DNA of 64,000 nucleotides from assembly GCA_018716885.1 (NCBI GenBank), contig DVJI01000012.1, positions 78,050 through 142,049 of the forward strand. The letters are read 5' to 3'. How positions within the stretch are numbered: the first letter of the stretch is position 1; every line of letters starts with the position of its first letter. Origin of the DNA: Candidatus Enterousia intestinigallinarum (GTDB lineage: Bacteria > Pseudomonadota > Alphaproteobacteria > Rs-D84). Shown here piece after piece: positions 1 through 64,000 of the stretch. The notes beneath the pieces are model-generated. The model was not told the origin of the DNA. It saw only the letters and a program-made list of their open reading frames with translations, and made no database searches. The position numbers were made by a program, and so were the translations under genes.

Positions 1-2
1 CA

Positions 3-353
3 TCAAAAGAAAAGGTATTCAAACTTTTAACCCATATGCGCGGACGCAAGTACTTGATAATGGGAAATCACGATCGCAATCATTCGGAAAATTGGTGGCT
101 GTCGTGCGGATTTGACAAAGTGTTTTCTCATCCAATTTACGATGCAAAAAATTATATTTTATTATCGCACGAACCGTTGCCAGAATTTGGCAATGTACCG
201 CCGATTGTGAACTATCACGGTCATATTCACATCCAAGATTACGATTTTCCAGATCACGCCCAGTGCATAAACGTATGCTTGGAACGCACTGGATATAAAC
301 CGGTTCCATTGGTAAATCCATATATTTTGAAACCGCGTGAATTTTCACGTTAA
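3..353 (+). CDS. Calcineurin-like metallophosphoesterase, C-terminal part; the gene begins upstream of the window
   Basis: The open frame runs from the window edge. GNHD and GHIH metallophosphoesterase motifs are in the translation. Confidence 0.5.
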   Translation, partial: SKEKVFKLLTHMRGRKYLIMGNHDRNHSENWWLSCGFDKVFSHPIYDAKNYILLSHEPLPEFGNVPPIVNYHGHIHIQDYDFPDHAQCINVCLERTGYKPVPLVNPYILKPREFSR

Positions 354-360
354 ATGCAAT

Positions 361-390
361 AAAAAATCCCGCAATCGCGGGATTTTTTTA
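361..390. terminator. Bidirectional intrinsic terminator (aaaaaatcccgcaatcgcgggattttttt)
   Basis: GC hairpin flanked by an A-tract and a T-tract, lying between convergent genes. Confidence 0.6.
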
Positions 391-402
391 TACAGTAAAA
401 CA

Positions 403-804
403 TTATTTGTCCGCCTGTTTTTCTGCCTTTTCCGCAGATGCAGCCGACAAATCTTCGACGATACGCGCCTTTTTGCCGGACAATCCACGCAGGAAGAACA
501 GTTTTGCACGACGAACCTTACCAGTGCGAACCTTTTCGATTTTTTCAATCGCCGGGCTGTACAGCGGGAATTTACGTTCCACACCGACACCGTATGATTC
601 GCGACGAACGGTAAAAGATGCATTATTGCCGTCACCACCGTCACGGGCGATAACAACGCCTTCGAAAACCTGGATGCGGAACTTGTCGCCATCCTTGATT
701 TTGACGTGTACTTTGACGGTATCACCGGACTTAAATGCCGGGATTTTTTTGTCGCCCTTTAACTTTTCAATCTGGGCCTGTTCGATTTTTTTAATAATGC
801 TCAT
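403..804 (-). CDS. rplS: 50S ribosomal protein L19
   Basis: 133-aa translation typical of L19 ([17 protein letters not shown]...). It sits in the conserved rpsP-rimM-trmD-rplS order. Confidence 0.9.
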
Positions 805-807
805 TTT

Positions 808-1488
808 TCATTTTCCTTCTATTAAATCCGGACGACGTTGTTTTGTTATTTCGTCCGATTGTTGTTTCCGCCACCGTTCTATATTGCCGTGGTGACCGGA
901 CAGCAGGACTTCTGGGACATTACGTCCACGCCATACCGACGGGCGGGTATATAACGGCCATTCCAACCCCCCGATTTCAAAACTTTCATTGGCCGTGGCA
1001 TCCGCGCCACCGCCCAGCACATTATCCATCACGCGAACCACACTGTCAATAAAAACTTGCGCGGCAATTTCACCGCCCGACAGTATATAATCGCCAATGG
1101 ATAATTCCATTATATCATATTCATCAATGATTCGCTGATCAATGCCTTCGTACCGACCACACAGCAGGGTGAATACCCCATTTGGTTGTCCGGCAAATTC
1201 ACGAACCATTTTTTGTGTCAATCGTGGCCCGCGTGGTGAAAAATAAATTATTTTACCGCGATTTTTAACCGAATCCAGCGCGTCACCCAACACGTCTGCA
1301 CGCATAACCTGGCCAACACCACCGCCAAATTGTTCGTCATCAACACTGCCGTAGTTGTCGTGGGCAAAATCACGAATGTTTATTGCATCATACGACCAAA
1401 TATCATTATTCAAAGCACGCCCGACAACCCCGCCACCCAACGTGCCAGGAAACATTTCCGGAAAAATGGTCAGTATGTTGAAATGCAT
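808..1488 (-). CDS. trmD: tRNA (guanine37-N1)-methyltransferase
   Basis: The translation begins MHFNILTIFPEMF, typical of TrmD. Operon context is as expected. Confidence 0.9.
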   Translation of the reverse strand: MHFNILTIFPEMFPGTLGGGVVGRALNNDIWSYDAINIRDFAHDNYGSVDDEQFGGGVGQVMRADVLGDALDSVKNRGKIIYFSPRGPRLTQKMVREFAGQPNGVFTLLCGRYEGIDQRIIDEYDIMELSIGDYILSGGEIAAQVFIDSVVRVMDNVLGGGADATANESFEIGGLEWPLYTRPSVWRGRNVPEVLLSGHHGNIERWRKQQSDEITKQRRPDLIEGK

Positions 1489-1489
1489 T

Positions 1490-1957
1490 TTATAACACAG
1501 TTATTGTTTTGCTTTTTACATCAACCGTTGCGCCGACAAACGACACCATTTCGCCACTATCCAGTTCCAATATGTCGCCACCGCCATAGTTTTGAATATC
1601 ATCAACGACACCTATGACCAGTCCGTCACGTACAACACGCATACCGATTAAATCGGTCTGATAGTATTCACCATCGGCCAATTCCGGCAAATCGTCGCGA
1701 TTTATAAACAATTCAACCCCGCGCAACAGTTCCGCGGCATTGCGGTCATTGACGCCATCTATTCTGGCAATAATCACCGACGATGTTGGGTTTAACGGAC
1801 GTACAAAATGGAACGTACCGGCCGTCAATTTAGGACTATATACCGGCAGCGTTTTCATATCCGTTGGTGTCGCGGTATATGTTTGTACACGCACTTCGCC
1901 ACGAATTCCCTGTGGCGCAACAATTTTTCCGACCAAGATTTTTTTGTTGTCCGTCAT
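1490..1957 (-). CDS. rimM: 16S rRNA processing protein RimM
   Basis: Position between rpsP and trmD. 155-aa RimM-like sequence. Confidence 0.8.
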   Translation of the reverse strand: MTDNKKILVGKIVAPQGIRGEVRVQTYTATPTDMKTLPVYSPKLTAGTFHFVRPLNPTSSVIIARIDGVNDRNAAELLRGVELFINRDDLPELADGEYYQTDLIGMRVVRDGLVIGVVDDIQNYGGGDILELDSGEMVSFVGATVDVKSKTITVL

Positions 1958-2008
1958 ATTAAAATAATAACTGTATAATGCCCGGGTGTATCCCGGGCAT
2001 TCGCAAAA

Positions 2009-2461
2009 TTATTCAGCCACTGTTTCCGCAGGTGCGTCCGCTGGGGCGGATTCTTCAGCTGGCGCTTCAGCCGCGGCTTTGGCAGCTGCTTCAGCGGCGG
2101 CCTGTTCTTCGGCTATTTTTGCCAATTTATCCTGCTTGTCTTTAATTTTCTGCAGTGTTTTTTCAGATTGCTGATTCTTTTTTGTCTGGTTCGGAATAGT
2201 ACGTGCTGCAACCAAACCGGCATTTGCCAAGAAACGATATACACGGTCGGATGGTTTGGCACCCTTGGCCAACCAGGCCTTGATTTCATCGACTTTCAAA
2301 ATAACACGCTTTTCGTTGTCGCGTGCCAACATCGGGTCGTATTTACCGACGACTTCCAAAATATTGCCGGAATTACGCGCATTACGGGAATCCGTAACAA
2401 CAACGTGATAGTATGGGCGCTTTTTAGCACCGAAACGGGCCAATCTGATAACAGTTGCCAT
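2009..2461 (-). CDS. rpsP: 30S ribosomal protein S16 with an Ala/Glu-rich C-terminal extension
   Basis: N-terminus MATVIRLARFGAKKRPYYHVVVTDSRNARNSG is canonical S16. Confidence 0.9.
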   Translation of the reverse strand: MATVIRLARFGAKKRPYYHVVVTDSRNARNSGNILEVVGKYDPMLARDNEKRVILKVDEIKAWLAKGAKPSDRVYRFLANAGLVAARTIPNQTKKNQQSEKTLQKIKDKQDKLAKIAEEQAAAEAAAKAAAEAPAEESAPADAPAETVAE

Positions 2462-2721
2462 AATTTTGCTCCTTCATATTTATAAACTGTTTTATCCACA
2501 AAGAAAACCAACATCAAGGACGAACACTCGTCGGTTGATGGCCCACACGCATACCGCGTACTGGATTTACTATAATGGCAATCTTTGGGATTTGCGGAGT
2601 TATTATGTACAAAAAAATAAAAAAAGTCAAATTATTTGTTGTTTTTTATGATGATTTATAAATCACAATGTTATATACTAAATTTGCAAACGCACAAAAT
2701 GTATAATTTAAGGAGAAACAT

Positions 2722-3132
2722 ATGAAAAAACTGTCACTGTTGGCACTGGTTGCCGTATCACTGGCGGCGTGCGGCGATAACAAACCGACACCGGCCGATT
2801 TTGCAACAATCGAAACAGAAATTCAGAACGTTGCCGCCCAGGGCGAAAACATTTCTATTGTTGCGTTGGGTCAAGCGGGGGATTATATCTTGCCGCTGCC
2901 GGCAACAGATGCATTGACTGCAATCGCGGCCAAGGATAAAACCGTAACATTTTTGTCGGTTGAAAACCCGGCACAATATGTCACAGAAGGCACCTGTCTG
3001 TTGAACATAATTCCGCAGAACACAATGGCTGCAATGAACACACCGGAAAATAAGTGCAATTTCCGCCTGTTCTGTGGCACGGCTGAAGATATGGGCGCCG
3101 AAGTTTACGCGGTAGAGGTTTGCTCTGAATAA
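2722..3132 (+). CDS. Small lipoprotein, hypothetical
   Basis: Signal peptide with a lipobox (LAAC) and a ribosome-binding site (aggaga) upstream. Confidence 0.55.
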   Translation: MKKLSLLALVAVSLAACGDNKPTPADFATIETEIQNVAAQGENISIVALGQAGDYILPLPATDALTAIAAKDKTVTFLSVENPAQYVTEGTCLLNIIPQNTMAAMNTPENKCNFRLFCGTAEDMGAEVYAVEVCSE

Positions 3133-3156
3133 CATCAAATCCGCATTTTACACAAT

Positions 3157-3186
3157 AAAAAATCCCCAAGTTTGGGGATTTTTTAT
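3157..3186. terminator. Bidirectional intrinsic terminator (aaaaatccccaagtttggggatttttt)
   Basis: Hairpin with flanking A- and T-runs between convergent genes. Confidence 0.6.
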
Positions 3187-3207
3187 TGTATTGTCAAACA
3201 ACGGTAT

Positions 3208-4461
3208 TTAATACCAACCGCGCAGTTTCATTGCTGTTGCCACACGCTTGATAGAGTGCATATATGCCGCTTCGCGCATTGATACGTTGTATTCTTCTTT
3301 GATTTTATAAATCGCATCAAAGGCGCTTTTCATTGCGACAATTTCTTTTTGTTCGACTTCGGCTTCTTCCCAATAATAGCCATAACGGTTTTGAACCCAC
3401 TCAAAATAAGAAACCGTAACGCCGCCGGCATTGGCCAGAATATCTGGAACAACGGTCACGCCATTGTTCAACAAAATTTCTTCACCTTCCAATGTGGTGG
3501 GGCCGTTTGCACCTTCGACAACCAATTTAGTTTTAATCAACGGTGCGGTATCTTTGTTTATCGTGTTTTCCATTGCACACGGCGACAAAACATCAACGTC
3601 CAATCCCCAGAACTGTTCAATGCTGATTTCTGTGGCGCCCGGGAAACCTTTGATACTGCCTTTGTTTTCAGATTTGAACTGCATCAACGCATCAATGTCC
3701 AAACCATTTTCGTTGAACAGCGTTGTGTTCCATTCGGCAATCGCAACAATGCGTGCACCCATATCGTGCGCACATTTGGCAGTAAAGCTGCCAACATTGC
3801 CAAACCCCTGGATTGCTATGCGTGCACCGCGCATTTCCTTGTTTTGTTTTTTCAGTGCTTCGGACATAATAATTGCAATGCCCAGACCGGTTGCGGAATT
3901 GCGTCCCTTTGACCCAGCCAGTTCGACTGGTTTACCGGTAAATGTACCAAAAGACGATTCGCCGGACAACTTGATATATTCATCTGTCATCCACGCCATA
4001 ATCTGGCCATTTGTGTTGACGTCTGGGGCAGGCACATCGCGCTTTTCACCCAAAATCGGATAAATCGCATCAACGTATCCACGGCACAGACGTTCTAATT
4101 CACCGGCCGATAATTCTTTGGGGTCAACAATAATGCCACCTTTGCCACCACCATACGGAATGCCGGTCACGGAACATTTGAACGTCATCCATATTGATAA
4201 CGCCGCGACTTCGTCCCGTGTAACAGCGGGATGAAAGCGAACGCCCCCCTTAGACGGCCCAACGGCAGTGTTATGCTGCGCACGGAAACCAGTAAAAACG
4301 CGAATAGAACCGTCGTCCATTTTTACCGGTATGGAAACTTCGACCATACGCTGCGGATATTTCAAAATTTCATAAACATCCGCTGGCATACCCAGTTTGT
4401 CACAAGCAACCTTGACACGTTGCTGAGCCGCGGCCAGCGGATTCATATTTTCATTTGCCAT
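3208..4461 (-). CDS. Glu/Leu/Phe/Val dehydrogenase family protein (likely glutamate dehydrogenase)
   Basis: GGGKGG nucleotide-binding motif and family-typical blocks. Start placed at MANENMNP rather than the longer ORF start. Confidence 0.85.
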   Translation of the reverse strand: MANENMNPLAAAQQRVKVACDKLGMPADVYEILKYPQRMVEVSIPVKMDDGSIRVFTGFRAQHNTAVGPSKGGVRFHPAVTRDEVAALSIWMTFKCSVTGIPYGGGKGGIIVDPKELSAGELERLCRGYVDAIYPILGEKRDVPAPDVNTNGQIMAWMTDEYIKLSGESSFGTFTGKPVELAGSKGRNSATGLGIAIIMSEALKKQNKEMRGARIAIQGFGNVGSFTAKCAHDMGARIVAIAEWNTTLFNENGLDIDALMQFKSENKGSIKGFPGATEISIEQFWGLDVDVLSPCAMENTINKDTAPLIKTKLVVEGANGPTTLEGEEILLNNGVTVVPDILANAGGVTVSYFEWVQNRYGYYWEEAEVEQKEIVAMKSAFDAIYKIKEEYNVSMREAAYMHSIKRVATAMKLRGWY

Positions 4462-4601
4462 AACTAAAACTCCCTTTATTGTTTGTTTAACAGGCAAGGG
4501 TAAATGTAGGACTGAAAATAATAAAAAGCAACAGGAAAAGGCCAACTGTGTTTTATGCTGGACTTTTTATCGTAACGGGTATAGAATCCAGCCATAAAAA
4601 C

Positions 4602-4675
4602 GCGGGCGTGGTATAATGGTAGCACGTCAGCTTCCCAAGCTGAAGACGAGGGTTCGATTCCCTTCGCCCGCACCA
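4602..4675 (+). tRNA. tRNA-Gly (anticodon CCC)
   Basis: Cloverleaf gcgggcg...cgcccgcacca with anticodon loop ttcccaa and an encoded CCA end. Confidence 0.85.
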
Positions 4676-4704
4676 AAAAATTAAACCGACCTTGTGTCGG
4701 TTTG

Positions 4705-4959
4705 TTATTTTGATTTTTGCGATAATTCGTATTCCAACTTTTCTAACTTTGATTGAATCGATCGCATTAGTTTTTTATTTGTATTACTGCGTGCCATTGT
4801 TTTACGCAACAGTTCTGCCTGGCGCGCAATCGCAAACGCGCCACACACTTTGGCGCGCGATTCCACCGACGACACCAATCCCAACAACTGCGTCCAATCC
4901 ATTTCCTGGGTGCTTTCGGGGCTGCGAAAATTCTTTGACGCGTTTCTTTTTTCGTTCAT
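4705..4959 (-). CDS. Small basic coiled-coil protein, hypothetical
   Basis: 84-aa ORF that fits neatly between the tRNA-Gly gene and the LysM-domain gene. No homology recognised. Confidence 0.3.
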   Translation of the reverse strand: MNEKRNASKNFRSPESTQEMDWTQLLGLVSSVESRAKVCGAFAIARQAELLRKTMARSNTNKKLMRSIQSKLEKLEYELSQKSK

Positions 4960-4962
4960 TTT

Positions 4963-6123
4963 TTATTTTGCACTGGCAGATGTAGGAATTTGTAATTGTT
5001 GTTGTGGAAATATTAAATCCGGATTTGCAATGTTGTTGCGTTCTGCGATTATACTGAACAAAACACCGCGACGCAGAAAATTGCGTGCAATAATCCACAA
5101 GCAATCGCCACGACGTACTGTATAGTATGTATCATCATCACCAGTCATTTGTGGCATTGTGAAATGATGTTTAACCTCTGCAATGGCGCGACCATCTCCG
5201 TCGTGCAGGCGCACCGTCAAATCATATTCACGGCCTGGTTCCAACTGGCCAACGTCTGCCCCCAATCCAAAATGCTTATGATCAGAAACACGCGCGAATC
5301 CCAAATACTTGTCATCCAAAGACAATGACACACGCAACCGTGGCAAAGAATCACCGGTTACAACAATGCGTCCAGTATCCAGATAATCAATCTTTGATAC
5401 AACCAAATCGCCATCAACCAACATTGTCGGTGCCTGCAGTAAAGTGCTGCCGTCATTGGTCATCAACAGCGATACGGAATTGGTATATCCACGTGGAGAA
5501 ATATAAACAAAAACATTTTCGTCAGATTTAACATCACCTTCGACGCCTATCAGTGAAATAGTATAGTTGCCTGCATCAAACGGTGTTGTCGGCGAATATA
5601 CAAATTCGCCATTTTTATCGGTACGCGCGGTCGCAACGATATCGCCGTTTATCACAATGGACACACTTTTGTTCGGCATCCAGCGTCCCGCAACGACAAC
5701 CGTTCCGGCGGGTTCTATTCTGACGATATCGAACATAGGCACCGTGTATTCAACAGTGGCATCGGCAACCTGTATTGTCGGTTCCGCAACAGGCGGCACA
5801 ACAACAACTGTCGGATTGGGACGATGAAAAAACGCAACCCAAACTGCAATCAGAACAACAATGACCGCACATAAAATCGGGAACCAGTATGACGCCAGTC
5901 CACTACGGCGCTGCAGCTGAACAATTTCGGATGTTGCGACGGATTGTGTATCATTTTTAGGATTCGGACGCGCAAATATATTTAATGTCTTCAAAAAGCG
6001 TCGCGCAAAGTTACGGCGATTTTCCATCCAGTCGTTTTGCTGTGCAATAGCGCTATCAATCAAATCATCTGTTGAACGCTTGGTTTTTCCCATATTTGTG
6101 TTGGCTTTGTTGTTTTTAGACAT
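4963..6123 (-). CDS. Membrane-anchored protein with a C-terminal LysM peptidoglycan-binding domain
   Basis: One transmembrane helix (YWFPILCAVIVVLIAVWVAFF) and a C-terminal LysM-like block (YYTVRRGDCLWIIARNF...PDLIFPQQQLQIP). Confidence 0.6.
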   Translation of the reverse strand: MSKNNKANTNMGKTKRSTDDLIDSAIAQQNDWMENRRNFARRFLKTLNIFARPNPKNDTQSVATSEIVQLQRRSGLASYWFPILCAVIVVLIAVWVAFFHRPNPTVVVVPPVAEPTIQVADATVEYTVPMFDIVRIEPAGTVVVAGRWMPNKSVSIVINGDIVATARTDKNGEFVYSPTTPFDAGNYTISLIGVEGDVKSDENVFVYISPRGYTNSVSLLMTNDGSTLLQAPTMLVDGDLVVSKIDYLDTGRIVVTGDSLPRLRVSLSLDDKYLGFARVSDHKHFGLGADVGQLEPGREYDLTVRLHDGDGRAIAEVKHHFTMPQMTGDDDTYYTVRRGDCLWIIARNFLRRGVLFSIIAERNNIANPDLIFPQQQLQIPTSASAK

Positions 6124-6234
6124 ACCGATATTCTCCTGAAACTATAAGTGTAATCCGTTGGACAAATTATTGCAAAAATAATTTCTTTGTCAACTTATTT
6201 GTGCTATAATTTAATGGATAAAAATGGGGATATT

Positions 6235-7314
6235 ATGAAAAAAATAGGCATTATGACAACCGGGGGCGATTGTTCCGGATTAAACACAGTTATTCAACGT
6301 CTGTACCGTGGTGCAACCCTGCGTGGCTGGCGTGTTGTCGGTATATTGGACGGCACGGACGGACTGTGCACAACACCGCCACGCGTTGTGGAATTTAACA
6401 ACGAAACATTACCCATAGAAAATGCGCGTCTGGCGGGCAGTTTCCTGCACAATGGGCGTGCCGACGCATTAAATTTTGAAACCGCGGCAAAAAACGGAAA
6501 ATTGGAACATTTTAACAAACAGTTACGTAAATCGTTGCTGGAATTAAAACTGGATGCATTGGTTCTGATTGGTGGCAATGGCAGTTTGTCGTTGGCGTGG
6601 TGTAATCGTGAAATTTATTCAGGGCTGCAGTTGGTATGTATTCCTAAAACCATAGATATGGACATACCGTTGACGGATAAGACAATCGGCTTTAATACTG
6701 CTGTTCAACAACTAACATCTTTTTGTGACCAGTTGATGTTGACGGCACGCAGTCATCACCGCTGGTTTGTAACCCAGACAATGGGGCGTGATTGTGGTCA
6801 ACTGGCATTAAATGCTGGTATTGCAATCGGCGCAACGGCGATTTTAATTCCAGAAATAAAGTTTGATATAAATTCATTGATATCGCATATAAAAAATGCA
6901 CCGACGGATTATGGCATTATCCTGGTATCCGAAGGAATATCATTACGCGGTCATTCGGGACGGCCGGCGGATATGATATCACGCAAACTGACGGCGGCGG
7001 GAATAGTGAACAGAACCGCATATCCGGAACATACCCAACGCGTTGGCGACACAACCGCAGCGGACAGAATATTGGCGACGCGTATGGCGGACTGTGCACT
7101 GCGTGCGATTGAAAACAATGAAACATATGTAATGACCGCAATCAATGATTGTAAATGTGAAACGGTCAGTTTGGCGGACTTCTTTGACACTGGATACGTC
7201 AGTGCCGATCCAAATATTCCGGACGTCCAGACATCCGATGCATACGTGTCGCCGGACGATCCACTGTTAAACATCGCCACCGATATGGGTATATATATTG
7301 GCGAAATTAAATAA
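6235..7314 (+). CDS. 6-phosphofructokinase (ATP- or PPi-dependent)
   Basis: MKKIGIMTTGGDCSGLNTVI and GGNGSL phosphofructokinase motifs. Start set at the internal Met, with an extended -10 element (tgtgctataat) upstream. Confidence 0.85.
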   Translation: MKKIGIMTTGGDCSGLNTVIQRLYRGATLRGWRVVGILDGTDGLCTTPPRVVEFNNETLPIENARLAGSFLHNGRADALNFETAAKNGKLEHFNKQLRKSLLELKLDALVLIGGNGSLSLAWCNREIYSGLQLVCIPKTIDMDIPLTDKTIGFNTAVQQLTSFCDQLMLTARSHHRWFVTQTMGRDCGQLALNAGIAIGATAILIPEIKFDINSLISHIKNAPTDYGIILVSEGISLRGHSGRPADMISRKLTAAGIVNRTAYPEHTQRVGDTTAADRILATRMADCALRAIENNETYVMTAINDCKCETVSLADFFDTGYVSADPNIPDVQTSDAYVSPDDPLLNIATDMGIYIGEIK

Positions 7315-7338
7315 AAACGGGGCAAACACCCCGTTTTT
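7313..7338. terminator. Bidirectional intrinsic terminator (aaaaacggggcaaacaccccgttttt)
   Basis: Hairpin with flanking A- and T-runs between pfk and secA, which converge. Confidence 0.65.
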
Positions 7339-7341
7339 ATT

Positions 7342-9951
7342 TTACTTTAATTTGCCGTGACAATGCTTGTATTTTAATCCAGAACCACAGGGGCAGGGTG
7401 CATTACGGCGCGCTTCACCAGCGTCATTTAAGCTGGCGTCGTGCTGGGCACGTTCCTTTTCCGTGGCAGCAACATCTTCACGTGTCAGTTCCATACGGCA
7501 AATATAGGACACGGACATAATCTTGAAATTATTTATTGTATTCTTAAACAATTCTAATGCCTCGCGCTTGTATTCATACAGCGGATTTTTCTGGGCATAC
7601 CCGCGCAATCCGATTGCCGTCTGCAGATAATCCATCTGTTGCAGGTGACGTTTCCACACGGAATCCAACGCCCCCAGCATCATTTGACGCGATGCCATCT
7701 GCATCAATTCCGGGCCGTATTTTTCGGCCTGGTGACCATAGCGACGCATTGCCAAATTATACAGTGTTTCATAGGCACGACGTTCGGAAATTGTTTCATC
7801 CGTTTTCCATTTTTCAATATCCGTGATATCCAACGCGAACACACGCAGCATTGCATCGTGAATTCCCTGGGTATTCCAGTCCGCCGGATGCGATTTTTCC
7901 GGGATATTGTTTTCACAAATCATTTCAACGACGTCGCCAATCATTTCACGCGCCAACGGTGACAAATCTTCTGTCACCATCAAATCATCACGTTGTTTAT
8001 ACACAACACCACGCTGTTCGTTCATAACGTCGTCGTATTTCAATAATTCTTTACGAGATTCAAAGTATCTGGCTTCGACACGTTTCTGAGCTTTTTCCAA
8101 TGCTTTGGTTATCCAGGGATGTGTTATTGCTTCGCCCGGCTTCAGCCCCAGTGTTGTCAGCATACCCTGCAGACGCGCCGCACCAAATATACGCATTAAA
8201 TCATCGTCCAACGCCAAAAAGAATTTTGAATCCCCTGGGTCACCCTGACGTCCGGCACGACCGCGTAACTGGTTATCAATGCGGCGCGATTCGTGACGTT
8301 CCGTACCAATAACATACAGGCCGCCCGCATCCAGAACCTGACGTTTGTTTGCCTCAATACGGTCATAAATTTCCTGTTTTTTAGTATCAAATTCCGGATC
8401 GTCTGGTGACAATTCAGCAATCAATTCTTCGGCATTACCACCCAGTTTAATATCTGTTCCGCGCCCCGCCATATTGGTTGCGATTGTAACCGCACCGGGT
8501 GCGCCCGCCTGGGCAACAATTTTTGCTTCGGATTCGTGATGCTTGGCGTTCAAAACAGCCGGATTTATCCCCAGCCGCTTGCGCACAATGGCGGCCAGTT
8601 CTTCGGATTTTTCAATCGATACGGTTCCGACCAGAACGGGCTGTTTGCGCGACATACAATCTTCAATTTGCTTGATGATAGCATCATATTTTTCATCTTT
8701 ATTACGATAAATTTCATCGTGATGATCAATACGCGCCACGGGTCGATTTGTCGGAATAGATACAACACGCAGTTTATAAATTTCTTCGAATTCTGCGGCT
8801 TCTGTCATTGCGGTACCGGTCATACCAGATAATGTCGGATACAAACGGAACAGGTTCTGGTATGAAATACTGGACACGGTTTGATTTTCCGGCTGAACCT
8901 TGACGTGTTCTTTGGCCTCAATCGCCTGGTGCAGACCTTTGCCAAATCGGCGGCCGGTCATAACGCGGCCGGTAAATTCATCAACAATCAGAATTTCACC
9001 GTCACGCACGACATAGTTCACATTTTTCTGATACAAGTGGTGTGCCAGCAGCGATTGCTGAATATGCATAACCAGCGCCGCATTTTCAGACGCATACAAA
9101 TTATCGCCCACCAACAGACCTGCATCTTTTAACAAACGTGTTGCGGTGTCAACACCGGCCTCGGTCAACGTAACGTGACGGTCTTTTTCGTCCTTTTTAT
9201 AATCATTGGGCCCCAGTTGTGCAACAACCGCATCAACCTTTTCATACAATTCGCTGGTGTCTTCGGCTGGACCGGAAATAATCAACGGAGTACGCGCTTC
9301 GTCAATCAAAATACTGTCAACTTCGTCAACAATGGCATAGAACAACGGGCGCAAGACCTGTTGCGCCTTGGAAAACTTCATATTATCACGCAGATAGTCA
9401 AATCCCAATTCAGAATTTGTAACATATGTTATGTCGCACGCATATGCATTACGACGTTCATCATCGGTCATATCGTGCTGAATAATACCAACTGTCATCC
9501 CCAAGAATCTGTAAACCTGACCCATCCATTCCGCGTCACGCGATGCCAAATAATCGTTCACGGTAATCAGGTGTGCGCCTTTGCCGTGCAGCGCCTTCAA
9601 ATACAGTGCCAAAGTTGCGACCAGCGTTTTACCTTCACCAGTTTTCATTTCAGCAATTTGACCGTTATTCAAAACCATACCACCAATCAACTGTACGTTA
9701 AAGTGGCGCAGGCCGATTGAACGCTTGGCCGCTTCACGTACGGCGGCAAAAGCATCGGGCAAAATATTTTTTTCTTTTTCGCCGTCCGCCAACCGCTTGC
9801 GCAAAACGTCAGTTTGCGCACGCAGTTCTTCATCAGACATTGCGTGATATTTGGGTTCCAAATCATTGATAAGGGAAACAACCTTGTCATACGATTTTAC
9901 AATTCTGTCGTTGGCCGATCCCAACAATTTTCCAATAACATTTTTTAACAT
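7342..9951 (-). CDS. secA: Preprotein translocase ATPase SecA
   Basis: N-terminus MLKNVIGKLLGSANDR, DEAD-like motor blocks, and the C-terminal zinc motif CPCGSGLKYKHCHG. Confidence 0.95.
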   Translation of the reverse strand: MLKNVIGKLLGSANDRIVKSYDKVVSLINDLEPKYHAMSDEELRAQTDVLRKRLADGEKEKNILPDAFAAVREAAKRSIGLRHFNVQLIGGMVLNNGQIAEMKTGEGKTLVATLALYLKALHGKGAHLITVNDYLASRDAEWMGQVYRFLGMTVGIIQHDMTDDERRNAYACDITYVTNSELGFDYLRDNMKFSKAQQVLRPLFYAIVDEVDSILIDEARTPLIISGPAEDTSELYEKVDAVVAQLGPNDYKKDEKDRHVTLTEAGVDTATRLLKDAGLLVGDNLYASENAALVMHIQQSLLAHHLYQKNVNYVVRDGEILIVDEFTGRVMTGRRFGKGLHQAIEAKEHVKVQPENQTVSSISYQNLFRLYPTLSGMTGTAMTEAAEFEEIYKLRVVSIPTNRPVARIDHHDEIYRNKDEKYDAIIKQIEDCMSRKQPVLVGTVSIEKSEELAAIVRKRLGINPAVLNAKHHESEAKIVAQAGAPGAVTIATNMAGRGTDIKLGGNAEELIAELSPDDPEFDTKKQEIYDRIEANKRQVLDAGGLYVIGTERHESRRIDNQLRGRAGRQGDPGDSKFFLALDDDLMRIFGAARLQGMLTTLGLKPGEAITHPWITKALEKAQKRVEARYFESRKELLKYDDVMNEQRGVVYKQRDDLMVTEDLSPLAREMIGDVVEMICENNIPEKSHPADWNTQGIHDAMLRVFALDITDIEKWKTDETISERRAYETLYNLAMRRYGHQAEKYGPELMQMASRQMMLGALDSVWKRHLQQMDYLQTAIGLRGYAQKNPLYEYKREALELFKNTINNFKIMSVSYICRMELTREDVAATEKERAQHDASLNDAGEARRNAPCPCGSGLKYKHCHGKLK

Positions 9952-10084
9952 ACCAAAATCCTTGTCTTTTCCTTGAAAGGTATAGCAATTTTGCGCCTTG
10001 CGGTCAAGGTACTTTATGATATAATGCAATTAAAGAAACAAACAAGTACGAAATTAAAAATTTATCAAAAAACGGGGGGATTTT

Positions 10085-10303
10085 ATGCGCGAACAGACCG
10101 TACGCCGGCTGAATCCGGCAAATATAACCAGTGAAGTTTATATTGTTGCACCAACACAGATAGAATATATATCGCAAATTTTTGCGGACAATGTCGCCGA
10201 CACACTGAATTTGCGTACATTTGCACAAAAAATCCGTCAAATTGCCGAACAGTCGTTACGAACCGCATTGTCCGCCGCCCGTCATCAGGGCGAAAAACGG
10301 TGA
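10085..10303 (+). CDS. Small hypothetical protein (72 aa)
   Basis: ORF with a ribosome-binding site (ggggga) 5 nt before the ATG, between secA and the giant gene. No homology recognised. Confidence 0.3.
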   Translation: MREQTVRRLNPANITSEVYIVAPTQIEYISQIFADNVADTLNLRTFAQKIRQIAEQSLRTALSAARHQGEKR

Positions 10304-10362
10304 TAGTAACTAGTATTTACTATAACACCCAGAATTATTGAATCACGAGTATCGATTTACTA

Positions 10363-10390
10363 AAAAAACGGGGCATTTGCCCCGTTTTTG
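10363..10390. terminator. Bidirectional intrinsic terminator (aaaaacggggcatttgccccgttttt)
   Basis: Same acggggca..tgccccgt hairpin core as the terminators at 7313 and 14755. Confidence 0.65.
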
Positions 10391-13300
10391 TTATTCCATA
10401 CTGTCATCATATACAGAATAGGTTGTTCCACCAGAGTTCAACTTCAACGCACCTATACCACTGGCCCCCATATTTCCATAGAACGTTGTTCCATTGATAC
10501 TTACGTTCAGGGACGGGGTAGTTTTCCGTTCACTGCGCAGATAAATCTTTTCACCGTTGACGTTCAACACACGTCCACAGTCACCGACTTCATCAGCACC
10601 GGCACCGGAACCTATCGTGGTCAACCCGTCATCACACGCATTGCGAACACCTGCGCTGCCCTGGGATACGGTGGATGCCGCCGCCCAATATCCGGCACCA
10701 ACATCAGAACACGTTGTGTTATTTGCCGTTGCAATATATGAACCACCACCACAAGAAATCTTACAATCACTTGCCGTATCGTGGTTTGCGGCCGCGGTGC
10801 CACTGATTGTATAGTTGGTCAAACAGTTGCTGTACGAACTGATACTGCCCTGGGCGACACTGTGTGCACCGACGTACCAGTTACCAGCCGGTGTAGTACA
10901 ACTTGTTGCGTTTGCCGCGGTAATTCTGGTACCCGCCGCACAACTGATTTTACAATCCGTTGATGCATCGTGGTCCGTACGCGCTGTTGTATTTGGCGTT
11001 GAATAATTCGTCAGGCACGCTTTGACCGTTGTGGTCGGCGTTGTTGAGCCCGCCGTCACACTGTGTGACGCAGTGTACCAGCTGCCCGTTGGCGTTGTAC
11101 ACGCTGCATCTGCTGTTACCACACGGGTACCCGCCGCACAAGTAATACTGCAATCAGATTTTGCATCGTGATTCGACGCTGCGGTACCACTGGTTGAATA
11201 CCCCGACGGACACGCCGTACACGCCGACATTCCAGTTGATGCGGCATAAGTATTAGCAGCACACACCGAACAAGACGTTGCGGTACTGTCATCAGTCCCC
11301 TGGAACGTGCCAACCGCGCACGCCGGACAGGTTATGCCGCTGACATACCGTCCTGCTTTTGCAGTAACAGATTTCACGGTTTGCTGACAATCTTCACTAT
11401 TCGTTGAACACCCTGATTTAATTGTGCCATCTGCACTGCCTGTGCTGTTAGAATATGCCACGTATGAACAGGCCGGCAAAGTACAGGTGTTACACGTGCT
11501 GTCCGAACAGCCAGTTGGTGTTGCACAAGATATTTGTTCACCGGTCCACGCACGTGACTTGCTGTTACTGTAACAAGATGTAATAGCAGCAGCACCGGCA
11601 TCTGAATTCGGATAACCAGACGGGCAGGTGTTGCGTGTACTGGTTGAACCATAGCTCACGCTATGTGCCGCACGATAGTACCCGTCACCAACCGCCGTAC
11701 ACGCCGCCTCTGCGGTTGCAACGTACGTACCGCCCGCACAACTGGTTTTGCAGCCGCTTTCGGATGATGCCGCCGCACCGCTGCGATAGTTCGCCGGACA
11801 CTGGGTTCGTGTACTGGTCGAACCATAGTTCACAGTATGTGCCGCACGATAGTATCCGGTACCGACGGATGTACACGCCGCATTAGCCGTGGCAACATAT
11901 GTCCCACCAGAACAGGATATCTGACAAGATGACGCCGCGGTTTTTCCAGCTGTGGTATTGGCGGTATACCCAGACGGACAATTATTCTGCACACCACTGC
12001 TGCAATATGTCGCGCCAGTACACTGCGACTGACCAGTACAGTTGTTGCCACTGGTGTTGCAGCCCGTTGTATAATAACCACTGCCGACGGTGCTACACGC
12101 CGATGCGCCATCCGCACTGTACTTAGTACGTCCAGTACACGCACTGCACGAAGATGTTGATCCGTAATAAACCGTATGCGCCGCTTTATATGTACCCGCC
12201 TCACAGGTCGATACAGATGTCGCATTTGCCGTTGCAACGTATTTACCGCCGGAAACACTCATATAGCATTTAGATATACCACCTTCATTACCATCAGCAG
12301 AATTTGGATATGCCGACGGGCAGGCACTGCACGACGTTCCATTGTCATAGTACCCAGCATCTGCAGTTACCGCTGCCGGTGTTTTTGTACAATTAGACGG
12401 TGTGCACGTCGTATCGGTTGCACTTTGATAATCACGGTATGAACAAGTCCCCGGGGTACAACTGTTCCACGATGTAACACTGGCGCAGTTGGCCGGAACA
12501 CTGCCGTTTACCTGGTTACCGGTCTTCGTTTTTGTTACATAGCAGTACGCGTCGCTGATATTGCCGCCGTCGGATTTCGGATAACCAGATGGGCAGGCAC
12601 TGCAGCTTGTTCCGTTCACATAGAAGTTTTCCTTTGCTGTGACGGCCTTTGGTGTTTTGGTACAATTAGACGGCGTACAAGTACCATCAGTTGCACCATT
12701 ATAATCCTTATACTGACAGGTTCCTGGGGTACAACTGTTCCACGATGTAACGCTGGCGCAGTTGGTCGGAACACTGCCGTTCACCTGGGATCCGGTTTTT
12801 GTCCCATACTTATAACAATATGAACTGCTGATATTACCACCATCTGAATATGGGTACGAAGAACCACATTTTGCGGCACTACCACCACTCAAGTAATAGT
12901 TGTCATCAGCAGACGTACACGTTTGTGGTTTCGTACAATTAGTCGGTGTACAATCACTTACAATCGTACCACTGTATTGCTTGGTATACGTACAAGTCCC
13001 TGGGGTACACGTTCCCAACGTACGCGCCGCACACCCAGTTTGCATAGACGGCGTTGTTTGTGAACCGGTCTTTGTAAACGAACCAACGCAAGAATTCTGA
13101 TTGGCTGCACCAGCACCGTCACGATACCCGGATGGGCACTGTGCCTGGGCGCTGTTACTGGACTTGTAAAATCCATCTGAAACCGTTTTACACGATGTTT
13201 GGCCAACTGCATTTTGATATTGCAAAGAACCACTGCACGCACTGCGGCCGGACGTTCCACCGGGACAGGCATATCCCGCTTGGCACTGGGTACAGGTTGT

Positions 13301-14197
13301 ACCATTTACATACGCACCGGCCTTGGCAGATAATGCTGACGATACCGTCGTTGCACCCCACGCGGTCGCACTGGTCGCGTTTTGTTTTAACGTACCGGCG
13401 CTGCAATACGTACTGGCCGATGTTGCTGCGCGCGTTTGATTACATTGGGTATACGATGTCCATCCGGTGCCACTATTACGCGTCCACCCGGACGTCTGCG
13501 CCGGACAACTGTTCTGAACACCACTGCTGCAATATGTCGCACCCGTGCATTGTGATTGACCGGTACAGTTATTACCACTGCTGTTACACCCGGTTGTATA
13601 ATATCCACTGCTGACCGTTTTACACGACGATGCCCCGGCCGCACTGTACTTTGTACGTCCTGTGCATGCACTGCACGATGCGGATGCCTGGGTGCCACTG
13701 CCGGGCTTGTACGTACCGGCCGAACACGCCGACCATACTGCATATACCGTATCATTGGCGGTAAATGTCATAGATGTCGAACCAGACGTCGCAGTACTGG
13801 ATGTTGACCATCCCTTGAATACATATCCAGCACGATAAAACGTCGTTGTCGCACCAGATTGCAATGAACACGAAGCCCCCTTGTTACAAGTCTTGTTGGC
13901 CGGCTTTGTTCCAGACCCACCGTTCAAATTGTATGTAATCGTAACAGTCTGTTTAACCGGCGCAGATGTTCCCCCAGCACACGTATAATAAGAACCATAA
14001 TCCGAACATGGACGACATGCGTTCCCAGCCCTTGGGGTGCCATTATATACCGTGCTTGATGAAGATGTCGCCATATAATACCCAGATGCACAACTGGTAT
14101 ATTTCTTGTAACTGGGACAAGAATAGCCAGCAGCCAACGCATTGCCGGCAAAAATCAACATAAACAAACACGCTAAATAACGCAGAATTTTTGACAT
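10391..14197 (-). CDS. Very large (1268 aa) secreted Cys/Ser/Thr/Gly-rich repeat protein with many CxxC motifs (surface protein, uncharacterised)
   Basis: N-terminal signal peptide MSKILRYLACLFMLIFAGNALA. Several long internal repeat units, e.g. ...YGSTSSCSACTGRTKYSA...GYYTTGCNSSGNNCTGQSQCTGATYCSSGVQN... occurs twice, and CTPGTC...NGSVP.NCASVTSWNSCTPGTC recurs. No hydrophobic core. Confidence 0.8.
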   Translation of the reverse strand: MSKILRYLACLFMLIFAGNALAAGYSCPSYKKYTSCASGYYMATSSSSTVYNGTPRAGNACRPCSDYGSYYTCAGGTSAPVKQTVTITYNLNGGSGTKPANKTCNKGASCSLQSGATTTFYRAGYVFKGWSTSSTATSGSTSMTFTANDTVYAVWSACSAGTYKPGSGTQASASCSACTGRTKYSAAGASSCKTVSSGYYTTGCNSSGNNCTGQSQCTGATYCSSGVQNSCPAQTSGWTRNSGTGWTSYTQCNQTRAATSASTYCSAGTLKQNATSATAWGATTVSSALSAKAGAYVNGTTCTQCQAGYACPGGTSGRSACSGSLQYQNAVGQTSCKTVSDGFYKSSNSAQAQCPSGYRDGAGAANQNSCVGSFTKTGSQTTPSMQTGCAARTLGTCTPGTCTYTKQYSGTIVSDCTPTNCTKPQTCTSADDNYYLSGGSAAKCGSSYPYSDGGNISSSYCYKYGTKTGSQVNGSVPTNCASVTSWNSCTPGTCQYKDYNGATDGTCTPSNCTKTPKAVTAKENFYVNGTSCSACPSGYPKSDGGNISDAYCYVTKTKTGNQVNGSVPANCASVTSWNSCTPGTCSYRDYQSATDTTCTPSNCTKTPAAVTADAGYYDNGTSCSACPSAYPNSADGNEGGISKCYMSVSGGKYVATANATSVSTCEAGTYKAAHTVYYGSTSSCSACTGRTKYSADGASACSTVGSGYYTTGCNTSGNNCTGQSQCTGATYCSSGVQNNCPSGYTANTTAGKTAASSCQISCSGGTYVATANAACTSVGTGYYRAAHTVNYGSTSTRTQCPANYRSGAAASSESGCKTSCAGGTYVATAEAACTAVGDGYYRAAHSVSYGSTSTRNTCPSGYPNSDAGAAAITSCYSNSKSRAWTGEQISCATPTGCSDSTCNTCTLPACSYVAYSNSTGSADGTIKSGCSTNSEDCQQTVKSVTAKAGRYVSGITCPACAVGTFQGTDDSTATSCSVCAANTYAASTGMSACTACPSGYSTSGTAASNHDAKSDCSITCAAGTRVVTADAACTTPTGSWYTASHSVTAGSTTPTTTVKACLTNYSTPNTTARTDHDASTDCKISCAAGTRITAANATSCTTPAGNWYVGAHSVAQGSISSYSNCLTNYTISGTAAANHDTASDCKISCGGGSYIATANNTTCSDVGAGYWAAASTVSQGSAGVRNACDDGLTTIGSGAGADEVGDCGRVLNVNGEKIYLRSERKTTPSLNVSINGTTFYGNMGASGIGALKLNSGGTTYSVYDDSME

Positions 14198-14333
14198 AGA
14201 AACTTCCTACTTCTACTTCTTTTTCTCTTTTATGTATCATTTTATGAAAAATAGGGTATGCGTTGCAAGCAAAAAATCCGTTAAAAACTTTATTTTAATT
14301 GCAAACAGCGAAAAGCGTGATACAATTCTGCCC

Positions 14334-14665
14334 GCAGATGAGCAGAGCATAGCTGATTCCGGTTTTTCCGGAATTGGAGGAAAGTCCGGACTGCGTGGGA
14401 CAGCATACCGGCTAATGACCGGGCGGAGCAATCCGACGATTAGAGCAACAGTGACGAATCGATTAAAAATCGGGTGAAACGGGCAATCTCTATGCGCAGC
14501 AACCTCGAATAGGTCCCCGCTAAGCGTGTCCCAGGCGATGGGGACGGGTAGAGGGCTTGACATCTTGTGGTAACACATTATGCAGACTAATTATGCTCGC
14601 TACCCCGGGGTGGTTGGAAACGACTGGCCCGGGGCAGTACAGAATCCGGCTTATAGTTCATCTGC
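14334..14665 (+). ncRNA. rnpB: RNase P RNA (bacterial type A)
   Basis: Contains the conserved GGAAAGUCCGG block, a GGGUGAAA block and the 3' ACAGAAUCCGGCUUA block. A P1 helix forms between 5' GCAGATGA and 3' TCATCTGC. An intrinsic terminator follows. Confidence 0.8.
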
Positions 14666-14691
14666 AAAATCCGCCCTGTGGCGGATTTTTT
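14666..14691 (+). terminator. Intrinsic terminator of rnpB (aaaatccgccctgtggcggatttttt)
   Basis: Hairpin plus T-tract immediately after the P1 3' strand. Confidence 0.7.
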
Positions 14692-14754
14692 AGTTACCGG
14701 GTATTCGTTGCTCGTATCTCGTTATTCGTAACTAGTAACTAGTAACGAGCAACA

Positions 14755-14780
14755 AAAACGGGGCAAATGCCCCGTTTTTT
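14755..14780 (-). terminator. Intrinsic terminator after dnaK (aaaaacggggcaaatgccccgtttttt)
   Basis: Hairpin plus T-run overlapping the dnaK stop codon. Confidence 0.65.
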
Positions 14781-16674
14781 ATTTCTTTTCAGAAAAGTCC
14801 GCGTCACGCGTACCGTCATCGTTTGGCTTGTTATCATCGCCACCCGCTGACTGTGCCGCTTCTTGGGACGCTTTATAGACCGCTTCGCCCAGTTTCATTG
14901 ACTTTTCGGTCAATGCATCTGTCTTGGCCTTCAGCGATTCCGCCGTCGCATCGGATTTCGCCAATTCGTCGGACAGTTCTTTTTTCGCGTCTTCAATCGC
15001 CTTCTTTTCATCGGCGCTGATTTTGTCGCCGTGTTCTTTCAACGCTTTTTCAACCGTGAATACCGCAGTTTCGGCGTTATTCTTGGCTTCGGCCAGTTCG
15101 CGTTTTTTCTTGTCCGCGTCGGCGTTGGCGGCAGCTTCATCAACCATACGCTTGATTTCTTCTTCGCTTAAACCACCGTCGGATTTAATGGAAATCGCCT
15201 GTTCTTTGCCGGTACCCTTGTCCTTGGCGGAAACGTGCACAATACCGTTTGCGTCGATATCAAATGATACCTCGATCTGCGGCATACCACGCGGGGCGGG
15301 GGCTATGCCTTCCAAATTAAACTGTCCCAACAGTTTGTTATCCGCGGCCATATCGCGTTCACCCTGGAATACGCGAATCGTCACGGCTGACTGGTTGTCT
15401 TCGGCGGTACTGAACACCTGGGACTTCTTGGTCGGAATTGTGGTGTTACGGTCAATCAAACGCGTGAACACACCACCCAATGTTTCAATACCCAATGACA
15501 GCGGTGTAACATCCAACAGCAATACATCTTTGACATCGCCCTTTAAGACGCCACCCTGAATCGCGGCACCCAGTGCGACAACTTCGTCCGGATTTACACC
15601 CTTGTGCGGTTCACGGCCAAAGAATTCTTTGACTGTTTCCTGAACCTTTGGCATACGGGTCTGACCACCAACCAAAATGACTTCGTTTATCTGGCTCTTG
15701 TCCAGGCCGGCATCTTTCAATGCCTTGCGGCACGGTTCAATTGTCTTTTGAATCAAATCGTCCACCAACGATTCCAACTTCGCACGTGTCAATGTTGTGT
15801 TAAAGTGTTTCGGGCCCGACGCATCCGCCGTCAAGAACGGCAGATTGATATCCGTTGACGTCTTGGACGACAGTTCAATTTTGGCTTTTTCGGCGGCTTC
15901 CTTCAAACGTTGCAGTGCCAACTTGTCGCCGGACAAATCAATTCCTGTCTGGGATTTGAATTCATCAATCAAGTATTTCAATATACGTGCATCAAAGTCC
16001 GATCCACCCAATGCGGTATCACCGTTTGTGGATTTAACCTCAAACACGCCGTCAACAATTTCCAAAATGGAAATATCAAACGTACCACCACCCAAATCGT
16101 ACACGGCGATTGTACCGTTCTTGTTTTTATCCAAACCATACGCCAACGCGGCGGCCGTCGGTTCGTTCACAATACGCAGAACGTTCAGTCCCGCGATACG
16201 GCCAGCATCCTTGGTTGCCTGACGCTGGGAATCGTTAAAGTACGCAGGTACCGTAATAACCGCATCAGATACAGTTTCGCCCAGATATGCTTCGGCATCT
16301 TTTTTCAACTTTGCCAAAATCATAGCGGAAATTTGTGACGGGGCATACTTTTTACCTTCTATTTCAACCCAGGCATCGCCATTGTCGCCAGCAACAATTT
16401 TGTACGGAACACGTGCGGCGATTTCCTTTACCGCCGGGCTGTCAAAACGCAATCCCATCAAACGCTTGATTTCATAAATAGTATTTTCCGGGTTGGTTAC
16501 CGCCTGGTTCTTGGCAGTAATACCGACCAACTGTTCGCCGCTGGACGTCATTGCGACAACAGACGGTGTCGTGCGCTGACCTTCAGCATTTTCAATAATT
16601 TTCGGGTCGCTGCCATCCATAAATGCCATTGCGGAATTAGTCGTACCCAAGTCAATACCTAATACTTTTCCCAT
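14779..16674 (-). CDS. dnaK: Molecular chaperone DnaK (Hsp70)
   Basis: [22 protein letters not shown] and the rest of the Hsp70 signature blocks over the full 631 aa. Confidence 0.95.
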
Positions 16675-16715
16675 TTTTTACTCCTTGCAAACTGTTTTCT
16701 TTTTGCTGCTTTAGC

Positions 16716-16755
16716 ATATAGTGAACACTAAATACGTTTTCAAGGCCACAGGAAA
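16716..16755 (-). promoter_or_regulatory. Putative sigma-32 (RpoH) type heat-shock promoter upstream of dnaK
   Basis: On the minus strand, CTTGAAA, then a 16-nt spacer, then CTATAT. This matches the alphaproteobacterial RpoH consensus CTTG-N16-18-CYTATNT and lies about 60 nt upstream of the dnaK start. Confidence 0.4.
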
Positions 16756-16813
16756 AAAATAATAATAAAAAAAACCGCCCAAGCGGACGGTTTTTAATTT
16801 GCAATAACCGATA

Positions 16814-17443
16814 TTATTTCTTGGCATCGGCGGCTGATGCAGCAGCTGCAGCTGCGGCAGCTTTCGGTGCATCTGTTTCATCCGGCATTTTACCACCGAT
16901 TGTCGCGAACGCCAATTCCGCCTGGTGCAGACCCAGTTCAACGCCCGCCGGCAAAACCAAGTCGGTTCCGTGTACTGCATCACCAATGGTCAGGTTGGTC
17001 AAATCAATAGTGATTTTTTCCGGAATATCGTGAACCAATCCACGCAGCGCAACCTTACGAACCGCAAAGTTCAACACGCCGCCCAGTTTTAATCCCTTTG
17101 ATACTTCGGCATTTACAACCTCGACCGGGACGCTGACGTTGACCGGCTTTTTAACATCGATACGCTTAAAGTCCGCGTGAACAACCCGGTCTGTTACTGG
17201 GTGATACTGAATATCCATCAGCATTGCGTCTTCGTGGCCGTTGGCGGTTTCAATTTCGAACAGTTTTGTACGCAAACTGGGTGTCTGCAACAGCATTTCA
17301 AAATCGCGGCCGTTCAGTTCAATCGCGACCGGTGCCTTTTTTTCGCCATAGATGACGGCGGGGATATTCTTGTTCTTGCGAATGCCACGTGCGGCCCCCT
17401 TGCCGACACGCCCGCGAATTTCTGCATTTAATTTAATAGCCAT
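16814..17443 (-). CDS. rplY: 50S ribosomal protein L25 / general stress protein Ctc
   Basis: L25 N-domain (AIKLNAEIRGRVGKGAARGIRKNKNIPAVIYG) followed by the Ctc beta-domain and an Ala-rich tail. Confidence 0.8.
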   Translation of the reverse strand: MAIKLNAEIRGRVGKGAARGIRKNKNIPAVIYGEKKAPVAIELNGRDFEMLLQTPSLRTKLFEIETANGHEDAMLMDIQYHPVTDRVVHADFKRIDVKKPVNVSVPVEVVNAEVSKGLKLGGVLNFAVRKVALRGLVHDIPEKITIDLTNLTIGDAVHGTDLVLPAGVELGLHQAELAFATIGGKMPDETDAPKAAAAAAAASAADAKK

Positions 17444-17542
17444 TTTTAAGTCCTTACGTTGTTTATTCTTTGTTGTTACGTGACCTCCAAGGGTGCCACG
17501 CGGGCAATATTATTTACTAAAACAGTTGAAAAATCAAGGTTT

Positions 17543-18106
17543 TTATTCGCCACCACGGCGTAAAATTAAAAATCGCGCCCGACCGTATGTCTTATCACGT
17601 AAAATATCCCATCCATCGGGGGCGGATACGGCATTTACGGCTTCTTGTTCCCAAATCAGAATTGTCCCTGGGCGCACACGACGCGTAACCGCGCGCACAA
17701 ACGCCGCGCCAACGTCTGCCGCATCATATGGCGCATCAACAAAAATCAAATCGGCTGTGGCACCATATCGCTTTACCGCCATTGTTGCATCAATCTGTTC
17801 GGTTGTTGCAGAATTGCCTATGTCCAACGCAGCCAAGTTACGACGCACAGTTTTTATTGATTCTGGGGCGATATCTGTAAATATTACGCGTGCATTTGGA
17901 TATCTGGACAGACATTCTATGCCGAACGCGCCACTGCCTGCAAAAGCGTCCCAAACCGTAAATTCGGCATCGGCATCAACCAGTCCAGACGCTATAATAT
18001 TAAACAGCGCCGCACGCGCCCGATTTTGCGTTGGCCGCGCACCACGCGGTAAATACAATTTACGCCCGTGGAAACGTCCCGAAATAATTTGCAATTTTGA
18101 ATCCAT
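17543..18106 (-). CDS. rsmD: 16S rRNA (guanine966-N2)-methyltransferase
   Basis: 187-aa methyltransferase with the RsmD-type ...FAGSGAFGIE... and DAPY motifs. Confidence 0.7.
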   Translation of the reverse strand: MDSKLQIISGRFHGRKLYLPRGARPTQNRARAALFNIIASGLVDADAEFTVWDAFAGSGAFGIECLSRYPNARVIFTDIAPESIKTVRRNLAALDIGNSATTEQIDATMAVKRYGATADLIFVDAPYDAADVGAAFVRAVTRRVRPGTILIWEQEAVNAVSAPDGWDILRDKTYGRARFLILRRGGE

Positions 18107-18123
18107 ACGCTAAAGTGTACATT

Positions 18124-18582
18124 ATGAGATTTATGAAGCAAGCCATAAATTTGGCAATCCGTGCAAAATCACACGACGACGTGCCAATCGGCGCGGTTAT
18201 TGTCCGCGACGGTCAAATAATCGCCCGCGGTGAAAACCGTGTCCAGAAATGTAAAAATCCAATTTTACACGCTGAAATTGTTGCGATAAATCGTGCGTGC
18301 AAAAAACTGGGGACAAAAATTTTAGATGATTGTGACATCTATGTTACATTGGAACCGTGCGCAATGTGTGCAACGGCGATTTCATTGGCACGAATACGCG
18401 GCGTATATTACGCAGCCACGGACGAAAAGGGCGGTGGCGTCGCCCACAACGCAAAAATATATGAAACAGACCGGCACCTGTGGCGCCCAACTGTGACCCA
18501 AGTTCCAGAATATGCAGCCGAATCAGCAACACTGCTGCGCGAATTTTTCGCTGCACGACGCAAAAATAAAAACGGCGAATAG
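18124..18582 (+). CDS. tadA: tRNA-specific adenosine deaminase
   Basis: CMP/dCMP deaminase zinc motifs HAEIVAI and PCAMCA. Start at the internal Met is uncertain. Confidence 0.8.
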   Translation: MRFMKQAINLAIRAKSHDDVPIGAVIVRDGQIIARGENRVQKCKNPILHAEIVAINRACKKLGTKILDDCDIYVTLEPCAMCATAISLARIRGVYYAATDEKGGGVAHNAKIYETDRHLWRPTVTQVPEYAAESATLLREFFAARRKNKNGE

Positions 18583-18597
18583 AATTCGCCGTTTTTT
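18566..18597. terminator. Bidirectional intrinsic terminator (aacggcgaatagaattcgccgtttttt)
   Basis: Hairpin between tadA and gpmI, which converge. Confidence 0.6.
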
Positions 18598-18600
18598 ATA

Positions 18601-20076
18601 TCAGTCAACCAAACTGTGCCCCGACATATCAGACGGCTGCGGTACCCCCAACAGTTTTAACATCGTCGGTGCAATGTCCGCCAATCCACCGTCACGTACC
18701 GTATGCGGCGTATTTGACACAACAATAAAGTTCACCGGATTTGTTGTATGCGCCGTCCAGGGCAGGTTGTTTTCATCATCCCACATTTTTTCGGCATTTC
18801 CGTGATCCGCGGTAATTAAAACAGTTCCACCCAATTCCAGCACCGCCGGCACCAATCGCGCCAACTGTGTATCCAGGAACTCCATCGCGCGTATTGCCGC
18901 ATCTTCTTTGCCAGTATGGCCAACCATATCGCCATTTGCATAGTTCAAAATAACGACATCAAATTGTGACAACTTCGTCAGCAAAGCGTCTGTGATTTCA
19001 CGCGCGGACATTTCCGGCTTCAAATCAAACGTTGCAACATCGGGTGACGGAATCAGAACTTTTTCACCACCGGCAAAATCTATATTACGTTCCGCGTCAA
19101 AGAAATACGTGACGTGGTTGTATTTTTCGGTTTCCGCAATACGCAACTGCGACTTGCCATTTGCCGCCAGAACATCGCCCAGTGTATTTTCAACCGCCAC
19201 ATCTGGCAACAGGGCGGGGCATAACTCGTTCAACCCTTCGCCATATTGGGAAAAGCACAACATCTTTGCACCGGTTTTCAAAATTGCACGAACAATCTGG
19301 CGCGCGCGGTCACTGCGGTAATTACCGAACAAGAATCCGTCGTTCGCACTGATTGGCGCATCACCATCAATCACAGTTGGACGGATAAATTCGTCAGTTT
19401 CGCCACGATTATATGCCGCACGCAGAGCTTCATCTATGTTCTGTGCACGATATTCGGATTCAGCGCACGCGATTGCGTCAAACGCCAACTGTGTGCGGTC
19501 AATATTCTGATTTCTGTCCATTGCATAGTACCGCCCAGACAGGGTTCCAAAAAACGCGCGCCCGTCCGCGAAATATGGCGCCAACGAATCTTTTATCATT
19601 GCAACATATTCGGGGGCGGACTGGGGCGGCGTATCACGACCGTCCGCAATAAAATGAATACACAGCCGTAATCCGGCATCCAAAACCCGACGTGCAATAG
19701 TCATCATATCGTGAATATCGGCGTGAACGCGTCCGTCTGACATCAGTCCTGCCAAATGAACAATTCCGCCATCTTTACGCACGGATTCGATAAATGTGCG
19801 CAGCGGAATATTTTCGTCCCAGTTTTCCAACTGAAACCGGCGCAAGAACTGATTCACCACACGTCCTGATCCAATTGTGATATGTCCGACTTCGGAATTT
19901 CCCATTGTTCCGTCGGGTAATCCGACCGCCGGTCCACTGGCATCCAGGTGTGAATGCGGATACTTACTCAACAATTCTTCGAAAAACGGCATATTAGCCA
20001 TTGATACGGCGTTGTGCGGCCCACGTGGTGCAATACCGACCCCGTCCATAATACATAATACAAGCGGTTTTGTCAT
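18601..20076 (-). CDS. gpmI: 2,3-bisphosphoglycerate-independent phosphoglycerate mutase
   Basis: 491-aa iPGM with the expected metal-binding blocks (N-terminal DGVG region, DHGN). Confidence 0.9.
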   Translation of the reverse strand: MTKPLVLCIMDGVGIAPRGPHNAVSMANMPFFEELLSKYPHSHLDASGPAVGLPDGTMGNSEVGHITIGSGRVVNQFLRRFQLENWDENIPLRTFIESVRKDGGIVHLAGLMSDGRVHADIHDMMTIARRVLDAGLRLCIHFIADGRDTPPQSAPEYVAMIKDSLAPYFADGRAFFGTLSGRYYAMDRNQNIDRTQLAFDAIACAESEYRAQNIDEALRAAYNRGETDEFIRPTVIDGDAPISANDGFLFGNYRSDRARQIVRAILKTGAKMLCFSQYGEGLNELCPALLPDVAVENTLGDVLAANGKSQLRIAETEKYNHVTYFFDAERNIDFAGGEKVLIPSPDVATFDLKPEMSAREITDALLTKLSQFDVVILNYANGDMVGHTGKEDAAIRAMEFLDTQLARLVPAVLELGGTVLITADHGNAEKMWDDENNLPWTAHTTNPVNFIVVSNTPHTVRDGGLADIAPTMLKLLGVPQPSDMSGHSLVD

Positions 20077-20205
20077 AATTTCCTTTCCCTTACATTTTTA
20101 CGGCAAAAATGTATCACAACAGTTTTTTGATTGCAAAAGAAAAAGAAAAATTGTATAAATTCATTGTGTGGGTATAGGAAGTATTTCATAATAAGAGAGA
20201 AAAAA

Positions 20206-20622
20206 ATGAGTGGAAAACCTTTTCAGCCAACAGCTGTTGACGAGCATATTGGCCAACGTGTGCAACTGCGTCGTGTTATGATGGGGCTGTCACAAAAAGA
20301 TTTGGCGAAAATATGTGGTGTAACATTTCAACAGATTCAGAAATACGAAAGTGCGGGCAACCGTATTTCCGCATCACGCCTGTTTGAACTAAGCACGGCG
20401 TTAGAAACCCCGATATCGTTCTTTTTTATCGGTTTGCCGGGGTATATGCCGGAACCGAACCGCAGTGGTCGCATACCCCAACGTGTATCAGAACAGAAAT
20501 CCAATGACCCGCTGTCAAAAAATGAATCTTTGCAGTTGATAAATTTATATTGGAAACTGCCAAATGATGAACAGCGCAAAACCATTATGGATATGTTACG
20601 GGCATTAAACGGCGTTGAATAG
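20206..20622 (+). CDS. XRE-family HTH transcriptional regulator, small conserved alphaproteobacterial type
   Basis: HTH_3 block LRRVMMGLSQKDLAKICGVTFQQIQKYESAGNRISASRLFELSTALETPISFFF. Ribosome-binding site (agagaga) before the internal ATG. Confidence 0.75.
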   Translation: MSGKPFQPTAVDEHIGQRVQLRRVMMGLSQKDLAKICGVTFQQIQKYESAGNRISASRLFELSTALETPISFFFIGLPGYMPEPNRSGRIPQRVSEQKSNDPLSKNESLQLINLYWKLPNDEQRKTIMDMLRALNGVE

Positions 20623-20639
20623 ATATAGTTAAAAATTAT

Positions 20640-20669
20640 AAACACGCCCCGAATTTTCGGGGCGTGTTT
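20640..20669. terminator. Bidirectional intrinsic terminator (aaacacgccccgaattttcggggcgtgttt)
   Basis: Perfect hairpin between convergent genes. Confidence 0.65.
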
Positions 20670-20675
20670 ATTATA

Positions 20676-21947
20676 TTATTGACGTATCAAAGATTGAATT
20701 GTTTGCGGTACGGAAACTGCCTGTTGCAGGGTAAATCCAGATGACCGCAATACGAACGGTGAAGTTGTACTAACACCATTTTTTACGCAATCGGAATATG
20801 CCTCTGCCTCGGCAATCATCCAGCATTGGTTGTTCAACGGCGTTTCCTTTGATTGACCGGTACCATACTGCATTGTGGTCTTATCATATCCGGCCGCCGC
20901 AACACAGTAATTTGTTGACGGGGAATCTGCGTCAAATATATATCCAATATCACACTGAATACAAACACCACCGTCCGGTGACGCACCACCACGCAGATTT
21001 TCCGTACACGGTTGGCACGTTCTGTCCGCCAATGACGGGAAAGCATAACCCTTTTCACGACATCTGTATGTATAGCATCCCATATTGTCGTTAAATTCCA
21101 ACATCATTGTCGCTTCATCAAATCCATTGCTGGGCCAGTTTGAACACGTCTGGGTCAGGGCACACGCTGTTTCATCAATGGCAACGCAATCATTACCCGC
21201 CGCATTGGCAGTATAACCATTTTTGCACAGCAATGTCGCTTCGCCCGCGGGCCAACCATCAATACCACCGCGTTTACTTTTCCACCCTTCGCGACGTGCA
21301 CGAATAACAAAAGGTTGTGCATACGCCCCGTGTCCACTTGCCAGCCAGTCAGACACCACCAAAATCATATCGTGTTCCTGGCCCTTATGCACCCCGCAGC
21401 CATTATATTGATTCCAATGAAACATTGCCACGGCTGATTCAACCTGTGGATCACGCGCCATAGTTAAACTGTTAAAATCATCACGACGAAACGGTGTTGA
21501 ATCACATCCAGTCGGGGCGGAATCCTGGCAACCTTCACCACCGAATCCCGGTTTGCACAACCAATAACAGGTCTGCGCACCCTGACCAGATTCCGCATAC
21601 AATGTCCAGGCATTACCTTTTTTCTTTTTTTCGGCATACACCGTGGTTGGACAGAACCGTGCGCCATTTTCATTTACTTCGCGCGCAACCAGCAACAACA
21701 CCCCCATATCGTCGCCCAACACACATTGCCCCGGGGAATTTGCATCAATGCCATAATTTCCCTTACAGGTATCCTTGTACCGGCCGATTGTCGCATTCCC
21801 AAAATTAGAACTCTGACAGTGGCTCATAACCGGATTTTTCCAACTGCCCAACAGCGCATTTATATTATTTTCACCACCGGCAATCGCAACACACGGAACA
21901 ACTTGTGCAATAAATAATGATAAAAGTATGTTTCGTATATTTCTCAT
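20676..21947 (-). CDS. Secreted cysteine-rich protein (424 aa), uncharacterised
   Basis: Signal peptide MRNIRNILLSLFIAQVVPCVAIAG with a ribosome-binding site upstream. About 30 Cys. No recognisable domains. Confidence 0.6.
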   Translation of the reverse strand: MRNIRNILLSLFIAQVVPCVAIAGGENNINALLGSWKNPVMSHCQSSNFGNATIGRYKDTCKGNYGIDANSPGQCVLGDDMGVLLLVAREVNENGARFCPTTVYAEKKKKGNAWTLYAESGQGAQTCYWLCKPGFGGEGCQDSAPTGCDSTPFRRDDFNSLTMARDPQVESAVAMFHWNQYNGCGVHKGQEHDMILVVSDWLASGHGAYAQPFVIRARREGWKSKRGGIDGWPAGEATLLCKNGYTANAAGNDCVAIDETACALTQTCSNWPSNGFDEATMMLEFNDNMGCYTYRCREKGYAFPSLADRTCQPCTENLRGGASPDGGVCIQCDIGYIFDADSPSTNYCVAAAGYDKTTMQYGTGQSKETPLNNQCWMIAEAEAYSDCVKNGVSTTSPFVLRSSGFTLQQAVSVPQTIQSLIRQ

Positions 21948-21960
21948 TTTAATTACCTGT

Positions 21961-24477
21961 TTATTCCGCAACATAACATACGGAGTTTTCATAATACCCG
22001 CCCATCAGTTCTTCGCACTGTGCACGATACCATTCATCGGTAAATGTGCATTCGTCACGCGACAAATCATATGATGCAACCGGTGTTTCCAATCCGTCAT
22101 TATAATCCAGGCAACGCAACATTGTCGTGTTTTCAACACAGCGTCCCCAATCGGTTACTTCATTACCACCATACACCTGTCTATAGAACCCAGACAGCAA
22201 AGTTCCTTCGCCACTGACACGACTGTCAACAACGTTAGTAACACTGTCATCATTATCCATCCAGTACCCATCCAATTCTTCACAAGTTTCCATCAACTGG
22301 TAATCCAGTTCTTCCTGAATATCATCTATTGCGCGTTTTATCTGATCACTAACCTGTGCGATAAATTCATCACCGGAACTGGTCGGATCCGCACAATTTT
22401 GACTTGCAAAGTTCTGAATAGATTCTTCCAATTCATCCGGACTCATATTACGGCAGTTCCACGGATAGCCCATTTCTCCATCATCCGGGGTGCACAAATC
22501 CGCCAGATAATTATCAATCGCGGTTTCGCAGCCCTCGGTAATACGAACGGTATCAACCGTGTCAACAAACGCCAACAAAGCGGTCAGACCACACCGGTCT
22601 GCGGCGGCAGCACCAGTTAAACTGCTGCTGTTATTACCGCTGCCGGCCACTAATCTGCCATTACCATCAAATTCACAACCGTCAGTGTTTCCATACAATG
22701 ACGCACAGGCGATAACCTGATCCTGGCACATTGAACGTGCAGCATACGCACTGATTGCACCGGTATATTGCGATGTAGTATTGTCAAAATCCTGCAACGC
22801 GCCAGTTTGCGTATCATAACATTCGGCCATAGTGCTGACACAGGACATTTTGACTTCTTCTATTTTTTCATCCTGTGCCTGTGCAATTTCAATCAGGGCC
22901 TGGCGCTTAAATTCTTCCCATACAATATCAGATATATCACGACAGGTATCTAATGCGCTTTCTGCAAACATACGTTTGTCGTCCAAAAATGTATTAAATT
23001 CCGAATTTGCACTCAATACATCACCAGCGTTACTGGCATTTACCCCCGGCAGTAATATCATATTCGTCAATTCAAACAAGCGCGGTGAATAAATCGGCTC
23101 ACCCGTACTTTGGTTGATATATGCCCCGGTATAGTCCAAACAACGTTGATAATTCGGACCACAGGCCGTATCCGCCTGAATAGCGGAACGAACATTTGCG
23201 ATACATTCGTTCACGTCGGCTGAATTATGTGATTGATATTCTTCCAGACGTGCTTCACGCAGGTATTTTTCCGCCGTACGTACAGTTTGTTCCAATCCCT
23301 CTTTTTGAGAATTTATATTTTTCTCATACAGGTTGCAATCCTGTGTAATCATAATGCTGTACGCGCTGCGCGCCATTGTCAAAACGGCATTATTCTCGCA
23401 AGAATCTGCGATTAAATCCAGACATTGTTTGCTGGCCTCGTTATACAAATCCTGGCCGGTCAGGGTGGACAAATCAACCCCCGTTGACGTATCAAATATA
23501 GAACTGCCAGAATCGCCCCAAATATCACCCAAGTCAGATGTAAAATCAACCGTCAACAGCCCCAGCGAAGTCCCCGACGAACTGGATGACGAAGACGATG
23601 AACTGTTTCCAGACAACAAATCACTGATTTCCGACAACATATTTGCCGCGGCACTGGTGTCACGTTTGATTGCATTTTCACCCTCGGTCGCGGTGTACAT
23701 TGCGGTAACTTCTTCGGCCGTCAGATTGACCGCCGTCAGATTATTATCCTGGAACTGCGCCAACAGGTTTAATGCCTGGTCAATCGCGTTTTCCGTATCA
23801 CGAAATTCATCATATCGGGCACTGCACACGCATCTGCGGTATGTGTCATTTGCATTTGCACAAAACTGATCCATACAGGTTGCATACGCTTCACGACATT
23901 CTGCATAACCGCCCCCAATGGCAGAAATATCTGTAAAGACCGCTGTTGCACGCGCGGTTGATGCACGCGATGCCCCAACAACGGAATTAGTCGATGCCGC
24001 ACGCGCCGTACTGGCCGGATTATGCGTTGCGCCACGCACGACATTTGACGATGCCGCACGCGATGTGGTTGCACTGCGTGCCGCAGTTGCTGATGTCGGA
24101 ATCGTCTGACGAATTGTGCCGCTACGTCCAGTGACAACATTTGTTGCCGATGGCATAATATTTGCCGAACGCGCCACAGTCGTGCTGGGGCGTGATGTCG
24201 CACTGCGCGACACGGTTGTTGCCGCCGCACGTCCTGAAACAGTTGACGTCGTTGTCGGTGTTGTACCCGACGTTGCAGCGGAATTTACACGCACAACGCG
24301 ACTGCTGTTTGCACGCGATGTTGCACCAGTGGCCGCGTCCGATGTCGCAACCGTAACAGACGCCGTGGACGAGCCACGTGGATTTGGTGCCTGTTCAGCC
24401 AACGCCGGCCAGCACAGTGCCAACACCGACCAAAAAGCAAGTGAATATTTGCAAAAATCAGCAACGCGTTTAATCAA
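21961..24477 (-). CDS. Large secreted protein (838 aa) with a Thr/Ala/Arg/Ser-rich N-terminal low-complexity region and a conserved Cys-containing core; paralog of 60824..63580
   Basis: TTG start followed by signal peptide (…SLAFWSVLALCWPALA). The core aligns block by block with the 918-aa protein, e.g. C.EAY..CMDQFC...D.YRRC.CS.R, ATEGENA, GPNYQRCLDYTGAYINQSTGEPI. Confidence 0.65.
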   Translation of the reverse strand: MIKRVADFCKYSLAFWSVLALCWPALAEQAPNPRGSSTASVTVATSDAATGATSRANSSRVVRVNSAATSGTTPTTTSTVSGRAAATTVSRSATSRPSTTVARSANIMPSATNVVTGRSGTIRQTIPTSATAARSATTSRAASSNVVRGATHNPASTARAASTNSVVGASRASTARATAVFTDISAIGGGYAECREAYATCMDQFCANANDTYRRCVCSARYDEFRDTENAIDQALNLLAQFQDNNLTAVNLTAEEVTAMYTATEGENAIKRDTSAAANMLSEISDLLSGNSSSSSSSSSSGTSLGLLTVDFTSDLGDIWGDSGSSIFDTSTGVDLSTLTGQDLYNEASKQCLDLIADSCENNAVLTMARSAYSIMITQDCNLYEKNINSQKEGLEQTVRTAEKYLREARLEEYQSHNSADVNECIANVRSAIQADTACGPNYQRCLDYTGAYINQSTGEPIYSPRLFELTNMILLPGVNASNAGDVLSANSEFNTFLDDKRMFAESALDTCRDISDIVWEEFKRQALIEIAQAQDEKIEEVKMSCVSTMAECYDTQTGALQDFDNTTSQYTGAISAYAARSMCQDQVIACASLYGNTDGCEFDGNGRLVAGSGNNSSSLTGAAAADRCGLTALLAFVDTVDTVRITEGCETAIDNYLADLCTPDDGEMGYPWNCRNMSPDELEESIQNFASQNCADPTSSGDEFIAQVSDQIKRAIDDIQEELDYQLMETCEELDGYWMDNDDSVTNVVDSRVSGEGTLLSGFYRQVYGGNEVTDWGRCVENTTMLRCLDYNDGLETPVASYDLSRDECTFTDEWYRAQCEELMGGYYENSVCYVAE

Positions 24478-24536
24478 ATTTTACATCTCTCTTTTTGCAT
24501 TTTATCATTTTTTGGATAGTTTAATCAACACCCAAT

Positions 24537-25193
24537 TTATTCAATGCAACAATTTACCGCATTTTTTACCCAGTCACCCAAACGACGCACCGCCGACTTA
24601 GATTCTGCAACAGTCGGCGCCTTTTCCGGCACGGTTGCAGATGTCGGCTTTTCCGCGTCAACCACACATTTTGCATATACGTCTGGCGCAATTTTTTTAA
24701 CCCCGGTCAAATCGATTAAATCCATATTGATGCCCCAGAACAAAGAATACAGTTCATATGACTTGTTAAACAAATCATATGCATCACGGGTATTACCAGC
24801 GGATAGCGCCTTGGTTCCAACTTCCATAACACGCATAGACGCAGCCAACAAATGCTTGGAAATGCACCATACTTCGCCATTTTCGGCCGATGATTTTTTA
24901 ACGATACGGCTCATTAAATCCTTGCGCATATCGCGAACAGTATTTATCAAATCGTAAAAACCGGTTTTTTGCGTTTTTGCGCCGCTGAAAAAGAAATGTT
25001 CTTCCAGTGAAATCAGGTTCATCAGCGCGATAGACAAATCCTGGTCTGATGATAAATCCAACGGATTTACTTTTTTAGATGCATCAACACGCGCCACCAT
25101 TTCTTCCAGTGTCATTTTCGCTGCGCGATTTGACTTTTTATTTGACGCCTTTGCGGCCGCTTGTTTTACCGTTTTTTCAGATTTTTTTGCCAT
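24537..25193 (-). CDS. Hypothetical cytoplasmic protein with a basic Lys/Ala-rich N-terminus
   Basis: ORF of about 218 aa on the same strand between the membrane-protein gene and the 838-aa gene. No homology recognised. Confidence 0.45.
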   Translation of the reverse strand: MAKKSEKTVKQAAAKASNKKSNRAAKMTLEEMVARVDASKKVNPLDLSSDQDLSIALMNLISLEEHFFFSGAKTQKTGFYDLINTVRDMRKDLMSRIVKKSSAENGEVWCISKHLLAASMRVMEVGTKALSAGNTRDAYDLFNKSYELYSLFWGINMDLIDLTGVKKIAPDVYAKCVVDAEKPTSATVPEKAPTVAESKSAVRRLGDWVKNAVNCCIE

Positions 25194-25219
25194 AATTTTC
25201 CTTCCTTTCAAAAATCAAA

Positions 25220-25729
25220 TTACATTGTAATCAGCCAGAACACGATTGTCGCCACAATCAAAAACGACAATGGAACAACAACCTTTTGAAATGCGAACTT
25301 TGCGTGACCGCCGTTTTCACGTTTAATTTTGATATACCAACGCGCGCCCAGATAAAACGCGATTGTGCCGACAATAATACCCAACAAGAACTTATCAATT
25401 CCCCACAGTGTCGCCGCGCCAAATTCCACACTGGGCAACGCATAAACCAACCCCAGCAGTCCGTAATAGAATACGAACGGCACAACAATCTGCCAGAAAG
25501 CACTTTTTACATTATGCTTTTTCAACCAGCCGGCCGTCCAGAAAAACAGCGACAATGTCAATCCACCGGCCCAGATTCCGGTAATAACATCATCAACCCC
25601 CAGCAAACGCATACCTTCCAACCCAGCGCCAACCGCAACCGTGCACACTGGACAAACCGCCATTGCCGCCGGCATAACCATCAACATCGCCAACGCCGCA
25701 AATCCCAACTGTGAAATAACTTTTTTCAT
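25220..25729 (-). CDS. Polytopic inner-membrane protein (169 aa) with a CPVC motif, uncharacterised
   Basis: About 4-5 hydrophobic helices. Starts 8 nt after the preceding gene on the same strand. Confidence 0.5.
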   Translation of the reverse strand: MKKVISQLGFAALAMLMVMPAAMAVCPVCTVAVGAGLEGMRLLGVDDVITGIWAGGLTLSLFFWTAGWLKKHNVKSAFWQIVVPFVFYYGLLGLVYALPSVEFGAATLWGIDKFLLGIIVGTIAFYLGARWYIKIKRENGGHAKFAFQKVVVPLSFLIVATIVFWLITM

Positions 25730-25789
25730 ACCTTTCCCCTGTATTTATATATCAGTTTTAATAATCGTACACAAATTCATATTATTCGG

Positions 25790-26635
25790 TCAATATGATT
25801 TTATCACGCCGCGCATATGTGCACTGCGTGCGCGTGAATTGTTTTCCAATTCCGTCGCATCTGGCGTCGCCGTATGAATCGGTGCAAAACGCGCCGGGGC
25901 AACCGTCGGCAACCGTGGATCGCCCGCCGGTGTTGTCCAGTCCCTAAATGTATTTTTTACAATTCTGTCTTCGATTGAATGAAATGTGACACAAACACAT
26001 TTGCCGCCGACAACTAATCGTTCTGGCACCGCCGTCAATGCACGCGTCAATTCGCCCATTTCATCATTTACCGCAATACGCAACGCCTGAAAAACTGGTG
26101 CCACATCACGCGGATTATGAATCAAATTCTTTAATTCAAATGTTGTTTTCGGGGCGGCGTCCTTGATTGCGCGGGCCAAAATAGAACTTTTTTTGACATC
26201 GCCGTAATCACGCAATATTTGCGCCAGTTCCCCAGCGGATAAATCACGTATTAAATCAGCAGCCGACGCCCCCACACCAGACATACGCATATCCAACGGC
26301 CCGTCACCCCGGAAAGAAAACCCCCGTGCGGCAACATCTATCTGCATCGAAGAAATGCCCAAATCAAACACTATTGCATCATACGTGCCGGTCATTTCGG
26401 CAATATCAGAAAAAGGGCGGGGCACAAATTCAAATCGACCGGCAAATTCAGCGCCCAAACTTTCCGCATCCGCTGCAACGTTCGGGTCGCGGTCAAATGC
26501 AATCACACGCGCCCCACGCATTAAAAACGCACGCGAATACCCACCCGCACCAAAAGTTGCATCAATTATAGTGCGTCCATCAATATCGCCCAGTGCGTCA
26601 ATAACAGCATCTAATAATACGGGTATGTGTTTCAT
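25790..26635 (-). CDS. rsmH: 16S rRNA (cytosine1402-N4)-methyltransferase
   Basis: MKHIPVLLDAV...DATFGAGGYSRAFL...DLGISSMQ are RsmH/MraW signatures. Confidence 0.85.
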   Translation of the reverse strand: MKHIPVLLDAVIDALGDIDGRTIIDATFGAGGYSRAFLMRGARVIAFDRDPNVAADAESLGAEFAGRFEFVPRPFSDIAEMTGTYDAIVFDLGISSMQIDVAARGFSFRGDGPLDMRMSGVGASAADLIRDLSAGELAQILRDYGDVKKSSILARAIKDAAPKTTFELKNLIHNPRDVAPVFQALRIAVNDEMGELTRALTAVPERLVVGGKCVCVTFHSIEDRIVKNTFRDWTTPAGDPRLPTVAPARFAPIHTATPDATELENNSRARSAHMRGVIKSY

Positions 26636-29600
26636 TATTCTATTTCCACCCTTATCCCCAGGTTCACAAAGTCATTTGCAGTCGTTGCGCCCAGTTCAAC
26701 ACCGCCTGGTATCGCCATTGCGGCAACTTTGTCCGCAGCGTGCAAATTTAATACCACACGCGTTGATCCAGGACGCAGCGCAGTCAGGGCTTTTTTTACA
26801 TCTGGCAATACACCGCCGTCATAAATATCCAATGTAATTTTTTTTGCGATTTTCGCCACCCACTGGGTCAACGGCATAATAGAATCAACAAACACGGAAA
26901 CCCTGTCATCACGACACGACGTCTTACCAGAAATCAGCACCAGTGTTTCATTAGACAATATTTGCGCAAAATCAGACGCAGATTGTCCAAATGCAACGGC
27001 ATCAATATTGCCAAAACTGTCGGACGCGTTTATGGTAATCATATCCTTGCCCGCTTTGGTTCGACGACGAGAAAAAGAACTGACAGTCGCGGCAATTTGT
27101 ACCTGTTTTCTGTCACCCAGTTCGGCCAACGTCGCACTGGTAGCCAGTTTGGCACGTGAAATTAAATGCTTGTATTGATCCAACGGATGCGCCGATATAT
27201 AGAATCCCAGTGCCGACAATTCGTTTTCCAATCGCTGGGCAAATGTCCAGGCGGGCGTATTTGGCAGATTCTTTTTCAACCTGTCTTCGGCGACATCGTC
27301 TTCGATTGTATTTGCGAACAGCGACAGTGCGTTCGCCCCATCACGTGATTTTGACGCATACGACAATATCGCATCTGCATTCATAAACACCGCCGCCCGG
27401 TTCGGTTCCAAAGAATCCAGAACCCCGACCTTGGCAAAGGCCTCTAAAATTCTTTTATTGATAATCGGGGCACAGCGTTTCGCAAAATCGGTCAGATTTT
27501 TGAACTTTCCATTTGCATTTCGTTCCGCAACAATCGCATCAGTTGCAACAGTGCCGACGCCCTTGATTGCGGCCAATGCATAAATAATTTTACCGCCACG
27601 CACCGTGAACAGTGATTCACTTTCATTTATATCTGGTGCAACAATTTGAATACCAAAGTTTGATTTTGCATCATCCACAAACAATGCCAACTGATCCGTA
27701 TCGTTCAGATTGCTGGACATAGACGCTGCCAAAAATTCCGGGGTATAGTTTGCCTTTAGATACGCGCACTGGTTCGCGACAATCGAATACGCAATCGCGT
27801 GTGATTTGTTAAAGGCATACTTGGCAAATTCTTTGAACTTTTCCCACAAATCCTTGGCCTGTTCACGACTTAGTGTTTGTTCTTTTTCACACCCGTCATA
27901 AAACTTACCTTCCAGTTCGTCCAACATCTTGGCTATTTTTTTACCCATCGCCTTACGCACGTTGTCCGACTGGCCGCGTGTAAATCCGGCCAAAGCACGC
28001 GTCAACTGCATAACCTGTTCTTGGTACACAATGATGCCATATGTTTCTTTTAATATAGGTTCGGCGCGCGGGTGGACGTATTCAACTTTTTCATCACCGT
28101 GCATACGCGCGATAAATTGCGGAATAAACGCAATCGGCCCCGGGCGGTTCAGCGCGTTTAACGCAGATATTTCCAAGAAACTTGTCGGATGCATTTTGCG
28201 TAATGTTTGCTGAACAAACGGAGCATCGAACTGGAATATTCCTTCGGTTAAACCGGCTTGCCATAACTTCATAGTTTTTTCATCATCAACCGGTATTTTG
28301 TCCAAGTCAATATTTATACCACGTGTCTGCTGAATCAACTTTATTGCGTATTTTAATATCGCCAATGTTTCCAAGCCCAAAAAGTCAAATTTAATCAGTC
28401 CCGATGATTCCAGATAGTGCCCGTCAAACTGACACGACGGCAACGGGTTCGCCGGGTCACGATATACAGGTGCAATTTTTGTTGTCGGTCGGTCGCCAAT
28501 AACAACCCCGCACGCGTGCTGGCCCAGATTACGCAACGAACCTTCCAGTTCTTCAGCAATAGTGACAACCTTGTTCATATCTTCGTCGGTTTGCAGCACC
28601 ATTTGAATTTCTGGCGATGCGTCAACTGCGTCTTTCAGTGTTTTCGCATCCGCCGGTATCAGTTTGGACAACCGGTCTGATTTGGAATAGGGTATTCCAT
28701 ATACGCGTCCAATATCGCGAATTGCGCCACGCGCCTGCAAACTGCCAAAAGTTATTATACGGCATACGGAATCGTGACCATACTTGTCACAAATATAGGC
28801 CAACACGCGTTCAATTCCCGTTGGTTCAAAGTCCACGTCGAAATCGGGCATAGAAATACGATCAGGATTTAGAAAACGTTCAAACAGCAATCCATACTTC
28901 AACGGATTGACGTGCGTAATTCCCAGTGCCCACGCCACAATGGACCCAGCCCCAGACCCACGCCCCGGTCCAGTCAGAATATCGTTCCGCCGGCACCAGT
29001 CGATATAGTCCGCAACTATCAGAAAATATCCTGGGAATCCCATATTGATAATGACCCCCAGTTCAAATTCCGCCTGTTCATAATATGGTTTGGTGTCCGT
29101 TATTCCGTGTTGCGCCAATTTTTTTGCCAACCCCGACATAGTATGATCACGCAGCATCTGGCATTCTTGTTCCAAATCATCACCGAAACGCGGCAGCAAC
29201 GGCTTTTCGTGAACGTTCACCATAAACCCGCAACGCTGAGAAATTACGACGGTGTTTTCTATGGCTTCTGGCAAATCGGAAAACAGTTCTGCCATTTCGT
29301 CGGCTGTTTTGAAATACTGTTCTGACGATTTACGCGGACGGTCGGGGTCAATAACCTTGGTCTGCCCCAGAACACAACTCAACGCATCTTCGGCCTCATA
29401 GTCGCGCGACGCAGCAAATTCAACATCATTTGTCGCGACAATCGGAATATTCATATCCAGCGCGATTTTCAAAAATCCCGGTTCCGTTTTAATTTCGTCG
29501 GCCAATCCGTGCCGTTGAATTTCCATATAGAATCGGTCGCCAAATATATCCAGCAACTGATTCGCATATTGACGTGCCTGGCCGTCCTGGGCATTCAGAA

Positions 29601-30045
29601 TCGCCATACCAATCGGCCCGGTATGCGCACCGGACAAACAAATCAGTCCCCCACTGTGCGACGCCAGTTCTTCAAACGTTATATACGGCCCCAAATGATG
29701 ATTATCAGTCCGCATATACATAATACGGCTCAATTCACACAGATTCAGATATCCGTCGTGATTTTGCGCCAACAACACTATCCGCGACAGGGCATTTTGA
29801 CGCAGAATTTTTGGGTCAACCGTATGCTGATTTAATGTTATTTCCGTACCGATTATGGGCTGCACCTTATTTTTGGGCATAACATCGGAAAATTCGGCAC
29901 AACCAGACATCATATTAGTATCCGTCAGGGCGCACGCCGTCATATTATTTGCAATACACAACTCCGGGATTTGCTTTATTTTCAGCGTTCCGGCACCAAT
30001 AGAAATACGCGAATGCGTGCGAAGATGAACGAATTGATTTGCCAT
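26635..30045 (-). CDS. dnaE: DNA polymerase III alpha subunit
   Basis: PHP domain at the N-terminus (FVHLRTHSRISIGAGTLK), the polymerase core, and OB/tau-binding regions. Its stop overlaps the rsmH start. Confidence 0.95.
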   Translation of the reverse strand: MANQFVHLRTHSRISIGAGTLKIKQIPELCIANNMTACALTDTNMMSGCAEFSDVMPKNKVQPIIGTEITLNQHTVDPKILRQNALSRIVLLAQNHDGYLNLCELSRIMYMRTDNHHLGPYITFEELASHSGGLICLSGAHTGPIGMAILNAQDGQARQYANQLLDIFGDRFYMEIQRHGLADEIKTEPGFLKIALDMNIPIVATNDVEFAASRDYEAEDALSCVLGQTKVIDPDRPRKSSEQYFKTADEMAELFSDLPEAIENTVVISQRCGFMVNVHEKPLLPRFGDDLEQECQMLRDHTMSGLAKKLAQHGITDTKPYYEQAEFELGVIINMGFPGYFLIVADYIDWCRRNDILTGPGRGSGAGSIVAWALGITHVNPLKYGLLFERFLNPDRISMPDFDVDFEPTGIERVLAYICDKYGHDSVCRIITFGSLQARGAIRDIGRVYGIPYSKSDRLSKLIPADAKTLKDAVDASPEIQMVLQTDEDMNKVVTIAEELEGSLRNLGQHACGVVIGDRPTTKIAPVYRDPANPLPSCQFDGHYLESSGLIKFDFLGLETLAILKYAIKLIQQTRGINIDLDKIPVDDEKTMKLWQAGLTEGIFQFDAPFVQQTLRKMHPTSFLEISALNALNRPGPIAFIPQFIARMHGDEKVEYVHPRAEPILKETYGIIVYQEQVMQLTRALAGFTRGQSDNVRKAMGKKIAKMLDELEGKFYDGCEKEQTLSREQAKDLWEKFKEFAKYAFNKSHAIAYSIVANQCAYLKANYTPEFLAASMSSNLNDTDQLALFVDDAKSNFGIQIVAPDINESESLFTVRGGKIIYALAAIKGVGTVATDAIVAERNANGKFKNLTDFAKRCAPIINKRILEAFAKVGVLDSLEPNRAAVFMNADAILSYASKSRDGANALSLFANTIEDDVAEDRLKKNLPNTPAWTFAQRLENELSALGFYISAHPLDQYKHLISRAKLATSATLAELGDRKQVQIAATVSSFSRRRTKAGKDMITINASDSFGNIDAVAFGQSASDFAQILSNETLVLISGKTSCRDDRVSVFVDSIMPLTQWVAKIAKKITLDIYDGGVLPDVKKALTALRPGSTRVVLNLHAADKVAAMAIPGGVELGATTANDFVNLGIRVEIE

Positions 30046-30169
30046 ACCGGCACAATAGCAAAAAATCATAATGCGGGGCAACCGCAAAAATAAAAAATAT
30101 TTATTATTAGAAACTAGCTGACGGTTTATGCTTATGTAAAAAATAAAAATCCCGTCATTGGCGGGATTT

Positions 30170-30976
30170 TTACATAACCTTGCCCTGGGTCGGGTAAAAG
30201 GTCAGTTGTATTTTTTCCCACTTATCAAACTCATTTTCCGGCAGCATCTTAAACGGCTGGCACACATTTATCGCACTGCGTATTGTGTCCAGGACATACG
30301 CAAACGCTGGATCTGTTTCCGCACGCGCCGCCGATTCAAACCATACATCACGCACAGTACCATTACGACGCATCGTCAAATGCGCCACCGCACGAATATC
30401 ACCAATATCCGCGCGTGTTGTATCTATTGTCCAACAACGCGTCATCGCCACACGCAGCGCATCAACCACCGACACCGTCAACGTGCGATTCAGTGACACA
30501 GATTCACGGTTTACGCGTATAACTGTTTTTTTCTTCTTTGGCTTTTCCGTTTCAGATTGGGTCGGTTTTGGTTCGTCTTCAACCGTTTTCACAACTGGAT
30601 CCGGCACGTCCGGGGCGATTGGCGTTTCTTCAACCAAACTTGGGACAGTTATTTGTTCCGGTTCCGTTTCTATTGGCGCGGGTTCTGGTTCCGGATCGGC
30701 CACGGATGCCGCATCGTTGTCACTTTGATTTGACACATCTGCGTCATCGGATGTTTCTGGTTCAGAATCTGCATTGACATTATACAAAGTAGTTTCATCA
30801 CCACTGACACGCACAGAATCCAAATCGATTTCCAGTATTTCTATGCGATCGGACGCCACGGTCATTGCACGATCAACAACAACGGCGAACGACGTCACCA
30901 TTATCGCAATCAGCGCCAGGTGCCCACACACGGATATCAAGAAATTTTCTGATGAAAATCGATTGCCAAAATTCAT
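30170..30976 (-). CDS. TolA/TonB-like periplasm-spanning protein
   Basis: N-terminal transmembrane anchor, a Pro/Glu-rich spacer (PEPEPAPIETEPEQ) and a C-terminal TonB/TolA-like domain. It lies downstream of tolQ/tolR-like genes. Confidence 0.55.
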   Translation of the reverse strand: MNFGNRFSSENFLISVCGHLALIAIMVTSFAVVVDRAMTVASDRIEILEIDLDSVRVSGDETTLYNVNADSEPETSDDADVSNQSDNDAASVADPEPEPAPIETEPEQITVPSLVEETPIAPDVPDPVVKTVEDEPKPTQSETEKPKKKKTVIRVNRESVSLNRTLTVSVVDALRVAMTRCWTIDTTRADIGDIRAVAHLTMRRNGTVRDVWFESAARAETDPAFAYVLDTIRSAINVCQPFKMLPENEFDKWEKIQLTFYPTQGKVM

Positions 30977-30982
30977 ATCTGT

Positions 30983-31387
30983 TTATTCTGCATCCAGTTG
31001 AGTACGCAAACCAACACGCTGGAAACCGGCGTCTTTCAGTTTTCCCATAATGGACATCACCGCGCCATAGTCCGCCGACGCGTCCCCATTTATCATAATT
31101 GTCAAATCCGGGTTTTCGCCACGCATTGCAACAACGCGACGAACCGCGTCATCGCGCGATAATTTTGTTTCACCGACATAATATTCGCCTGTGGCATCGA
31201 CACTGATTTGAATTGCGTGATCGTTTCCGGTCAATGCCGACGTGCCCGCCCGCGGCAGATTCAAATCAATCCCCGTGGTCAGCATCGGCGTTGTCACCAT
31301 AAACACAGCCAACAGCACCGTCATAATGTCTATCATTGGTGTCAGTGATATATTGACATCTGTGTTTCTGTTTCTTCTGCGCGTCAT
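30983..31387 (-). CDS. tolR: TolR/ExbD family biopolymer transport protein
   Basis: ExbD/TolR fold: single transmembrane helix after MTRRRNRNTDVNISLTPMIDIMTVLL. Confidence 0.75.
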   Translation of the reverse strand: MTRRRNRNTDVNISLTPMIDIMTVLLAVFMVTTPMLTTGIDLNLPRAGTSALTGNDHAIQISVDATGEYYVGETKLSRDDAVRRVVAMRGENPDLTIMINGDASADYGAVMSIMGKLKDAGFQRVGLRTQLDAE

Positions 31388-31395
31388 TTTGATAC

Positions 31396-31902
31396 CTATT
31401 TGCGTTTGTCGTATTTTCCGGCTTTCAATTCTTTGACCCGTTCGGTTAAAACGTCATACAGGTCGTCTGATTTTTTACTGAAATACTGATACGCGATTGC
31501 CGCCGGCACCGCCGCAATCAGCCCCAACGCCGTTGTTCCCAATGCAGTTGCCAATCCAGGCGCAATAACACCGATTGAAACGGACTGATTTACACCAATT
31601 GATGCAAACGAATCCATAACCCCCCAAATAGTTCCAAACAGTCCGATAAATGGCGCAACATACGACACCATTGACAAGAACCACAGATTTCTATCAAACG
31701 GACGTATCAATTTATCTGCAATCAAAGATAAATTGTCACTGTTTTTAATCTGTACCGGATGTTTTTTCTGAAAATGCCACAGGCGGATTTTTTCAACAAT
31801 CACAGCCCAGGACATAATGCTGCCTAACACCAACACCAACGAAATGAACAACGTCATCAAGTCGCCAGTAAATAACGTCGTCAAAGAAAAAGCATTTGTC
31901 AT
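31396..31902 (-). CDS. tolQ: TolQ/ExbB family proton-channel protein (short form)
   Basis: MotA/TolQ/ExbB signature in the C-terminal half (GLFGTIWGVM...ALGTTALGLIAAVPA). Confidence 0.75.
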   Translation of the reverse strand: MTNAFSLTTLFTGDLMTLFISLVLVLGSIMSWAVIVEKIRLWHFQKKHPVQIKNSDNLSLIADKLIRPFDRNLWFLSMVSYVAPFIGLFGTIWGVMDSFASIGVNQSVSIGVIAPGLATALGTTALGLIAAVPAAIAYQYFSKKSDDLYDVLTERVKELKAGKYDKRK

Positions 31903-31929
31903 TATAATTACCCTTGGTTAAAAAATTAT

Positions 31930-32307
31930 TTATTCCCTGAACGGTTCGGCGACGCTGTCCGGTATACGCTTTGGCATCATATTGGCACCGATATATGCCG
32001 CCGTTCCAGTAAGTATAGCACAAATCACGCCGTCTTTCACGAACTTTTGTTCAACCGACATCGATGCCGCCCCCAATTTAGTCACAGCAGTTTCAACAAT
32101 AACTGTGTCCGATAAAAACAGCGGATGCACATACCTTATACTTAAATCCCGCACAACAAAGCCAACGTCACCGTCCGGAAATTTAATTCCGCGCAATATA
32201 TCCATACGCGCACGTTCGGCAATTTCAATATAGCGACCGTGATACACTATGCCGCCAGCATCAGTATCAGCATATGCAATCGCAAATGGAAATTTATGAA
32301 TTTTCAT
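31930..32307 (-). CDS. ybgC: Acyl-CoA thioesterase of the YbgC (4HBT) family
   Basis: Hot-dog thioesterase sequence. It lies immediately upstream of tolQ-tolR, as in tol-pal operons. Confidence 0.7.
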   Translation of the reverse strand: MKIHKFPFAIAYADTDAGGIVYHGRYIEIAERARMDILRGIKFPDGDVGFVVRDLSIRYVHPLFLSDTVIVETAVTKLGAASMSVEQKFVKDGVICAILTGTAAYIGANMMPKRIPDSVAEPFRE

Positions 32308-32921
32308 TTAGCAACCTCTACAAAAGAATTTGAATCTATCCCAAGTTCATTTTTTAATCTATCTGAAACCCGCCGTCTTATTTCTTTAAACACTGCCTTT
32401 AAAATTGGTTCAAAGTCAAAACATGCAGCAAATTCATCAGAAAAGAATAATTTCCAATAAAAATTATCGTTATATTCCCCAACGTATTTTAAATCTTTTG
32501 CGCACAGATGCTGGACGGTGGTATCTAATCTATCTAATGCCTTTACTAATTTTGATTCTGGCGATACACGTTTTTCATACTCATCAAAGCAATCTGCCAC
32601 ATCAGGATTTTGTATCATATCCATAATTTTTCTGACGGCACAGGCCTCTTGCATACTTTTTTCCATACGGCACGCATCGTCCTGCTGATGCAGCGGCACG
32701 TCATGAGCAATCGCTTCGGGCAGGTCATGCAAAACGCATAATTTCAAGACCTTTTCCATATCATACTTTCTGGTAAAATAAGGTTCCATGGCCACCGCCA
32801 TCATCGCCATATTCCATGAATGCGACGCAACGGCCTGCTGATTATTGTCAGACATACGAGTTAACCTGTACTCGCATTCTAACCGTTCGGCAATCTTCAA
32901 AAAATCAACTATTTCTTTCAT
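32304..32921 (-). CDS. HD-domain phosphohydrolase
   Basis: H..HD metal-binding motif (VLHDLPEAIAHD). Confidence 0.6.
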   Translation of the reverse strand: MKEIVDFLKIAERLECEYRLTRMSDNNQQAVASHSWNMAMMAVAMEPYFTRKYDMEKVLKLCVLHDLPEAIAHDVPLHQQDDACRMEKSMQEACAVRKIMDMIQNPDVADCFDEYEKRVSPESKLVKALDRLDTTVQHLCAKDLKYVGEYNDNFYWKLFFSDEFAACFDFEPILKAVFKEIRRRVSDRLKNELGIDSNSFVEVAK

Positions 32922-32930
32922 GTTAAAAGA

Positions 32931-33920
32931 TTATTTTTCCAGTCCCAAATGCGCATAACCCGCATCAGTAACAATACGACCACGCGGCGTACGTTGAATA
33001 AATCCCAACTGCATCAAGTAAGGTTCAATAACATCTTCTATGGTATCGGCGGGTTCGGATAATGCCGCGGCCAGGTTTTCAATTCCAACTGGCCCACCGG
33101 CATAGTGCCGTATTATCGCACTCATATATTCGCGATCTAATTCATCCAAGCCACCTGCATCTATATGCAGTTGTACCAATGTTGTTTTTATTGTATCGGT
33201 TGAAATCGTGTCACGCCCCAATGCGGCGGCGAAATCACGCGCACGTTTCAGCAATCGGTTTGCGATACGCGGTGTGCCGCGTGCACTGCGCGCCAACATT
33301 GCTGCACCGTCGGCATCAATCGGTGTGCCCAGTATATTTGCACTGCGCATTATAATCTTGGCCAAATCGTCCGGCGAATAAAATGACAGGCGTAAATCTA
33401 TTCCAAACCGGTCACGCAACGGATTTGACAGCAATCCCGTACGCGTTGTCGCACCCACCAGCGTAAACGGGGGCAGGTCAATCCGCACACTTTTCGCGGA
33501 CGGCCCTTCACCCAGCATTATATCCAGTTTGAAATCTTCCATTGCGGAATACAAAACTTCTTCGATTGCCGTCGGCAAACGATGAATTTCATCAATAAAC
33601 AAAACATCCATCGGTTCCAGCGACGTTAAAATCGCTGCCAAGTCACCTTGTTTGGTCAGCATAGGCGCCGCCGTCGCACGGAAATTCGTACCCAATTCGT
33701 TTGCAACAATATGCGCCAGCGTGGTTTTACCCAACCCCGGCGGTCCATACAGCAAAACGTGATCCATTGCTTCACCGCGGGACTTTGCCCCAGATATAAA
33801 CACAGACAGGTTTTGCTTCAACCCGTCGTGTCCGATAAAATCAGACAACGCACGCGGACGAATTGACGCCGCCATTTCGTCTGGGATATTTGGGTCTAAA
33901 AATCTATCTTTGTTTTGCAT
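32931..33920 (-). CDS. ruvB: Holliday junction branch-migration helicase RuvB
   Basis: Walker [10 protein letters not shown] and the characteristic full-length RuvB sequence. Confidence 0.95.
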
Positions 33921-33923
33921 ATT

Positions 33924-34583
33924 TTATAATAACTTGTTATCTGCATTTTCACGTCCGACATATGCCTTCAAATCATTATACATTTGACGCAGGTCTGCCG
34001 GCTGAGAATAATGTTCATCCGCATTTTTAACACGTATGGTTTCCAAATCTATCTGCGCCTGTTTTTTCAGCACCTGTGTCAGATGTGTGGCAAATGCCTT
34101 GGCTTCATCCGACTCGTTTGCGCCCTGCAACAACAGTCCGCGGTTCGGACGCGGCGATAAAAATGCAAAGTCCGACACGGACGAATCCGGCGATACCAGT
34201 GCAAACCCAGAAACCTCTGGCCGGCGCATCATCGCCTGCAAAACATACCAAGCCCCCAACTGATTGCCCGCCAACCATATGCGGTCGCTGTCTTCATTTC
34301 TGTTTTGAATCCAATCAATTACCGTTGCTATATCCAGCATATTTTCAGATGTGGTGCCGATTGCGCCCTCGGAATAACCAACGCCACGATAATCAAAACG
34401 CACAACAGAAAATCCCGCATCCATAAATGCGCGAAACATTGCGTATGAAACACGATCGTTCATATGGTATTTCTGACGCGGATTACCGGACAGCACCACC
34501 GCCAACGGGGCGGCCAGCGTGTCTGATTTATGGTACACCGCGTGCAATTTACCCGCTTCGCCGGAAATCATAATATCAACCAT
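33924..34583 (-). CDS. Alpha/beta-hydrolase family protein
   Basis: 219 aa with a nucleophile-elbow context (GNQLGAW) and an alpha/beta-hydrolase fold pattern. Confidence 0.5.
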   Translation of the reverse strand: MVDIMISGEAGKLHAVYHKSDTLAAPLAVVLSGNPRQKYHMNDRVSYAMFRAFMDAGFSVVRFDYRGVGYSEGAIGTTSENMLDIATVIDWIQNRNEDSDRIWLAGNQLGAWYVLQAMMRRPEVSGFALVSPDSSVSDFAFLSPRPNRGLLLQGANESDEAKAFATHLTQVLKKQAQIDLETIRVKNADEHYSQPADLRQMYNDLKAYVGRENADNKLL

Positions 34584-34727
34584 AATATCGCCTTCCTTGC
34601 TTTAATTTAATTATTATTCTATCGTTACTTATAGAACAAACGCAGTGCGATTTTCAACAGAAATTTTTGCTTTGACATAGCGGGCGATATTGTTTTAAGA
34701 TTTATCAGAGAGAAAAAGGGCTTTGTT

Positions 34728-35657
34728 ATGGCTAGATTTATTTTAATGACGATGTTTGCCGGATTGGTTGTTTTTAATGTGCACGCTGCAACAACGGATG
34801 AAACGGTCGTGTATGATAACTTCCAAACAATTTATACGGAAACACCGGTACAATCTTATTATGCATATCCGGATGACCCCAATTTTATACCGGAAACGGA
34901 GTTTATGAACCGGGCCGACAGTTTGGATTATGATTTTAATATAGAAGAAGCGCGCCAATTTGAAACTATGTTGCATCCGGGGGTATCGTTTGCCGACCGC
35001 CCGATGATTATATGCCGTAATTTCGGGTGCACGCGCCTGAACGACCGTATAACGCGCACTTTCTTGTTTAACAGTTTGGCGAATATGTTTATGATGAACG
35101 AATATTCCCGCGTCTATATCTGTGAAGCAGATCCGTTTTCACGCGACTGTCTGCAGTCCGGAATATCGTTCCCGGTACGCAGCGGCATCGCCAACGCCCT
35201 GGTTAAAATCCCCAAGGCAACAATTTCCCAGGTAAACGTTTCAACCGGCCTGTCCAAGGCGACGGTCAGTATGACATACGAATTCCTGGTCAACGGAATC
35301 GCGCGCACGTGCGAACCAACAATTATGGATATCGTTGTTCCAATAAATTCCCAGGCAACCCTGTCCAACCGCGAATTTACCTGTAATATGACCAGTGATG
35401 GTTTAAGCAACGTGTCGCTGTTGGTCAGCATCGACTATATCGATTTGGACTATGGCATTTTGGGCGGCTATTATTCATTGGGGATGCAGGGGCCGACAAC
35501 TGGTGGTGGCACCGGATACGCACTGTTCAAAACGGAATTTACCACTGGTGGTATGCAGTTCCGCGCCGCCGTTACTGGTGAAGACGATATTGCCGGTGCA
35601 AATTCTATGATGACGATACAACCCGGCGAATATGCGGTTGAACCGCTGAAAAAATAA
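34728..35657 (+). CDS. Secreted protein (309 aa), uncharacterised, immediately upstream of the two-component system
   Basis: Signal peptide MARFILMTMFAGLVVFNVHA with a ribosome-binding site. Scattered Cys pairs. No homology recognised. Confidence 0.5.
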   Translation: MARFILMTMFAGLVVFNVHAATTDETVVYDNFQTIYTETPVQSYYAYPDDPNFIPETEFMNRADSLDYDFNIEEARQFETMLHPGVSFADRPMIICRNFGCTRLNDRITRTFLFNSLANMFMMNEYSRVYICEADPFSRDCLQSGISFPVRSGIANALVKIPKATISQVNVSTGLSKATVSMTYEFLVNGIARTCEPTIMDIVVPINSQATLSNREFTCNMTSDGLSNVSLLVSIDYIDLDYGILGGYYSLGMQGPTTGGGTGYALFKTEFTTGGMQFRAAVTGEDDIAGANSMMTIQPGEYAVEPLKK

Positions 35658-35700
35658 ATTCGCCGGCGGCAACGCCGAAAATGCGAAATTTATTATTCTT

Positions 35701-36369
35701 ATGAACAAAACAGTTTTAATTATTGATGATGACGATATGTTGCGCAAAACGCTGGCACGCGGATTGCGCGACAATGGTTTTAATGTTCTGACCGCCCCCA
35801 GTGCCGAAGAGGGCGATAAAATCCTGGCCCACGTTGTTGCGGACGCAATCGTACTGGACAGAATGATGGCGGGACGCGACGGATTGACATTTCTGCGCGA
35901 CCTGCGTGCGCGGGGCGTTATGATTCCGGTAATAATGCTTACCGCAATGTCAGGTGCGGAAAATGCGATTGACGGCCTGGCGGGCGGGGCAAACGACTAT
36001 CTGGCAAAGCCATTTCAGTTACGCGAACTGATTCTGCGACTGAACAATATAATCAAAAACAACGAATTGCCGGACGACCGATTACCGGGCGGTCTGATAT
36101 TTACCGACGAAGAATTTTTTATAACAGACCCACAAAAACCGGGCAGTGCACCCCGTATTTTGCCATTATCCGGCGAAGAAAAGAAACTGTTGCGGGGGCT
36201 GACAACGCCATTTGGAAACATAACACCGGCAACACCGATGGTTGCAAAACGCTTGCGCAATAAATTAAATGTTGTATTATCGGATATAGACATAATTACA
36301 ATACGCGGTCGCGGGTATAAACTGGTTCATATCCGCCCGAGCAGTAACAACAATGGTGATGAAAAATGA
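35701..36369 (+). CDS. OmpR-family two-component response regulator
   Basis: Receiver domain with the phospho-acceptor Asp (DDDD...VLDRMM) and a winged-helix C-terminal domain (IRGRGYKL). Confidence 0.8.
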   Translation: MNKTVLIIDDDDMLRKTLARGLRDNGFNVLTAPSAEEGDKILAHVVADAIVLDRMMAGRDGLTFLRDLRARGVMIPVIMLTAMSGAENAIDGLAGGANDYLAKPFQLRELILRLNNIIKNNELPDDRLPGGLIFTDEEFFITDPQKPGSAPRILPLSGEEKKLLRGLTTPFGNITPATPMVAKRLRNKLNVVLSDIDIITIRGRGYKLVHIRPSSNNNGDEK

Positions 36370-37646
36370 GATTGATACCACGCAGTTTTTTATGGCGCAC
36401 AATTTTGATGATTCTGATACCCCTGATTATAGCCCAGGTTATCATCGCCAACGTATTTTTTGGCAACCATTGGGCACGCGTCCACGCAACACTGGCACGC
36501 AGTTTGGCGGTTGAAATCGTCACAATGATGAACTTTATTGATGACAACAATACAGACACCGCCAAAACAATGGCGCGCGATATGGGCATAAACGTTTCAA
36601 TAAATTCAAAATTAAACCGCCCCAGCAAAAATGATAATGAATCACGTGAAGCGGGATTGTTGGCCAGCGAACTGTCCAACCGCCTGAAACGGCCGGCTCA
36701 GATATATATAGACAAAGGCAAACGCCTGGTATTTGTTGACGTGCCGACAAACGACGGAAAAATCGCGACGTTTGGCACATCGCTGTATCGCATTTATTCC
36801 ACCAGTACTGAAGTATTTATTATATGGTTGATTGGTTCAATATTGATTGTATCGATACTGATTACGCCGTTCATCATTATGCACACGCGCAGTATCAGAC
36901 GCATTGCCAAGGCAGCTGGTCGATTTGGCCGCGGCTTGGACGCCCCTGGATTCCAACCGACCGGTTCCAAAGAAATACGCGAAGCCGCTGCTGCAATGAT
37001 TACGATGAAGGAACGCCTGAATCGCTATAACCGTACACGTACGGATATGTTGAACGCGGTCAGCCACGATTTGAAAACACCACTAACACGTATGCGTCTG
37101 GCCGTGGAAACGGGATCCGCATCTCAAGAAGATTTGTTACAGGACATCGACCGTATGACAGAAATGGTGAACGGATATCTGGCGTTTGCACGTGGTGAAA
37201 TTCCGGAAATAGAACAGGCAACTGAACTGCCCGCTATGCTGTTGCGTATTGCGCGCGACGCCGCCCCGGACAAGGATATTCAAACCGAATTTCCGGACGA
37301 ACCGGCACAGTTCTATGCACGTCCGATGGCATTGGCACGCGCATTTAGCAATATTATTGAAAATGCGGCGCGTTATGCCAAAAAGACAATTCGCATAACC
37401 GAACACGATACTCCCGACCAGGTAGTGGTTATTATCGAAGACGACGGCCCCGGCATTCCAGACGATAAAAAACGCGATGCAATGCGTCCGTTTGTACGTC
37501 TTGATGAATCACGCAGTGAAAAAACCGGCGGAACCGGCCTGGGGTTATCAATTGCACAGACCGCGATTGAAAACCACGGTGGGCAGTTATTCTTGGAAAA
37601 CAGCGATCTGGGCGGGCTAAAGGTTCGTATAGTATTACCAATATAA
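36366..37646 (+). CDS. Two-component sensor histidine kinase (EnvZ-like)
   Basis: Two transmembrane segments, a HAMP-like linker, the H-box HDLKTPLTRMRL and a G-box GGTGLGLSIAQ. Its start overlaps the response-regulator stop. Confidence 0.8.
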   Translation: MRLIPRSFLWRTILMILIPLIIAQVIIANVFFGNHWARVHATLARSLAVEIVTMMNFIDDNNTDTAKTMARDMGINVSINSKLNRPSKNDNESREAGLLASELSNRLKRPAQIYIDKGKRLVFVDVPTNDGKIATFGTSLYRIYSTSTEVFIIWLIGSILIVSILITPFIIMHTRSIRRIAKAAGRFGRGLDAPGFQPTGSKEIREAAAAMITMKERLNRYNRTRTDMLNAVSHDLKTPLTRMRLAVETGSASQEDLLQDIDRMTEMVNGYLAFARGEIPEIEQATELPAMLLRIARDAAPDKDIQTEFPDEPAQFYARPMALARAFSNIIENAARYAKKTIRITEHDTPDQVVVIIEDDGPGIPDDKKRDAMRPFVRLDESRSEKTGGTGLGLSIAQTAIENHGGQLFLENSDLGGLKVRIVLPI

Positions 37647-37664
37647 TTTTGACGGATATAAAAA

Positions 37665-39377
37665 ATGAATTTGTATAAATACGTATCAGAATCAATAAAC
37701 AACAAACTGGGATTTGCCGCAAATCTGGAAGTTCCGCGCAATCGTGCATTTGGCGATTTTTCAACAAACGCCGCAATGGTTATGGCAAAAAGTGCCGGGA
37801 AAAATCCACGTGAATTGGCGGCGGAAATTCTGCCCCAGTTACAGGAATTGGACTTTGTTGCCGACGCATCAATCGCGGGACCGGGATTTATAAACCTAAA
37901 ACTGCGCGATGATTTTATATGGAACGCGGCCATATTGCCACATGAAATGCATACGGAACAGCCATTGGTCATAGACATGGATTATGGGTCATACAATGTT
38001 GCAAAATCATTACACATTGGCCATATGCGTACATCAATTGTTGGCGACACGTTAAACAGAATTGCCAAATACATAGGACATAAAACGATATCCTATAACC
38101 ATATCGGTGATTGGGGACGTTCTATGGGATTGGTAATTGCATGGATAAAAAGAATTCATCCAGACTGGCCCTTTTTTCAACCGGATTTTAACCCGGACGC
38201 CGATTACAGTAAATACACAATATCAATAGAGGAACTGGATACATATTATCCGGCGGCGGCGGCACTGGCGAAAACAGATGAAGAATTTATGGAAACAGCG
38301 CGTGTAATAACTGCTGAATTACAACGCGGTCATGCCGGATATACAGCACTGTATAACGTGTTTTTGCCGATATCCATGGAATCAATGTTGCAAACTGTGC
38401 ATCGGCTGAACATCATGCCGTTTGACCGCAATCTGGGCGAACGCAACGCTGCACAATATACGGCGCCGGTGGAAAAAATGTTGCGCGAAAAGAATCTGCT
38501 GGTAAAAAGCGAAGGCGCCGAAGTAATAGTTGTCAAAAAAGATACAGACACTGCGCCAATGCCGCCGGTGATGTTTTATAATTCACGTGGCGCGGTACCG
38601 TATGATGCGACCGACATAATGGCACTGTATTACAGAAAAATTACCGATAATCCGGACAAAATCATATACCTGACCGACATACGTCAAAAATTACATTTTG
38701 AGCAATTATTCCGTGTTGCCGAACTGACGGGACTGTTCCCGCCGGAAAATCTGGAACACATCGGGTACGGCACAATTAATGGCACAGATGGCAAGCCGTT
38801 TAAAACACGTGACGGTTCTGCTGCTGGATTGAACGACATCATTGAAATGGTGACAGAGGCTGCGCGTAAACGTGTCGCGGACAGCGATAAAAAATTATCC
38901 GACGATACCATTAACGCTATTGCGCTGGCCGCCCTGAAATTTAATGACTTGATGCATGATTTAAGATCAGATTATATATTTGATCCGGAATCCGTTACCA
39001 GTTTCGAGGGGCGCACCGGTCCATACATTCTGTACACGGCAGTACGTCTGAACAGCGTATTAAAACGGGCAGGGGACACGTTCGACGTTGATACCGTGGA
39101 AACACTGACCGATGATGAACGCAATTTGCTGGTTGGAACATTGGACTTTGAACGCACGGTGCAAAGTGCGTTTGACAACCGCGCAACAGACATGATTGCA
39201 AACTACGCGTATGATTTGTGCCAGTTGGCGAACAGTTTTTATCATAACTGCCCAATACTGCGCGATGATGTGGACGAAGTAACACGGGGACATCGACTGA
39301 AAATAGCCCGTATTGCACGCGACACATTGGCCACAGCAATTGATTTAATGGGATTGAAAATCCCAGATGAAATGTAG
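37665..39377 (+). CDS. argS: Arginine--tRNA ligase
   Basis: Class I HIGH motif (SLHIGHMRT) and the ArgRS anticodon-binding C-terminus. Confidence 0.9.
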   Translation: MNLYKYVSESINNKLGFAANLEVPRNRAFGDFSTNAAMVMAKSAGKNPRELAAEILPQLQELDFVADASIAGPGFINLKLRDDFIWNAAILPHEMHTEQPLVIDMDYGSYNVAKSLHIGHMRTSIVGDTLNRIAKYIGHKTISYNHIGDWGRSMGLVIAWIKRIHPDWPFFQPDFNPDADYSKYTISIEELDTYYPAAAALAKTDEEFMETARVITAELQRGHAGYTALYNVFLPISMESMLQTVHRLNIMPFDRNLGERNAAQYTAPVEKMLREKNLLVKSEGAEVIVVKKDTDTAPMPPVMFYNSRGAVPYDATDIMALYYRKITDNPDKIIYLTDIRQKLHFEQLFRVAELTGLFPPENLEHIGYGTINGTDGKPFKTRDGSAAGLNDIIEMVTEAARKRVADSDKKLSDDTINAIALAALKFNDLMHDLRSDYIFDPESVTSFEGRTGPYILYTAVRLNSVLKRAGDTFDVDTVETLTDDERNLLVGTLDFERTVQSAFDNRATDMIANYAYDLCQLANSFYHNCPILRDDVDEVTRGHRLKIARIARDTLATAIDLMGLKIPDEM

Positions 39378-39478
39378 TCATATAATGCGGTACAATAATA
39401 CCGTATTAAAAATCCTTGACTTTTCCGGTATAGCGGGGCATAATAGTCCCGCTAAATTTTAATAAAAGGTAAAAAACT

Positions 39479-39952
39479 ATGGCAGCGACAAAATCGTTAA
39501 AAAAGTGTGAATTGGACGCCAAATGGTATCTGATTGACGCAACCGATTGCACGCTGGGTCGTTTGGCGGCGTATACTGCGAACATCCTGCGTGGTAAAAA
39601 CAAGCCGACGTGGACGCCGAATATGGATTGTGGCGATCACGTTATCATCATCAATGCGGACAAGGTTGCACTGTCTGGCAAAAAAGCCGACAAAACCAAG
39701 TTCTTTTGGCATTCCCTGTGGACGGGCAGCACCAAGGAACGCACCCTGGGCCAGATGCGCAGTGAAAAACCGGAAAAACTGGTCACCAACGCGGTAAAGC
39801 GTATGATGGGCCGTCGCACCGCAGTTGCATTGGCGAACAAGCGTTTGACCAAACTGCACGTATATGCGGGACCGGAACACAAGCACGCGGCACAAAATCC
39901 GATTGTTATCAATTTTGCCGAACTGAATCGTAAAAATAAAAGGGGCGAATAA
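39479..39952 (+). CDS. rplM: 50S ribosomal protein L13
   Basis: [16 protein letters not shown] is the L13 signature. It sits in the rplM-rpsI pair. Confidence 0.9.
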
Positions 39953-40443
39953 TGACAGAAGCAAAGAAAACTGCGACCAAGACAGCCGCAAAAACAACTA
40001 AACGGGCCGCCCCGGCAAAAACGACCGCGAAAAAAGCGGTGGCTGACGTAAAATTGTCTAATGCGACATACGCCACGGGCAAGCGCAAGGATTCCATTGC
40101 ACGTGTATATCTGATTGCGGGCAAGGGTCAAATTATCGTCAACGGTATTCCGATGGCTGAATATTTCCGCCGTCCGGTACTGCAAATGATTATCGCACAA
40201 CCGTTTGGCATTACAAAACGTGAAACCGCATACGATGTTCACGCAATCGTCGCTGGCGGTGGTTTGTCTGGCCAGGCGGGCGCCGTAAAACACGGTATTT
40301 CCAAGGCATTGGAAAAAGCGGAACCGGATTTACGCAAAACGCTGAAAGCGGCCGGATTCCTGACCCGCGACAGTCGTGTTGTTGAACGTAAGCACTTTGG
40401 TCGTCACAAGGCGCGTCGTTCCACACAGTTCAGCAAACGTTAA
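39952..40443 (+). CDS. rpsI: 30S ribosomal protein S9 with an N-terminal Lys/Ala-rich extension
   Basis: C-terminus ...[29 protein letters not shown] is canonical S9. Confidence 0.9.
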
Positions 40444-40458
40444 ACCGTTTGTTCAGAC

Positions 40459-40486
40459 AAAAATCCCGCAACCCGCGGGATTTTTT
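40459..40486. terminator. Intrinsic terminator (aaaatcccgcaacccgcgggatttttt)
   Basis: Hairpin plus T-run after rpsI. Confidence 0.65.
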
Positions 40487-40493
40487 ATTATTA

Positions 40494-40637
40494 GTTACTG
40501 TAATAACAATTAGACGTATATGTATATGACCCGGTGCTGTCGCTGCCGGTGGTGCCAGACGGCAAATAACACGACGTGATTGCCGTTGCGCCCGCAGTGG
40601 ATGAACCGTTACTGGGACAGCGGCTGCAACCCCACAT
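40494..40637 (-). pseudogene. Short ORF (47 aa) that is a second, shorter copy of the C-terminal third of the Cys-rich secreted protein at 48868..49347
   Basis: The translation MWGCSRCPSNGSSTAGATAITSCYLPSGTTGSDSTGSYTYTSNCYYSN matches ...CCPNSGSSVAGSTVITSCYLPSGTTGTDTSGTYTYTADCYYSN. It has no signal peptide and is not in the ORF track (under 60 aa). Confidence 0.4.
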
Positions 40638-40703
40638 AAATAAATACAAGAAAATAAAAAGACGCGCGGTCGTGCAAACTTATTATTGCGTTTATAAAAA
40701 AAC

Positions 40704-40713
40704 TGTGTATAAT
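40704..40713 (+). promoter_or_regulatory. Extended -10 promoter element (tgtgtataat) for tig, with a ttgcgt -35 hexamer 16 nt upstream
   Basis: TGnTATAAT match about 35 nt upstream of the tig ATG. Confidence 0.4.
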
Positions 40714-40747
40714 CACACAGCAATTTGTTATTTTTAGGGGAAACACT

Positions 40748-42058
40748 ATGTTCAAAAAAGAAAAAATCAAAGATTTGCACTATACCGTAAACGGGCTGAT
40801 TTCTGCCGACGAATTACAAACCGCGGCCGATGAAATACTGGTCGAATACGGTAAAAAGGCCAAAATGCCAGGATTTCGTCCGGGACATATTCCATTGAAT
40901 ATCCTGCGCCAGAAATACAACGCATCTGCAATGGGCGAAGCCATTGACAAGCTGATGAACCGCGATTTGAACGAATACATTGCGGACAAAAAAATTCGCC
41001 TGGCCGGCACGCCAAAGGCCGATTTGGCGGGTTGGGAAATTGGCAAGGATGCTGAATACACACTGGAATTTGATATTCTGCCGACATTGCCGGCGATTGA
41101 CCTGGAAAAATTCACAGTAACAAAAAAGACAACCAAACTGGACGAAGCCGAGGTTGAAAAATCACTGGAAAACATCCGCAAATCGCGCAGTGTTGCAGAA
41201 AAACAACCTGACGATTATGTTGCCCAGAACGGCGACACCGCTGTCATTGATTTCAAGGGATTCCTGGGTGACACCGCATTTGATGGTGGCGCCGCGGAAA
41301 AGCATCACTTGGTATTGGGCTCTGGCGCGTTTATTCCGGGATTTGAAGACCAGGTTATCGGTCACCGTGCCGGTGACGAATTTGACGTCAACGTAAAATT
41401 CCCAGACGAATATCACGCGGCCAATCTGGCGGGTAAAGACGCGCGCTTTGCGGTAAAGGTACACGAAGTTCGCAAACATACTCTGCCGGAATTGAACGAC
41501 GAACTGGCGAAATCCGTCGGTCACGAATCCGTTGAAAAATTGCGTGAACATATTCGCACAATCCTGAACGAACAATATGAAGAGGCCGCAAAACGCGAAA
41601 TGCGCAATGAATTGTTGGACATATTGGCGGACAAGGTTAAATTGGATTTGCCGGATGTTCTGGTTGACCAGGAATTAAATATGGCCAAACAGGAACACGA
41701 CCGCACCCACGCGAACTGCAATGGTGATTGCGGCAACGACCATAAATGGGACGAAAAAAAGGAACGCAAGGACGCCGAACGCCGCGTTAAATTGGGACTG
41801 ATACTGGCAGAATGGGGCACCCAGAACAAAGTAGAGGTTACACGCGACGATTTGCAACAGGCCGTCTGGGCCGAAGCCGCCCGCTATCCCGATCCGAAAC
41901 AGGTATTTGAATTCTATAATAAGAATCAAAATGCGTTGGCAATGCTGCGCGGGATGATTTTCGAACGCAAGGCACTGGACGCAATGCTGACACACGTCAA
42001 AACAAAAGAAAAGGCCGTAAAACCTGAAGAACTGTTTCAGCAGGCACCTGTTCGCTAG
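40748..42058 (+). CDS. tig: Trigger factor
   Basis: Domain order of ribosome-binding N-domain, FKBP-type PPIase (GFEDQVIGHRAGDEFDV) and C-terminal arm. Confidence 0.85.
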   Translation: MFKKEKIKDLHYTVNGLISADELQTAADEILVEYGKKAKMPGFRPGHIPLNILRQKYNASAMGEAIDKLMNRDLNEYIADKKIRLAGTPKADLAGWEIGKDAEYTLEFDILPTLPAIDLEKFTVTKKTTKLDEAEVEKSLENIRKSRSVAEKQPDDYVAQNGDTAVIDFKGFLGDTAFDGGAAEKHHLVLGSGAFIPGFEDQVIGHRAGDEFDVNVKFPDEYHAANLAGKDARFAVKVHEVRKHTLPELNDELAKSVGHESVEKLREHIRTILNEQYEEAAKREMRNELLDILADKVKLDLPDVLVDQELNMAKQEHDRTHANCNGDCGNDHKWDEKKERKDAERRVKLGLILAEWGTQNKVEVTRDDLQQAVWAEAARYPDPKQVFEFYNKNQNALAMLRGMIFERKALDAMLTHVKTKEKAVKPEELFQQAPVR

Positions 42059-42113
42059 TAAATAACACACGCGCATTTGCGCGTGTAGTTTTTTTTATCA
42101 AAGGATTAAAACA

Positions 42114-43070
42114 ATGAAGGCATATTTAGATATTTTGGACAATATTATGACAAACGCCACGGATTTGCGTATGAACCGTACGGGTATTCCGGACATTGGT
42201 CTGTCCGCCGGCGCCGTATTTGAACACGATATGTCAACCGGCTTTCCATTGATTACAACCAAAAAAATGGGGCTGAAAAACATAGCAACCGAACTGGAAT
42301 TTTTCTTGCACGGAATCACGGACAAACGCTGGTTACAGGACAGAAAATGCCATATATGGGACGAATGGGCAAACCCGGTAAAGGTTGAACAAAAATACAA
42401 TATTGCAACCAATAATTTACCAAATCTTACCGACGACGAAAAAACCAATATACGAAATGCGATTATGGATTCTGAACGCGATCTGGGGCCAATTTATGGT
42501 TTCCAATGGCGTCATTTTGGTGGCGAATACGTATGGAACGAAAACCGTATAAATAAAAATCCAACGGATAATTTTAATCCCAAAAATCCGGGCATAGACC
42601 AAGTTCAAAATGCCATTTATAAACTAAAAAACAACCCAAACGACCGTCGCATACTGGTCAGTGCGTGGAATCCGGTCGCCCTACCGCAAATGGCGTTGCC
42701 GCCGTGCCACGTTATGCACCAGCTGGTTGTGCGCGATGGAAAACTATCTTTAATATGGACACAGCGTTCTTGTGATATGTTCCTGGGCGTGCCGTATAAT
42801 ATTGCCAGCTATGCATTGCTGTTGTTATTGTATGCCAAGGAAGCAGGGCTGAAACCCGGAATGCTAAAGGGTGAATTGCACGATGCACACATTTATCAAA
42901 ATCATATTCCCCAGGTTCGCGAACAACTGAAACGCAAACCGTATCCTTTGCCAACCGTTGAAATACCAGACGACAACTGGCGCGGTATGCTGAATTGGTC
43001 GGCTCAGGGCGGATTTGTATTAAAAAATTATATTTGTCACGAAAAATTACGCGGCGAAGTGGCACGATAA
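42114..43070 (+). CDS. thyA: Thymidylate synthase (ThyA) with an insertion of about 50 aa
   Basis: RTGIPDIGLSAGAVFEHDM, PPCHVMHQLVVRDGKLS (catalytic Cys) and DAHIYQNH. It is 318 aa versus about 264 for short-form ThyA. Confidence 0.85.
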   Translation: MKAYLDILDNIMTNATDLRMNRTGIPDIGLSAGAVFEHDMSTGFPLITTKKMGLKNIATELEFFLHGITDKRWLQDRKCHIWDEWANPVKVEQKYNIATNNLPNLTDDEKTNIRNAIMDSERDLGPIYGFQWRHFGGEYVWNENRINKNPTDNFNPKNPGIDQVQNAIYKLKNNPNDRRILVSAWNPVALPQMALPPCHVMHQLVVRDGKLSLIWTQRSCDMFLGVPYNIASYALLLLLYAKEAGLKPGMLKGELHDAHIYQNHIPQVREQLKRKPYPLPTVEIPDDNWRGMLNWSAQGGFVLKNYICHEKLRGEVAR

Positions 43071-43072
43071 AT

Positions 43073-43101
43073 AAAAAAAGTCCCAAGAATTGGGACTTTT
43101 T
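43073..43101 (+). terminator. Intrinsic terminator after thyA (aaaaaagtcccaagaattgggactttttt)
   Basis: Hairpin plus T-run. Confidence 0.65.
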
Positions 43102-43181
43102 TATTTTCAAAATAGAATTTGACATATTTCCAAACAGTGCTATAAATTATGCGTTTGAGTTTTATCCAAGGAGTTTTGATT

Positions 43182-43673
43182 ATGGAAACAAAACTTGTAC
43201 CTATTTATGCATTGCGTATGCTGATGTTGGAACGGCTGAACCCGCAATTTTTTGCCGCAAATGCAGATATGATTTTACGCACATCACTGGCCGCCCAGGA
43301 CTATATTTTATCCGGCCAATACTATGAATACGACCCGCGCACAGGTCGCCTGTTCAGAAAATTACCTGGTTACATAAGCATACACAAAAAATACAATCTG
43401 CCGTATGACCCGGAAACAAGCACACTGATTCCACAAAGCATAAATCCTGGATTAGTTATGGATTTGTCCTGGTCGTTTCAAACCGACAAATTAAACGGCA
43501 TTATTGACGACCGTGGCAACATTCGCGACACAAAGCGCCTGGGCTCGTCCGAAGTTTTACAGGTATATCATAATTCGTCCGCGTCCGGCACACCAATAAA
43601 TGTGCTGTATAAAATAACAAAAAGTCAATTTGAAGCAATGGTCGCATCAACGATGCAGACAAAAACAAAATAA
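43182..43673 (+). CDS. Hypothetical protein (163 aa)
   Basis: Ribosome-binding site (AGGAG) 8 nt before METKLVPIYAL. No homology recognised. Confidence 0.45.
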   Translation: METKLVPIYALRMLMLERLNPQFFAANADMILRTSLAAQDYILSGQYYEYDPRTGRLFRKLPGYISIHKKYNLPYDPETSTLIPQSINPGLVMDLSWSFQTDKLNGIIDDRGNIRDTKRLGSSEVLQVYHNSSASGTPINVLYKITKSQFEAMVASTMQTKTK

Positions 43674-43778
43674 AAAAGCGCCCGTCTGGGCGTTTTTTTA
43701 TTTGAACAAAAACGACACCTGTTGCAAAATAAATAAACCGATGGTATTATTGATTGACAATAAAGCAGGGTAAATATT

Positions 43779-44234
43779 ATGAAAAAAATTTTCGCATTAT
43801 TTATGGTTATGGCACTGACCGCGTGCGGTGCAAATCTGGATTTGGACAGATATGAAACATCTGGGGCGGGCAATGTGAACACTGTATCCGAAGGCGTCAT
43901 TATCAGTGCGCGCCCAGTTACAATCGCGACTGAAAACGGTGACGTCGGTCAATTAGCCGGTGGAATTATCGGCGGTGTCGCCGGCGGCCAAATCAGTGAC
44001 AATGCACTGACACAAACCATCGGCGCGGTGGGCGGCGCCGTATTGGGCGGATATCTGGGTGGCAAAGCACAAGAAGGTCTGTCCGCACAGGGTGGTATAG
44101 AATACATTGTAAAACTGGATTCTGGCAAAGCCGTGACACTGACCCAGGGTGACGATGTTAAATTTTCAGTCGGTCAATCGGTATATGTCCTGGACGCCGA
44201 TTATGGTAAACGTGCACGAATAATTGCCAAATAA
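43779..44234 (+). CDS. Outer-membrane lipoprotein with a glycine-zipper 2TM domain (SlyB / Rickettsia 17-kDa-antigen family-like)
   Basis: Lipobox LTAC. Glycine-zipper stretch GGIIGGVAGGQISDNALTQTIGAVGGAVLGGYLGG. Confidence 0.6.
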   Translation: MKKIFALFMVMALTACGANLDLDRYETSGAGNVNTVSEGVIISARPVTIATENGDVGQLAGGIIGGVAGGQISDNALTQTIGAVGGAVLGGYLGGKAQEGLSAQGGIEYIVKLDSGKAVTLTQGDDVKFSVGQSVYVLDADYGKRARIIAK

Positions 44235-44276
44235 CCAAATGGCGTCATTTGACGCCGTTTTTATTTTTATAATTAC

Positions 44277-44305
44277 TTGCTTTTTCGAAAAAAATCCCGT
44301 ATAAT
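44277..44305 (+). promoter_or_regulatory. Sigma-70 type promoter for rpsA (ttgctt, 17-nt spacer, tataat)
   Basis: Near-consensus -35 and -10 hexamers with 17-nt spacing, about 90 nt upstream of rpsA. Confidence 0.5.
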
Positions 44306-44394
44306 CCGTCTGATTTTGCGGGTGGGCGCATTATCAATCCGAATAACCCCACAAGTCCTCGCATTATTTACAGATATGCGACGGCCAACTTTGT

Positions 44395-46095
44395 ATGAAC
44401 TTCTTTATGAAAGATTTATCCAAAGATTTATTTAATCCGATATCCGGCGAAGATTTCGTCCAGATGTTCACCAAGGACTATGGAACCCAGGAAACTTTGC
44501 AGGGTTACGCAACCAAGGGCACCGTCAAAGATATTCGCGGTGATTTCGCGATTGTTGACGTTGGCCTGAAATCCGAAGGCCGCGTTCCGTTAAAGGAATT
44601 TGGCGCATCCGTACCGGCGGTTGGCGACATTATCGACGTTTTTGTCGAACGCTATGAATCCCGCGAAGGTACAGCCGTCCTGTCCTATACCAAGGCGCGT
44701 GCTGAAAAAGCGTGGAAGGAACTGGAAAAAACTGTTGCCGAAGGTATTGATCCCGAAGGTACAATTATTGATGTTGTTCGCGGTGGCTATACCGTTGACA
44801 TCAACGGCGTGTTTGCATTTATGCCGTCCAGCCAGGTTGATCACAAACCTGTTCGCGATCCGAAATCGCTGATTGGTTTGAAAGACAAATTCCGCGTATT
44901 GAAAATGGACGCACTGCGCACAAACGCGATTGTTTCACGTCGCGCGATTCAGGCGGATACTATTGCGGCCGCACAACGCGAAGCGATGAAGAACATATCA
45001 CTGGGTGCCGTTATCGAAGGTACGGTTAAAAATATCACTGATTACGGTGTGTTTGTCGACCTGGGCGGCATTGACGGACTGTTGCACGTGACGGATTTGT
45101 CGTGGAAACGCGTAAATCATCCGCGCGAACTGGTTCACGTCGGCCAGAAAATCAAGGTCAAGGTTATCCAATTCGATCCGGAATCCCACCGTATATCGCT
45201 GGGCGCGAAACAGTTGGAAGAAGACCCGTGGGAAAATGCGTCCCGTGCGTTCAACGTCGGCGACACAGTATCGGGCAAAGTATCATCTTTGACTGATTAC
45301 GGTGCATTTATCGACCTGGGTAATAATATCGAAGGTCTGGTTCATATGTCTGAACTGTCCTGGACAAACAAAAACATCCACCCCAGCAAAGTTTTGCAGG
45401 TGGGCCAGGATGTGAACGTTGTTGTTCTGGGTATCGACCAGGAAAAGCGTCGTATTTCGTTGGGCTATAAACAGCTGCAACCCAATCCGTGGAAGCAGTT
45501 TGCCGAAACCCACAACGTTGGCGACGTTGTCACCGGTCCGATTAAAAACACGACCGAATTTGGTCTGTTTGTGGCATTGACACCGGAATTGGACGGTATG
45601 GTTCACATTTCCGACCTGTCTTGGAATAAACTGGACGAAGAAGAACTGAAAAAGTTCGTTCGTGGCCAGGAAGTAACCGCCAAGATTCTGGACATCAATC
45701 CGGAAAAAGAACGTATCACCCTGGGCATCAAACAGTTGACCGAGGGCGCAGACAGCAACAATGCGTCTTTGAAAAAGGGCGCCGTTGTTTCCGGTACTGT
45801 ATCCGAAGTTACACCTGATGAATTGATTTTGGCATTGCCGAACGATATCAAGGGCGTAATCCGTCGTACAGACCTGTCGCGCGAAAAGTCCGAACAGGAC
45901 ACCAGCAAGTTCAAAATCGGCGACACAGTCGAAGCATCTGTTGTTTCCGTTGACAACAACGTTGTCAAACTGTCTATCCGCGCACTGCAGGTGACGCTGG
46001 AAAAACAGGCGGTCAAAGAATACGCCAACCAGGCCGACAGTGGCTCTGTTCTGGGCGACATTCTGGGTGCTGCGATTGAAAACAGCAAAAAATAA
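44395..46095 (+). CDS. rpsA: 30S ribosomal protein S1
   Basis: Six S1 repeats (…DYGVFVDLGG…, …DYGAFIDLGN…). 566 aa. Confidence 0.9.
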   Translation: MNFFMKDLSKDLFNPISGEDFVQMFTKDYGTQETLQGYATKGTVKDIRGDFAIVDVGLKSEGRVPLKEFGASVPAVGDIIDVFVERYESREGTAVLSYTKARAEKAWKELEKTVAEGIDPEGTIIDVVRGGYTVDINGVFAFMPSSQVDHKPVRDPKSLIGLKDKFRVLKMDALRTNAIVSRRAIQADTIAAAQREAMKNISLGAVIEGTVKNITDYGVFVDLGGIDGLLHVTDLSWKRVNHPRELVHVGQKIKVKVIQFDPESHRISLGAKQLEEDPWENASRAFNVGDTVSGKVSSLTDYGAFIDLGNNIEGLVHMSELSWTNKNIHPSKVLQVGQDVNVVVLGIDQEKRRISLGYKQLQPNPWKQFAETHNVGDVVTGPIKNTTEFGLFVALTPELDGMVHISDLSWNKLDEEELKKFVRGQEVTAKILDINPEKERITLGIKQLTEGADSNNASLKKGAVVSGTVSEVTPDELILALPNDIKGVIRRTDLSREKSEQDTSKFKIGDTVEASVVSVDNNVVKLSIRALQVTLEKQAVKEYANQADSGSVLGDILGAAIENSKK

Positions 46096-46168
46096 GACAA
46101 ATATATTTTGTTCTTGCAAACAGAATCCGACACTTGCCGGATTCTGTTTTTTATGTTAAAATCCACAT

Positions 46169-46723
46169 ATGAAAAAAATGATTATTCTTATGGGTGGCCA
46201 GGGCGTAGGCAAGGGCACATTTGCCCGTATGTTATGTGAACGCCACGATTACAAATACATTGAAACAGGAAAGATGTTACGCGACGCGGCCACAACCGAC
46301 CGGGTCGTTGCGGACATTATGGCACGTGGCGAATTGTTGCCGTTTGAAATGTTGATAAAACTGGTGTCGCAAAACATCGACACAACACGCGATTTATTAC
46401 TGGACGGATTCCCACGCACACTGGCCCAGGCACAATGGTTGATCGAAAATTACGCAGATAAATTTGACATACACGTATTATATCTAAATGTGCCGGAATC
46501 AATAATGATTCAGCGTATACAAAAACGAATCCGTGACGGTGGTGGACGCGCCGACGACGCTGACAATGCGGCAATACGCAACCGGTTGGATATTTTTTGG
46601 AACACAACAATGCCGGCCATTGACTGGCTGCGCACCGCACCGGGAATCCGATTTTCGGACATTGATGTCACCGGTCCGGTTGATGAAAACTTCAAAAATA
46701 TACTAACCACATTGGAACAATAA
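46169..46723 (+). CDS. adk: Adenylate kinase-like nucleoside monophosphate kinase (short form, divergent P-loop)
   Basis: P-loop GGQGVGKGT, NMP-binding LLDGFPRTLAQAQ and an R..DD motif. 184 aa without a long LID. Confidence 0.65.
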   Translation: MKKMIILMGGQGVGKGTFARMLCERHDYKYIETGKMLRDAATTDRVVADIMARGELLPFEMLIKLVSQNIDTTRDLLLDGFPRTLAQAQWLIENYADKFDIHVLYLNVPESIMIQRIQKRIRDGGGRADDADNAAIRNRLDIFWNTTMPAIDWLRTAPGIRFSDIDVTGPVDENFKNILTTLEQ

Positions 46724-46725
46724 AA

Positions 46726-47610
46726 TTAAACTACGCGGCGGCGTATCACGCTGAACATAGCAAACCCAATCAGCAGCACCATTATCAGCACAAATATTGC
46801 CGTGGCGGTTTGCTCGTTTTCTGCAAACGGCAATTCCATATTCATACCATAGTACCCAACAATCACCGTCGGAACAACCAGTATAATATTCCACATAGTC
46901 AACCGATTGATGTATGTGTTTGAATCCATATTGATGACACTTTCAAACGTTTCTTTGATGGACTTCAACATTTTACTGTACGAAGTGACAACTTCTATAC
47001 CCTGGGATAATTCAATACGCGCATCTTCGGCCAGTTCTTTGGTTTCTTCGGTTTTTACAAATCCGCGCACCTTTTCCAATTTGTCCAGCACCGCAACATT
47101 TCCCTTCAGTCCCGCCATATACAAGGTATAACTATTTTCCACCTCTAACAAAGCCATCAATTCGTTTTTGCGTATGCGTTCTTGCAATACTTTTTTAGAC
47201 GCCAAAACACGCTTATTCAATTCTTTTAAGAAACGCAAATAAGATTCGGCAATATAATAAATTATATTCAAAACAAATTCTTCGCGCGATGTTTTTTCGT
47301 CTTTTTTAATTCTGTCCAACAAATCGCAACGCTTGCGGCAAACGGTTATAACACGGTTTGCAGAATAAATTATAGACAACGGTTCAGTATGCCACAATGT
47401 GTCCGTTTCACGATTTATAATCGGGAATCGCACAATAATGACCTTATAGTCATCTTCAACCTCGAACCGTGGTTGTTCGTCTGGATCCAAAATATCTGAA
47501 ATAGTATCTTCGTCGATTTTGAATTCACTTTGCAGGCGTTCAAAATCATCGTGGTCGGGGTTGCCGACATTTATCCAAGAAAACGTTTTTAATTTTTCCG
47601 TTATAAACAT
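46726..47610 (-). CDS. corA: Magnesium/cobalt transporter CorA
   Basis: YGMNMELPF (GMN motif) before two C-terminal transmembrane helices. Ribosome-binding site (AGGAGG) before MFITEK. Confidence 0.8.
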   Translation of the reverse strand: MFITEKLKTFSWINVGNPDHDDFERLQSEFKIDEDTISDILDPDEQPRFEVEDDYKVIIVRFPIINRETDTLWHTEPLSIIYSANRVITVCRKRCDLLDRIKKDEKTSREEFVLNIIYYIAESYLRFLKELNKRVLASKKVLQERIRKNELMALLEVENSYTLYMAGLKGNVAVLDKLEKVRGFVKTEETKELAEDARIELSQGIEVVTSYSKMLKSIKETFESVINMDSNTYINRLTMWNIILVVPTVIVGYYGMNMELPFAENEQTATAIFVLIMVLLIGFAMFSVIRRRVV

Positions 47611-47740
47611 ATGACGCCTCCTTGTTGTTGCCGGGTGGTATTGTAAAATATAAACCACAAAAAATCAAACCTTATCCAGGAATAAATACAAATATATTGT
47701 ATCATCAATTTATGATAATATTATAACAAAGGATTCAAAA

Positions 47741-48169
47741 ATGGCATTACAGACAACTTCGTTCAAAATTGCACGCTATATATTGCTGGCATTGGTTTTG
47801 GTGCTGTGCATTGGGATAATAACGTGGACACTTATTGCACGCAATCGCGCTGACCTGTCAACATCCGGCACCGTTGAAAATGTTATACGCATAACAAACA
47901 CCGACCCGTGCGTGCAAAGCGTAAATAACGCCGTTTCACAAATGTGGGCATATAATGCCGCCAGCATTCCCCAGAAATACCGTGATATAGAATCACAATA
48001 CGTAAATGAAAAAATTACAACACGTATAAACGGTTCCTGTAATGATGTAAGATTTGTATGCCGCCCGGGGCAAATTCGGCGCGACTGTGATCCGTGTGCG
48101 CAGGGGTCGGCACGTCAGTTTGCGATGGAACAACAAATATCCGATATGATTGCCGAACAGTGCAAATAA
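47741..48169 (+). CDS. Membrane-anchored Cys-containing hypothetical protein (142 aa)
   Basis: N-terminal transmembrane anchor and a terminator downstream. No homology recognised. Confidence 0.4.
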   Translation: MALQTTSFKIARYILLALVLVLCIGIITWTLIARNRADLSTSGTVENVIRITNTDPCVQSVNNAVSQMWAYNAASIPQKYRDIESQYVNEKITTRINGSCNDVRFVCRPGQIRRDCDPCAQGSARQFAMEQQISDMIAEQCK

Positions 48170-48264
48170 ATACGTTTTATAAATAAAAATAATGCAAGGC
48201 CGATTGCCGTTATACCCACTGTAAATAAAAATAAAACCGCATCAGCGGTTTTATTTTTATTTAT

Positions 48265-48340
48265 GGTCGGGGCGACAGGAATCGAACCTGCGACCCCTTG
48301 CACCCCATGCAAGTACTCTACCAGGCTGAGCTACGCCCCG
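48265..48340 (-). tRNA. tRNA-Pro (anticodon GGG)
   Basis: Cloverleaf cggggcgtagctcagcctggtagagt...cgccccgacca with anticodon loop atggggt. Confidence 0.85.
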
Positions 48341-48459
48341 ACGTACGCATATTTATACAATTCTATTCACGCAAAAGCAAGAATATATTTTATGCTTGCA
48401 CGAATCGGAAAAATGTTACTAGTATTCGCATATCAATAAACATAACCAGGGAGTCATTC

Positions 48460-48837
48460 GTGATAGTAGGTATTGGAATTGATTTGGTCGAATGCGGCAG
48501 ATTTCTGGATTGGTCCGCGTTCAAAAAACAACGCATATTTACAAAAAAAGAACTGGAATATGCCGACGCCGACAATGCAAATGCCGAAAAACATCTGGCA
48601 AATTTCTGGGCCGCACGCGAAGCGTGTCTAAAGGCACTGGGGATTGGATTTGGCGACGACATTGGTTTTTCCGATGTATCCGTAACACATAATGACGCGG
48701 GACGTCCGGAACTGATGCTGGCCGGCGGTGCCAAGGCAGCGTTAAAGGAACTGGCTGGTGGTGATGCAGTTGTCCACCTGTCAATAACCGACCAGGACGA
48801 TTATTCCGCCGCAATCGTTGTAATTGAAAAATTATAA
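48460..48837 (+). CDS. acpS: Holo-[acyl-carrier-protein] synthase
   Basis: GTG start at VIVGIGIDLVE and the 4'-phosphopantetheinyl transferase motif ...AAREACLKALG. Confidence 0.75.
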   Translation: MIVGIGIDLVECGRFLDWSAFKKQRIFTKKELEYADADNANAEKHLANFWAAREACLKALGIGFGDDIGFSDVSVTHNDAGRPELMLAGGAKAALKELAGGDAVVHLSITDQDDYSAAIVVIEKL

Positions 48838-48867
48838 AAACAAAACCGCCATATCGGCGGCTTTGTT

Positions 48868-49347
48868 TTAATTGCTGTAATAGCAATCTGCAGTGTACGT
48901 ATATGTTCCACTTGTGTCAGTTCCGGTTGTTCCAGACGGCAAATAACACGACGTAATCACAGTTGAACCGGCCACAGACGAACCACTGTTTGGACAGCAC
49001 GTACAACCAGATGAACCATTTATGGTTCTTCCATAATATCCCGCAGCACATCGGTATTGAATTGATGAAGTACACTTTGTTGATGTTGAACAATATCTAT
49101 ATGTACGACGTTCATAACCCGTTGCGTACGCCGTCCACGCTGACGGCGAACAGTTGGATGCTGTACACGTCGTACCACCACCAGACATAACACAGATTCC
49201 ACCGGGGCAATCCGTGTCCCTCGAGCACGCCAGTCCATCGGAAGGGCCGCCATCACAAATTCCACGTATACCAGCAACAGCAAACGTCGTACTCGATATA
49301 AATATGGGTATCGCAATAATTATAGTGGGTAAAATAAAATATTTCAT
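48868..49347 (-). CDS. Small secreted Cys-rich protein (159 aa), lineage-specific family
   Basis: Signal peptide MKYFILPTIIIAIPIFISSTTFA, 20 Cys, ribosome-binding site (AGGAG). Its C-terminal third recurs at 40494..40637. Confidence 0.6.
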   Translation of the reverse strand: MKYFILPTIIIAIPIFISSTTFAVAGIRGICDGGPSDGLACSRDTDCPGGICVMSGGGTTCTASNCSPSAWTAYATGYERRTYRYCSTSTKCTSSIQYRCAAGYYGRTINGSSGCTCCPNSGSSVAGSTVITSCYLPSGTTGTDTSGTYTYTADCYYSN

Positions 49348-49480
49348 AATTCAATCTCCTGATTTTTGTTGAAACAAAAAACCACCAGTTTTACTTGGTG
49401 GTCAGGAGGTTGACTACAATCATAGGAATTGTGCCGCGTATTTGGTATTCCGCGACCCTCCTGACCCGAAAATCAGGAGT
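49348..49480 (-). promoter_or_regulatory. Structured 5' leader of the 159-aa Cys-rich gene, carrying an internal intrinsic terminator and an anti-Shine-Dalgarno segment (possible attenuator or riboregulator)
   Basis: Read 5' to 3' on the minus strand: CUCCUGAUUUUCG, then hairpin GGUCAGGAGG...CCUCCUGACC, then terminator ACCACCAAGUAAAACUGGUGGUUUUUU, then ...AAAAUCAGGAG (the ribosome-binding site), then AUG. Confidence 0.3.
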
Positions 49481-49631
49481 TTGTTTTTCGTCGTAATACT
49501 AAAACGGGCGCATTTTTGCGCGCCACAGGTTTATATTCCGACGCCTATGCACGGGTAGTCACACCCCATTGACGGAACACCCGTCAACATTTATATGTTA
49601 TCGCATAGTATTTGAATATTCAAGGCAAAAT

Positions 49632-49660
49632 AAAAACCGCATTTCGCGGTTTTTATTTTT
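49632..49660. terminator. Intrinsic terminator after the 796-aa gene (aaaaaccgcatttcgcggtttttattttt)
   Basis: Hairpin plus T-runs. Confidence 0.65.
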
Positions 49661-49661
49661 C

Positions 49662-52052
49662 TTACAGCAACGGCGGGAAACAATCGCCACCGGCTTCTGG
49701 GCAACAGTTGAATCCCATATCACCCATATCGGTATAAACTTCACCAGTGCAGCACCCGTTCACGTCCGGCGCCGTACCGTCTGGACAGGTCGGCAAATCT
49801 TCAACCGTATCCGACCATACCACGGACGTTACAGATTGCGGAACATATCCGTCATCGGACGCCACCGATGCTTGGGATGAATTTAATCCGGATTGATTTT
49901 CCACCGGCGCGCTGACAATCGACGGACCGACTGTATCAACGGCCTGCATATTATTTTGACGCAATGTTTCGGTATCGTAATTTTCATCTGCGACAAACAT
50001 ATTTTCATTTTGTGAAACGTTATATGCCGGCTTGCTGGCCAAAATTTCTTCTTCAGTTGGAATTTCCGGCTTTGGTTCAGTGCTTGAAACTGGTGTGGTT
50101 ACGGCGACAGATTCAACAACCACATCAGCTGCTGGCACTTGTTCAGCAACCGTTTCTGGTGTATCAACAGGTTCCGGTTCTGGTTCTGTCACTGGTTCTG
50201 GTTCCGGAATTTCCACGGGAGCCGGTTCTTCCACAACAGGTTCCGGTTCGGGTTCTTCCACAGGAACGGGCACTGTTATTTGCGTTTCAACAGTTTCAAC
50301 TGCGGCCGGCGTTTCCAATTCCGGTATAAACGGACTGTCCGCATCAGTTAAATCATCTGCCTGTGCGGTTTCCGTTGTGGTTGGCACTGTTGCGGTTAAA
50401 TCAGGTGCATTTTCACTGGTGTTCTTTTGATACAACCACAATGTAAATATAGACAACCCAATCAACAACACCAACATTATATAATAAACTAATGTAGGTT
50501 TACGCGGTGCTGGATTACTTGGCGCCACATTACCAGTAATCGGCGACACAGGACGCGGCGCGGACGCAGCAGCCGAAACAGTTGACGCCGGCGGGACAGG
50601 GCGCGCCCCTGCATCTACCGCTGGCGACGCCGTGGCGGGCGCCTGGGGTTCTGGATTTTGTGCCGCTGGCAGCGGTTCAGATTCTGCATCTGGTACAACT
50701 GGCGAAATATTCGGCACCAGTTCAGAATCTAATTGTTGGGCAGAATTATCCGCGGCCGTCGGCATATTCACGGACGTAATTGTATCCAAAACCGGTGTTG
50801 TTGCTTTTTCATCTGATACACGCGGTGCTTCTTCACCAGTTACAGGTCTGACATTTATTGGCGCGTTGTCCGCACGCTTATCAGACGGTGGTGTGAACGA
50901 CAACGGTTTGTCATCAATAATATTTTCATACACTTCCGGATTGTCGGTAACCGGACTTGTTTCATCAGACACCGGACTGGAAACACCAAACTCAATCGGC
51001 TTAAACGCGATTTCTTCGTCCAATATTTCCGGGTCTTTATCAAACAGTGGTTTTACCGCATCATTATTTGTTTCATCGGCCATTATTTCCGCCTTTGGTT
51101 CTTCATTTATATTTTCTGTAAATTCCACGCGTTCTTCTTCATCAACAGGCATACGTGCAACCACATCATCATCAGACGCCACGGCCGCAACACTGGTATG
51201 TGCAGGCGCACCAACCGCAGTTGATTCAACAGGCGCAGAATCACCGGCCACGGATTCTTTGTCATCCGTATCAAAATCCACATCCGTATCATAAGACACA
51301 TTGTATGTTGTTGTAACCGATGGAATAGCATCGTGTGCCTGCGGGGCATCGACATCACGCACAACAGCAACCGGTGCACGCGCCAAAATTTCACGCGCAA
51401 TTTGTGCATCTTCGTCCGCAACAATCAGGCGCCGCTGTGCATTATCCAGACGTTTTTTTGCACGACGCAGTTTTTCATTTGTTGCATCAATCTGCGCATC
51501 CGTACGCAATATTTTAGACGCCGACTTTTTTGTCGGTTCACGTCCGACCTGTTTTTTCTGTTGCGACAACTTGGCCCGCAACTGGCGTAATTTCGTTTGC
51601 AGTTCGGCAATGCTTTCACGTGTTCTGACGATTGTTTCGCGTGCAGTTTCGGCATTTGCATCTGCAACGGCCAAACGTTCCGTCGCTGCGCGCCGGACGG
51701 AATCTTCACGAAAAGCAGTCAGTGCCGTCAGCGCCGCCGTCAAATCATCGCCATTTTCATATGCGTTGATTAAATTGTCGTATTCAGCCAAGCCGCTGTA
51801 TTCAATATCTAACTTTTGATATTTATTATTTTTCTTTGGGCGCACAGTTTCCAAATCAACGTTATAATCATTGGCCAAAATGTCATCCCATTTGCGGTCA
51901 CCAACCGGATTTATCACCAAAAGAGCATTTGGCTTGCGATCGTCCAGCGTGCTGTCCAAAACAAACACCAACTTATCATCGGCATCATAATACGCACGCA
52001 ACACGTTTCCGGCGATATTGTATTCCCTGAACGTCAAAACAGATTTATCCAT
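49662..52052 (-). CDS. Single-transmembrane protein (796 aa): cytoplasmic coiled-coil N-domain, one transmembrane helix, periplasmic acidic Pro/Glu-rich repeats and a Cys-rich C-terminal knot
   Basis: Ribosome-binding site (GAGAGGGAAAA) then ATG. Heptad-like region LRQLRAKLSQQKK...LRRAKKRLDNAQRRL. Transmembrane helix LVYYIMLVLLIGLSIFTLWLY. Repeat run EPEPEPVVEEPAPVEIPEPEPVTEPEPEPV. C-terminus CPDGTAPDVNGCCTGEVYTDMGDMGFNCCPEAGGDCF. Confidence 0.6.
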   Translation of the reverse strand: MDKSVLTFREYNIAGNVLRAYYDADDKLVFVLDSTLDDRKPNALLVINPVGDRKWDDILANDYNVDLETVRPKKNNKYQKLDIEYSGLAEYDNLINAYENGDDLTAALTALTAFREDSVRRAATERLAVADANAETARETIVRTRESIAELQTKLRQLRAKLSQQKKQVGREPTKKSASKILRTDAQIDATNEKLRRAKKRLDNAQRRLIVADEDAQIAREILARAPVAVVRDVDAPQAHDAIPSVTTTYNVSYDTDVDFDTDDKESVAGDSAPVESTAVGAPAHTSVAAVASDDDVVARMPVDEEERVEFTENINEEPKAEIMADETNNDAVKPLFDKDPEILDEEIAFKPIEFGVSSPVSDETSPVTDNPEVYENIIDDKPLSFTPPSDKRADNAPINVRPVTGEEAPRVSDEKATTPVLDTITSVNMPTAADNSAQQLDSELVPNISPVVPDAESEPLPAAQNPEPQAPATASPAVDAGARPVPPASTVSAAASAPRPVSPITGNVAPSNPAPRKPTLVYYIMLVLLIGLSIFTLWLYQKNTSENAPDLTATVPTTTETAQADDLTDADSPFIPELETPAAVETVETQITVPVPVEEPEPEPVVEEPAPVEIPEPEPVTEPEPEPVDTPETVAEQVPAADVVVESVAVTTPVSSTEPKPEIPTEEEILASKPAYNVSQNENMFVADENYDTETLRQNNMQAVDTVGPSIVSAPVENQSGLNSSQASVASDDGYVPQSVTSVVWSDTVEDLPTCPDGTAPDVNGCCTGEVYTDMGDMGFNCCPEAGGDCFPPLL

Positions 52053-52092
52053 TTTTCCCTCTCACTTTACTCGCGTCCAACGATAGTGCGCG

Positions 52093-52665
52093 TTATGCCT
52101 GCTTTTTCTTTGGTGGCGTGAACTGATACGCCTGTTTACAGTGCTCGTAACAATACGGCTTGCCAACAAACACCGGTGCCCCACAGAAATGAAAACCTTC
52201 GGAATCTGGGTCACCTATTGGCCAACGACACTGGTTTGGTTTCAAATTTGCCATTTCCAAAGAATGCTGAATAATCCGCTGATGCATCGCCAGATTTTTC
52301 GTCATTGATTTGGCACCGGTGGCCGGGGACGAAGTTTTCTTTTCCACCGGTTTTACCGGTTTAGTGACTGACTTTTTAGCAGCGGCCCCCGTACGCGATG
52401 TGGTCGCCAGCTTTTTTGCAGCACCACGTGTCGCCGTGGTCTTTTTAGCAGTTGACTTAGCAGCCGATTTTTTCGCTTCTGCTTTTTTTGGTTTATCCGC
52501 CGCCGCAACACCACCGGCCTTGGAATTCCAGCCCAAACGGTTCAATTTGCCAACAACGGCATTTTTACTCATCCCCAGACGTTTACCAATTTCAGCCGTG
52601 GACAGCCCCTTGCCGGTCAGCGCCTTTAACTTTTTAAGTGTTGCGTTATCCCAACCTTTACTCAT
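52093..52665 (-). CDS. gcrA: Cell-cycle transcriptional regulator GcrA
   Basis: N-terminus MSKGWDNATLKKLKALTGKGLSTAEIGKRLGMSKNAVVGKLNRLGW and C-terminus ...CRWPIGDPDSEGFHFCGA...GKPYCYEHCKQAYQ are the conserved GcrA signature. Confidence 0.85.
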   Translation of the reverse strand: MSKGWDNATLKKLKALTGKGLSTAEIGKRLGMSKNAVVGKLNRLGWNSKAGGVAAADKPKKAEAKKSAAKSTAKKTTATRGAAKKLATTSRTGAAAKKSVTKPVKPVEKKTSSPATGAKSMTKNLAMHQRIIQHSLEMANLKPNQCRWPIGDPDSEGFHFCGAPVFVGKPYCYEHCKQAYQFTPPKKKQA

Positions 52666-52738
52666 TTCAAAAAATCCTTGTTATATATAACGTCATAATT
52701 GTAACATAATTTCGAATCGAAAGGCAAGGGGGAAAAAT

Positions 52739-53215
52739 ATGATTTACAATATCTTTTTCATTGTGCTGTTGGCGGTGGCGGCCATATGCGCGTGGCGTAT
52801 TTGCGTTGCCGATTGGCGCCGTCGAATAATACCAGATGCGTATTTGTTCCCGCTGCTGTTGATTGGATTGATTATAACGCACTTTTTCCCGTGGCCGACA
52901 TCCCCCGCCGACGGGGTAATTGCGGCAATATTCGGATATGCACTGGCCGCGTGTGTTGGGTTTATTTTTGACGTTCGTCAACGTCACCAGAATAAACCGA
53001 ACGTCGCGCCTGCACCAATCGGTATGGGCGATATAAAACTGATGGCGGCGGGCGGAATATGGTTGGGGACAGTTGGACTAGCCGTGGCACTGATTGTCGC
53101 GTGCGTGGCCGGAATAGTATGGGGATTGCGCCGGAAACAAAAATATATCCCGTTTGCACCGTTCTTTATTATTGGTGGAATTTTGTCTTTAATTACAATG
53201 GTGTTTTTGATATAA
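52739..53215 (+). CDS. cpaA: Type IV prepilin peptidase, CpaA/TadV-like (A24 family)
   Basis: 158-aa polytopic membrane protein with CpaA-like Asp-containing motifs (ADWRRRIIPD...GMGDIKLMAAGG). Confidence 0.6.
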   Translation: MIYNIFFIVLLAVAAICAWRICVADWRRRIIPDAYLFPLLLIGLIITHFFPWPTSPADGVIAAIFGYALAACVGFIFDVRQRHQNKPNVAPAPIGMGDIKLMAAGGIWLGTVGLAVALIVACVAGIVWGLRRKQKYIPFAPFFIIGGILSLITMVFLI

Positions 53216-53235
53216 TAATCTAAAAACAGGGAATA

Positions 53236-54144
53236 ATGGACAGAGAAATGAAATCGAAAATATTATCCATAATCGGTGCCGTATTCGGTCTGGGGGCAAT
53301 GCCGGCAATGGCAACGACATTTCCGACAACCACAACGCCTTTTTCACAATATGGCCAAATTCAAAATGTTCAAAATTATTCATCAAATCCATTTTGGAAC
53401 CCGAACAGCCCGTATAACCAGCGTATGCCCGTACCAGTTTATGTTCAGGGTACCGATGTGGATACAAACGATTGTCAAACGGTTGTTGGGGCATTGGTGT
53501 CGGCATATTGTGCATCGCGCAACAACTGTGTTGGGATTGACGTTGACGACGCGCGCCCGACGTTGACCGTACAGTTGGCCAGTTTGCCTAACCATAACTA
53601 TGTCACACCGTGTGCTGGATATATCGACACGGAATTCAGCAAATATGTATCCCAAAATGCACTGGCCGTACCGACGGGCGGGGCGGTTGCATTTCCAACG
53701 GCAACAACACCAAACACAAACACGAACAGCCAACCGGCGGAATTTCAAAACCCATATCAGCAGCAATTACCAACCTGGAACGGCGAACCGTGGATGCAGG
53801 ATATGCTTGAACGCAAACAGGAATTGGAACAACTGCAATCTGCGACCACTGGTGGCGATACAACATTGGCACGTGCTGACTTTCCGTCATCGGCATCAGA
53901 TTTGACATTTACCCAGCGGATTCAAAACGACGCGGCGGGCTATGCACCATACACGGGCAAATCTGCATACCGTACAATCAACATAGAAAGTGAAGAGGCA
54001 TACCAACAGCGTACAAATGCATATTGCTCATCTGAAATTGCCAAACTTACAACAATTGATACAGACCTGGCAACACTATACAAATGTAAAAACGACGGAA
54101 CTCCGTTCAACGATTGCAAAAAATTATTAAAGGGAATTTATTAA
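53236..54144 (+). CDS. Secreted Gln/Asn/Pro/Thr-rich protein with Cys pairs (302 aa), uncharacterised
   Basis: Signal peptide MKSKILSIIGAVFGLGAMPAMA. First of four consecutive exported-protein genes after cpaA. Confidence 0.5.
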   Translation: MDREMKSKILSIIGAVFGLGAMPAMATTFPTTTTPFSQYGQIQNVQNYSSNPFWNPNSPYNQRMPVPVYVQGTDVDTNDCQTVVGALVSAYCASRNNCVGIDVDDARPTLTVQLASLPNHNYVTPCAGYIDTEFSKYVSQNALAVPTGGAVAFPTATTPNTNTNSQPAEFQNPYQQQLPTWNGEPWMQDMLERKQELEQLQSATTGGDTTLARADFPSSASDLTFTQRIQNDAAGYAPYTGKSAYRTINIESEEAYQQRTNAYCSSEIAKLTTIDTDLATLYKCKNDGTPFNDCKKLLKGIY

Positions 54145-54146
54145 AA

Positions 54147-55244
54147 ATGCGCAAAAATTTGGCCGTCTTTTTTGCCACAGTTGCATTGTTATTCGTTGCA
54201 GATGATGCAAATGCTTTGATGTGGAACGACCCTGGCGTAACCCCGGTGCAGAGTATTTCTGATCACCGTTGGCGTGACGCGAACACCGGTCGCCTGATAA
54301 ATGTTACGGGTATGCCAAATGCAACCCCCACACCAACACCAACGCCAACTCCCGCACCTGCACCTGCACCAACACCAACCCCCACCCCAACTCCTTCTCC
54401 GGCACCGACCCCAAGTCCTGCACCAAGTTCGTCTGGCACTACGACGCCACGCACAAATTGGGGCAGTATGTCAAAGGCTGCAAGGGCGGGCGCCGCACTG
54501 GGTATTGTCGGTGGCGCAGCCGGCGTATATGCATCAACCGCGGGCCAGGGCGAGCACAGTGGTTGGAATGTTGCCGGTGGCGCGGCCAGTGGTGCAATTG
54601 CCGGCGCATCAATTGGCAGTATATTCCCAGTAATCGGTACTGGTATCGGGGCAGCTGCTGGCGCGGTTATCGGTGGTTTAATATCTGGTTCCCAATTGTT
54701 TTCGGAAACAGATTGTCTTTATGACCCCGTGACAGGTATCTTTACTTGCTGTAATACGGTATTCAATCAAGGGGAACGCCAGGCAAATATCGGCGATTAT
54801 ATGTTTTGTGGCGTGGAACAGGATGGTACCAATGTTATCGCCGCACCGGGTGTCCGCCAATGTTTACAGGGAAAAATGAAAGACGAATCCACTTGGTCCG
54901 ATACCGCCGCGGGGTGGTGGGACGGAATGTGGGTTGATGATTTTTGGCAACCAGAATGCGTGGCTCGCTATTGTACGGAATCCGGCGCGCCGGCCGAAGG
55001 CATAGAATCATATATCGAATACATACCAGATACAACAAACTATTGTTGGAACTGGGATTGCGTTTCCGGCTATACGCGCAGTGGTAACACCTGTATCGCC
55101 GCATCAACAAACGAACCGGTCAACCCATACACAACACCAGAAAGCCCAAATGCAAACCCATACGATGTATTGATACAACAACTGCAGCAGTACCGCACAA
55201 ATATTATCAGAATGTGCGGATATATGTTGGGTACAAATAAATAA
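54147..55244 (+). CDS. Secreted protein with a Pro-Thr/Pro-Ala linker, a glycine-zipper segment and a Cys-rich C-terminal domain (about 365 aa)
   Basis: Signal peptide MRKNLAVFFATVALLFVADDANA. Linker PTPTPTPTPAPAPAPTPTPTPTPSPAPTPSPAPSS. Glycine-zipper GAALGIVGGAAG...GAIAGASIGS...GTGIGAAAGAVIGGLISG. 18 Cys in the C-terminal 170 aa. The ORF track extends the frame upstream to a TTG at 54114. Confidence 0.5.
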   Translation: MRKNLAVFFATVALLFVADDANALMWNDPGVTPVQSISDHRWRDANTGRLINVTGMPNATPTPTPTPTPAPAPAPTPTPTPTPSPAPTPSPAPSSSGTTTPRTNWGSMSKAARAGAALGIVGGAAGVYASTAGQGEHSGWNVAGGAASGAIAGASIGSIFPVIGTGIGAAAGAVIGGLISGSQLFSETDCLYDPVTGIFTCCNTVFNQGERQANIGDYMFCGVEQDGTNVIAAPGVRQCLQGKMKDESTWSDTAAGWWDGMWVDDFWQPECVARYCTESGAPAEGIESYIEYIPDTTNYCWNWDCVSGYTRSGNTCIAASTNEPVNPYTTPESPNANPYDVLIQQLQQYRTNIIRMCGYMLGTNK

Positions 55245-55251
55245 AATTTTT

Positions 55252-57036
55252 ATGCAAATTCGTATAATTGCATCTTTGGTAATTGCACTTTGCGCCACAC
55301 GTGTGGCGCTTTGTGCAGATGCACAAAACATCCCCGCGTCTGCATCAACAAACACAACTTCAATTATTGGCGACGGAACATCGGATTTTGGAACCGATTT
55401 TATACCGGCGTCTGAACTGCTGGCGCGCACCCCGGACGAAACACAGTGCGCAACGGCCGCGTTCGCGAATGCGCTGCGTGAAAACGCCGGTGCTGTTTCT
55501 GAAACAGATTCCGAAACGGATATACAAAAGTGGATATACCAGACCTTTAATAACGCCGATGTGTTACGTGCTGTATTGTCCTGTCCGGAAATTGCGTCAC
55601 GTGCAGACGACGAAACAATTAAATTTCTGCCGATAACATATACTTTTCCAGCGGGTCGTGAAATTGTTGTAAATTACGAAACACAGCCCAAAATATTAAA
55701 ACAGCGTGTAACACTGTCAGAAAAGCGTTCATTGCCGTCATCCGATCCAAACCCACGGGTCGGCGCACCTGATGACGATGCAATCTGGACAAATACCGAT
55801 CCCGCCTGGTACGGGATTATGGTGGTACAATCCGGAACACTGGATAACTTTGTCGGTCCAAACAAGAATAACACGATATCGCTAAAATATATAAATGATA
55901 ATATCGATACGTTATTTCCCCGGGGCAATCAGTGCACTGGTAAATCGGCACTGACAAATGATAACACTATGATAAATCGTGCAATGCGCGAAACGGTTGC
56001 ACTGGACGATGACACAAATGACTACTATGTTGCGGGTGACGCCAACCTACAATGGATTTCATATTTGGAAATCGGATTGGACGTTGCGATAACCGTTGCA
56101 ACAATGGGCGGTGGCACGGTTGTTCTGGGTGCGACCAAGGCCGCCCGCGCATCACGAACATTAAAGAATTTAAGTACCACATTGCGCACATTGCGCCAAA
56201 CGGATTCTGTGCGTGACTATGTACGTATCAGTCAACAGTATGCACGTGCCGCCGAAGAACTGCGCAATATTGACCGTGTGGCGGACGCGGCTGGTTACGC
56301 CCGCAAATCGGCCGAGGTCGAAAACTATGCCCGCACAATGCGCAGTTTGGAAAGTACCGACGACAATGTGCGCCAATATCGCCAGGCATCAGAAACATTT
56401 TCATCATTAAATCAATATCGACGTACACTGCGCGGATGGCGGATTCCGCAACGTGGCAATATTATTGCACGTACCTGGCGTGCGGTGCGCGCGGCAAATA
56501 CCGGCGCACAACAACTGCGCAGCGCGGCCCGTGTCGCGCGCAGCAGTACGCTGTCCGGACGTGTTCGCGACTGGCTGTTTCAATCAACATTGGCAAATGT
56601 CGGGGCACTGGCGCGTCTGGAACGTGCCGGCGGATTTATATACGGCGCGCTGAAGTTTGTTGGCGGTATGTATGACTGGACGGAAACAAGCACTGGTGAT
56701 TTCACCAGTGGTATAGAATTTAAGCCGTTGACATTATTGTCCGCCGACGATTTACAGGGTCAAGAAAATGTTATAAACCACGGAATGTGGTTGATGTGGG
56801 CGGGCGACGCATACACTGCCGCCGATGACGACGCCGCGTTTTTACAGGCAATGGATTTTGCAAACAAATTCCACTTTAACCTGGACACAATTCAGGCGGA
56901 CGAAAACAATCACGCGTGCGACGTTGATATTTATGTTGTGCGCCCGATTATACGAAACCCCGGATCGGATAATCCAGAATTATACTATCTGGTAATGAAC
57001 GATGAACCGTGGACGACACACAACACGGACGAATAA
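55252..57036 (+). CDS. Large secreted protein (594 aa) with short Arg/Tyr-containing internal repeats, uncharacterised
   Basis: Signal peptide MQIRIIASLVIALCATRVALCA. Repeats of about 25 aa of the form ..VRDYVRISQQYARAAEELRNID / ..AGYARKSAEVENYARTMRSLESTD / DNVRQYRQASETFSSLNQYRR. Confidence 0.5.
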   Translation: MQIRIIASLVIALCATRVALCADAQNIPASASTNTTSIIGDGTSDFGTDFIPASELLARTPDETQCATAAFANALRENAGAVSETDSETDIQKWIYQTFNNADVLRAVLSCPEIASRADDETIKFLPITYTFPAGREIVVNYETQPKILKQRVTLSEKRSLPSSDPNPRVGAPDDDAIWTNTDPAWYGIMVVQSGTLDNFVGPNKNNTISLKYINDNIDTLFPRGNQCTGKSALTNDNTMINRAMRETVALDDDTNDYYVAGDANLQWISYLEIGLDVAITVATMGGGTVVLGATKAARASRTLKNLSTTLRTLRQTDSVRDYVRISQQYARAAEELRNIDRVADAAGYARKSAEVENYARTMRSLESTDDNVRQYRQASETFSSLNQYRRTLRGWRIPQRGNIIARTWRAVRAANTGAQQLRSAARVARSSTLSGRVRDWLFQSTLANVGALARLERAGGFIYGALKFVGGMYDWTETSTGDFTSGIEFKPLTLLSADDLQGQENVINHGMWLMWAGDAYTAADDDAAFLQAMDFANKFHFNLDTIQADENNHACDVDIYVVRPIIRNPGSDNPELYYLVMNDEPWTTHNTDE

Positions 57037-57097
57037 TTACCCATTGTATTTTTTTACGCGACGACTTATAATAACAAATGAAAGGGGGCGCGTCGTT

Positions 57098-57418
57098 ATG
57101 TTAAAGAAACTATTATTAGCACTGTGTCTGGTCGGCGTTTCCGTCGGCGGTGCAAACGCTTATCAGTTATTGTCATCCAAAGAATTGGGCAAAAACGATG
57201 CCAAGAATCAAACGGTTGTTGTAAAATGCACAACCGATACGGGCAAAACGTCAAGTCAGACGTGTACACTGCGCCGCTATGCAAAGTGCACCGGCACTGG
57301 CACTAACAAGACCTGTAACGGTTGGCAGGCGTGGCAGGATTTACGCACCCCGAACAAAAAATATTCTGATTGGCGCAGTGCGGCATCCGCCTGTTGCCGT
57401 GCCAAGGGATTGCGTTAA
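57098..57418 (+). CDS. Small secreted Cys-rich protein (106 aa)
   Basis: Ribosome-binding site (aaaggggg) before MLKKLLLALCLVGVSVGGANA. 8 Cys. Terminator downstream. Confidence 0.5.
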   Translation: MLKKLLLALCLVGVSVGGANAYQLLSSKELGKNDAKNQTVVVKCTTDTGKTSSQTCTLRRYAKCTGTGTNKTCNGWQAWQDLRTPNKKYSDWRSAASACCRAKGLR

Positions 57419-57431
57419 ACCCATTTTCAAT

Positions 57432-57460
57432 AAAAACCCCGCCGAAATGGCGGGATTTTT
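57432..57460. terminator. Intrinsic terminator (aaaaaccccgccgaaatggcgggattttt)
   Basis: Hairpin plus T-run between the small secreted gene and tRNA-Val. Confidence 0.65.
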
Positions 57461-57467
57461 AATATTC

Positions 57468-57544
57468 TGGTGGATGTGATTGGACTCGAACCAACGACCT
57501 CTTCGATGTGAACGAAGCGCTCTAACCAACTGAGCTACACATCC
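57468..57544 (-). tRNA. tRNA-Val (anticodon CAC)
   Basis: Cloverleaf ggatgtgtagctcagttggttagagc... with anticodon loop ttcacat and a CCA end. Confidence 0.85.
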
Positions 57545-57690
57545 AAAAACAACGCCCCAAAACAAGGCGAACTGTATTCTAGCACCTTGGCAAATTCGGC
57601 GCAAGTAAAAAACATATACAAAAAGTTGATTTTTGTCATTATTCGTCTATCATTTCAAAAAACACCACTTTATACCAAGGGAGCACTTTG

Positions 57691-58581
57691 ATGAAAGGCA
57701 TCATTTTAGCGGGCGGCAGCGGAACACGTTTATACCCGTTGACCAAGACGACTTCAAAGCAGTTACTGCCCGTATATGACAAACCAATGATTTATTATCC
57801 TATGTCAACACTGATGCAGTTTGACATCCGCGATATTCTGATTATATCCACCCCCCAAGATACGCCGAACATTGAACGTCTGTTTGGCGATGGCAACACG
57901 CTGGGTATGAGCATCCATTACGAAATACAGCAACGCCCCCAGGGGATTGCCCAGGCATTCACCATTGGCGAAAAATTTATCAACAACCAAGACGTATGTC
58001 TGATTTTGGGCGATAACATATTCCATATGGGCGAACAGTTCCCCTGGTTCCGCAAAACGGTTCAGAAAAACCAGGGTCAACGCGCAACAATCTTTGCATA
58101 TCACGTATCTGACCCCGAAAGATTTGGTGTTGTTGAATTTGACGACAAACTGAACGCCGTATCAATCGAAGAAAAGCCCAAAAATCCAAAGTCAAACTTT
58201 GCGTCTGTTGGATTGTATTTCTATCCCGGCGACGTAGTTGAAAAGGCAAAATCATTAAAACCGTCTGCCCGCGGGGAATACGAAATCACCGATTTGAACA
58301 ATATGTACCTGGCGGAACACAGAATGTCCGTTGTACCGATGCAGCGCGGTAACGCGTGGTTGGACGCGGGTACGCCAAAAAGTTTGATGGATTCCAGCAA
58401 CTTTGTTCAAATTATGGAAGAACGCCAGGGGCTGAAAATCGCCTGTATCGAAGAAATCGCATATCGTCGCGGTTTTATCAATAAAAAACAGTTAAACCGC
58501 ATAATAGACGGCCTGAAAGACAGCGATTACAAGAAATACCTGATAAAAGTATCAATGGAAACAAAACACAGGTTATACTAA
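57691..58581 (+). CDS. rfbA: Glucose-1-phosphate thymidylyltransferase
   Basis: MKGIILAGGSGTRLYPLT...KQLLPVYDKPMIYYP is the RmlA signature. Ribosome-binding site (aagggag). Confidence 0.9.
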   Translation: MKGIILAGGSGTRLYPLTKTTSKQLLPVYDKPMIYYPMSTLMQFDIRDILIISTPQDTPNIERLFGDGNTLGMSIHYEIQQRPQGIAQAFTIGEKFINNQDVCLILGDNIFHMGEQFPWFRKTVQKNQGQRATIFAYHVSDPERFGVVEFDDKLNAVSIEEKPKNPKSNFASVGLYFYPGDVVEKAKSLKPSARGEYEITDLNNMYLAEHRMSVVPMQRGNAWLDAGTPKSLMDSSNFVQIMEERQGLKIACIEEIAYRRGFINKKQLNRIIDGLKDSDYKKYLIKVSMETKHRLY

Positions 58582-58634
58582 AAAACAAACGGGGCGAAAT
58601 TTTGCCCCGTTTGTTTATACAAATTTGATTGATT

Positions 58635-58721
58635 TGGTGGGGATAGTGGGACTCGAACCCACACGGTTGCAATAACCAAAGGATTTTAAGTCCTCAGCGT
58701 CTACCATTCCGCCATATCCCC
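58635..58721 (-). tRNA. tRNA-Leu (anticodon TAA)
   Basis: ggggatatggcggaatggtagacgc..., anticodon loop cttaaaa, a long variable arm and a CCA end. Confidence 0.85.
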
Positions 58722-58799
58722 GGACAACAAATCTGCCAAATATACTATCGCGCGACGGGCGCGCTTGTCAATATTTTTCTGAATATCTGGCGCGTTTTA

Positions 58800-59288
58800 T
58801 TATTGTTGCTGCATTTCTGCAATACGCGCACGCAACGCTTCCAATGCCGCCACCGGATCATCAAAACCCAATACGGATTGTTCCAACGGGCACAGACCGT
58901 CACGGTTCCTGTTCAAAATCCGCGGAACCATTGTGCCGTATGACACCGCGATATTATGCGCGGCCAATAATTCTGCGCCGTCCTGACTCATCAATTCACC
59001 ATAGACCGCGGTCGCCCCGCCATTTATGGCAATAAAGGCCGCCGCACGACCGATTACTTTGTCCACAACCGTTGCGCCAGCCATTTTATCCGCCGCTGTA
59101 TCATACAAATGTAACAGCGGATTTACACCACCGCCACTTTCAAACGCGACTATTTCATTATCACGCACCAATATGCATTCGGCACGGCCGTCCGCAATCA
59201 TTTTCTTGGCCGTATCAACCGCGGAATCGGACGAGCATCCCGCCACCGCGCAAAACGCAACCATAACCAGCGCAATCAGTTTTTTCAT
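58800..59288 (-). CDS. Lipoprotein, hypothetical (162 aa)
   Basis: Lipobox VAGCSS. No function recognised. Confidence 0.5.
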   Translation of the reverse strand: MKKLIALVMVAFCAVAGCSSDSAVDTAKKMIADGRAECILVRDNEIVAFESGGGVNPLLHLYDTAADKMAGATVVDKVIGRAAAFIAINGGATAVYGELMSQDGAELLAAHNIAVSYGTMVPRILNRNRDGLCPLEQSVLGFDDPVAALEALRARIAEMQQQ

Positions 59289-59291
59289 ATT

Positions 59292-60416
59292 TTACTCCTT
59301 TATTTGTGGTGTCAGTTTTATAATTGTTATCTCCGTTGGTGCAAACAGACGCATTTGCGGACCGCCCTGGGAAATTCCACGCGAAACGTACAGGCGCGCA
59401 CCGCCGTCCAAATCATATTCCCCGGCCAGATATGGCGCGTGCAGATACATCAGAAATATAATCGGTATAATCTGGCCGCCGTGTGTATGCCCAGCAATTT
59501 CGAAATCAAACGCGTTTTCACGAAAACTGCCCGGTGTATGTGATGCCAGCAATCTAAATTGCCCCGGCGTGGCATCTGCAAATGTTTTTGCCATATCATA
59601 TCGGTGACCGCTGCGCCGGGACGAATGTATATCCGGAAACCCACCCAAATAGATATCCGATCGCAGGGAAACACCACTGTTTTCCAAAAATGTAAATCCC
59701 AAATTTTTCAGTGCCGCAACCGACGCGTCATATCCGGAATATGTTTCGTGATTGCCGGTGACAAAGTATACGCCATCTGGCGCAGATAAGTTCTGTAACA
59801 GCGCCATATGCGTTGTAATACGTTCCAGTGCGTCATCTATTGTATCGCCCAACAGTATAACGGCATTTGGGTTCTGTGCATTGGTTTTATCGACAATTTT
59901 TTGCACACGGCGCGGCGACATAGTCCGCTGAAAATGCAAGTCGGGCAGGGCGGCAACCGTATATTCCGCCGTAATTTTTGGCGATGTTACGGTTACAACC
60001 CTGACCGCCGGCGTACGCAGTCCCGCATACAATGCGTACGCCCCCATAACAACCGCCACCGCAACTGTCACCAAGTTGACCCGCAGGACAACCGTAATAT
60101 CCATAGGACTAGGCGCCACACCACACAGATACAGAATTATCCAAACCGCATCACGCAACAGCGTTATTGTCATCAATATAATCGCGGTCATATATGTAAA
60201 AGATATTATATTGCAGATAACCGGATATGCGCGCCCCCAGAAATCTTCAAATTCATATCGTCCCAACTGTGGCAAAAATCCAATTCCAGTAAATAGAACC
60301 AGCATTATCAGTTTTCCCCACCAGGGCACATTAGAAAGCATCGCATACCGGACGAACAAAATCCCCATTGCGATAAATCCGATTATAGACGTGCTGGATA
60401 GTACCCCAAAATTCAT
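59292..60416 (-). CDS. Membrane-anchored calcineurin-like metallophosphoesterase
   Basis: N-terminal polytopic membrane region followed by a phosphoesterase domain (GDTIDD, GNHE, GHTHGGQ). Confidence 0.7.
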   Translation of the reverse strand: MNFGVLSSTSIIGFIAMGILFVRYAMLSNVPWWGKLIMLVLFTGIGFLPQLGRYEFEDFWGRAYPVICNIISFTYMTAIILMTITLLRDAVWIILYLCGVAPSPMDITVVLRVNLVTVAVAVVMGAYALYAGLRTPAVRVVTVTSPKITAEYTVAALPDLHFQRTMSPRRVQKIVDKTNAQNPNAVILLGDTIDDALERITTHMALLQNLSAPDGVYFVTGNHETYSGYDASVAALKNLGFTFLENSGVSLRSDIYLGGFPDIHSSRRSGHRYDMAKTFADATPGQFRLLASHTPGSFRENAFDFEIAGHTHGGQIIPIIFLMYLHAPYLAGEYDLDGGARLYVSRGISQGGPQMRLFAPTEITIIKLTPQIKE

Positions 60417-60504
60417 ACTTTCCCCCTGAATTTATTCGCAAAAAATATAGCGATGCTGAAAAAATAAAGCAATAAAAAACCGCCCAAACGGACGGTTAAA
60501 ATCT

Positions 60505-60580
60505 TGGTGGAGCTGATGGGACTCAAACCCACGACCTCTACGATGCGAACGTAGCGCTCTATCAACTGAGCTACAACCCC
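60505..60580 (-). tRNA. tRNA-Ala (anticodon CGC)
   Basis: ggggttgtagctcagttgatagagcgctacgttcgcatcgtag... with a G3:U70 pair typical of tRNA-Ala. Confidence 0.8.
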
Positions 60581-60585
60581 ATAAC

Positions 60586-60672
60586 TGGTGCGGATAAGAG
60601 GACTCGAACCTCCAAGGCATTGCTGCCACTAGTACCTGAAACTAGCGCGTCTACCAATTCCGCCATATCCGC
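60586..60672 (-). tRNA. tRNA-Leu (anticodon CAG)
   Basis: gcggatatggcggaattggtagacgc..., anticodon loop ttcaggt and a long variable arm. It lies 5 nt from tRNA-Ala. Confidence 0.85.
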
Positions 60673-60823
60673 AGGCGTCTGAATATAATATATTATGTTT
60701 AATTATTTTGCAACAAGAAAATCATATTTTGTTCAACTGGAACAAACAAGTAACAATCATCGATAGATAATCTATAAAAACGCTTGCCCTGAAATTTGCA
60801 ATTTTGCTAACATTTAATCAGAG

Positions 60824-63580
60824 ATGAAGAAAATTCTGCATTTTATCGGTATTTTCGCCGTGTGCATTGGCGTCGCCAATGCGGCTGTACGTGATGAAAA
60901 TGCGACGAATCGACAATCTGCAACAACATCTGCATCTCAATCAACAATATCACGCACCGCATCGACCAAGGCCGCCGCCGCACGCAACGTAACCGCGCGC
61001 ACCGCCACGTCACAACCGCTGACATCGCGCACGACACAACAGGGCGCAACAATATCACGCACTGATTCCACAACTGGGCGCAGCGCAACCGCACGTGCGA
61101 CCCAGGCCGTCACCCCAACCACAACGGCGCGCAGTGGCGCGACCGTATCACGCAGTGCGACGGCCGTACCAGCATCGACACGCGGCACAACAACGGCACG
61201 CGGCACAACAACGGCACGCAGTGGTGTGACTGTATCACGTGCCGCGATTGACACTGTTTCCGACGTTGTCGCTGACACGCGCACTGGCGCTGAATACGAG
61301 CAATGTAAAACCGCATATTTCAACTGTATGGATCAATTTTGCCAGTTAAAAAACGATGATTATCGCCGTTGTTCGTGCAGCAACCGCGTATTTGACCTGG
61401 CTGAAACACGCAGCATTATGCAAGACGCCAGTGACCAACTGACCGTATTCACGGAAAACCTGGACGTTGTCGGTATGACCGCGGCCCAAGCGACCGCGAT
61501 GAAAACCGCGACCGAGGGTGAAAATGCCCTGACATCTGACACTTCGGCATCCAAGCAGTTATTACAAGCAATTATGAATTCTATCCGTGGTGACGACGCA
61601 ACTGTTGGCGGAAAATATTCCGACCTGAACAGTATAACTTTGTCATTTGACACGGTGAACGCATTTGGTACCGCTGACGCCGGCCAGATAATTGCGACAT
61701 ATAACGGCCTGAACCTATATAACGCGGTATATCCCCAATGTCGCCAGGCAGTACGTGCCGACTGTACCGACGCACAGCTGCAACGCGCAATAACTGCATA
61801 TCTGATGGCTGTTGAACAAGATTGTAACACTGTTCAATCAGCGCTGGAAAATCAACAGAAACAAATGAAATCCGCCGTCCGCGAAAGCAGTGCTATGCTG
61901 GATTTGGCCCGTGTAGAAAATCGCCAGAATCATAATTCCAGTGATATGGCAACCTGCCTGACCGAAGTTGAAAATGCTATTTTAAGTGAAGAGGTCTGTG
62001 GTGCCGGATATCACAAATGTTTGGACAACGGCGAATTTATCGACGTATCAACCGGGGCGCCAATCGCCGGGGTGGAAAATTTCTATGAACTGGGCAACTT
62101 GTTGAAATTTGCGGATGGGGTTGACGCGGCCGACCAAAAACTGTCCAAGGTTACGTCCAATCGTTCATTTGTGAACAACTTTGAAAATCGTGTAAAAAAA
62201 TTTGCCGAACCTGCACTGGACAAATGTACAGAAATCGCAGATGATGTCTGGGCCGACTATTTGGACAAGGCAATGTTGGACATATACTATGCCCAACAAT
62301 CCAAAGTGAACGAAATTAAACAGGGATGTTTTGATTTTGTGTCGGCCTGTTATATGAACGGCGATACCGCACTGACGGCGGCAATGGCCGAACTGACCGG
62401 CGACGACACGGTTGTATTGCAACCGGACAAGGTTACATTATCCACAGAAATGTGCCGCGATTACATCAATTCGTGCAATATGATGTTCTATGACCAGACC
62501 GACGGTCAAAACATAATTACTGATTATATAAACAACCGCCAGGAAACAGATACTCTTACAGCGTGTCGCGCGGTTGTAAAACAATGCTTTGATAATTTTG
62601 GCGGAACAAATTACGAAAACTTCTATTATCCGTACAGCGGACTGTTCAAAACTGGCGAAGCACTAAAATGGTTCACTCTGTACGAATATGACGAAAACGG
62701 TACTATCAACACAGCCGAACCAGTATCAGAATGTGCAAAGCAGTTGATGGATATTTCATCGTGCAGTTCACCAGATATGATGGTGGCGGCATTTGGTGGA
62801 TTTGATGTCATAACCGCATCCAAGGGCATACACAGCAACGAAACAGTTTATTACTTTGATCCCGATGGTGATTACAAGGAAGACGGAACCGATGGCAAGC
62901 ATAGACGATATGGCCTGTTAGATGACGAAGTAACAGATGGCGTAACGGACAAAAATGGTACTGAAAATACATCTCAACGCATATTGGCGCACCATACGCC
63001 ACGTCCAACGGGTGTTGCGACAGAAATATACAATCAAATTGTCGATACACTGACAACGCAGTGTATGAACGTCCAGGGACGTTTCATAGAATTACAGTTT
63101 ATAAAAACAAATTTATACAACGAAGCCGCCCTGTGCAATGCACAATTTGGTGCATCCATTGAATACGGCGGTTCTGCGACCCCGGGCCAAGTGTCGTTGT
63201 ACCCGAACTTGGTTGAATATTATAAAATCGGTGATAATGAAAATATGTGCCCGCGCGACTATGACCTTAATGTAGATACGCAATCGTGGGGGGCGTGCCT
63301 GTGCTGGGAAAACGGGGGACGACGCAGCAAATACGGGAAAAGCCCGAAATGTGTCGCCGGCATACCAACCGATACCGCACGAAATGATGCCAACTGCACA
63401 GCAGCAGATCTTACATCACCTGTTACTGGAACACCCGGAATTGATAAATGGTGCACAATGCCACTGACGTCTGGGAACCAGGTTTGCCCGATTGGTCTGA
63501 ACGGGGGCAAAGAAGAAAATGAAATGTGCGTGTACGACGGTGAAGAACTGAATAATCTGCCCGAAGGGTTGGGAATCTGA
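60824..63580 (+). CDS. Large secreted protein (918 aa) with a Thr/Ala/Arg/Ser-rich N-terminal low-complexity region and a conserved Cys-containing core; paralog of 21961..24477
   Basis: Signal peptide MKKILHFIGIFAVCIGVANA. N-terminal TTARSGATVSRSATAVPASTRGTTTARGTTTARSG tracts. The core aligns with the 838-aa protein. Confidence 0.65.
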   Translation: MKKILHFIGIFAVCIGVANAAVRDENATNRQSATTSASQSTISRTASTKAAAARNVTARTATSQPLTSRTTQQGATISRTDSTTGRSATARATQAVTPTTTARSGATVSRSATAVPASTRGTTTARGTTTARSGVTVSRAAIDTVSDVVADTRTGAEYEQCKTAYFNCMDQFCQLKNDDYRRCSCSNRVFDLAETRSIMQDASDQLTVFTENLDVVGMTAAQATAMKTATEGENALTSDTSASKQLLQAIMNSIRGDDATVGGKYSDLNSITLSFDTVNAFGTADAGQIIATYNGLNLYNAVYPQCRQAVRADCTDAQLQRAITAYLMAVEQDCNTVQSALENQQKQMKSAVRESSAMLDLARVENRQNHNSSDMATCLTEVENAILSEEVCGAGYHKCLDNGEFIDVSTGAPIAGVENFYELGNLLKFADGVDAADQKLSKVTSNRSFVNNFENRVKKFAEPALDKCTEIADDVWADYLDKAMLDIYYAQQSKVNEIKQGCFDFVSACYMNGDTALTAAMAELTGDDTVVLQPDKVTLSTEMCRDYINSCNMMFYDQTDGQNIITDYINNRQETDTLTACRAVVKQCFDNFGGTNYENFYYPYSGLFKTGEALKWFTLYEYDENGTINTAEPVSECAKQLMDISSCSSPDMMVAAFGGFDVITASKGIHSNETVYYFDPDGDYKEDGTDGKHRRYGLLDDEVTDGVTDKNGTENTSQRILAHHTPRPTGVATEIYNQIVDTLTTQCMNVQGRFIELQFIKTNLYNEAALCNAQFGASIEYGGSATPGQVSLYPNLVEYYKIGDNENMCPRDYDLNVDTQSWGACLCWENGGRRSKYGKSPKCVAGIPTDTARNDANCTAADLTSPVTGTPGIDKWCTMPLTSGNQVCPIGLNGGKEENEMCVYDGEELNNLPEGLGI

Positions 63581-63619
63581 TAACTGCACCGTGTTCGCAA
63601 GTGTGTTCTGGCGCATAAA

Positions 63620-63657
63620 TAAAACGACCGCCGATACAAAGCAGGGCGGTCGTTTTT
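63620..63657. terminator. Bidirectional intrinsic terminator (aaaacgaccgccgatacaaagcagggcggtcgttttt)
   Basis: Hairpin acgaccgcc/ggcggtcgt flanked by A- and T-runs between convergent genes. Confidence 0.6.
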
Positions 63658-63680
63658 CAATTCAATATTTTATTATAAGA

Positions 63681-64000
63681 TTATTTTACTGCACGACGTA
63701 CAGAATCCGCAATCAATGCGGCCGGCGCACCGTCTGGGCGTCGCCATAAATTATCGGCAGATTTTAATGCGGAAATCATTTTTTCACGCACGGACGGTAT
63801 AGTCAGTTGTTGCACGGCATCCAAAATATTTTCCGATGTTGCATCCGTTCCCAGATATTCTGGATATATGCCACGTTTTAACAGAATATTTACCAGCGAC
63901 ACCCAATTCACACGAATTACCTGGCGAACCAGCCACGTCGTTATCGGATTCATTTTGTACATTACAATCGCCGGAATATGCAACATCGCCAGTTCCGCCG
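63681..64000 (-). CDS. C-terminal part of a protein that continues beyond the window end (possibly lipid-A-disaccharide synthase LpxB)
   Basis: The frame stays open to the window edge. The C-terminus ...KRGIYPEYLGTDATSENILDAVQQLTIP...ALIADSVRRAVK resembles LpxB C-termini. This is a weak call. Confidence 0.35.
   Translation of the reverse strand, partial: AELAMLHIPAIVMYKMNPITTWLVRQVIRVNWVSLVNILLKRGIYPEYLGTDATSENILDAVQQLTIPSVREKMISALKSADNLWRRPDGAPAALIADSVRRAVK

Follow-up and report, generated by a model that had tools for sequence, protein, structure and literature searches.

A strain-variable, cysteine-rich modular protein with a conserved C-terminal domain, encoded upstream of secA in Candidatus Enterousia intestinigallinarum

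The gene at positions 10391-14197 of the window (the whole stretch of 64,000 nt of DNA analysed here, from Ca. Enterousia intestinigallinarum, an alphaproteobacterium of the chicken gut with a tiny genome) encodes a protein whose N-terminal, outer two-thirds are reshuffled from strain to strain while the tail stays fixed. We consider it probable that this is a Sec-exported, disulfide-stabilised, elongated and modular protein, displayed on the cell surface, held at its C-terminal end and diversified by recombination. The ORF itself, its repeat anatomy and fold class, the family to which it belongs with the conserved tail domain, and its fixed locus are established by the data below; the surface of the Ca. 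Enterousia cell is the most likely place of display.

Enterousia and the wider Rs-D84 are widespread in the guts of human, rodent, ruminant and poultry hosts. They are uncultured, have genomes below 1 Mb and are thought to be partner-dependent. We know of no account of how they make contact with anything.

Gene, locus and expression signals

An initial sequence-only reading had called a 1268-aa ORF whose coordinates proved exact. The coding sequence (1268 aa plus stop; GenBank HIS71007.1, UniRef100_A0A9D1JW81) lies on the minus strand, as do all the features of this gene mapped below, and the guess that it came from a host-associated alphaproteobacterium is borne out by its source, a member of the order Rs-D84. 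A Shine-Dalgarno motif AGGAAG (14203-14208), 5 nt ahead of the ATG, and an intrinsic terminator (AAAAACGGGGCAAATGCCCCGTTTTTTT, 10362-10389), which begins 2 nt past the stop codon, can be read directly from the DNA. A promoter-like site (TTGCAA, 18 nt spacer, TAAAAT; 14239-14268) comes from a consensus scan only, with 9/12 matches, and sits within the 136-bp spacer common to the divergent rnpB gene. The region upstream of the ORF is ~100% identical among conspecific loci. Elsewhere the window contains secreted ORFs free of Pfam matches (20676-24477) and an ORF of 72 aa (10085-10303).

Given a gene both repetitive and eukaryote-like, in a family many of whose loci lie at contig ends, one could suppose that the repeats had been collapsed or made chimeric in assembly, or that eukaryotic DNA had been binned into a metagenome-assembled genome. 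Such an artefact is effectively refuted. The identical ORF is found on 13 contigs from separate assemblies, the longest of 262 kb, always with bacterial dnaK/rnpB on one side and secA on the other, and these independent contigs exclude the assembly collapse that the sequence-only reading had itself raised. Repeat identity is only 74-84%, with exact runs of <=26 nt, the Shine-Dalgarno and terminator signals are bacterial, and the position upstream of secA is kept in >40 loci.

Composition and module map

Residues 1-22 (MSKILRYLACLFMLIFAGNALA, followed by A; 14132-14197) were correctly described as a signal peptide: by eye they show a Sec-type N-terminus (MSKILR), a hydrophobic stretch and an ALA/A boundary. 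DNA identity to conspecific alleles is 92-100% up to about codon 24 and drops beyond it. As also described, the mature protein has little hydrophobic content (LIVMFW = 9.6%) and is rich in T (15.0%), S (14.8%), A (12.6%), G (11.3%), Y (6.5%) and N (5.8%). Cysteine, however, had been put at about 12% and counts to 7.4% (94 residues), and CxxC occurs just 10 times in a sequence that had been described as studded with it. The longer motifs that had been quoted do occur: CSACPSGY at residue 532 (with a variant, CSACPSAY, at 623), CTPGTC at residues 397, 489 and 580, and GYYTTGCN..GNNCTG at residues 198 and 707.

Long direct DNA repeats do lie about where they had been reported, but at 74-84% identity they are not the nearly identical copies first described. 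One pair, 11975-12151 versus 13502-13678, extends over 177 nt at 84% identity; another, 12287-12529 versus 12560-12802, over 243 nt at 74% with a spacing of 273 nt, a third copy of this unit (B) being detected at the protein level. The longest exact in-register runs between copies are only 19-26 nt. Further repeats had been missed, namely the pair 11621-11740 versus 11795-11914 (77%; protein unit C) and a 50-nt repeat present three times, at 10739, 10928 and 11126 (protein unit D). Tandem Repeats Finder returned zero arrays in the gene at its thresholds because the copies are too diverged.

From the N-terminus, module N (residues 23-82; 13952-14131) starts with the family-wide AGY[ST]CP[ST]YKKYTSC, beyond which the window allele carries a diverged allele class. 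A Flg_new / List_Bact_rpt domain follows (residues 83-157; 13727-13951), defined by matches above the cut-offs of PF09479 and TIGR02543. Unit A copy 1 (residues 158-252, 10 Cys; 13442-13726) is the partner of the DNA repeat at 11975-12151 and shares 74-83% protein identity with copy 2. Module X (residues 253-369; 13091-13441) consists of divergent Cys-rich modules whose copy number differs among alleles. Next come three copies of unit B (residues 370-460, 461-551 and 552-643; 12269-13090), each of ~91 aa and containing 8 Cys; B2 and B3 are about 80% identical in protein sequence. Repeat comparison delimits module c0 with unit A copy 2 (residues 644-758; 11924-12268), after which unit C occurs as two 58-aa copies (residues 759-874; 11576-11923) where other alleles have 1 to 4.

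Module b (residues 875-956; 11330-11575), a partial B-like unit delimited by repeat and allele comparison, is the first module, going from the N- to the C-terminus, to be found in every allele of the species (67-100% identity). Module E (residues 957-1015; 11153-11329) leads into three copies of unit D (62-66 aa, 4 Cys each; residues 1016-1206, 10580-11152), a conserved 'stalk' that is 92-100% identical across all 61 conspecific clusters and is modelled by AlphaFold mostly at pLDDT >90, with a TNFR / NCD3G / Eph CRD-type fold.

Domain families and fold

Fold searches with the predicted structure returned the TNFR / NCD3G / Ephrin_rec_like-type CRD class only, and the predicted TNFR / NCD3G-type CRD superposes on solved CRDs. 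The CRD-repeat proteins used for comparison comprised the Eph receptor CRD, the CaSR CRD, ELAPOR1, the TNFR superfamily and the Chlamydomonas mastigoneme protein Mst1. Among the families guessed from the sequence, GCC2_GCC3 held up. Under its current name, Ephrin_rec_like, PF07699 matches the whole protein at 23.1 bits, exactly equal to the gathering threshold of 23.1, and residues 643-1205 at 24.4 bits in 4 stretches. The best match is in module E (residues 972-1010, 23.1-24.4 bits, cut-off 23.1), and several close homologues bear precomputed PF07699 annotation. A search of representative proteins with residues 640-1206 tied the window protein to unambiguous members of the family: P0159, which scores 292.5 bits with PF07699 (10 stretches), 148.6 with NCD3G and 97 with TNFR_ELAPOR1_6th, aligns with its repeat body at E=0 (33 stretches, 49% identity).

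The other two guesses, furin-like (PF00757) and Giardia VSP (PF03302), found no Pfam match at E<=1. TNFR_c6 (PF00020) and NCD3G (PF07562) were matched neither by the full protein at E<=1 nor by sub-regions at E<=10, and the furin-like, VSP, TNFR_c6, EGF and sorting-domain models were all rejected as yielding nothing significant in the window protein. On the full protein no Pfam family beyond those reported here appeared at E<=1, and therefore no LRR or GW module was detected. A BFVD viral fold search and a tblastn search against 50,697 phage records gave nothing significant.

The remark that no bacterial family could be named holds for the protein body but not for one domain, a single Flg_new copy at residues 86-157 that passes both PF09479 (31.6 bits, cut-off 27) and TIGR02543 (26.4, cut-off 20.95). 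A confident match to a known family, which the sequence-only reading had named as something that would refute it, extends to domain types and not to the protein as a whole. The literature searched on Enterousia, on Rs-D84 and on GCC2_GCC3 with bacteria does not describe this protein family.

A C-terminal domain defining an Rs-D84 family

The C-terminal domain (residues 1190-1268; 10394-10630), delimited by conservation and by the AlphaFold model, consists of a linker (GLTTIGSGAGADE..DC) and three beta-hairpins. It is beta-rich, of about 60-80 aa, with dN about 0, and in the AlphaFold context it shows six short strands at pLDDT 74-90 and an acidic tail. Predicted in isolation from a 21-sequence alignment it is poorly folded (pLDDT 43.6), which leaves its fold uncertain. 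Members of an Rs-D84 C-terminal-domain family, as we define it here, have a signal peptide and a body of Cys-rich repeats, and carry at the C-terminal end or close to it the motif GLTTIG.GAGADE..DCGR..(hairpin)YLRS.KKT..L.V..(hairpin)FYGNM..(hairpin)Y.V.DDS; the window protein bears every one of these features. A genome scan located 120 loci of this family in GTDB genomes, and an HMM of the domain matches 89 of 143 further representatives. Many of the loci are placed at contig ends. Genomes also carry a second paralog, and sometimes tandem ones, that share this tail domain. Searching for homologues of the 72-aa domain alone gave only 11 short fragments or truncated gene calls and no new architectures.

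Nothing matched the domain in Pfam at E<=10 or in a profile search of PDB sequences, and an NCBIfam search of the protein yielded TIGR02543 only, with no sorting-domain model; among sorting and anchor signals, none of the T9SS CTD, autotransporter or YadA beta-barrel, PEP-CTERM and LPXTG types was matched. By analogy only, the domain resembles the T9SS CTD (TIGR04183 / PF18962) in being small (about 65-80 aa), beta-rich and at the extreme C-terminus, and in being common to otherwise diverse secreted proteins of one lineage, Flg_new-containing ones included. It differs in matching no NCBIfam or Pfam sorting-domain model and in its alphaproteobacterial lineage.

The protein ends as a soluble beta domain (YSVYDDSME) without a hydrophobic helix. 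A signal peptide with no recognisable membrane or wall anchor would also suit a released, soluble binding protein or effector that is not cell-bound, for example a ligand-capturing decoy like the viral TNFR homologues, and the fold class does take in the soluble decoy receptors DcR3 and the poxvirus Crm proteins. We consider release of this kind very improbable and favour a protein that remains on the cell, anchored presumably via the C-terminal domain.

Allelic mosaicism and recombination

That the internal repeats would provide for length variation is confirmed by alleles of the same locus spanning 800 to 1421 aa. An allelic mosaic, the deletion of exactly one unit and the import of a cassette are established here. 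One allele is identical to that of the window save for one missing 91-aa unit B, and the deletion junction falls inside a 26-nt exact match. Some conspecific alleles have another Cys module in place of the Flg_new domain. Module N shows dS of 1.4-1.5 versus 0.04-0.09 in its flanks, with dN/dS about 0.1, and this cassette is 93% identical to that of P0020, a protein of another lineage. The variation is modular and not base-specific, 45 architectures coexist with the rigidly conserved stalk, and no other element seen here, in surroundings that are otherwise nearly clonal, is as polymorphic as this locus.

Throughout, dN/dS is below 1 (0.05-0.2), so the codons give no sign of positive selection, and diversifying selection by point mutation is ruled out. 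The same allele is recovered unchanged in up to 13 assemblies, which speaks for population-level polymorphism and not for demonstrated rapid switching. No phase-variation device was found in the 136-bp upstream spacer, either as a long homopolymer or simple-sequence repeat or as an inverted repeat. A tblastn search revealed no paralogous or silent cassette copy in the 64-kb window, which rules out a silent-cassette donor inside it.

These data bear on whether the protein could instead be a periplasmic or envelope-internal structural component whose variability is largely neutral repeat instability. The diderm periplasm is where disulfide-rich proteins fold, the window contains a TolQ/ExbB-family gene, which accords with a diderm envelope, and no outer-membrane export route is known. 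Neutral instability nevertheless fails to explain the import of an anciently diverged cassette with dN/dS about 0.1, or 45 architectures beside a rigidly conserved stalk, and a CRD rod of ~1,250 aa would, by a rough estimate, be far longer than the periplasm is wide. We regard an envelope-internal role as very improbable.

Discussion

Our preferred reading, that of a cell-held surface protein, implies the following arrangement. The conserved C-terminal part of about 310 aa, from module E through D1-D3 to the tail domain, is the predicted anchor that would hold the protein. The first ~850 aa, in which TNFR / Ephrin_rec_like-type cysteine-rich cassettes are arrayed together with the Flg_new domain, would face outward as the putative ligand-binding, antigen-exposed part. 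We assume this orientation, with the C-terminus proximal and the N-terminus distal, solely from how conservation is distributed along the protein. Homologous recombination would be the source of diversity: in-register unequal exchange among the 58-95-aa intragenic repeats would add and remove units, and whole diverged cassettes are brought in from other strains and lineages. The sequences of the modules remain under purifying selection. Surface exposure would entail export across the outer membrane, the protein may act as an adhesin or in contact and so interact with the host, and host IgA, phage or partner specificity could be the selective agent.

Several known systems offer partial parallels. 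Compared with other Ephrin_rec_like, NCD3G and TNFR-like proteins, this one is bacterial and its modules are diverged, most units having 4 Cys per 58-66 aa and escaping the Pfam model; it adds a Flg_new domain and a new C-terminal domain, and its gene stands at a housekeeping locus where it varies as strain-specific cassettes. With InlB B-repeat / Listeria-Bacteroides repeat proteins it shares the one domain that passes the PF09479 and TIGR02543 cut-offs, hence the NCBI name 'InlB B-repeat-containing protein'. Since that domain makes up ~6% of the protein and is missing from many conspecific alleles, the name says little, and it masks a modular and variable protein.

As in the streptococcal alpha C/Rib, staphylococcal SasG/Aap and mycoplasma Vlp proteins, repeat number is changed by in-register recombination, with length polymorphism among strains and a conserved anchoring end (its anchor role being presumed here). 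The repeats of those proteins are near-identical, Cys-free and tandem, whereas the Enterousia repeats are of several types, 74-84% identical, interleaved, reordered and exchanged between lineages, within a disulfide-based fold.

The likeness to Giardia VSPs lies in a Cys-, Thr-, Ser- and Gly-rich composition with CxxC motifs, a presumed extracellular location, a variable N-terminal body set on a conserved C-terminus and a supposed part in surface variation. Giardia VSPs have a C-terminal transmembrane helix with a CRGKA tail, and their expression switches within a clone among a large gene family. The Enterousia protein, with PF03302 unmatched, 7.4% Cys and 10 CxxC, has neither helix nor CRGKA tail, and it varies between strains through a mosaic of alleles at a single locus.

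This likeness nonetheless makes a protective coat without a specific ligand worth weighing, that is, a dense, protease-resistant, disulfide-rich layer shielding the cell as Giardia VSPs do, with strain variation serving purely for antigen or phage-receptor escape. The Thr/Ser/Gly/Ala/Cys-rich composition with few charges and the pairing of variable N-terminus and conserved C-terminus parallel VSP coats, purifying selection on modules combined with cassette reshuffling fits escape by rearrangement, and the gene accounts for about 0.4% of the genome, whose size is roughly 0.9 Mb (PMC12306168). Set against this are the unmatched VSP model, the Flg_new domain and receptor-type CRDs, which are binding modules in known proteins, and the second or tandem paralogs with the same tail domain, which suggest a toolbox of binders and not a single coat. 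A pure coat seems to us rather unlikely beside a surface-displayed binding protein.

Whatever its ligand, the locus combines a position conserved across the order with modules that are receptor or ligand-binding domains in eukaryotes, and its protein is the leading candidate for the means by which these bacteria, uncultured and dependent on a partner, make contact with their surroundings. The locus illustrates neatly, in a natural setting, how cassettes are shuffled among repeats that have diverged (74-84% identical), and how eukaryote-type cysteine-rich domains are carried on differing bacterial anchors in differing phyla. Antibodies or FISH-coupled sorting could target the conserved stalk and C-terminal domain as an epitope common to the whole species, and the variable region could serve as a marker for strain typing. 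The C-terminal domain is also a candidate for a new kind of diderm sorting signal.

More tentatively, we can entertain an Rs-D84 surface-display system in which a new C-terminal sorting/anchor domain is combined with eukaryote-type TNFR/Ephrin-receptor-like cassettes. These would be horizontally shared with gut Bacilli and ultimately with eukaryotes, and shuffled both within and between species; the papers checked for a physical association of Rs-D84 with protists offered no evidence of one. If true, such a system would give bacteria an equivalent of the variant-surface-protein coats of protists, and would be the organelle with which these cells, reduced in genome and poor in transporters, fasten themselves to a partner, be it eukaryotic or bacterial.

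Gene, signals and composition

The gene lies at 10391-14197 on the minus strand and encodes 1268 aa from an ATG start, exactly the ORF of the sequence-only reading. A promoter-like site (14268-14239, minus strand) and a Shine-Dalgarno sequence AGGAAG, 5 nt 5′ of the ATG, precede it, and a terminator made of a GC hairpin and a T-run (10389-10362) begins 2 nt past its stop. Nearly the same hairpin, AAAAACGGGGCA[A/T]ATGCCCCGTTTTT, is found 3′ of this gene (10362-10389) and of dnaK (14754-14779). Divergent from the gene, across a 136-bp spacer, is a bacterial class A RNase P RNA (14334-14669, plus strand, 194 bits).

Judged by eye, the N-terminus (MSKILRYLACLFMLIFAGNALA followed by AGYSCP) has the basic, hydrophobic and A-x-A order of a Sec signal peptide, in line with the clean signal peptide first claimed. 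The expected richness in Ser, Thr, Gly, Ala, Tyr and Asn is borne out by whole-protein composition (T 15.0, S 14.8, A 12.6, G 11.3, Y 6.5, N 5.8%), as is the scarcity of hydrophobic residues: LIVMFW account for only 9.6% of the mature chain, and D+E+K+R for 9.7%. The estimate of about 12% Cys was too high, the measured value being 7.4% (94 residues), and "CxxC-studded" overstates the 10 CxxC motifs present, while the peptides CSACPSGY, CTPGTC and GYYTTGCN..NNCTG all occur as quoted. The mature chain holds 93 cysteines, an odd number. Its N-x-S/T sequons are enriched (30 vs 20.9 +/- 3.8 in shuffles), and 0 of the 30 have the bacterial D/E-x-N-x-S/T context.

GenBank HIS71007.1 (UniRef100_A0A9D1JW81, Candidatus Enterousia intestinigallinarum) is the same 1268-aa product, and the identical ORF is present on 13 contigs from separate assemblies, with dnaK/rnpB on one side and secA on the other every time. 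Collapse of a repeat during assembly, a concern raised at the outset, is ruled out because the repeat copies are too diverged. Given also that the neighbouring genes are bacterial housekeeping genes, including those for the alphaproteobacterial regulator GcrA and a TolQ/ExbB-family protein, the artefact reading was rejected and is effectively excluded.

Repeat map and class of the modules

BLASTP of fragments of the protein against itself resolved a signal peptide (residues 1-22), module N (23-82), a Flg_new domain (83-157), a first copy of unit A (158-252), module X (253-369), three copies of unit B (370-643), module c0 (644-683), a second copy of unit A (684-758), two copies of unit C (759-874), modules b (875-956) and E (957-1015), three copies of unit D (1016-1206) and a C-terminal domain (1207-1268). 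The underlying DNA repeats are present close to where they had been placed but are 74-84% identical rather than near-identical, with longest exact in-register runs of 19-26 nt, and Tandem Repeats Finder reported no array in the gene.

The supposition that the protein resembles no bacterial family holds only in part: known families match it by domain type and not as a whole, and one domain, Flg_new/List_Bact_rpt, passes curated cut-offs (PF09479, 31.6 bits; TIGR02543, 26.4 bits). Ephrin_rec_like (PF07699, formerly GCC2_GCC3) scores 23.1-24.4 bits over four stretches, exactly on its cut-off, and the furin-like, VSP, TNFR_c6 and NCD3G models gave no match to the protein. An exhaustive HMMER search of representatives with the repeat body (residues 640-1206) found 541, of which the second-best, P0159, matches over 33 stretches at 49% identity (E=0) and itself scores 292 bits for Ephrin_rec_like, 149 for NCD3G and 97 for TNFR_ELAPOR1_6th. 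By these scores and this homology the repeats are diverged bacterial members of the Ephrin_rec_like/NCD3G/TNFR-like superfamily. The GCC2/GCC3 guess was correct; furin-like and VSP relationships find no support. The repeat body is also matched by a 5,432-aa protein of the stramenopile Triparma strigata (P0264, GMH76975.1; E 5.9e-40, 31 stretches, 36% identity).

A C-terminal domain defines the family

The last 65-80 residues are conserved throughout the relatives, including those with a different signal peptide or body, with the motif GLTTIGSGAGADE..DCGRVLNV-NG-EKIYLRS.KKTTPSLNV.I-NG-.TFYGNM....G.L...S-GG-TTYSVYDDSM. Nothing was found for this domain in Pfam even at E<=10, in NCBIfam or, by sequence, in PDB, and fold searches gave no match covering it. 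Within a larger structure model it forms three beta-hairpins (pLDDT 74-90); modelled in isolation it has no confident fold (pLDDT 43.6).

A scan of GTDB species representatives located the domain at 120 loci, almost all of them from gut Alphaproteobacteria that are uncultured, from Ca. Enterousia, or from MAGs carrying the label "Rickettsiales UMGS"; the samples were human, mouse, ruminant and poultry. A few contigs bear the label Bacteroidales, probably through mis-binning. Protein length runs from about 450 to >2,400 aa with 2-9% Cys, and in most cases a signal peptide comes first and AGY[ST]CP[ST]YKK next. Two or more copies occur in many genomes, some as tandem pairs (adjacent genes at loci L055, L059 and L063). 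Five loci (L057, L058, L060, L072, L074) encode a distinct paralog type of ~652 aa with 9.0-9.3% Cys and the same C-terminal domain, three of them beginning ...VTCDPDQYLDGEF. The locus is conserved in position across the Rs-D84 order, since a family gene stands immediately upstream of secA in >40 loci, where SecA is 82-96% identical.

Among 143 further repeat-body representatives, 89 carry the C-terminal domain, mostly ending <=3 residues from the C-terminus. A subset lacking it (P0159, P0240, P0246, P0247, P0260, P0288, P0289; up to 3,792 aa) starts instead with a prepilin-type N_methyl motif (GFTL[IV]EI) and also has Flg_new. One of these, P0240 (MBO5375854.1), comes from a Bacilli MAG, and a prepilin-start Bacilli protein with the same repeat body suggests that cassettes may have moved between phyla in the gut. 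The same passenger thus rides on lineage-appropriate end modules, and this is the main argument from which we infer that the domain is an anchoring or sorting module.

In a minority of the family the domain is not terminal and 100-480 further residues follow, often ending ...TNLY.SAG... (loci L037, L039, L040, L042, L043, L046, L056, L069 and L084; proteins P0160, P0178, P0181, P0193, P0216, P0238, P0270, P0274 and P0281).

Allelic mosaicism at a fixed locus

Four relatives with flanking sequence share the order dnaK - rnpB - gene - 72-aa ORF - secA. Identity to the window in these flanks is 96.3-99%, a within-species divergence. The variation in repeat length anticipated between strains is extensive: 61 protein clusters that have the signal peptide and C-terminus of this protein show 34 lengths (800-1421 aa) and 45 distinct module orders. 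Modules E and D1-D3 and the tail are 85-100% identical in 61/61 clusters, whereas only part of the alleles have Flg_new, a different Cys module taking its place in the rest, and unit C varies from 1 to 4 copies.

Nei-Gojobori estimates were made by region. In the flanking dnaK and secA, dS is 0.035-0.094 and dN/dS 0-0.03; in codons 1-82 of the gene dS reaches 1.4-1.5 (dN/dS about 0.1), falling to 0.08-0.14 in the D units (dN/dS 0.06-0.21) and 0.02-0.10 in the C-terminal domain, where dN is 0 in 3/4 comparisons and dN/dS 0.60 in the fourth. Conspecific alleles agree at 92-100% in the promoter region and the codons of the signal peptide, and diverge sharply from about codon 24 onward, where signal peptidase is predicted to cut. 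The 136-bp rnpB spacer is about 100% identical in conspecific genomes despite the sharp divergence of the gene body.

The N + Flg_new cassette is 93% identical to that of P0020, a homologue with a different signal peptide and tail variant, and only about 80% identical to conspecific alleles, a pattern that means import of cassettes between lineages. Another homologue, P0133, matches the window protein at 100% identity along 1177 residues; all that it lacks is residues 479-569, a single 91-aa B unit, and the junction falls inside the sole 26-nt exact match of B2 vs B3. At 26 nt the shared stretch falls short of what would produce a mis-join with the k-mers that assemblers typically use last, and is close to the minimum that homologous recombination requires. 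The deletion, seen on a single 4.7-kb contig, is probably real. Length steps of 63 and 114 aa occur within 90%-identity clusters in other species. Diversity thus arises by recombination (unit gain and loss, reordering and import), with modules individually under purifying selection; hypervariability by point mutation was rejected on the latter account.

Neither a simple-sequence tract nor an inverted repeat was found in the 136-bp upstream spacer, nor a second copy of the gene within the 64-kb window, and one allele recurs across many assemblies. With no switching device found and the same allele recurring, the variation observed is population-level polymorphism; any antigenic variation within a clone would be hypothetical.

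Other features of the window

Between the gene and secA, convergent with the former, is a 72-aa ORF (MREQTVRRLNPANITSEVYIVAPTQIEY..., 10085-10303, plus strand) that matches no Pfam family. Gene calling picks it up in all conspecific loci, and it can be detected at the same position, with 42-67% identity, in many other species; its constant linkage to C-terminal-domain genes may or may not be meaningful. Five large ORFs match no Pfam family at E<=1e-3: 438 aa (20676-21992, minus), 838 aa (21961-24477, minus), 594 aa (55252-57036, plus), 918 aa (60824-63580, plus) and 796 aa (49662-52052, minus). The N-termini of the first four resemble signal peptides, and three of those four have raised Cys (3.4-5.3%) and Ser/Thr/Ala-rich regions. 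These ORFs may encode additional envelope or secreted proteins specific to the lineage, and possibly partners of the repeat protein.

At about 34583-34728 long ORFs change from essentially all minus on the left to plus on the right, and GC skew from negative to about zero or positive. This combination is the pattern expected at a replication origin.

Novelty and proposed role

The public record names the protein for a domain making up about 6% of its sequence, and in the literature searched no account was found of the family, of the C-terminal domain or of the polymorphism. Both size-variable repeat surface proteins and Ephrin_rec_like modules are already-known kinds. What is new is that the two are combined in a diderm, genome-reduced gut lineage, that a C-terminal domain without annotation defines this lineage, that cassettes form so extensive a mosaic at a fixed housekeeping locus, and that this repeat body also occurs on a prepilin chassis in Bacilli and is significantly similar to a stramenopile protein.

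We take as established the Sec export predicted from the signal peptide and a fold that depends on disulfides and is extracellular in all solved homologues. Equally established is the contrast between a rigidly conserved C-terminal third with its family-specific end domain and N-terminal two-thirds that form a recombining mosaic. The main rival account of such a protein, a non-specific protective coat, we hold to be unlikely; release as a decoy or effector, and a structural role in the periplasm, are each less likely than a coat and quite improbable.

Enterousia has a genome of <1 Mb, without respiration, complete glycolysis or standard transporters, and is believed to rely on partner cells (PMC12306168). 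We favour, with moderate confidence, a protein that would be displayed at the surface and held by its C-terminal end. Its variable array would lie distally and make contact with host, partner or particle surfaces, and IgA, phage or partner specificity would exert frequency-dependent pressure on it.

Follow-up and report, generated by a model that had tools for sequence, protein, structure and literature searches.

Two large, cysteine-rich paralogs of a gut alphaproteobacterium (Candidatus Enterousia, order Rs-D84, genomes <1 Mb) are predicted to be exported by the Sec pathway, and one is coupled to a hypervariable module that is exchanged horizontally and comprises the C-terminal domain of this protein and a secreted partner encoded downstream. 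Both genes are located in the window, i.e., the whole 64-kb stretch of DNA that was analysed. As the best explanation, which we advance tentatively as a serious possibility still short of a probable one, the proteins may form a stalk in the envelope or at the surface, topped by a variable head that a partner assists, a function that we infer, in a family that would be specific to the order Rs-D84 / Ca. Enterousia.

Paralogy, family and distribution

The two genes, referred to here as 838-type and 918-type, are as follows.

21961..24477, minus strand: gene of the 838-aa paralog (838-type), ORF including the stop codon, TTG start
60824..63580, plus strand: gene of the 918-aa paralog (918-type), ORF including the stop codon, ATG start

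They lie on opposite strands with about 36.3 kb between them, in agreement with the coordinates of the pair in an earlier note made from the letters of this DNA. BLASTP with compositional adjustment aligned the products over 552 aa with 34% identity and 51% positives (E=4e-74), far above compositional similarity, and the homology extends past this ~550-aa alignment, as Cys columns are common to both proteins up to their C-termini. In the family alignment, ~22 Cys columns are invariant along the full length in both clades. The core motifs quoted earlier (C.EAY..CMDQFC....D.YRRC.CS, ATEGENA, HNS.D...C and CG..Y..CLD.G..I..STG.PI) were all recovered, and they occupy invariant or nearly invariant columns in alignments of 30 to 139 family sequences. 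Sequence comparison confirms the 838-type and 918-type proteins as true paralogs.

A similarity of mere composition, or ORFs that are not genuine genes, can practically be dismissed. The N-terminal tracts are of low complexity, a poly-Ser run exists, and the sole Pfam match above cut-off, NSP2-B_epitope (28.9 bits), was rejected as compositional, being restricted to the Ser-rich loop and present in 4 of 30 members. However, the E-value of 4e-74 was obtained with compositional adjustment across a non-repetitive core, and hundreds of full-length orthologs, purifying selection and the invariant Cys columns mark genuine genes. For the 838-type gene as a whole, dN/dS is 0.09-0.15, which indicates a constrained, functional gene. 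Together, BLASTP, the Cys columns, the family size and dN/dS refute this reading.

The two paralogs represent the two deep clades of the family, each at a conserved syntenic position, which indicates that the duplication is ancient and not a recent local expansion within the window. The 838-type orthologs are found at a conserved position in 80/80 related loci examined, and the 918-type orthologs keep a position convergent with lpxB-lpxA. A profile HMM search of all ORFs of the 64-kb window returned no family member beyond the two paralogs; the earlier description of a family duplicated within the window holds for these two copies.

At 50% identity the family comprises 915 clusters, 421 of them at E<=1e-30, and every named member is annotated as 'hypothetical'. 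The best 80 of 547 genome matches are gut MAGs assigned to Ca. Enterousia, unclassified Alphaproteobacteria or 'Rickettsiales', with a few mis-binned contigs of identical synteny, and on this evidence the family looks lineage-specific, as had been suggested. Searches of NCBIfam, PHROGs and PADLOC gave zero families for either paralog, Pfam searches with the full-length paralogs gave weak sub-threshold matches only, and a profile search against PDB sequences gave 0 matches at E<=1; among solved structures, no fold matches. The earlier failure to recognise a family is therefore borne out by the absence of any credible match in these collections. Nine longer family relatives have no Pfam match above cut-off, viral contigs contain no family relatives, the distant members (L088, L089) have no recurrent informative neighbour gene, and a literature search found nothing on these proteins. 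By sequence and predicted fold, the family is without known relatives, and the novelty concerns the family and the fold. The functional class to which we would assign it, a variable exposed envelope protein, has analogues.

Domain architecture and predicted export

Both proteins have a four-part layout, with a Sec signal peptide, a disordered tail of Arg/Ser/Thr/Ala, an acidic, disulfide-rich helical body and a variable alpha/beta C-terminal domain.

24397..24477, minus strand: 838-type Sec signal peptide, aa 1-27, with K/R n-region, hydrophobic core and ALA/EQ cleavage site
23941..24396, minus strand: 838-type cationic disordered tail, aa 28-179, Ala/Thr/Ser/Arg/Val-rich
22561..23940, minus strand: 838-type conserved acidic Cys-stapled helical core, aa 180-639, 18 Cys, lowest alignment entropy
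23575..23604, minus strand: poly-Ser run, 10 Ser, aa 292-301, within a variable Ser/Gly/Thr loop
21964..22560, minus strand: 838-type variable C-terminal alpha/beta domain, aa 640-838, 10 Cys, highest alignment entropy
60824..60883, plus strand: 918-type signal peptide, aa 1-20
60884..61273, plus strand: 918-type cationic tail, aa 21-150
61274..62623, plus strand: 918-type conserved core, aa 151-600
62624..63577, plus strand: 918-type variable C-terminal region, aa 601-918

Signal peptides followed by Ala/Thr/Ser/Arg-rich tracts of ~130-150 aa had been noticed before, and both are present in the two paralogs. Predicted Sec cleavage falls after MIKRVADFCKYSLAFWSVLALCWPALA, before EQ, in one and after MKKILHFIGIFAVCIGVANA, before AV, in the other, and the layout of the signal peptide is the same in 838-type orthologs. 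In the hydropathy profile, the 838-type signal peptide is one of two top peaks, tied at 1.33 and under transmembrane range, and outside the signal peptides neither paralog has a hydrophobic segment of transmembrane range. The 838-type tail contains 16 Arg, 0 Lys and 2 acidic residues. Across the two paralogs, the tail has a net charge of +11 to +14 and a pI of 12, versus -52 to -75 and a pI of 4.1-4.4 for the body. A motif, [AV][SA]R[SAT]A[TA], recurs in the tail, whose composition and motifs are kept family-wide (100 cluster representatives); its dN/dS in the 838-type is 0.16-0.21. A role as a sorting module common to other secreted proteins of the window was rejected, as the tract occurs in the two paralogs only.

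The 838-type core holds the motifs CxEAYxxCMDQFC, YRRCxCS, ATEGENA, HNSxD and CGxxYxxCLD and has a dN/dS of 0.05-0.09. AF2 modeling predicted mostly long helices, up to 55 residues, plus a small alpha/beta Cys-rich C-terminal domain of ~200 aa, with an overall pLDDT of 81.5 and a pTM of 0.64. The loop with the poly-Ser run is poorly modelled (pLDDT <50 for core residues 117-147); the run, described before as 11 residues long, is indeed present with a length of 10, uses mixed Ser codons and is not a family hallmark. The C-terminal domains can be aligned, with Cys columns invariant in 16/16 838-type sequences and mostly common to the 918-type, in which the C-terminal part also diverges most between species. 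The mature proteins contain 28 and 30 Cys, and the Cys count is even in 289/305 family members (95%), which indicates disulfides. Signal peptides, Cys at conserved positions and even Cys numbers give both proteins the sequence features of disulfide-bonded extracytoplasmic proteins, and they are almost certainly disulfide-bonded.

These N-termini demonstrate Sec export of both proteins at the level of prediction, whereas no T1SS, T5SS, T9SS, lipobox, Tat, pilin or beta-barrel signal is recognisable in the sequence of either. Autotransporters and other T5SS proteins, as well as Hop-type proteins, end in a C-terminal beta-barrel translocator; the C-terminal ~200 aa were modelled here as a small alpha/beta domain, and Pfam gave no autotransporter or OMP match. 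T1SS substrates of the RTX/S-layer type are without an N-terminal signal peptide, carry a C-terminal secretion signal, often have Gly/Asp nonapeptide repeats and contain few or no Cys; the proteins examined have N-terminal signal peptides, 28-30 Cys and no RTX match. In bacterial lipoproteins, the signal peptide ends in a lipobox, [LVI][ASTVI][GAS]C, that is conserved among orthologs. The signal-peptide Cys of the two paralogs (LALC/W, FAVC/I) break the -1 rule and are missing from orthologs such as P0113, P0120 and P0185, so that neither protein reads as a lipoprotein.

Primary sequence alone would place both proteins in the periplasm and no further. Of the earlier proposal of a secreted effector or surface family, the secreted part is upheld as Sec export, whereas an effector or surface role goes beyond export to the periplasm and would have to be deduced from other features. 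Soluble effectors released to target the animal host or a partner, whether eukaryotic or bacterial, with disulfides providing protease resistance in the gut lumen, appear improbable to us. Export, richness in disulfides, an acidic and soluble character, the lack of a membrane anchor, a variable C-terminal region and an organism predicted to depend on other cells would all suit an effector. Nevertheless, neither a secretion system nor an effector-type signal was identified, neither paralog has a eukaryote-like or enzymatic domain, and the long cationic disordered tail reads more easily as a tether.

A C-terminal domain exchanged together with a downstream gene

The surroundings of the 838-type gene contain a downstream partner gene, cys438, and two conserved upstream genes.

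20676..21992, minus strand: cys438, downstream partner gene (ORF), 438 aa, secreted, 22 mature Cys
20638..20671, unstranded: strong bidirectional intrinsic-terminator-like hairpin, 15-bp stem, ending the transcription unit after cys438
24537..25211, minus strand: p224, conserved upstream gene on the same strand as 838-type, 224 aa, without signal peptide or family match
25220..25729, minus strand: p169, conserved upstream membrane protein, N-terminal CPVC motif, ~four TM helices
20850..22550, minus strand: recombinant block, ends approximate, from 838-type aa ~642 to cys438 aa ~381

The cys438 gene overlaps the end of the 838-type gene by 32 nt, which, with the terminator behind it, points to an operon, and this synteny is kept in 68/80 loci. 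Its family is annotated throughout as 'hypothetical' and has an even Cys count in 44/49 members. Kinship of cys438 to the C-termini of the paralogs or to a 1268-aa Cys-rich protein, and its fusion in longer family members, were considered and rejected. Upstream, p169 sits between rsmH and p224, and its CxxC is found in 43/43 orthologs. The 918-type gene has no downstream partner gene.

Identity of the 838-type to its orthologs is 34-98% (median 45%) in the C-terminal domain, versus 60-91% in the core, and cys438 shows 26-94% across genomes. Core identity tracks DnaE identity (rho 0.77), whereas the C-terminal domain and cys438 diverge much faster; 21 genome pairs combine a core identity of >85% with one of <65% in the C-terminal domain. 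The identities of the C-terminal domain and cys438 covary with phylogeny controlled (partial rho 0.44-0.51, from genome pairs that are phylogenetically non-independent). Pairwise dN/dS of the 838-type C-terminal domain is 0.10-0.16, so positive selection is not demonstrated.

Sliding-window identity and dS revealed a 1.7-kb block that is 96-100% identical to another species (L082), with flanks at 65-85% and a flank dS>1.7. The same block is 75-95% identical to the conspecific L083, which is ~99% identical elsewhere. The independent assembly L090 reproduces the mosaic, and assembly chimerism was therefore rejected as its cause. This is the one unambiguous inter-species exchange; two weaker cases concern cys438, and among four 918-type loci examined no inter-species block was found. 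As an adjacent, co-varying gene, cys438 is thus exchanged together with the C-terminal domain. Fast-evolving regions swapped between species are usual for proteins exposed on the cell surface, and the hypervariable, horizontally exchanged cassette appears to favour external exposure over a housekeeping periplasmic role.

In its genetic layout, the cassette resembles CdiA-CT/CdiI and Rhs-CT/RhsI, i.e., a conserved N-terminal bulk, a hypervariable C-terminal region of ~200 aa and an overlapping, co-varying downstream gene that moves with it as one horizontally exchanged unit. The 838-type could accordingly be imagined as a polymorphic toxin-immunity-like module for bacterial competition, with a delivery scaffold that bears a variable C-terminal toxin and with cys438 as its cognate, periplasm-located immunity protein or partner, and we give this reading little credence. 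Unlike the unrelated toxin folds of those systems, the C-terminal domains here are built on one homologous Cys scaffold, and Pfam, NCBIfam and PADLOC detected no toxin, pre-toxin, Rhs, CdiA or immunity domain. A secreted protein of 438 aa with 22 Cys is atypical for an immunity protein, recombination breakpoints also fall inside cys438, and the 918-type has no such partner. Orphan C-terminal/immunity cassettes are absent as well; the terminator is followed directly by a conserved HTH gene.

Both paralogs are kept at fixed positions in every related genome examined, with neighbours that include dnaE, rsmH, iPGM, dnaK and lpxB/lpxA. A tolQ gene is accompanied by a TolA/TonB-like gene, the window contains an lpxB fragment, and the orthologous loci contain lpxB-lpxA; these genes indicate a diderm envelope with LPS. 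Retention near rsmH, tolQ/TolA-like and lpxB/lpxA, a Sec signal alone with no recognisable outer-membrane export signal and strong purifying selection on the core would all fit periplasmic envelope-integrity or scaffold proteins, whose tail binds peptidoglycan or membrane while the rod, stapled by disulfides, stiffens the envelope or sets its spacing, offsetting components lost in genome reduction. We nonetheless regard such a scaffold as unlikely: a hypervariable terminal domain and partner, with alleles segregating within species and crossing species, are not expected of it, and no known envelope protein proved homologous.

Comparison with known envelope and surface proteins

The Hop-family adhesins of Helicobacter pylori (BabA, SabA) are exported proteins with largely alpha-helical, elongated ectodomains, conserved disulfide-clasped elements and a variable ligand-binding tip, and their alleles often recombine. 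The family described here is similar in combining a helical stalk with a variable Cys-containing head, as judged from the AF2 model, alignment entropy and identity. F-type TraN, another large envelope protein exported by Sec, likewise has numerous conserved cysteines, and a variable region of it determines partner-cell specificity. Unlike TraN, the paralogs have no TraN or other Pfam match and no T4SS genes nearby, and they occupy a chromosomal, syntenic, housekeeping position with two paralogs per genome.

The S-layer protein RsaA of the alphaproteobacterium Caulobacter is an abundant, acidic protein of the cell surface, and its N-terminal part anchors it non-covalently to LPS, which is comparable with the proposed electrostatic tether and acidic body. 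However, RsaA is Cys-free, of RTX type and T1SS-secreted, whereas the present family is Sec-exported and Cys-rich with no RTX repeats, and there is no sequence or fold similarity. Chlamydial OmcA/OmcB are Cys-rich envelope proteins whose disulfides give the envelope mechanical stability, and they share with the family a Cys-rich, Sec-exported character in a reduced-genome, host-dependent bacterium. They differ in that there is no homology and OmcB is beta-rich, whereas the family here is mostly helical; OmcA/OmcB are not known to undergo cassette exchange. Rs-D84 genomes keep rod-shape and peptidoglycan-synthesis genes (PMC12306168).

Proposed role and significance

The reading that we prefer, a stalk with a variable head, can be laid out in four steps. 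First, Sec exports each protein and the signal peptide is removed, a step that the sequence shows. The 28-30 Cys would then oxidise to disulfides, stapling a long, strongly acidic helical body, as suggested by Cys parity and the structure model. Third, the ~150-aa disordered Arg/Ser/Thr/Ala tail may hold the protein electrostatically to, or space it from, an anionic envelope layer (LPS, peptidoglycan or membrane), from which the acidic body would project away. Finally, the C-terminal alpha/beta Cys-scaffold domain would form the distal, exposed 'head', which in the 838-type may work with the translationally coupled, secreted, Cys-rich cys438; the head and cys438 module would stay hypervariable, swapped between strains and species. 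Such a hypervariable, exchanged module is the pattern expected for the part that contacts an outside agent, be it a partner or host cell, mucus, antibody or phage. Judged from these features, the proteins would likely serve in attachment or in shielding the surface of a metabolically dependent bacterium whose genome is <1 Mb.

We consider it doubtful, though worth stating, that the proteins and the co-varying Cys-rich partner form a new attachment structure, built from a cationic tether, a helical stalk stapled by disulfides and a head that can be exchanged, with which these obligately dependent bacteria would grip a partner cell or host surface. If so, the cassette would set partner specificity or permit escape from antibodies or phages, and a widespread uncultured gut lineage would possess both a new fold and an adhesion apparatus of a new type.

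The guts of humans, livestock, rodents, birds and probably termites commonly harbour Rs-D84 / Ca. Enterousia, which have genomes <1 Mb, almost no biosynthesis and a reduced, partner-dependent lifestyle (PMC12306168). Such genomes imply that these bacteria must live off other cells (PMC12306168). Two paralogs of ~850-900 aa kept in every species examined, in a genome of ~900 genes, mark the family as central to this lifestyle. Isolated in both sequence and fold, it presents structural biology with a clean target, and it offers a concrete handle, through antibodies and allele typing, for finding where Rs-D84 cells sit and what they attach to.

Paralogy and organization of the two proteins

The earlier note had described two large secreted proteins with a shared Cys-containing core, encoded in the window as follows.

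21961–24477, minus strand: 838-aa ORF (838-type), with a TTG start and an AGAGAG Shine-Dalgarno-like stretch ahead of it
60824–63580, plus strand: 918-aa ORF (918-type)

Their paralogy was confirmed. BLASTP with compositional adjustment aligned the proteins at 34% identity over 552 residues (E = 4e-74), which excludes a compositional artefact, and about 22 Cys columns of the family alignment are common to both and reach the C-termini, so that homology spans the whole folded part. The core motifs quoted in that note proved invariant or nearly so in the family alignments, and a scan of all window ORFs with the family HMM recovered these two members only. The poly-Ser tract is present, with 10 residues and not the 11 first reported; it is encoded by a mixture of codons and falls within a variable Ser/Gly/Thr loop, which is not the same from one ortholog to the next.

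Both proteins are exported by Sec: their signal peptides are Sec-type and lack a conserved lipobox, a Tat motif and a pilin leader. The disordered tail (median 158 aa; Ala 18%, Thr 16%, Ser 15%, Arg 11%, Val 9%) is almost free of Asp, Glu and Lys and carries recurrent [AV][SA]R[SAT]A[TA] motifs; its Arg residues mostly lie 5–9 positions apart, its net charge in the two paralogs is +14 and +11 (pI 12), and no other Arg-rich tail was found in the window. The folded body is strongly acidic (net −75 and −52, pI 4.1–4.4) and contains no hydrophobic segment within transmembrane range; the charge distribution is dipolar, the tail being basic and the body acidic. The structure model consists mostly of long helices, up to 55 residues, and then a small α/β C-terminal domain. 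The mature proteins contain 28 and 30 Cys, and an even count was found in 289 of 305 members and, among cluster representatives, in 72 of 86, the pattern of all-disulfide proteins; the Cys scaffold is conserved. Recurrent C-x6-C spacings on the helices hint at putative helix–helix staples. Conservation of the 838-type protein peaks in the core (aa 180–600), and aa 640–838, the C-terminal domain, are most variable.

Distribution and evolution of the family

The absence of a recognised family was upheld by searches of Pfam, NCBIfam, PHROGs, PADLOC and all PDB sequences (profile search), which gave the paralogs no credible match; no known family or solved fold matches them. Longer relatives (1020–1176 aa) had no Pfam match above the cut-off, and the family was absent from the viral contigs searched. 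Word-indexed searches returned more than 1000 matches with one paralog as query and over 900 with the other, every one unnamed or "hypothetical". A profile search run exhaustively over 1.84 billion cluster representatives retrieved 915 clusters at E ≤ 1e-3, of which 421 reached E ≤ 1e-30. Where members are named at all, they are called "hypothetical protein" and derive from MAGs of Alphaproteobacteria, Rickettsiales or Proteobacteria. When one genome was scanned for each species, at least 547 places coding for relatives were located; the best 80 of these all come from gut MAGs filed under Candidatus Enterousia, uncultured Alphaproteobacteria or "Rickettsiales", apart from mislabelled contigs, and include a circular 958,618-bp genome. 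The suggested lineage specificity stands, the family being order-specific; since neither its sequence nor its fold has detectable relatives, it is novel both as a family and as a fold.

The same alphaproteobacterial synteny is found on a few contigs that had been assigned to Bacteroides, Muribaculaceae or Clostridia, which indicates binning errors. Three contigs (L048, L034 and L071, recorded as Bacteroides fragilis, uncultured Muribaculaceae and uncultured Clostridia) carry clear 838-type orthologs, L048 and L034 with Enterousia-type dnaE and rsmH neighbours as well, and probably reflect misbinning or contamination of public MAGs.

Clustering of the core separated two deep clades, the 838-type (n = 91) and the 918-type (n = 33) with a sister group of 13 longer proteins. 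Each has a fixed chromosomal position: dnaE–rsmH–p169–p224–838–cys438–(HTH)–iPGM–L25–dnaK in up to 80 genomes for the 838-type, and convergent with lpxB–lpxA for the 918-type. This arrangement points to an ancient duplication of which both copies were kept. Pairwise dN/dS values of 0.09–0.15 for the whole gene and 0.05–0.09 for the core indicate constrained, functional genes.

A variable cassette in the 838-type locus

The 838-type gene overlaps by 32 nt the downstream gene cys438 (20676–21992, minus strand), whose secreted product of 438 aa has 22 mature Cys and no more than weak EGF-like fragments; the gene is directly followed by a strong bidirectional terminator. At word-index sensitivity the cys438 family comprises 53 matches, all hypothetical, a small number expected from its fast divergence, and cys438 showed neither relation to nor fusion with the paralogs.

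Amino acid identity to the window proteins in 62 genomes
838 core (aa 180–600): 60–91%, median 70%, tracks DnaE (rho 0.77)
838 C-terminal domain (aa 640–838): 34–98%, median 45%
cys438: 26–94%, median 35%

For 21 pairs of genomes, core identity exceeds 85%, yet the C-terminal domain falls below 65% and cys438 to 29–64%. A mosaic is visible at the DNA level. The conspecific contig L083 is about 99% identical over 20 kb and drops to 75–95% between ~22750 and ~21150. The locus of another species, L082, shows 65–85% identity in the flanks (dS >1.7) and 96–100% between ~22550 and ~20850, an interval running from 838-type aa ~642 to cys438 aa ~381 with regional dS of 0.21 and 0.12. The 838-type C-terminal domain and cys438 are hypervariable, and both have undergone recombination. 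An assembly chimera was ruled out as the source of the mosaic, since L090, an independent assembly from a different sample, reproduces it. Identities of the two parts covary when DnaE or the core is controlled for (partial rho 0.44–0.51, p ~1e-4 to 1e-5, the genome pairs being phylogenetically non-independent), and weaker discordances affect cys438 alone (L007–L008; L040). The 918-type locus likewise diverges most in the C-terminal part, with no inter-species shared block among four loci.

The cassette pattern matches that of a polymorphic-toxin/immunity system formed by the 838-type protein and cys438; however, the C-terminal scaffold is homologous between alleles, the partner is large and Cys-rich, and neither toxin or immunity domains nor orphan cassettes were found, which makes such a system improbable.

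Envelope setting and putative function

The window is bacterial chromosome (GC ~46–48%) and contains secA, dnaK, dnaE, rsmH, L25, iPGM, ruvB, tolQ, argS, tig, thyA, rpsA, corA, gcrA, RNase P RNA and tRNAs. Ca. Enterousia has been placed in the order Rs-D84, with genomes below 1 Mb; the lineage lacks biosynthesis and respiration and is presumed to depend on other cells, and only "hypothetical membrane-bound proteins" were named as interaction candidates (PMC12306168). An lpxB fragment and tolQ with a TolA-like gene in the window, together with lpxB/lpxA in orthologous loci, which also carry tolR, indicate a diderm envelope with LPS. The tolQ (MotA_ExbB) and 268-aa TolA/TonB-like genes lie directly upstream of dnaE (30170–30976 and 31396–31902, both minus strand), and the order ybgC–tolQ–tolR–tolA-like in orthologous loci shows that the Tol system was kept despite genome reduction. 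A 205-aa HD-domain gene of the window (32304–32921) was not alignable in L082, L083 and L084.

We tentatively propose, at slightly under even confidence, that the paralogs form a disulfide-stabilised helical stalk with a tether and an exposed head. Paired Cys would stabilise the stalk, the Arg-rich tail would hold the protein to an anionic envelope layer with the acidic body pointing outward, and the C-terminal domain, joined in the 838-type by cys438, would touch an outside agent. The main weakness of this reading is that the proteins have no recognisable way of crossing the outer membrane; a role as a periplasmic scaffold thus keeps some plausibility, although we consider it rather unlikely. 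Release as an effector, raised in the earlier note beside a surface role, seems to us as improbable as the toxin system. The evidence narrows the function to that of a disulfide-rich structural protein outside the cytoplasm that bears a variable, exchangeable module, any more exact role being putative.

The nearest functional analogues are the adhesin ectodomains of Helicobacter BabA/SabA, which are variable and helical and contain disulfides, along with polymorphic toxin cassettes, chlamydial Cys-rich envelope proteins, TraN and LPS-anchored S-layer proteins. Each has at least one testable defining feature that the 838/918 family lacks, and the family is not assignable to any of them. The finding would be weightier if the stalk-and-head proteins were an attachment apparatus, and of less weight if they were just one of many orphan envelope proteins in an uncultured lineage.

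Neighbouring genes

Between rsmH and p224, upstream of the 838-type gene, p169 (25220–25729, minus strand) encodes a membrane protein of 169 aa that has about four TM helices and, directly after its signal-like N-terminus, CPVC. The CxxC is kept in 43/43 orthologs (CPVC in 40), and p169, which had no family or PDB match, could be a membrane thiol-disulfide oxidoreductase for the many Cys-rich exported proteins. The conserved p224 (24537–25211, minus strand; 224 aa) has a Lys-rich N-terminus, a C-terminal NCCIE, no signal peptide and no family or PDB match; its identity across genomes looks bimodal (35–48% versus 62–100%), which suggests two allelic classes. Convergent with cys438, and sharing with it the bidirectional terminator at 20638–20671, is a conserved Xre-type HTH_3 gene (20131–20622, plus strand; ~138–163 aa), found in 59 of 80 related loci, which might have a local regulatory role.

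Lineage-specific proteins seem to be numerous in this genome. ORFs of 796 aa (49662–52052, minus strand) and 309 aa (34728–35657, plus strand) had no Pfam match. At 52739–57418 (plus strand), a short 158-aa Peptidase_A24 prepilin-peptidase-like gene precedes four same-strand signal-peptide proteins without credible Pfam matches: 302 aa, 376 aa (a Thr/Pro/Ala repeat plus a hydrophobic stretch rich in Gly), 594 aa and ~106 aa (Cys-containing). The arrangement recurs in three related loci (L081, L085 and L087), conspecific identity falls to 78% at ~54300 within the repeat protein, and the region could represent a pilus or secretion-related module that has escaped recognition. A further large Cys-rich exported protein (10391–14197, minus strand; 1268 aa) combines a Listeria-Bacteroides repeat (Flg_new) with an Ephrin_rec_like Cys-rich repeat; it is unrelated to cys438 by BLAST, and its orthologs are variable, with 49–59% identity where detected.

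Follow-up and report, generated by a model that had tools for sequence, protein, structure and literature searches.

A probable remnant of a Cys-rich protein gene between rpsI and tig in Candidatus Enterousia intestinigallinarum, and the structured leader RNA found upstream of its intact relatives

Truncated pseudogene copies of surface-protein genes are known to serve gene conversion, as in the pilS loci of Neisseria, the "functional pseudogenes" msp2/p44 of Anaplasma and the vls cassettes of Borrelia. The fragment described here, a short ORF between rpsI and tig, resembles these systems in lacking a promoter, in being copied without its 5' part from the gene of a variable exported protein, in bearing signs of exchange with full-length copies and in belonging to a family with conserved 5' and 3' ends around a variable middle. 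Unlike them, the window (the whole 64-kb stretch of DNA analysed) does not contain several promoter-less cassettes with a variable region, but one fragment made of the conserved 3' module only; moreover, there is no defined expression site and the fragment is absent in one strain. The protein family itself shows the pattern C-x2-G-Y-Y ... C-x2-C-P-x-x-G ... C, which recalls the PF07699 Ephrin_rec_like/GCC2_GCC3 and Giardia VSP-type CXXC repeats, and a 1268-aa protein in the neighbourhood reaches the PF07699 cut-off and aligns weakly to the family profile. In contrast to those repeats, no Pfam or NCBIfam model fits the small proteins, and their confident AF2 domain is without a PDB neighbour. 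Finally, the leader upstream of the intact genes is similar to terminator-type riboswitches and attenuators in having a long conserved 5' UTR, a covarying multi-helix domain, an intrinsic terminator and a sequesterable SD, while differing from the known ones in that it has no Rfam match, precedes genes for secreted Cys-rich proteins and not for enzymes or transporters, and shows no covariation in the proposed switching helices, which are invariant.

Enterousia belongs to the uncultured order Rs-D84 of the Alphaproteobacteria and is without the TCA cycle, respiration and most biosynthesis, the genomes of Candidatus Enterousia being smaller than 1 Mb and about 90% coding (PMC12306168). Literature searches on Enterousia, and on Rs-D84 together with riboswitch, returned nothing on the family or on the leader RNA. 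The new element is a large unnamed secreted Cys-rich family behind an undescribed structured leader RNA.

The following features of the window concern the intact gene and the fragment.

48868..49347, minus strand: gene for a 159-aa secreted Cys-rich protein (by prediction) with 14 Cys (P0001 = HIS71043.1, 100% match, Ca. Enterousia intestinigallinarum)
48871..49008, minus strand: C-terminal module of this gene, codons 114-159, GC.CP..GSS.AG.T.ITSCYLPSGT..D..G.YTYT..CYYSN ((near-)invariant columns among 65 members)
48837..48869, minus strand: terminator after the 159-aa gene (scan; 15-pair stem and T-run)
40491..40637, minus strand: short ORF of 48 codons plus stop, with 4 Cys and without signal peptide or leader (P0081 = HIS71033.1)
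40482..40631, minus strand: segment that corresponds by homology to the 3'-terminal part of a 201-aa paralogue, with codons 156-201, the stop codon and some 10 nt after it (DNA alignments)
40492..40684, no strand assigned: strain-variable segment of 193 nt, comprising the fragment and about 55 nt of filler (alignment with 10 other assemblies)
40459..40486, plus strand: rpsI terminator, native to the site and kept in the strain with an empty site (terminator scan, strain comparison)
40686..40713, plus strand: tig promoter-like site TTGCGT-N16-TATAAT, adjoining the variable segment (read by eye; conserved in all strains)

According to the ORF list, the 159-codon ORF and the short ORF have a 46-residue C-terminus in common. 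The initial annotation had proposed that the short ORF is a second, shorter copy of the C-terminus of the 159-aa protein, and BLASTP bore this out with an ungapped alignment of 33/46 identical (72%) and 43/46 similar residues and an E value of 2e-21. The nucleotide alignment of the two loci was also ungapped, with 94/131 identical positions (72%; E 4e-16), and finished at the stop codon. The DNA word quoted as common to both loci was found as the 23-mer CCAGACGGCAAATAACACGACGT, whose only two occurrences in the window are at 40555 and 48932, whereas a tblastn search of the 64 kb revealed no third copy of the module. The similarity cannot be reduced to low-complexity Ser/Thr/Gly codons devoid of Cys spacing, the objection raised beforehand: all four Cys of the short copy are in register with Cys of the 159-aa protein (C-x2-C-P ... 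ITSCY ... CYYSN) and 27 of the 41 nucleotide differences fall at third codon positions. This bias, together with a dN of 0.16 and a saturated dS, indicates two long-diverged coding sequences. Some details of the initial annotation had to be corrected, since the 159-aa protein contains 14 and not 20 Cys, the ATG-started short ORF counts 48 and not 47 codons (reaching 40649 if TTG is taken as start), and its neighbours are the rpsI terminator and the tig promoter-like site instead of the terminators of both genes. The lack of a signal peptide in the short copy was confirmed. The consensus scan reported no plus-strand promoter at the tig site.

The closest relative of the fragment is not the 159-aa gene (72% DNA identity) but a 201-aa paralogue, to which it is 95.3-97% identical over the last 140-150 nt. 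The individual values were 143/150 to the loci L047-L052 (allele P0067), 145/150 to L006 (P0016) and 136/140 to L005 (P0010). As the genes flanking the loci with these three alleles are 97-98% identical to one another, the loci were assigned to one species. The homology begins exactly at codon G156 of the 201-aa gene and extends about 10 nt past the stop, and tblastn detected no trace of residues 1-155 near the fragment in any frame. One 262-kb MAG contig at NCBI carries all three genes, as HIS71033.1 (48 aa, IAD02_03545), HIS71043.1 (159 aa, IAD02_03600) and HIS71096.1 (a 145-aa call of the 201-aa gene, IAD02_03895); judged from the spacing of the locus tags the 201-aa paralogue lies about 70 genes away and is thus outside the window. 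The fragment in itself is probably an ordinary gene remnant, and its parent is the 201-aa paralogue. No leader RNA was found at the short ORF by nhmmer, the promoter-like match upstream of it is weak (9/12), and its start has no purine-rich motif, which is a weak test as only 18 of the 38 gene starts in the window show one. The metagenome gene callers placed no gene over the fragment in 10 assemblies and the gene-position index has no record of the exact 48-aa product, while the NCBI pipeline annotates it as HIS71033.1.

The spacer between rpsI and tig was then compared in 10 other assemblies with flanks of 94-99% identity to the window. The fragment was present in nine of them, whereas in the remaining one (L058) 13 unrelated nucleotides replace window positions 40492-40684 and the tig side is 98.5% identical; the rpsI terminator and the tig promoter-like site are intact with or without the fragment. 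All fragment alleles end with TAA and all parent alleles with TAG, which indicates that the fragment arose once. A frameshift in L056 alters the last residues; with the window counted, 9 of 10 copies have kept the frame. By strain comparison the fragment is dispensable, being absent in the one strain and frameshifted in the other. Among the strains 11 variable sites are synonymous and 3 non-synonymous. Variable sites number 14 of 141 in the fragment but 3 of 176 in the non-coding sequence that flanks it (Fisher p = 0.002), and the changes of the fragment are clustered, with several double substitutions in one codon or in adjacent codons. Furthermore, the S/A polymorphism in YTYT[S/A]N is common to the fragment and to alleles of the 201-aa gene, and the latter are block mosaics. 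The 55-nt filler, in contrast with the polymorphic fragment beside it, is 100% identical in all nine other fragment-carrying strains. This excess of clustered variation, partly common with the parent, favours gene conversion from the functional paralogues over selection in situ, and gene conversion is taken here as the probable cause on the basis of these sequence comparisons. Four synonymous differences from the parent were also considered as a sign of selection on the fragment and rejected, two of them being polymorphisms of the parent lineage. The filler itself (40632-40684) had no match in any fetched locus.

The intact 159-aa gene was examined in the same way by comparing window positions 48868-49347 with L065 3001-3480, which is the same locus (GcrA, a 794-aa protein, the gene and ACPS) in another strain; L065 and L059 are on the same 867-kb contig. 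Identity is 96.5-99.7% in the flanking genes (dS 0.01-0.08) and 99.6% in the leader, and codons 1-33 do not differ at all. Codons 34-125, however, gave a dN of 0.18 and a dS of 0.47, and codons 126-159 a dN of 0.013 and a dS of 0.42. A dS of 0.42-0.47 in the gene against 0.01-0.08 in its flanks means that the mature part was replaced by a deeply diverged allele, and the dN of 0.013 against a dS of 0.42 shows that the C-terminal module is under strong purifying selection.

Taken with the features of the site, these data led us to regard the short ORF as a partial duplicate without function, which gene conversion homogenises passively, with a probability of about 0.75. A copy of about 150 nt of the 3'-terminal part of the 201-aa paralogue, comprising its last 46 codons, the stop and some 10 nt more, would have settled in the neutral space that separates the rpsI terminator from the tig promoter, accompanied by about 55 nt of filler. 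The copied piece would have brought neither promoter nor leader RNA nor signal peptide, and it has 4 of the 6 Cys found in the smallest intact family members (91-98 aa), so that no exported and correctly disulfide-bonded protein would be expected from it and the fragment is predicted to be unexpressed. Its frame would be kept, and its variation would be mostly synonymous, owing to ongoing exchange with the full-length paralogues and not to translation. The initial annotation had offered a gene remnant or a duplicated cassette; the remnant stands, although with another parent than the 159-aa gene, and a functional donor cassette is the less likely reading. It should be said that an 11:3 synonymous bias and an intact frame in 9 of 10 copies would also be expected under purifying selection on a translated peptide, that the NCBI annotation as a protein speaks the same way, and that the missing SD is weak evidence by a test that fails for more than half of the gene starts in the window. 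The "hypothetical protein" of 48 aa HIS71033.1 is nonetheless probably the annotation of a gene relic.

A real small gene, coding for a non-exported Cys-containing peptide of 48 aa, would draw on the intact frame, the synonymous bias and the annotation, on the weak promoter-like match upstream and on the rpsI terminator hairpin, which is bidirectional. We judge it quite improbable, as every intact family member has a signal peptide and the minimal members have 6 Cys where the short ORF has 4, as the start context is without a purine-rich motif, as the ORF is missing or frameshifted in two strains, and as the pattern of diversity suits conversion better than selection in situ. The fragment might instead be a silent cassette, acting as donor or acceptor: a partial copy that has no promoter and is retained for C-terminal exchange with expressed paralogues in the manner of pilS, msp2 and vls. 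A diversity above that of the flanks, polymorphisms in common with the parent alleles, the mosaic structure of the latter and the wholesale swapping of the mature part of the 159-aa gene between strains, with leader and signal peptide unchanged, are all compatible with such a role; yet conversion can be passive, the copy is single in 64 kb and missing in one strain, and above all it holds only the 46 most conserved codons (dN 0.013) and no variable region, so that it would have almost no diversity to supply. This disfavours a donor function, which we consider unlikely. In a region rich in Ser, Thr and Gly one might suspect a match due to chance or low complexity, or else an artefact of assembly, but with E values of 2e-21 for the protein and 4e-16 for the DNA, the Cys spacing kept and the fragment at the same site in nine independent assemblies from different studies it can practically be dismissed.

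The 159-aa protein belongs to a large family. A word-seeded search yielded 66 relatives, and a full HMMER scan with the family profile returned 1,607 cluster representatives (50% identity) at E <=0.001, 889 of them at <=1e-10; most of the matched members are 160-240 aa long and the match reaches the last residue. A scan of species-representative genomes gave 40 family loci. All of them come from MAGs of gut origin, most of which are labelled Alphaproteobacteria, and a single MAG has at most five. A tblastn search of 50,697 phage records found no match. Behind the signal peptide, the members have an N-terminal part that is Cys-rich and variable, and they end in the conserved tail Y.C..GYYG....G.SGC..CP..G.S.AG.T.ITSCYLPSGT..D..G.GTYT..CYYSN, and the smallest of them (91-98 aa, 6 Cys) are reduced to the signal peptide, one C..GYY...C..CP unit and the tail. 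Pfam and NCBIfam searches with the 159-aa, 201-aa, 92-aa and 188-aa members returned nothing significant; the best sub-cut-off model matches of the small proteins were VSP (E 0.04) and Nodulin_late (E 0.075), both far below the cut-offs, and PF07699 Ephrin_rec_like at its gathering cut-off did not match the 159-aa, 201-aa and 92-aa members. The 159-aa protein starts with a Sec-type signal peptide read from the sequence (MKYFILPTIIIAIPIFISSTTFAVA followed by G), its AF2 model is confident over residues 60-159 (pLDDT 81-96), and this domain has no neighbour in the PDB. The product would be exported by Sec and then oxidised into a compact disulfide-rich domain, in which the conserved C-terminal module would form the fold core and the variable N-terminal and middle part the interaction surface; both export and a surface function are predictions. 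Just upstream, at 49662-52052 on the minus strand, a 796-aa protein with no significant Pfam match has a coiled-coil-like N-terminus, long low-complexity stretches rich in Pro, Ala, Glu and Thr, one hydrophobic segment and a Cys-rich tail (CPDGTAPDVNGCCTGEVY...CCPEAGGDCFPPLL).

A further Cys-rich protein of the window was compared with the family.

10391..14197, minus strand: 1268-aa Cys-rich repeat protein, exported by prediction (Pfam Flg_new 1.8e-7; Ephrin_rec_like 6.3e-5)

The 1268-aa protein has one Listeria-Bacteroides (Flg_new) repeat, and its Ephrin_rec_like score of 23.1 bits is exactly the gathering cut-off. Alignment of the family profile to its residues 530-628 by hhalign gave a probability of 54% and an E value of 1.3e-4. 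The idea that the Cys-rich surface proteins share modules thus received moderate support, and a repeat type common to the family and the 1268-aa protein is plausible from these alignments; the AITSCY string, on which the idea had been based, is not the part that aligns and by itself is no evidence for it. A relationship to the 1268-aa protein is also possible for the 1661/1667-aa protein encoded next to the 201-aa gene in other loci.

The intact genes are preceded by a conserved leader, which in the window is part of the following features.

49348..49595, minus strand: structured 5' leader RNA of about 240 nt (nhmmer, covariation, fold z)
49595..49623, minus strand: putative sigma-70 promoter TTGAAT-N17-TAACAT of leader and gene (read from sequence)
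49375..49403, minus strand: intrinsic-terminator-like hairpin and U-run inside the leader, 14 nt before the SD AGGAG (scan)

The upstream regions of the 159-aa and 201-aa genes are 83% identical, more than most of the coding sequence, and in the fetched loci, L005-L052 included, nhmmer hits to the leader abut the start codon in more than 40 family genes; nearly all members have it. The motif pair GGTCAGGAGGG...AACCTCCTGACCAC of the leader may serve for metagenome scanning. The upstream region of the paralogue has the same -35/-10 spacing as the putative promoter, which was not reported by the consensus scan and is proposed from its sequence as a sigma-70 promoter. The same leader also precedes a second family of secreted Cys-rich proteins of 110-124 aa (CCPTG...TCP.GW...GYYTQ.YGTC), found in L035 (3566-3898) and in L036, L037, L038, L040, L042, L044, L045 and L029; in L035 and several other loci the gene of the second family is followed by a minimal member of 91-98 aa, apparently in a two-gene operon.

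Covariation was evaluated on 27 distinct aligned copies, using the RNAalifold consensus with one added helix. RNAalifold returned a hairpin, a long-range helix pair closing a domain of about 170 nt, inner hairpins and the terminator, so that the architecture consists of hairpin P1, the helix pair P2/P3 around three inner helices and then the terminator. In the resulting structure of 52 pairs, 96.9% of the cells are paired and 28 pairs have changed on both sides. The covariation score was 0.419, against 0.05-0.09 when the partners were slid by 1-3 columns, and none of 500 shuffles reached it. The copy in the window folds with z = -6.05, and truncated transcripts fold into the consensus structure and then into the terminator hairpin, in whose stem (helix 7) compensatory changes are present. 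Neither this leader nor those of five other loci matched Rfam 15 at the gathering score or at E up to 10.

Fold predictions assigned three mutually exclusive partners to the invariant segment CCUCCUGA(CC). It is predicted to pair with the closing helix at its 5' strand, with GGUCAGGAGG, part of an inner helix (-19 kcal/mol; the terminator would then be disrupted), or with the SD region UCAGGAGAUUGA (-13.5 kcal/mol); in the MFE fold of the read-through transcript CCUCCUGA pairs with the SD. The leader therefore combines a structured 5' UTR domain with covariation, as in riboswitches, and an expression platform (terminator and/or SD sequestration) that is a prediction, and it is a candidate attenuator or riboswitch, its anatomy suggesting a default "off" state. 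The promoter would drive the leader of about 240 nt, which by default would adopt the closed multi-helix domain followed by the terminator, and some signal would have to remodel it before the ORF could be transcribed and translated; this switching mechanism is modelled on the predicted folds. Ribosome-mediated attenuation through a leader peptide, encoded by an ATG-GGN-TGY ORF, was considered and rejected. Such an ORF is of the MGC/MRC type in only 20 of 27 leaders, three others having a different ORF and four no ATG; it has no SD, the ends of the frame are variable, and its "codons" covary with partners about 170 nt away.

The leader may also mark sites of rearrangement. In assemblies of one species the 201-aa gene and its 1667-aa neighbour, identical in each case, were found behind four different upstream neighbourhoods, i.e., obg/rubrerythrin, hisS-prfA, rho-ssb and bactofilin-rpiB (L047, L048, L049 and L050, at about 4600-5000), with the junctions at or inside the leader. 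These contexts may result from recombination through the leader repeat or from assembly switching. Several family copies are retained in spite of a genome below 1 Mb, each behind a structured leader and with mature regions swapped between strains, a pattern to be expected of host-contact or partner-contact proteins under diversifying pressure. Family and leader together provide a concrete handle on these uncultured organisms, in the form of a regulon and a testable RNA. As a tentative and rather speculative view of the whole, the leader might represent a new class of ligand-sensing riboswitch or an attenuator sensing a trans factor, gating a hypervariable Cys-rich regulon of Rs-D84, while its invariant 3' portion and the C-terminal module might anchor recombination events by which variable mature regions pass from one locus or strain to another; in that case the fragment between rpsI and tig would be a by-product.

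Other small remains of family genes were noticed. In another MAG (L043 3872-4102) a family tail of 37 codons is fused to the first ~140 nt of a leader, which is an internal-deletion relic comparable to the rpsI-tig fragment and in line with reading the latter as a remnant. Within the window, a recurrent terminator hairpin, AACAAAAACGGGGCA(A/T)ATGCCCCGTTTTT, at 10364-10393 and 14731-14785 matches the terminator after the 201-aa gene, and at 14731-14750 the hairpin is preceded by GTAACTAG repeats, which resemble the last 9 nt of the 201-aa gene and are possibly an even smaller relic of it.

Follow-up and report, generated by a model that had tools for sequence, protein, structure and literature searches.

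A structured leader RNA with competing helices and two pseudoknots upstream of secreted-protein genes in gut Alphaproteobacteria of the order Rs-D84

Small structured RNAs encoded next to the gene that they precede are known from several bacteria and phages. The family sRNA-Xcc1 (RF02221) was described as an 88-nt RNA in Xanthomonas campestris (Xcc 8004; PMC2996969). Seven copies have been reported in Xylella (PMC12189769), and in integron cassettes it lies upstream of symE (bioRxiv 10.1101/2025.06.18.660453). It is also found upstream of an ORF6N gene in APSE phages, and our own search turned it up in 57 phage records; in Aaphi23, one of these, it immediately precedes ant.

A second comparison is offered by c4 RNA, which represses Ant synthesis in phage P1 (PMC8546580). 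Like c4 of the phages P1 and P7, the leader described here is a small folded RNA whose sequence precedes the controlled gene on the same strand. According to Citron and Schuster (1990, 1992), c4 reportedly pairs with two-part sites, one upstream (a1/b1) and one at the downstream ribosome-binding site, RBS (a2/b2). In the leader, too, two exposed segments find their partner in a two-part site, and the 5' domain is placed like a1/b1. The two systems differ in other respects. c4 is a processed antisense RNA that acts in trans or in cis on the RBS, whereas the RBS of the Rs-D84 leader would be covered by another strand (J+s3, see below) and its control also involves an intrinsic terminator. In addition, c4 serves phage immunity genes, whereas the leader precedes genes for secreted proteins on bacterial chromosomes.

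The third comparison is with attenuators. Like classical leaders composed of terminator, antiterminator and anti-antiterminator, the Rs-D84 leader has three overlapping pairings (s1:s2, s2:s3 and s3/T5':T3'). Like riboswitch expression platforms with dual control, it has an aptamer-like closing helix with bases common to the terminator stem, and a Shine–Dalgarno (SD) sequence that would be sequestered by a strand released in the OFF fold. Unlike trp-type attenuators it has no leader peptide, and unlike known riboswitch platforms it has no match to a known aptamer. It also differs from classical leaders in that its 'effector' would be, at least in part, an internal 5' domain docking via two pseudoknots. 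The host lineage, Enterousia and the order Rs-D84, has genomes smaller than about 1 Mb and is devoid of the TCA cycle and of respiratory chains (PMC12306168).

The leader and its parts

The window is the whole stretch of 64 000 nucleotides of Candidatus Enterousia intestinigallinarum DNA that was analysed, and all positions refer to it. On the minus strand, positions 49480-49348 carry a 10-bp hairpin, a terminator with a U6 run and a 5' segment, CUCCUGAUUUU, complementary to the ribosome-binding site. A preliminary description, made from the sequence of the window, had read these 133 nt as a leader with structure, an internal terminator and an anti-SD segment, of the attenuator or riboswitch-like kind, or else as a small RNA gene that ends shortly ahead of the coding sequence. 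Our analysis supports the kind of element proposed, although the proposed extent fell short and some of the pairing strands were assigned wrongly. Every element that it listed is present on the minus strand: s1, the hairpin arms, the terminator with its T6 run, the SD and an ATG after 8 nt. The boundaries proposed at the time are too narrow and take in only the 3' half of the element; the conserved leader measures about 240 nt and extends from a predicted start near 49588 to 49348. The window holds a single copy of it. The parts of the leader and the gene that follows are listed below; percentages of paired cells are from the alignment described in a later section.

49595-49623, minus: promoter, with -35 box TTGAAT (49623-49618), 17-nt spacer and -10 box TAACAT (49600-49595)
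49569-49587, minus: hairpin P1, TTGACGG-GTGTT-CCGTCAA; 97.8% of cells paired, 7/7 pairs compensatory
49552-49567, minus: hairpin P2, GGGG-TGTGACTA-CCCG; stem 94% paired
49561-49557, minus: 5' strand of pseudoknot PK1, TGACT, in the P2 loop; pairs with AGTCA of J (49415-49411)
49544-49548, minus: 5' strand of pseudoknot PK2, ATAGG, in the linker after P2; pairs with CCTAT of the P7 loop (49426-49422)
49489-49543, minus: helix P3, CGTCG (49543-49539) with CGACG (49493-49489); 81% paired, with compensatory changes
49524-49507, minus: optional hairpin P3a, GGCGC..GCGCC, inside P3; 92% paired, compensatory; followed by TTTT (49504-49501)
49480-49488, minus: A-rich linker AAAAACAAA, kept as GAAAAAnAAA in the alignment
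49469-49479, minus: s1, CTCCTGATTTT (CTCCTGA plus TTTT), the competitor strand, which pairs with s2 to form hairpin D
49457-49466, minus: s2, GGTCAGGAGG, the common strand, which pairs with s1 (hairpin D) or s3 (helix P5)
49456-49433, minus: hairpin P6; 79% paired, five compensatory pairs
49432-49416, minus: hairpin P7 with loop TTCCTATG; 100% paired
49410-49415, minus: J, junction strand AGTCA plus A; forms the 3' side of PK1 and, in the alternative state, belongs to the anti-SD strand
49400-49409, minus: s3, CCTCCTGACC, the 3' strand of P5; its last four nucleotides, GACC, are the first four of the terminator stem
49376-49403, minus: terminator T, GACCACCA-AGTAAAAC-TGGTGGTT plus T6 run, from a terminator scan; 8-bp stem at 49403-49380
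49366-49356, minus: SD segment AAAATCAGGAG, with the ATG at 49347 after 8 nt
49345-49366, minus: ribosome-binding region AAAATCAGGAGATTGAATT plus ATG (49347-49345)
48868-49347, minus: open reading frame (ORF) of the downstream gene, 159 aa, with a signal-peptide-like N-terminus and many cysteines

Folding of a 171-nt stretch gave -49.5 kcal/mol, compared with -32.8 ± 4.1 kcal/mol for shuffled sequences (z = -4.05; none of the 200 shuffles was as good). The 10-mer of the hairpin alone is unremarkable, with two matches where 0.93 are expected; the locus stands out beyond chance because its elements are found again, with compensatory changes, in over 100 related loci. Folding and covariation, both of which had been proposed as checks, thus support the structure, the latter for P1, P2, P3, the junction, PK1/PK2, D and P5.

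Just upstream of P1, 87 class I leaders (the class of the window copy) keep two boxes in register, cTTGtaT at -35 and TATAAT at -10, with about 17 nt between them. A conserved promoter of the sigma-70 type precedes the leader, and the boxes of the window place the start of transcription at about 49588; the length of about 240 nt rests on this predicted, not mapped, 5' end. The start codon follows the U run after only about 20-40 nt, so that a second promoter does not fit between the terminator and the gene. The preliminary description had stated that it would fail if the structure were not conserved in related genomes or if transcription began downstream of the hairpin. The structure covaries in many genomes and the conserved promoter lies upstream, so that it survives on both counts.

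A search of Rfam 15 gave no match at the window locus at the gathering threshold, nor at E ≤ 10 within 49200-49750, so the Rfam comparison that had been recommended returned nothing for this copy. Ten other class I loci had no match at gathering or permissive thresholds. The window, the class I loci and the class II leaders (see below) matched no aptamer family of Rfam 15 at any threshold used, and the leader shares neither sequence nor an Rfam match with c4 antisense RNA (RF01695) in the same three sets. The searchable literature on Enterousia, Rs-D84 and structured RNAs of gut Alphaproteobacteria does not describe the element. Except for a distant link to sRNA-Xcc1, it is absent from Rfam 15.

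Copies, hosts and downstream genes

With nhmmer profiles we found 97 distinct copies in class I and another 17 in a longer form, class II. A protein-family scan with one genome per species gave 47 loci, all in metagenome-assembled genomes (MAGs) of gut Alphaproteobacteria or 'Rickettsiales', and a metagenome pattern scan gave 63 loci. All leader copies are found in MAGs of gut Alphaproteobacteria (Enterousia, order Rs-D84), nearly all of them directly before a gene with a signal peptide. For class I, an ORF with a signal-peptide-like N-terminus begins immediately downstream in 94 of the 97 copies; the tally for class II is unreliable, because the profile extends into the coding region. The proteins are mostly Cys-rich, with a few that are not.

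The class II leaders are about 300 nt long, with s1 CCCTGACC, s2 GGTCGGGGAG, s3 CTCCCCGACC and the SD AAGGGG, and have the same topology as class I. Their PK2 is paired in 100% of cells, with compensatory changes in five of six pairs, and their PK1 in 92%. The class II nhmmer profile matches the window at 49425-49354 with an E value of 5e-5.

Comparison of the regions upstream of homologous genes in public assemblies revealed conservation over the full 314 nt between the genes, also where the neighbours differ, either because the gene is relocated (L007-9) or because it lies after tolB (L010, L014). The median identity between copies is 70 per cent for the leader at the nucleotide level and 23 per cent for the proteins that follow, which indicates that the RNA is under much tighter constraint than the genes.

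The 159-aa protein encoded downstream in the window is 100 per cent identical to a hypothetical protein of Ca. Enterousia intestinigallinarum and belongs to no Pfam family, and its AlphaFold model (pLDDT 72.5) has no match with E ≤ 0.001 in a Foldseek search of the PDB. As the proteins belong to no known family, the regulated genes give no metabolic clue.

At least 10 copies of the leader are present in the CANSHD genome, of about 1 Mb. Leaders of 240-300 nt, in at least 10 copies in one genome and each before a gene for a secreted protein, are a large investment for a genome of this size, and point to RNA control of the surface or secreted repertoire in a lineage with few other regulators.

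Covariation, competing helices and a putative switch

Pairs were counted in an alignment of 39 class I leaders (A4), with shuffled and slid alignments as controls. In the whole proposed structure 92.6 per cent of cells are paired, compared with 79.8 per cent in shuffles and at most 56 per cent in slid controls, and changes on both sides of a pair are found in 230 cells, compared with 58 in shuffles. In P2, the pair of positions 40-53 varies between GU, AU and GC and is never a mismatch. The hairpin P3a is absent from short-form leaders, and it was also picked up by the terminator scan.

The two pseudoknots were found by an all-against-all covariation scan. In class I, PK1 is paired in 100 per cent of cells, with compensatory changes in four of five pairs, and PK2 in 94.9 per cent, with compensatory changes in all five. 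Taken jointly they are 97.4 per cent paired (58.4% in shuffles, at most 50% in slid controls), nine of the 10 pairs being compensatory. One pair of PK1 is AU in 15 sequences, CG in 12, GC in seven and UA in five, with no mismatch. The pairing sequences of PK1 and PK2 form 35 combinations in the 39 leaders and are unique within each genome. One copy, L023, looks recombinant, and its PK2 is broken.

The structure contains many G–U pairs, and the fold is therefore specific to the strand of the gene. These observations bear on the idea that the element is a repeat acting at the DNA level, for example a site of recombination or gene conversion in a variable surface-protein family, and has no function as RNA. 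Its high copy number in a genome of about 1 Mb, its position beside hypervariable secreted proteins and the recombinant appearance of L023 would fit such a repeat. We find the idea barely credible, given that covariation keeps pairing over sequence, including pairs about 170 nt apart in which all four Watson–Crick types occur, that the G–U pairs would be mismatches on the other strand, and that the structure keeps a fixed register with promoter, terminator and SD.

The arms s2 and s3 (GGTCAGGAGG and CCTCCTGACC) are 100 per cent complementary, with 47 nt between them and not the 46 counted at first. This interval is not a plain loop: with the hairpins P6 and P7 inside, P5 closes a three-way junction, and two pseudoknots clamp this junction to the upstream domain. 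In class I, P5, P6, P7 and J are all backed by covariation.

The strand s2 has a second partner. Hairpin D (s1:s2) is paired in 97.4 per cent of cells, with compensatory changes in four pairs, and helix P5 (s2:s3) in 96.2 per cent; the changes in D and P5 stem largely from a few shared substitution events. The three strands change together, for example to CTCCAAC/GGTTGGAGG/CCTCCAACC, so that both mutually exclusive helices are maintained. The terminator is paired in 89 per cent of cells across the family, and its U run is nearly invariant. Columns 239-242 of A4 can pair either with s2 or with the 3' arm of the terminator, and both options are kept family-wide. The leader has two features of attenuators, namely a GC-rich stem with a U run between promoter and start codon (here 8 bp and T6), and an alternative helix with bases common to that stem (the GACC of P5). 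When P5 holds GACC, the terminator hairpin of the window is weakened from -11.1 to -2.8 kcal/mol; with P5 complete, the family mean falls from -10.8 to -2.9 kcal/mol.

The two folds of the window are nearly isoenergetic when pseudoknots are left out of the calculation (-61.3 and -61.7 kcal/mol). In the 3' domain alone, the fold with D plus the terminator is favoured across the family by 2.5 ± 2.2 kcal/mol. The energies of PK1 (-5.8 kcal/mol) and PK2 (-3.2 kcal/mol) are of the size needed to tip this balance.

We propose that the leader, transcribed from its own promoter, is probably a cis-acting bistable attenuator combined with a translational switch for the gene that follows. In fold A (OFF), s1 would pair with s2 in hairpin D, leaving s3 free to complete the 8-bp terminator, and in any RNA that is read through, J+s3 would cover the SD and spacer. 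In fold B (ON), s2 would pair with s3 in P5, closing the three-way junction with P6 and P7, whose two exposed strands would be clamped to the upstream domain (J with the P2 loop, the P7 loop with the linker after P2). P5 would then take GACC, cut the terminator stem to 4 bp and tie up the anti-SD strand, with read-through and translation of the secreted cysteine-rich protein as the outcome. Docking of the 5' domain, either stabilized or blocked, would decide between the folds; a small ligand, a protein, an ion, temperature and RNA processing are candidate signals. The helices, both pseudoknots, the exclusivity of D and P5, the overlap with the terminator, the promoter and the constant place before an ORF are observed, and from there we infer that the leader switches in vivo, that fold B is the ON state and that such a signal exists.

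Could the leader be simply a constitutive structured 5' untranslated region, which stabilizes the mRNA or fixes the level of expression without switching and was copied with its gene family by duplication? The structure begins at the predicted 5' end, as stabilizing 5' hairpins do, and the element always accompanies one expanding family of paralogous genes. A full intrinsic terminator would nevertheless be counter-productive in a purely stabilizing region, and two exclusive helices of nearly isoenergetic folds are kept by compensatory change. Moreover, conservation is much higher in the leader (70%) than in the coding sequence (23%), and shared ancestry alone is therefore insufficient to explain that of the leader. 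We consider a constitutive role very unlikely.

Some further readings were rejected. A leader-peptide attenuator is contradicted by the ATG at the base of P2, which has no SD and is ACG, GCG, TTG or TCG in several members. For T-box and ANTAR elements, Rfam gives no match at the locus, and the terminator arm containing UGG is not kept in CTCCAAC-type members. A pairing between the P1 loop and the terminator arm, seen by eye at five of six bases, has no covariation.

The translational arm of the proposed switch depends on the strand that covers the SD. The SD is followed by an unusually conserved spacer. In the window, the two together, CAGGAGATTGA, are complementary to J+s3, TCAACCTCCTG, and TCAACCTCCTGA is 92 per cent complementary to TCAGGAGATTGA. 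The family mean for SD plus spacer against J+s3 is -14.2 kcal/mol, compared with -12.2 kcal/mol when SD regions are swapped between sequences; the pairing is present in 71.8 per cent of cells and is weak in the shuffle test. In CTCCAAC-type members the partner of the SD shifts to AGCCTCC:GGAGGCT.

The other candidate strand is s1, which had been described as exactly complementary to the ribosome-binding region. The complementarity is real in the window's clade and amounts in the window to 15 nt at 93 per cent. The s1:SD duplex has -15.9 kcal/mol in the window and about -16 to -18 kcal/mol in its clade, and the family mean of -11.2 kcal/mol is barely different from the swapped control (-10.4 kcal/mol). 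There is modest support for J+s3 as the conserved partner of the SD, and the s1:SD pairing is specific to the window's clade. As a partner of the SD, the 5' CUCCUGA named in the preliminary description is strong in that clade only; its conserved partner is the hairpin's own 5' arm, with which it forms D.

In the window's clade, s1 freed in fold B can pair with the SD over 11 bp, for about -13 kcal/mol extra, and judged by energy alone the SD would be covered whichever fold is formed. A second lock may therefore exist, or s1 may be removed. A variant of the proposed switch would achieve such a removal by an RNase P cut just 5' of s2, with P5 and the adjoining ACCA mimicking the acceptor end of a tRNA, and would make the switch irreversible. 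It would explain why s1 can cover the SD in this clade, and an RCC(A/C) follows the closing helix of the junction in class I (ACCA after P5), class II (GCCA) and sRNA-Xcc1-like loci alike. A class A RNase P RNA is encoded in the window at 14334-14669, and RNase P is said to process the P1 c4 precursor (Hartmann et al., PNAS, 1995). The ACC bases are also required by the terminator stem, which already explains their conservation, and we give this variant little chance of being correct.

The leader combines two covarying long-range pseudoknots with a bistable core and with unpaired bases that are conserved, features typical of complex folds that have a function. As it is absent from Rfam, it makes a well-defined candidate orphan riboswitch or ribo-regulator.

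Comparison with sRNA-Xcc1

The link to sRNA-Xcc1 comes from class II. The class II leader L020 matches RF02221 over the full 87-nt model with 56.4 bits, above the gathering cutoff of 53, and five more class II leaders score 41.6, 38.5, 34.4, 33.9 and 33.8 bits, always over the junction. RF02221 does not match the window copy, which is of class I, at E ≤ 10 or at the gathering cutoff. In the reverse direction, we built a covariance model, R1, from class II junctions alone. Its full-length matches, with E values of 1e-7 to 1e-3, include sRNA-Xcc1-like elements in plasmids, from records of Nitratidesulfovibrio, Aeromonas, Pseudomonas and Neisseria. On the window, R1 scores 20 bits at 49400-49466 of the minus strand, over the closing helix only, and 17 bits on the plus strand; on other class I copies its matches are full-length and weak (L035, 24.4 bits, E 0.007; L016, 22.9 bits; L007, 22.7 bits). 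The window junction is thus not convincingly recognized, and the window copy is a distant structural relative and not a demonstrable member.

The three-way-junction topology of sRNA-Xcc1 is found in both classes, through covariation in class I and through alignment to the Rfam consensus and to R1 in class II. As in sRNA-Xcc1, the junction is closed by a G-rich helix of 9-10 bp followed by RCC, has a second arm with an internal loop of the AUACAA/GAA type, a third hairpin and a U-rich junction strand, and lies directly upstream of a gene on the same strand. Unlike sRNA-Xcc1, the class I leader has no tip hairpin on the second arm. Conversely, the Rs-D84 leaders have a 5' domain, an s1 competitor and a terminator that overlaps the closing helix, none of which belongs to sRNA-Xcc1 as described. 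The associated genes are also different: sRNA-Xcc1 goes with symE, ant and BRO, and the Rs-D84 leaders go with genes for secreted Cys-rich proteins.

This relationship raises the alternative that the Rs-D84 element makes a separate small RNA, about 210 nt long between start and terminator, with a trans action like that of sRNA-Xcc1 or P1 c4; the gene would then be expressed only through incidental read-through. The terminator is strong and conserved, the class II junction matches RF02221 and is confirmed in reverse by R1, and sRNA-Xcc1, the nearest known relative, was reported as a free 88-nt RNA on the evidence of Northern blots and RACE (PMC2996969). We nevertheless regard a trans-acting RNA as unlikely. 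An ORF follows 94 of the 97 class I copies immediately, with no room for a second promoter. The strands that would reach a target in sRNA-Xcc1-type RNAs are engaged in cis by the 5' domain of the same leader, and within each copy the partner sequences covary, with 35 combinations among 39 leaders. Each leader's own J+s3, moreover, is complementary to its SD region.

Under the cis-acting reading, an antisense-type junction of the sRNA-Xcc1/c4 kind would have been fused to a mimic of its own two-part target, the 5' domain, and to a terminator. We suggest, tentatively, that the result may be a new class of cis-regulatory RNA, a self-contained switch with a unique PK1/PK2 code for each paralogue, that would govern the whole secreted-protein repertoire of these gut Alphaproteobacteria with reduced genomes in answer to a ligand, a factor or a processing event.

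The link also suggests a mechanism for the poorly understood sRNA-Xcc1 family, in which the RBS of the adjacent gene would offer a two-part site for the junction to clamp, much as in c4. In L127, L128 and Aaphi23, the junction strand and the loop of the third hairpin are complementary, by eye, to a two-part site at the downstream RBS, an arrangement that resembles the block of Ant synthesis by c4. In the Rs-D84 leaders, the equivalent two strands pair instead with the two-part site in the upstream 5' domain.

Pseudoknot diversity and variant leaders

The two long-range pseudoknots that join the 5' domain of the leader to its 3' three-way junction were compared in an alignment of 39 class I leaders. 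The combination of PK1 (P2 loop with J) and PK2 (linker after P2 with the P7 loop) is private to the individual leader: 14 PK1 and 30 PK2 variants make up 35 combinations among the 39 leaders, and within each genome the combinations are unique. Such diversity could have been selected because it keeps paralogous leaders from pairing with one another, or could come from nothing more than drift and later compensation. The leader at L023:2112-2369 has a mismatched PK2 (loop CGUAA versus 5' strand UUUGG), whereas in its near-twin L031 the strands match (UUACG with CGUAA); the L023 leader looks like a recombinant of paralogous leaders.

A second class of leaders, class II, is longer than class I (about 300 nt; L017, L020, L021, L024, L028, L033, L040, L043, L048, L049, L060 and L062; example L021:1984-2290). 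Unlike class I, it has the P1 loop AGGGAUA and the set GGGGAG/CUCCCC/AAGGGG; the topology and both pseudoknots are common to the two classes, which co-occur in some genomes. In one class I leader (L044:2065-2302), an additional hairpin, GTGCATAT..ATATGCGC, is inserted into helix P6 at its tip. Because class II leaders and sRNA-Xcc1 (RF02221) have a tip hairpin at this same position, the L044 leader looks like an intermediate form.

The window leader and its surroundings

In the window, the leader contains a hairpin within P3 that is kept in the long-form leaders and missing from the short forms:

49499-49524, minus strand, hairpin GGCGCGC-AAAAAT-GCGCC followed by CGTTTTAG

The hairpin and the run after it look like a weak terminator, and could serve as a pause site or a site of early termination. 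Four further features were recorded in the window:

49627-49659, perfect 14-nt inverted repeat AAAATAAAAACCGC/GCGGTTTTTATTTT, flanked on both sides by A and T runs
49662-52052, minus strand, gene for a 796-aa protein
47741-48169, plus strand, 142-aa ORF
14334-14669, class A RNase P RNA gene (194 bits)

The inverted repeat lies immediately upstream of the -35 box of the leader and has the look of a bidirectional terminator that would end the upstream 796-aa gene. The 796-aa protein is of low complexity and acidic/proline-rich, has a Cys-rich C-terminal tail (CPDGTAPDVNGCCTGEVY..CCPEAGGDCF) and belongs to no Pfam family. The nearby 142-aa ORF likewise has several cysteines, together with a hydrophobic N-terminus. 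Neither of the two has a copy of the leader. The RNase P RNA gene is relevant only to the speculative idea that RNase P processes the leader.

A minority of leaders, represented by the class I leaders L070, L101, L113, L095 and L084 from the metagenome scan, stand before genes whose products are signal-peptide or membrane proteins poor in cysteine. What unites the regulated genes may therefore be export and not cysteine content.

Complementarity in sRNA-Xcc1-like loci

Three loci carry elements similar to sRNA-Xcc1:

L127:682-830, Nitratidesulfovibrio plasmid
L128:697-830, P. aeruginosa plasmid, 5' of a BRO-family gene
L132:501-625, phage Aaphi23, 5' of ant

By eye, two adjoining sites at the ribosome-binding region of the immediately downstream gene are complementary to the element in all three cases, one to the loop of the third hairpin and the other to the 3' junction strand. 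This double complementarity suggests a mode of action like that of the phage P1 antisense RNA c4. In Aaphi23, for example, UCUGUUUG is complementary to CAAACAG, a site overlapping the SD, and UUUCGA to UCGAAA.
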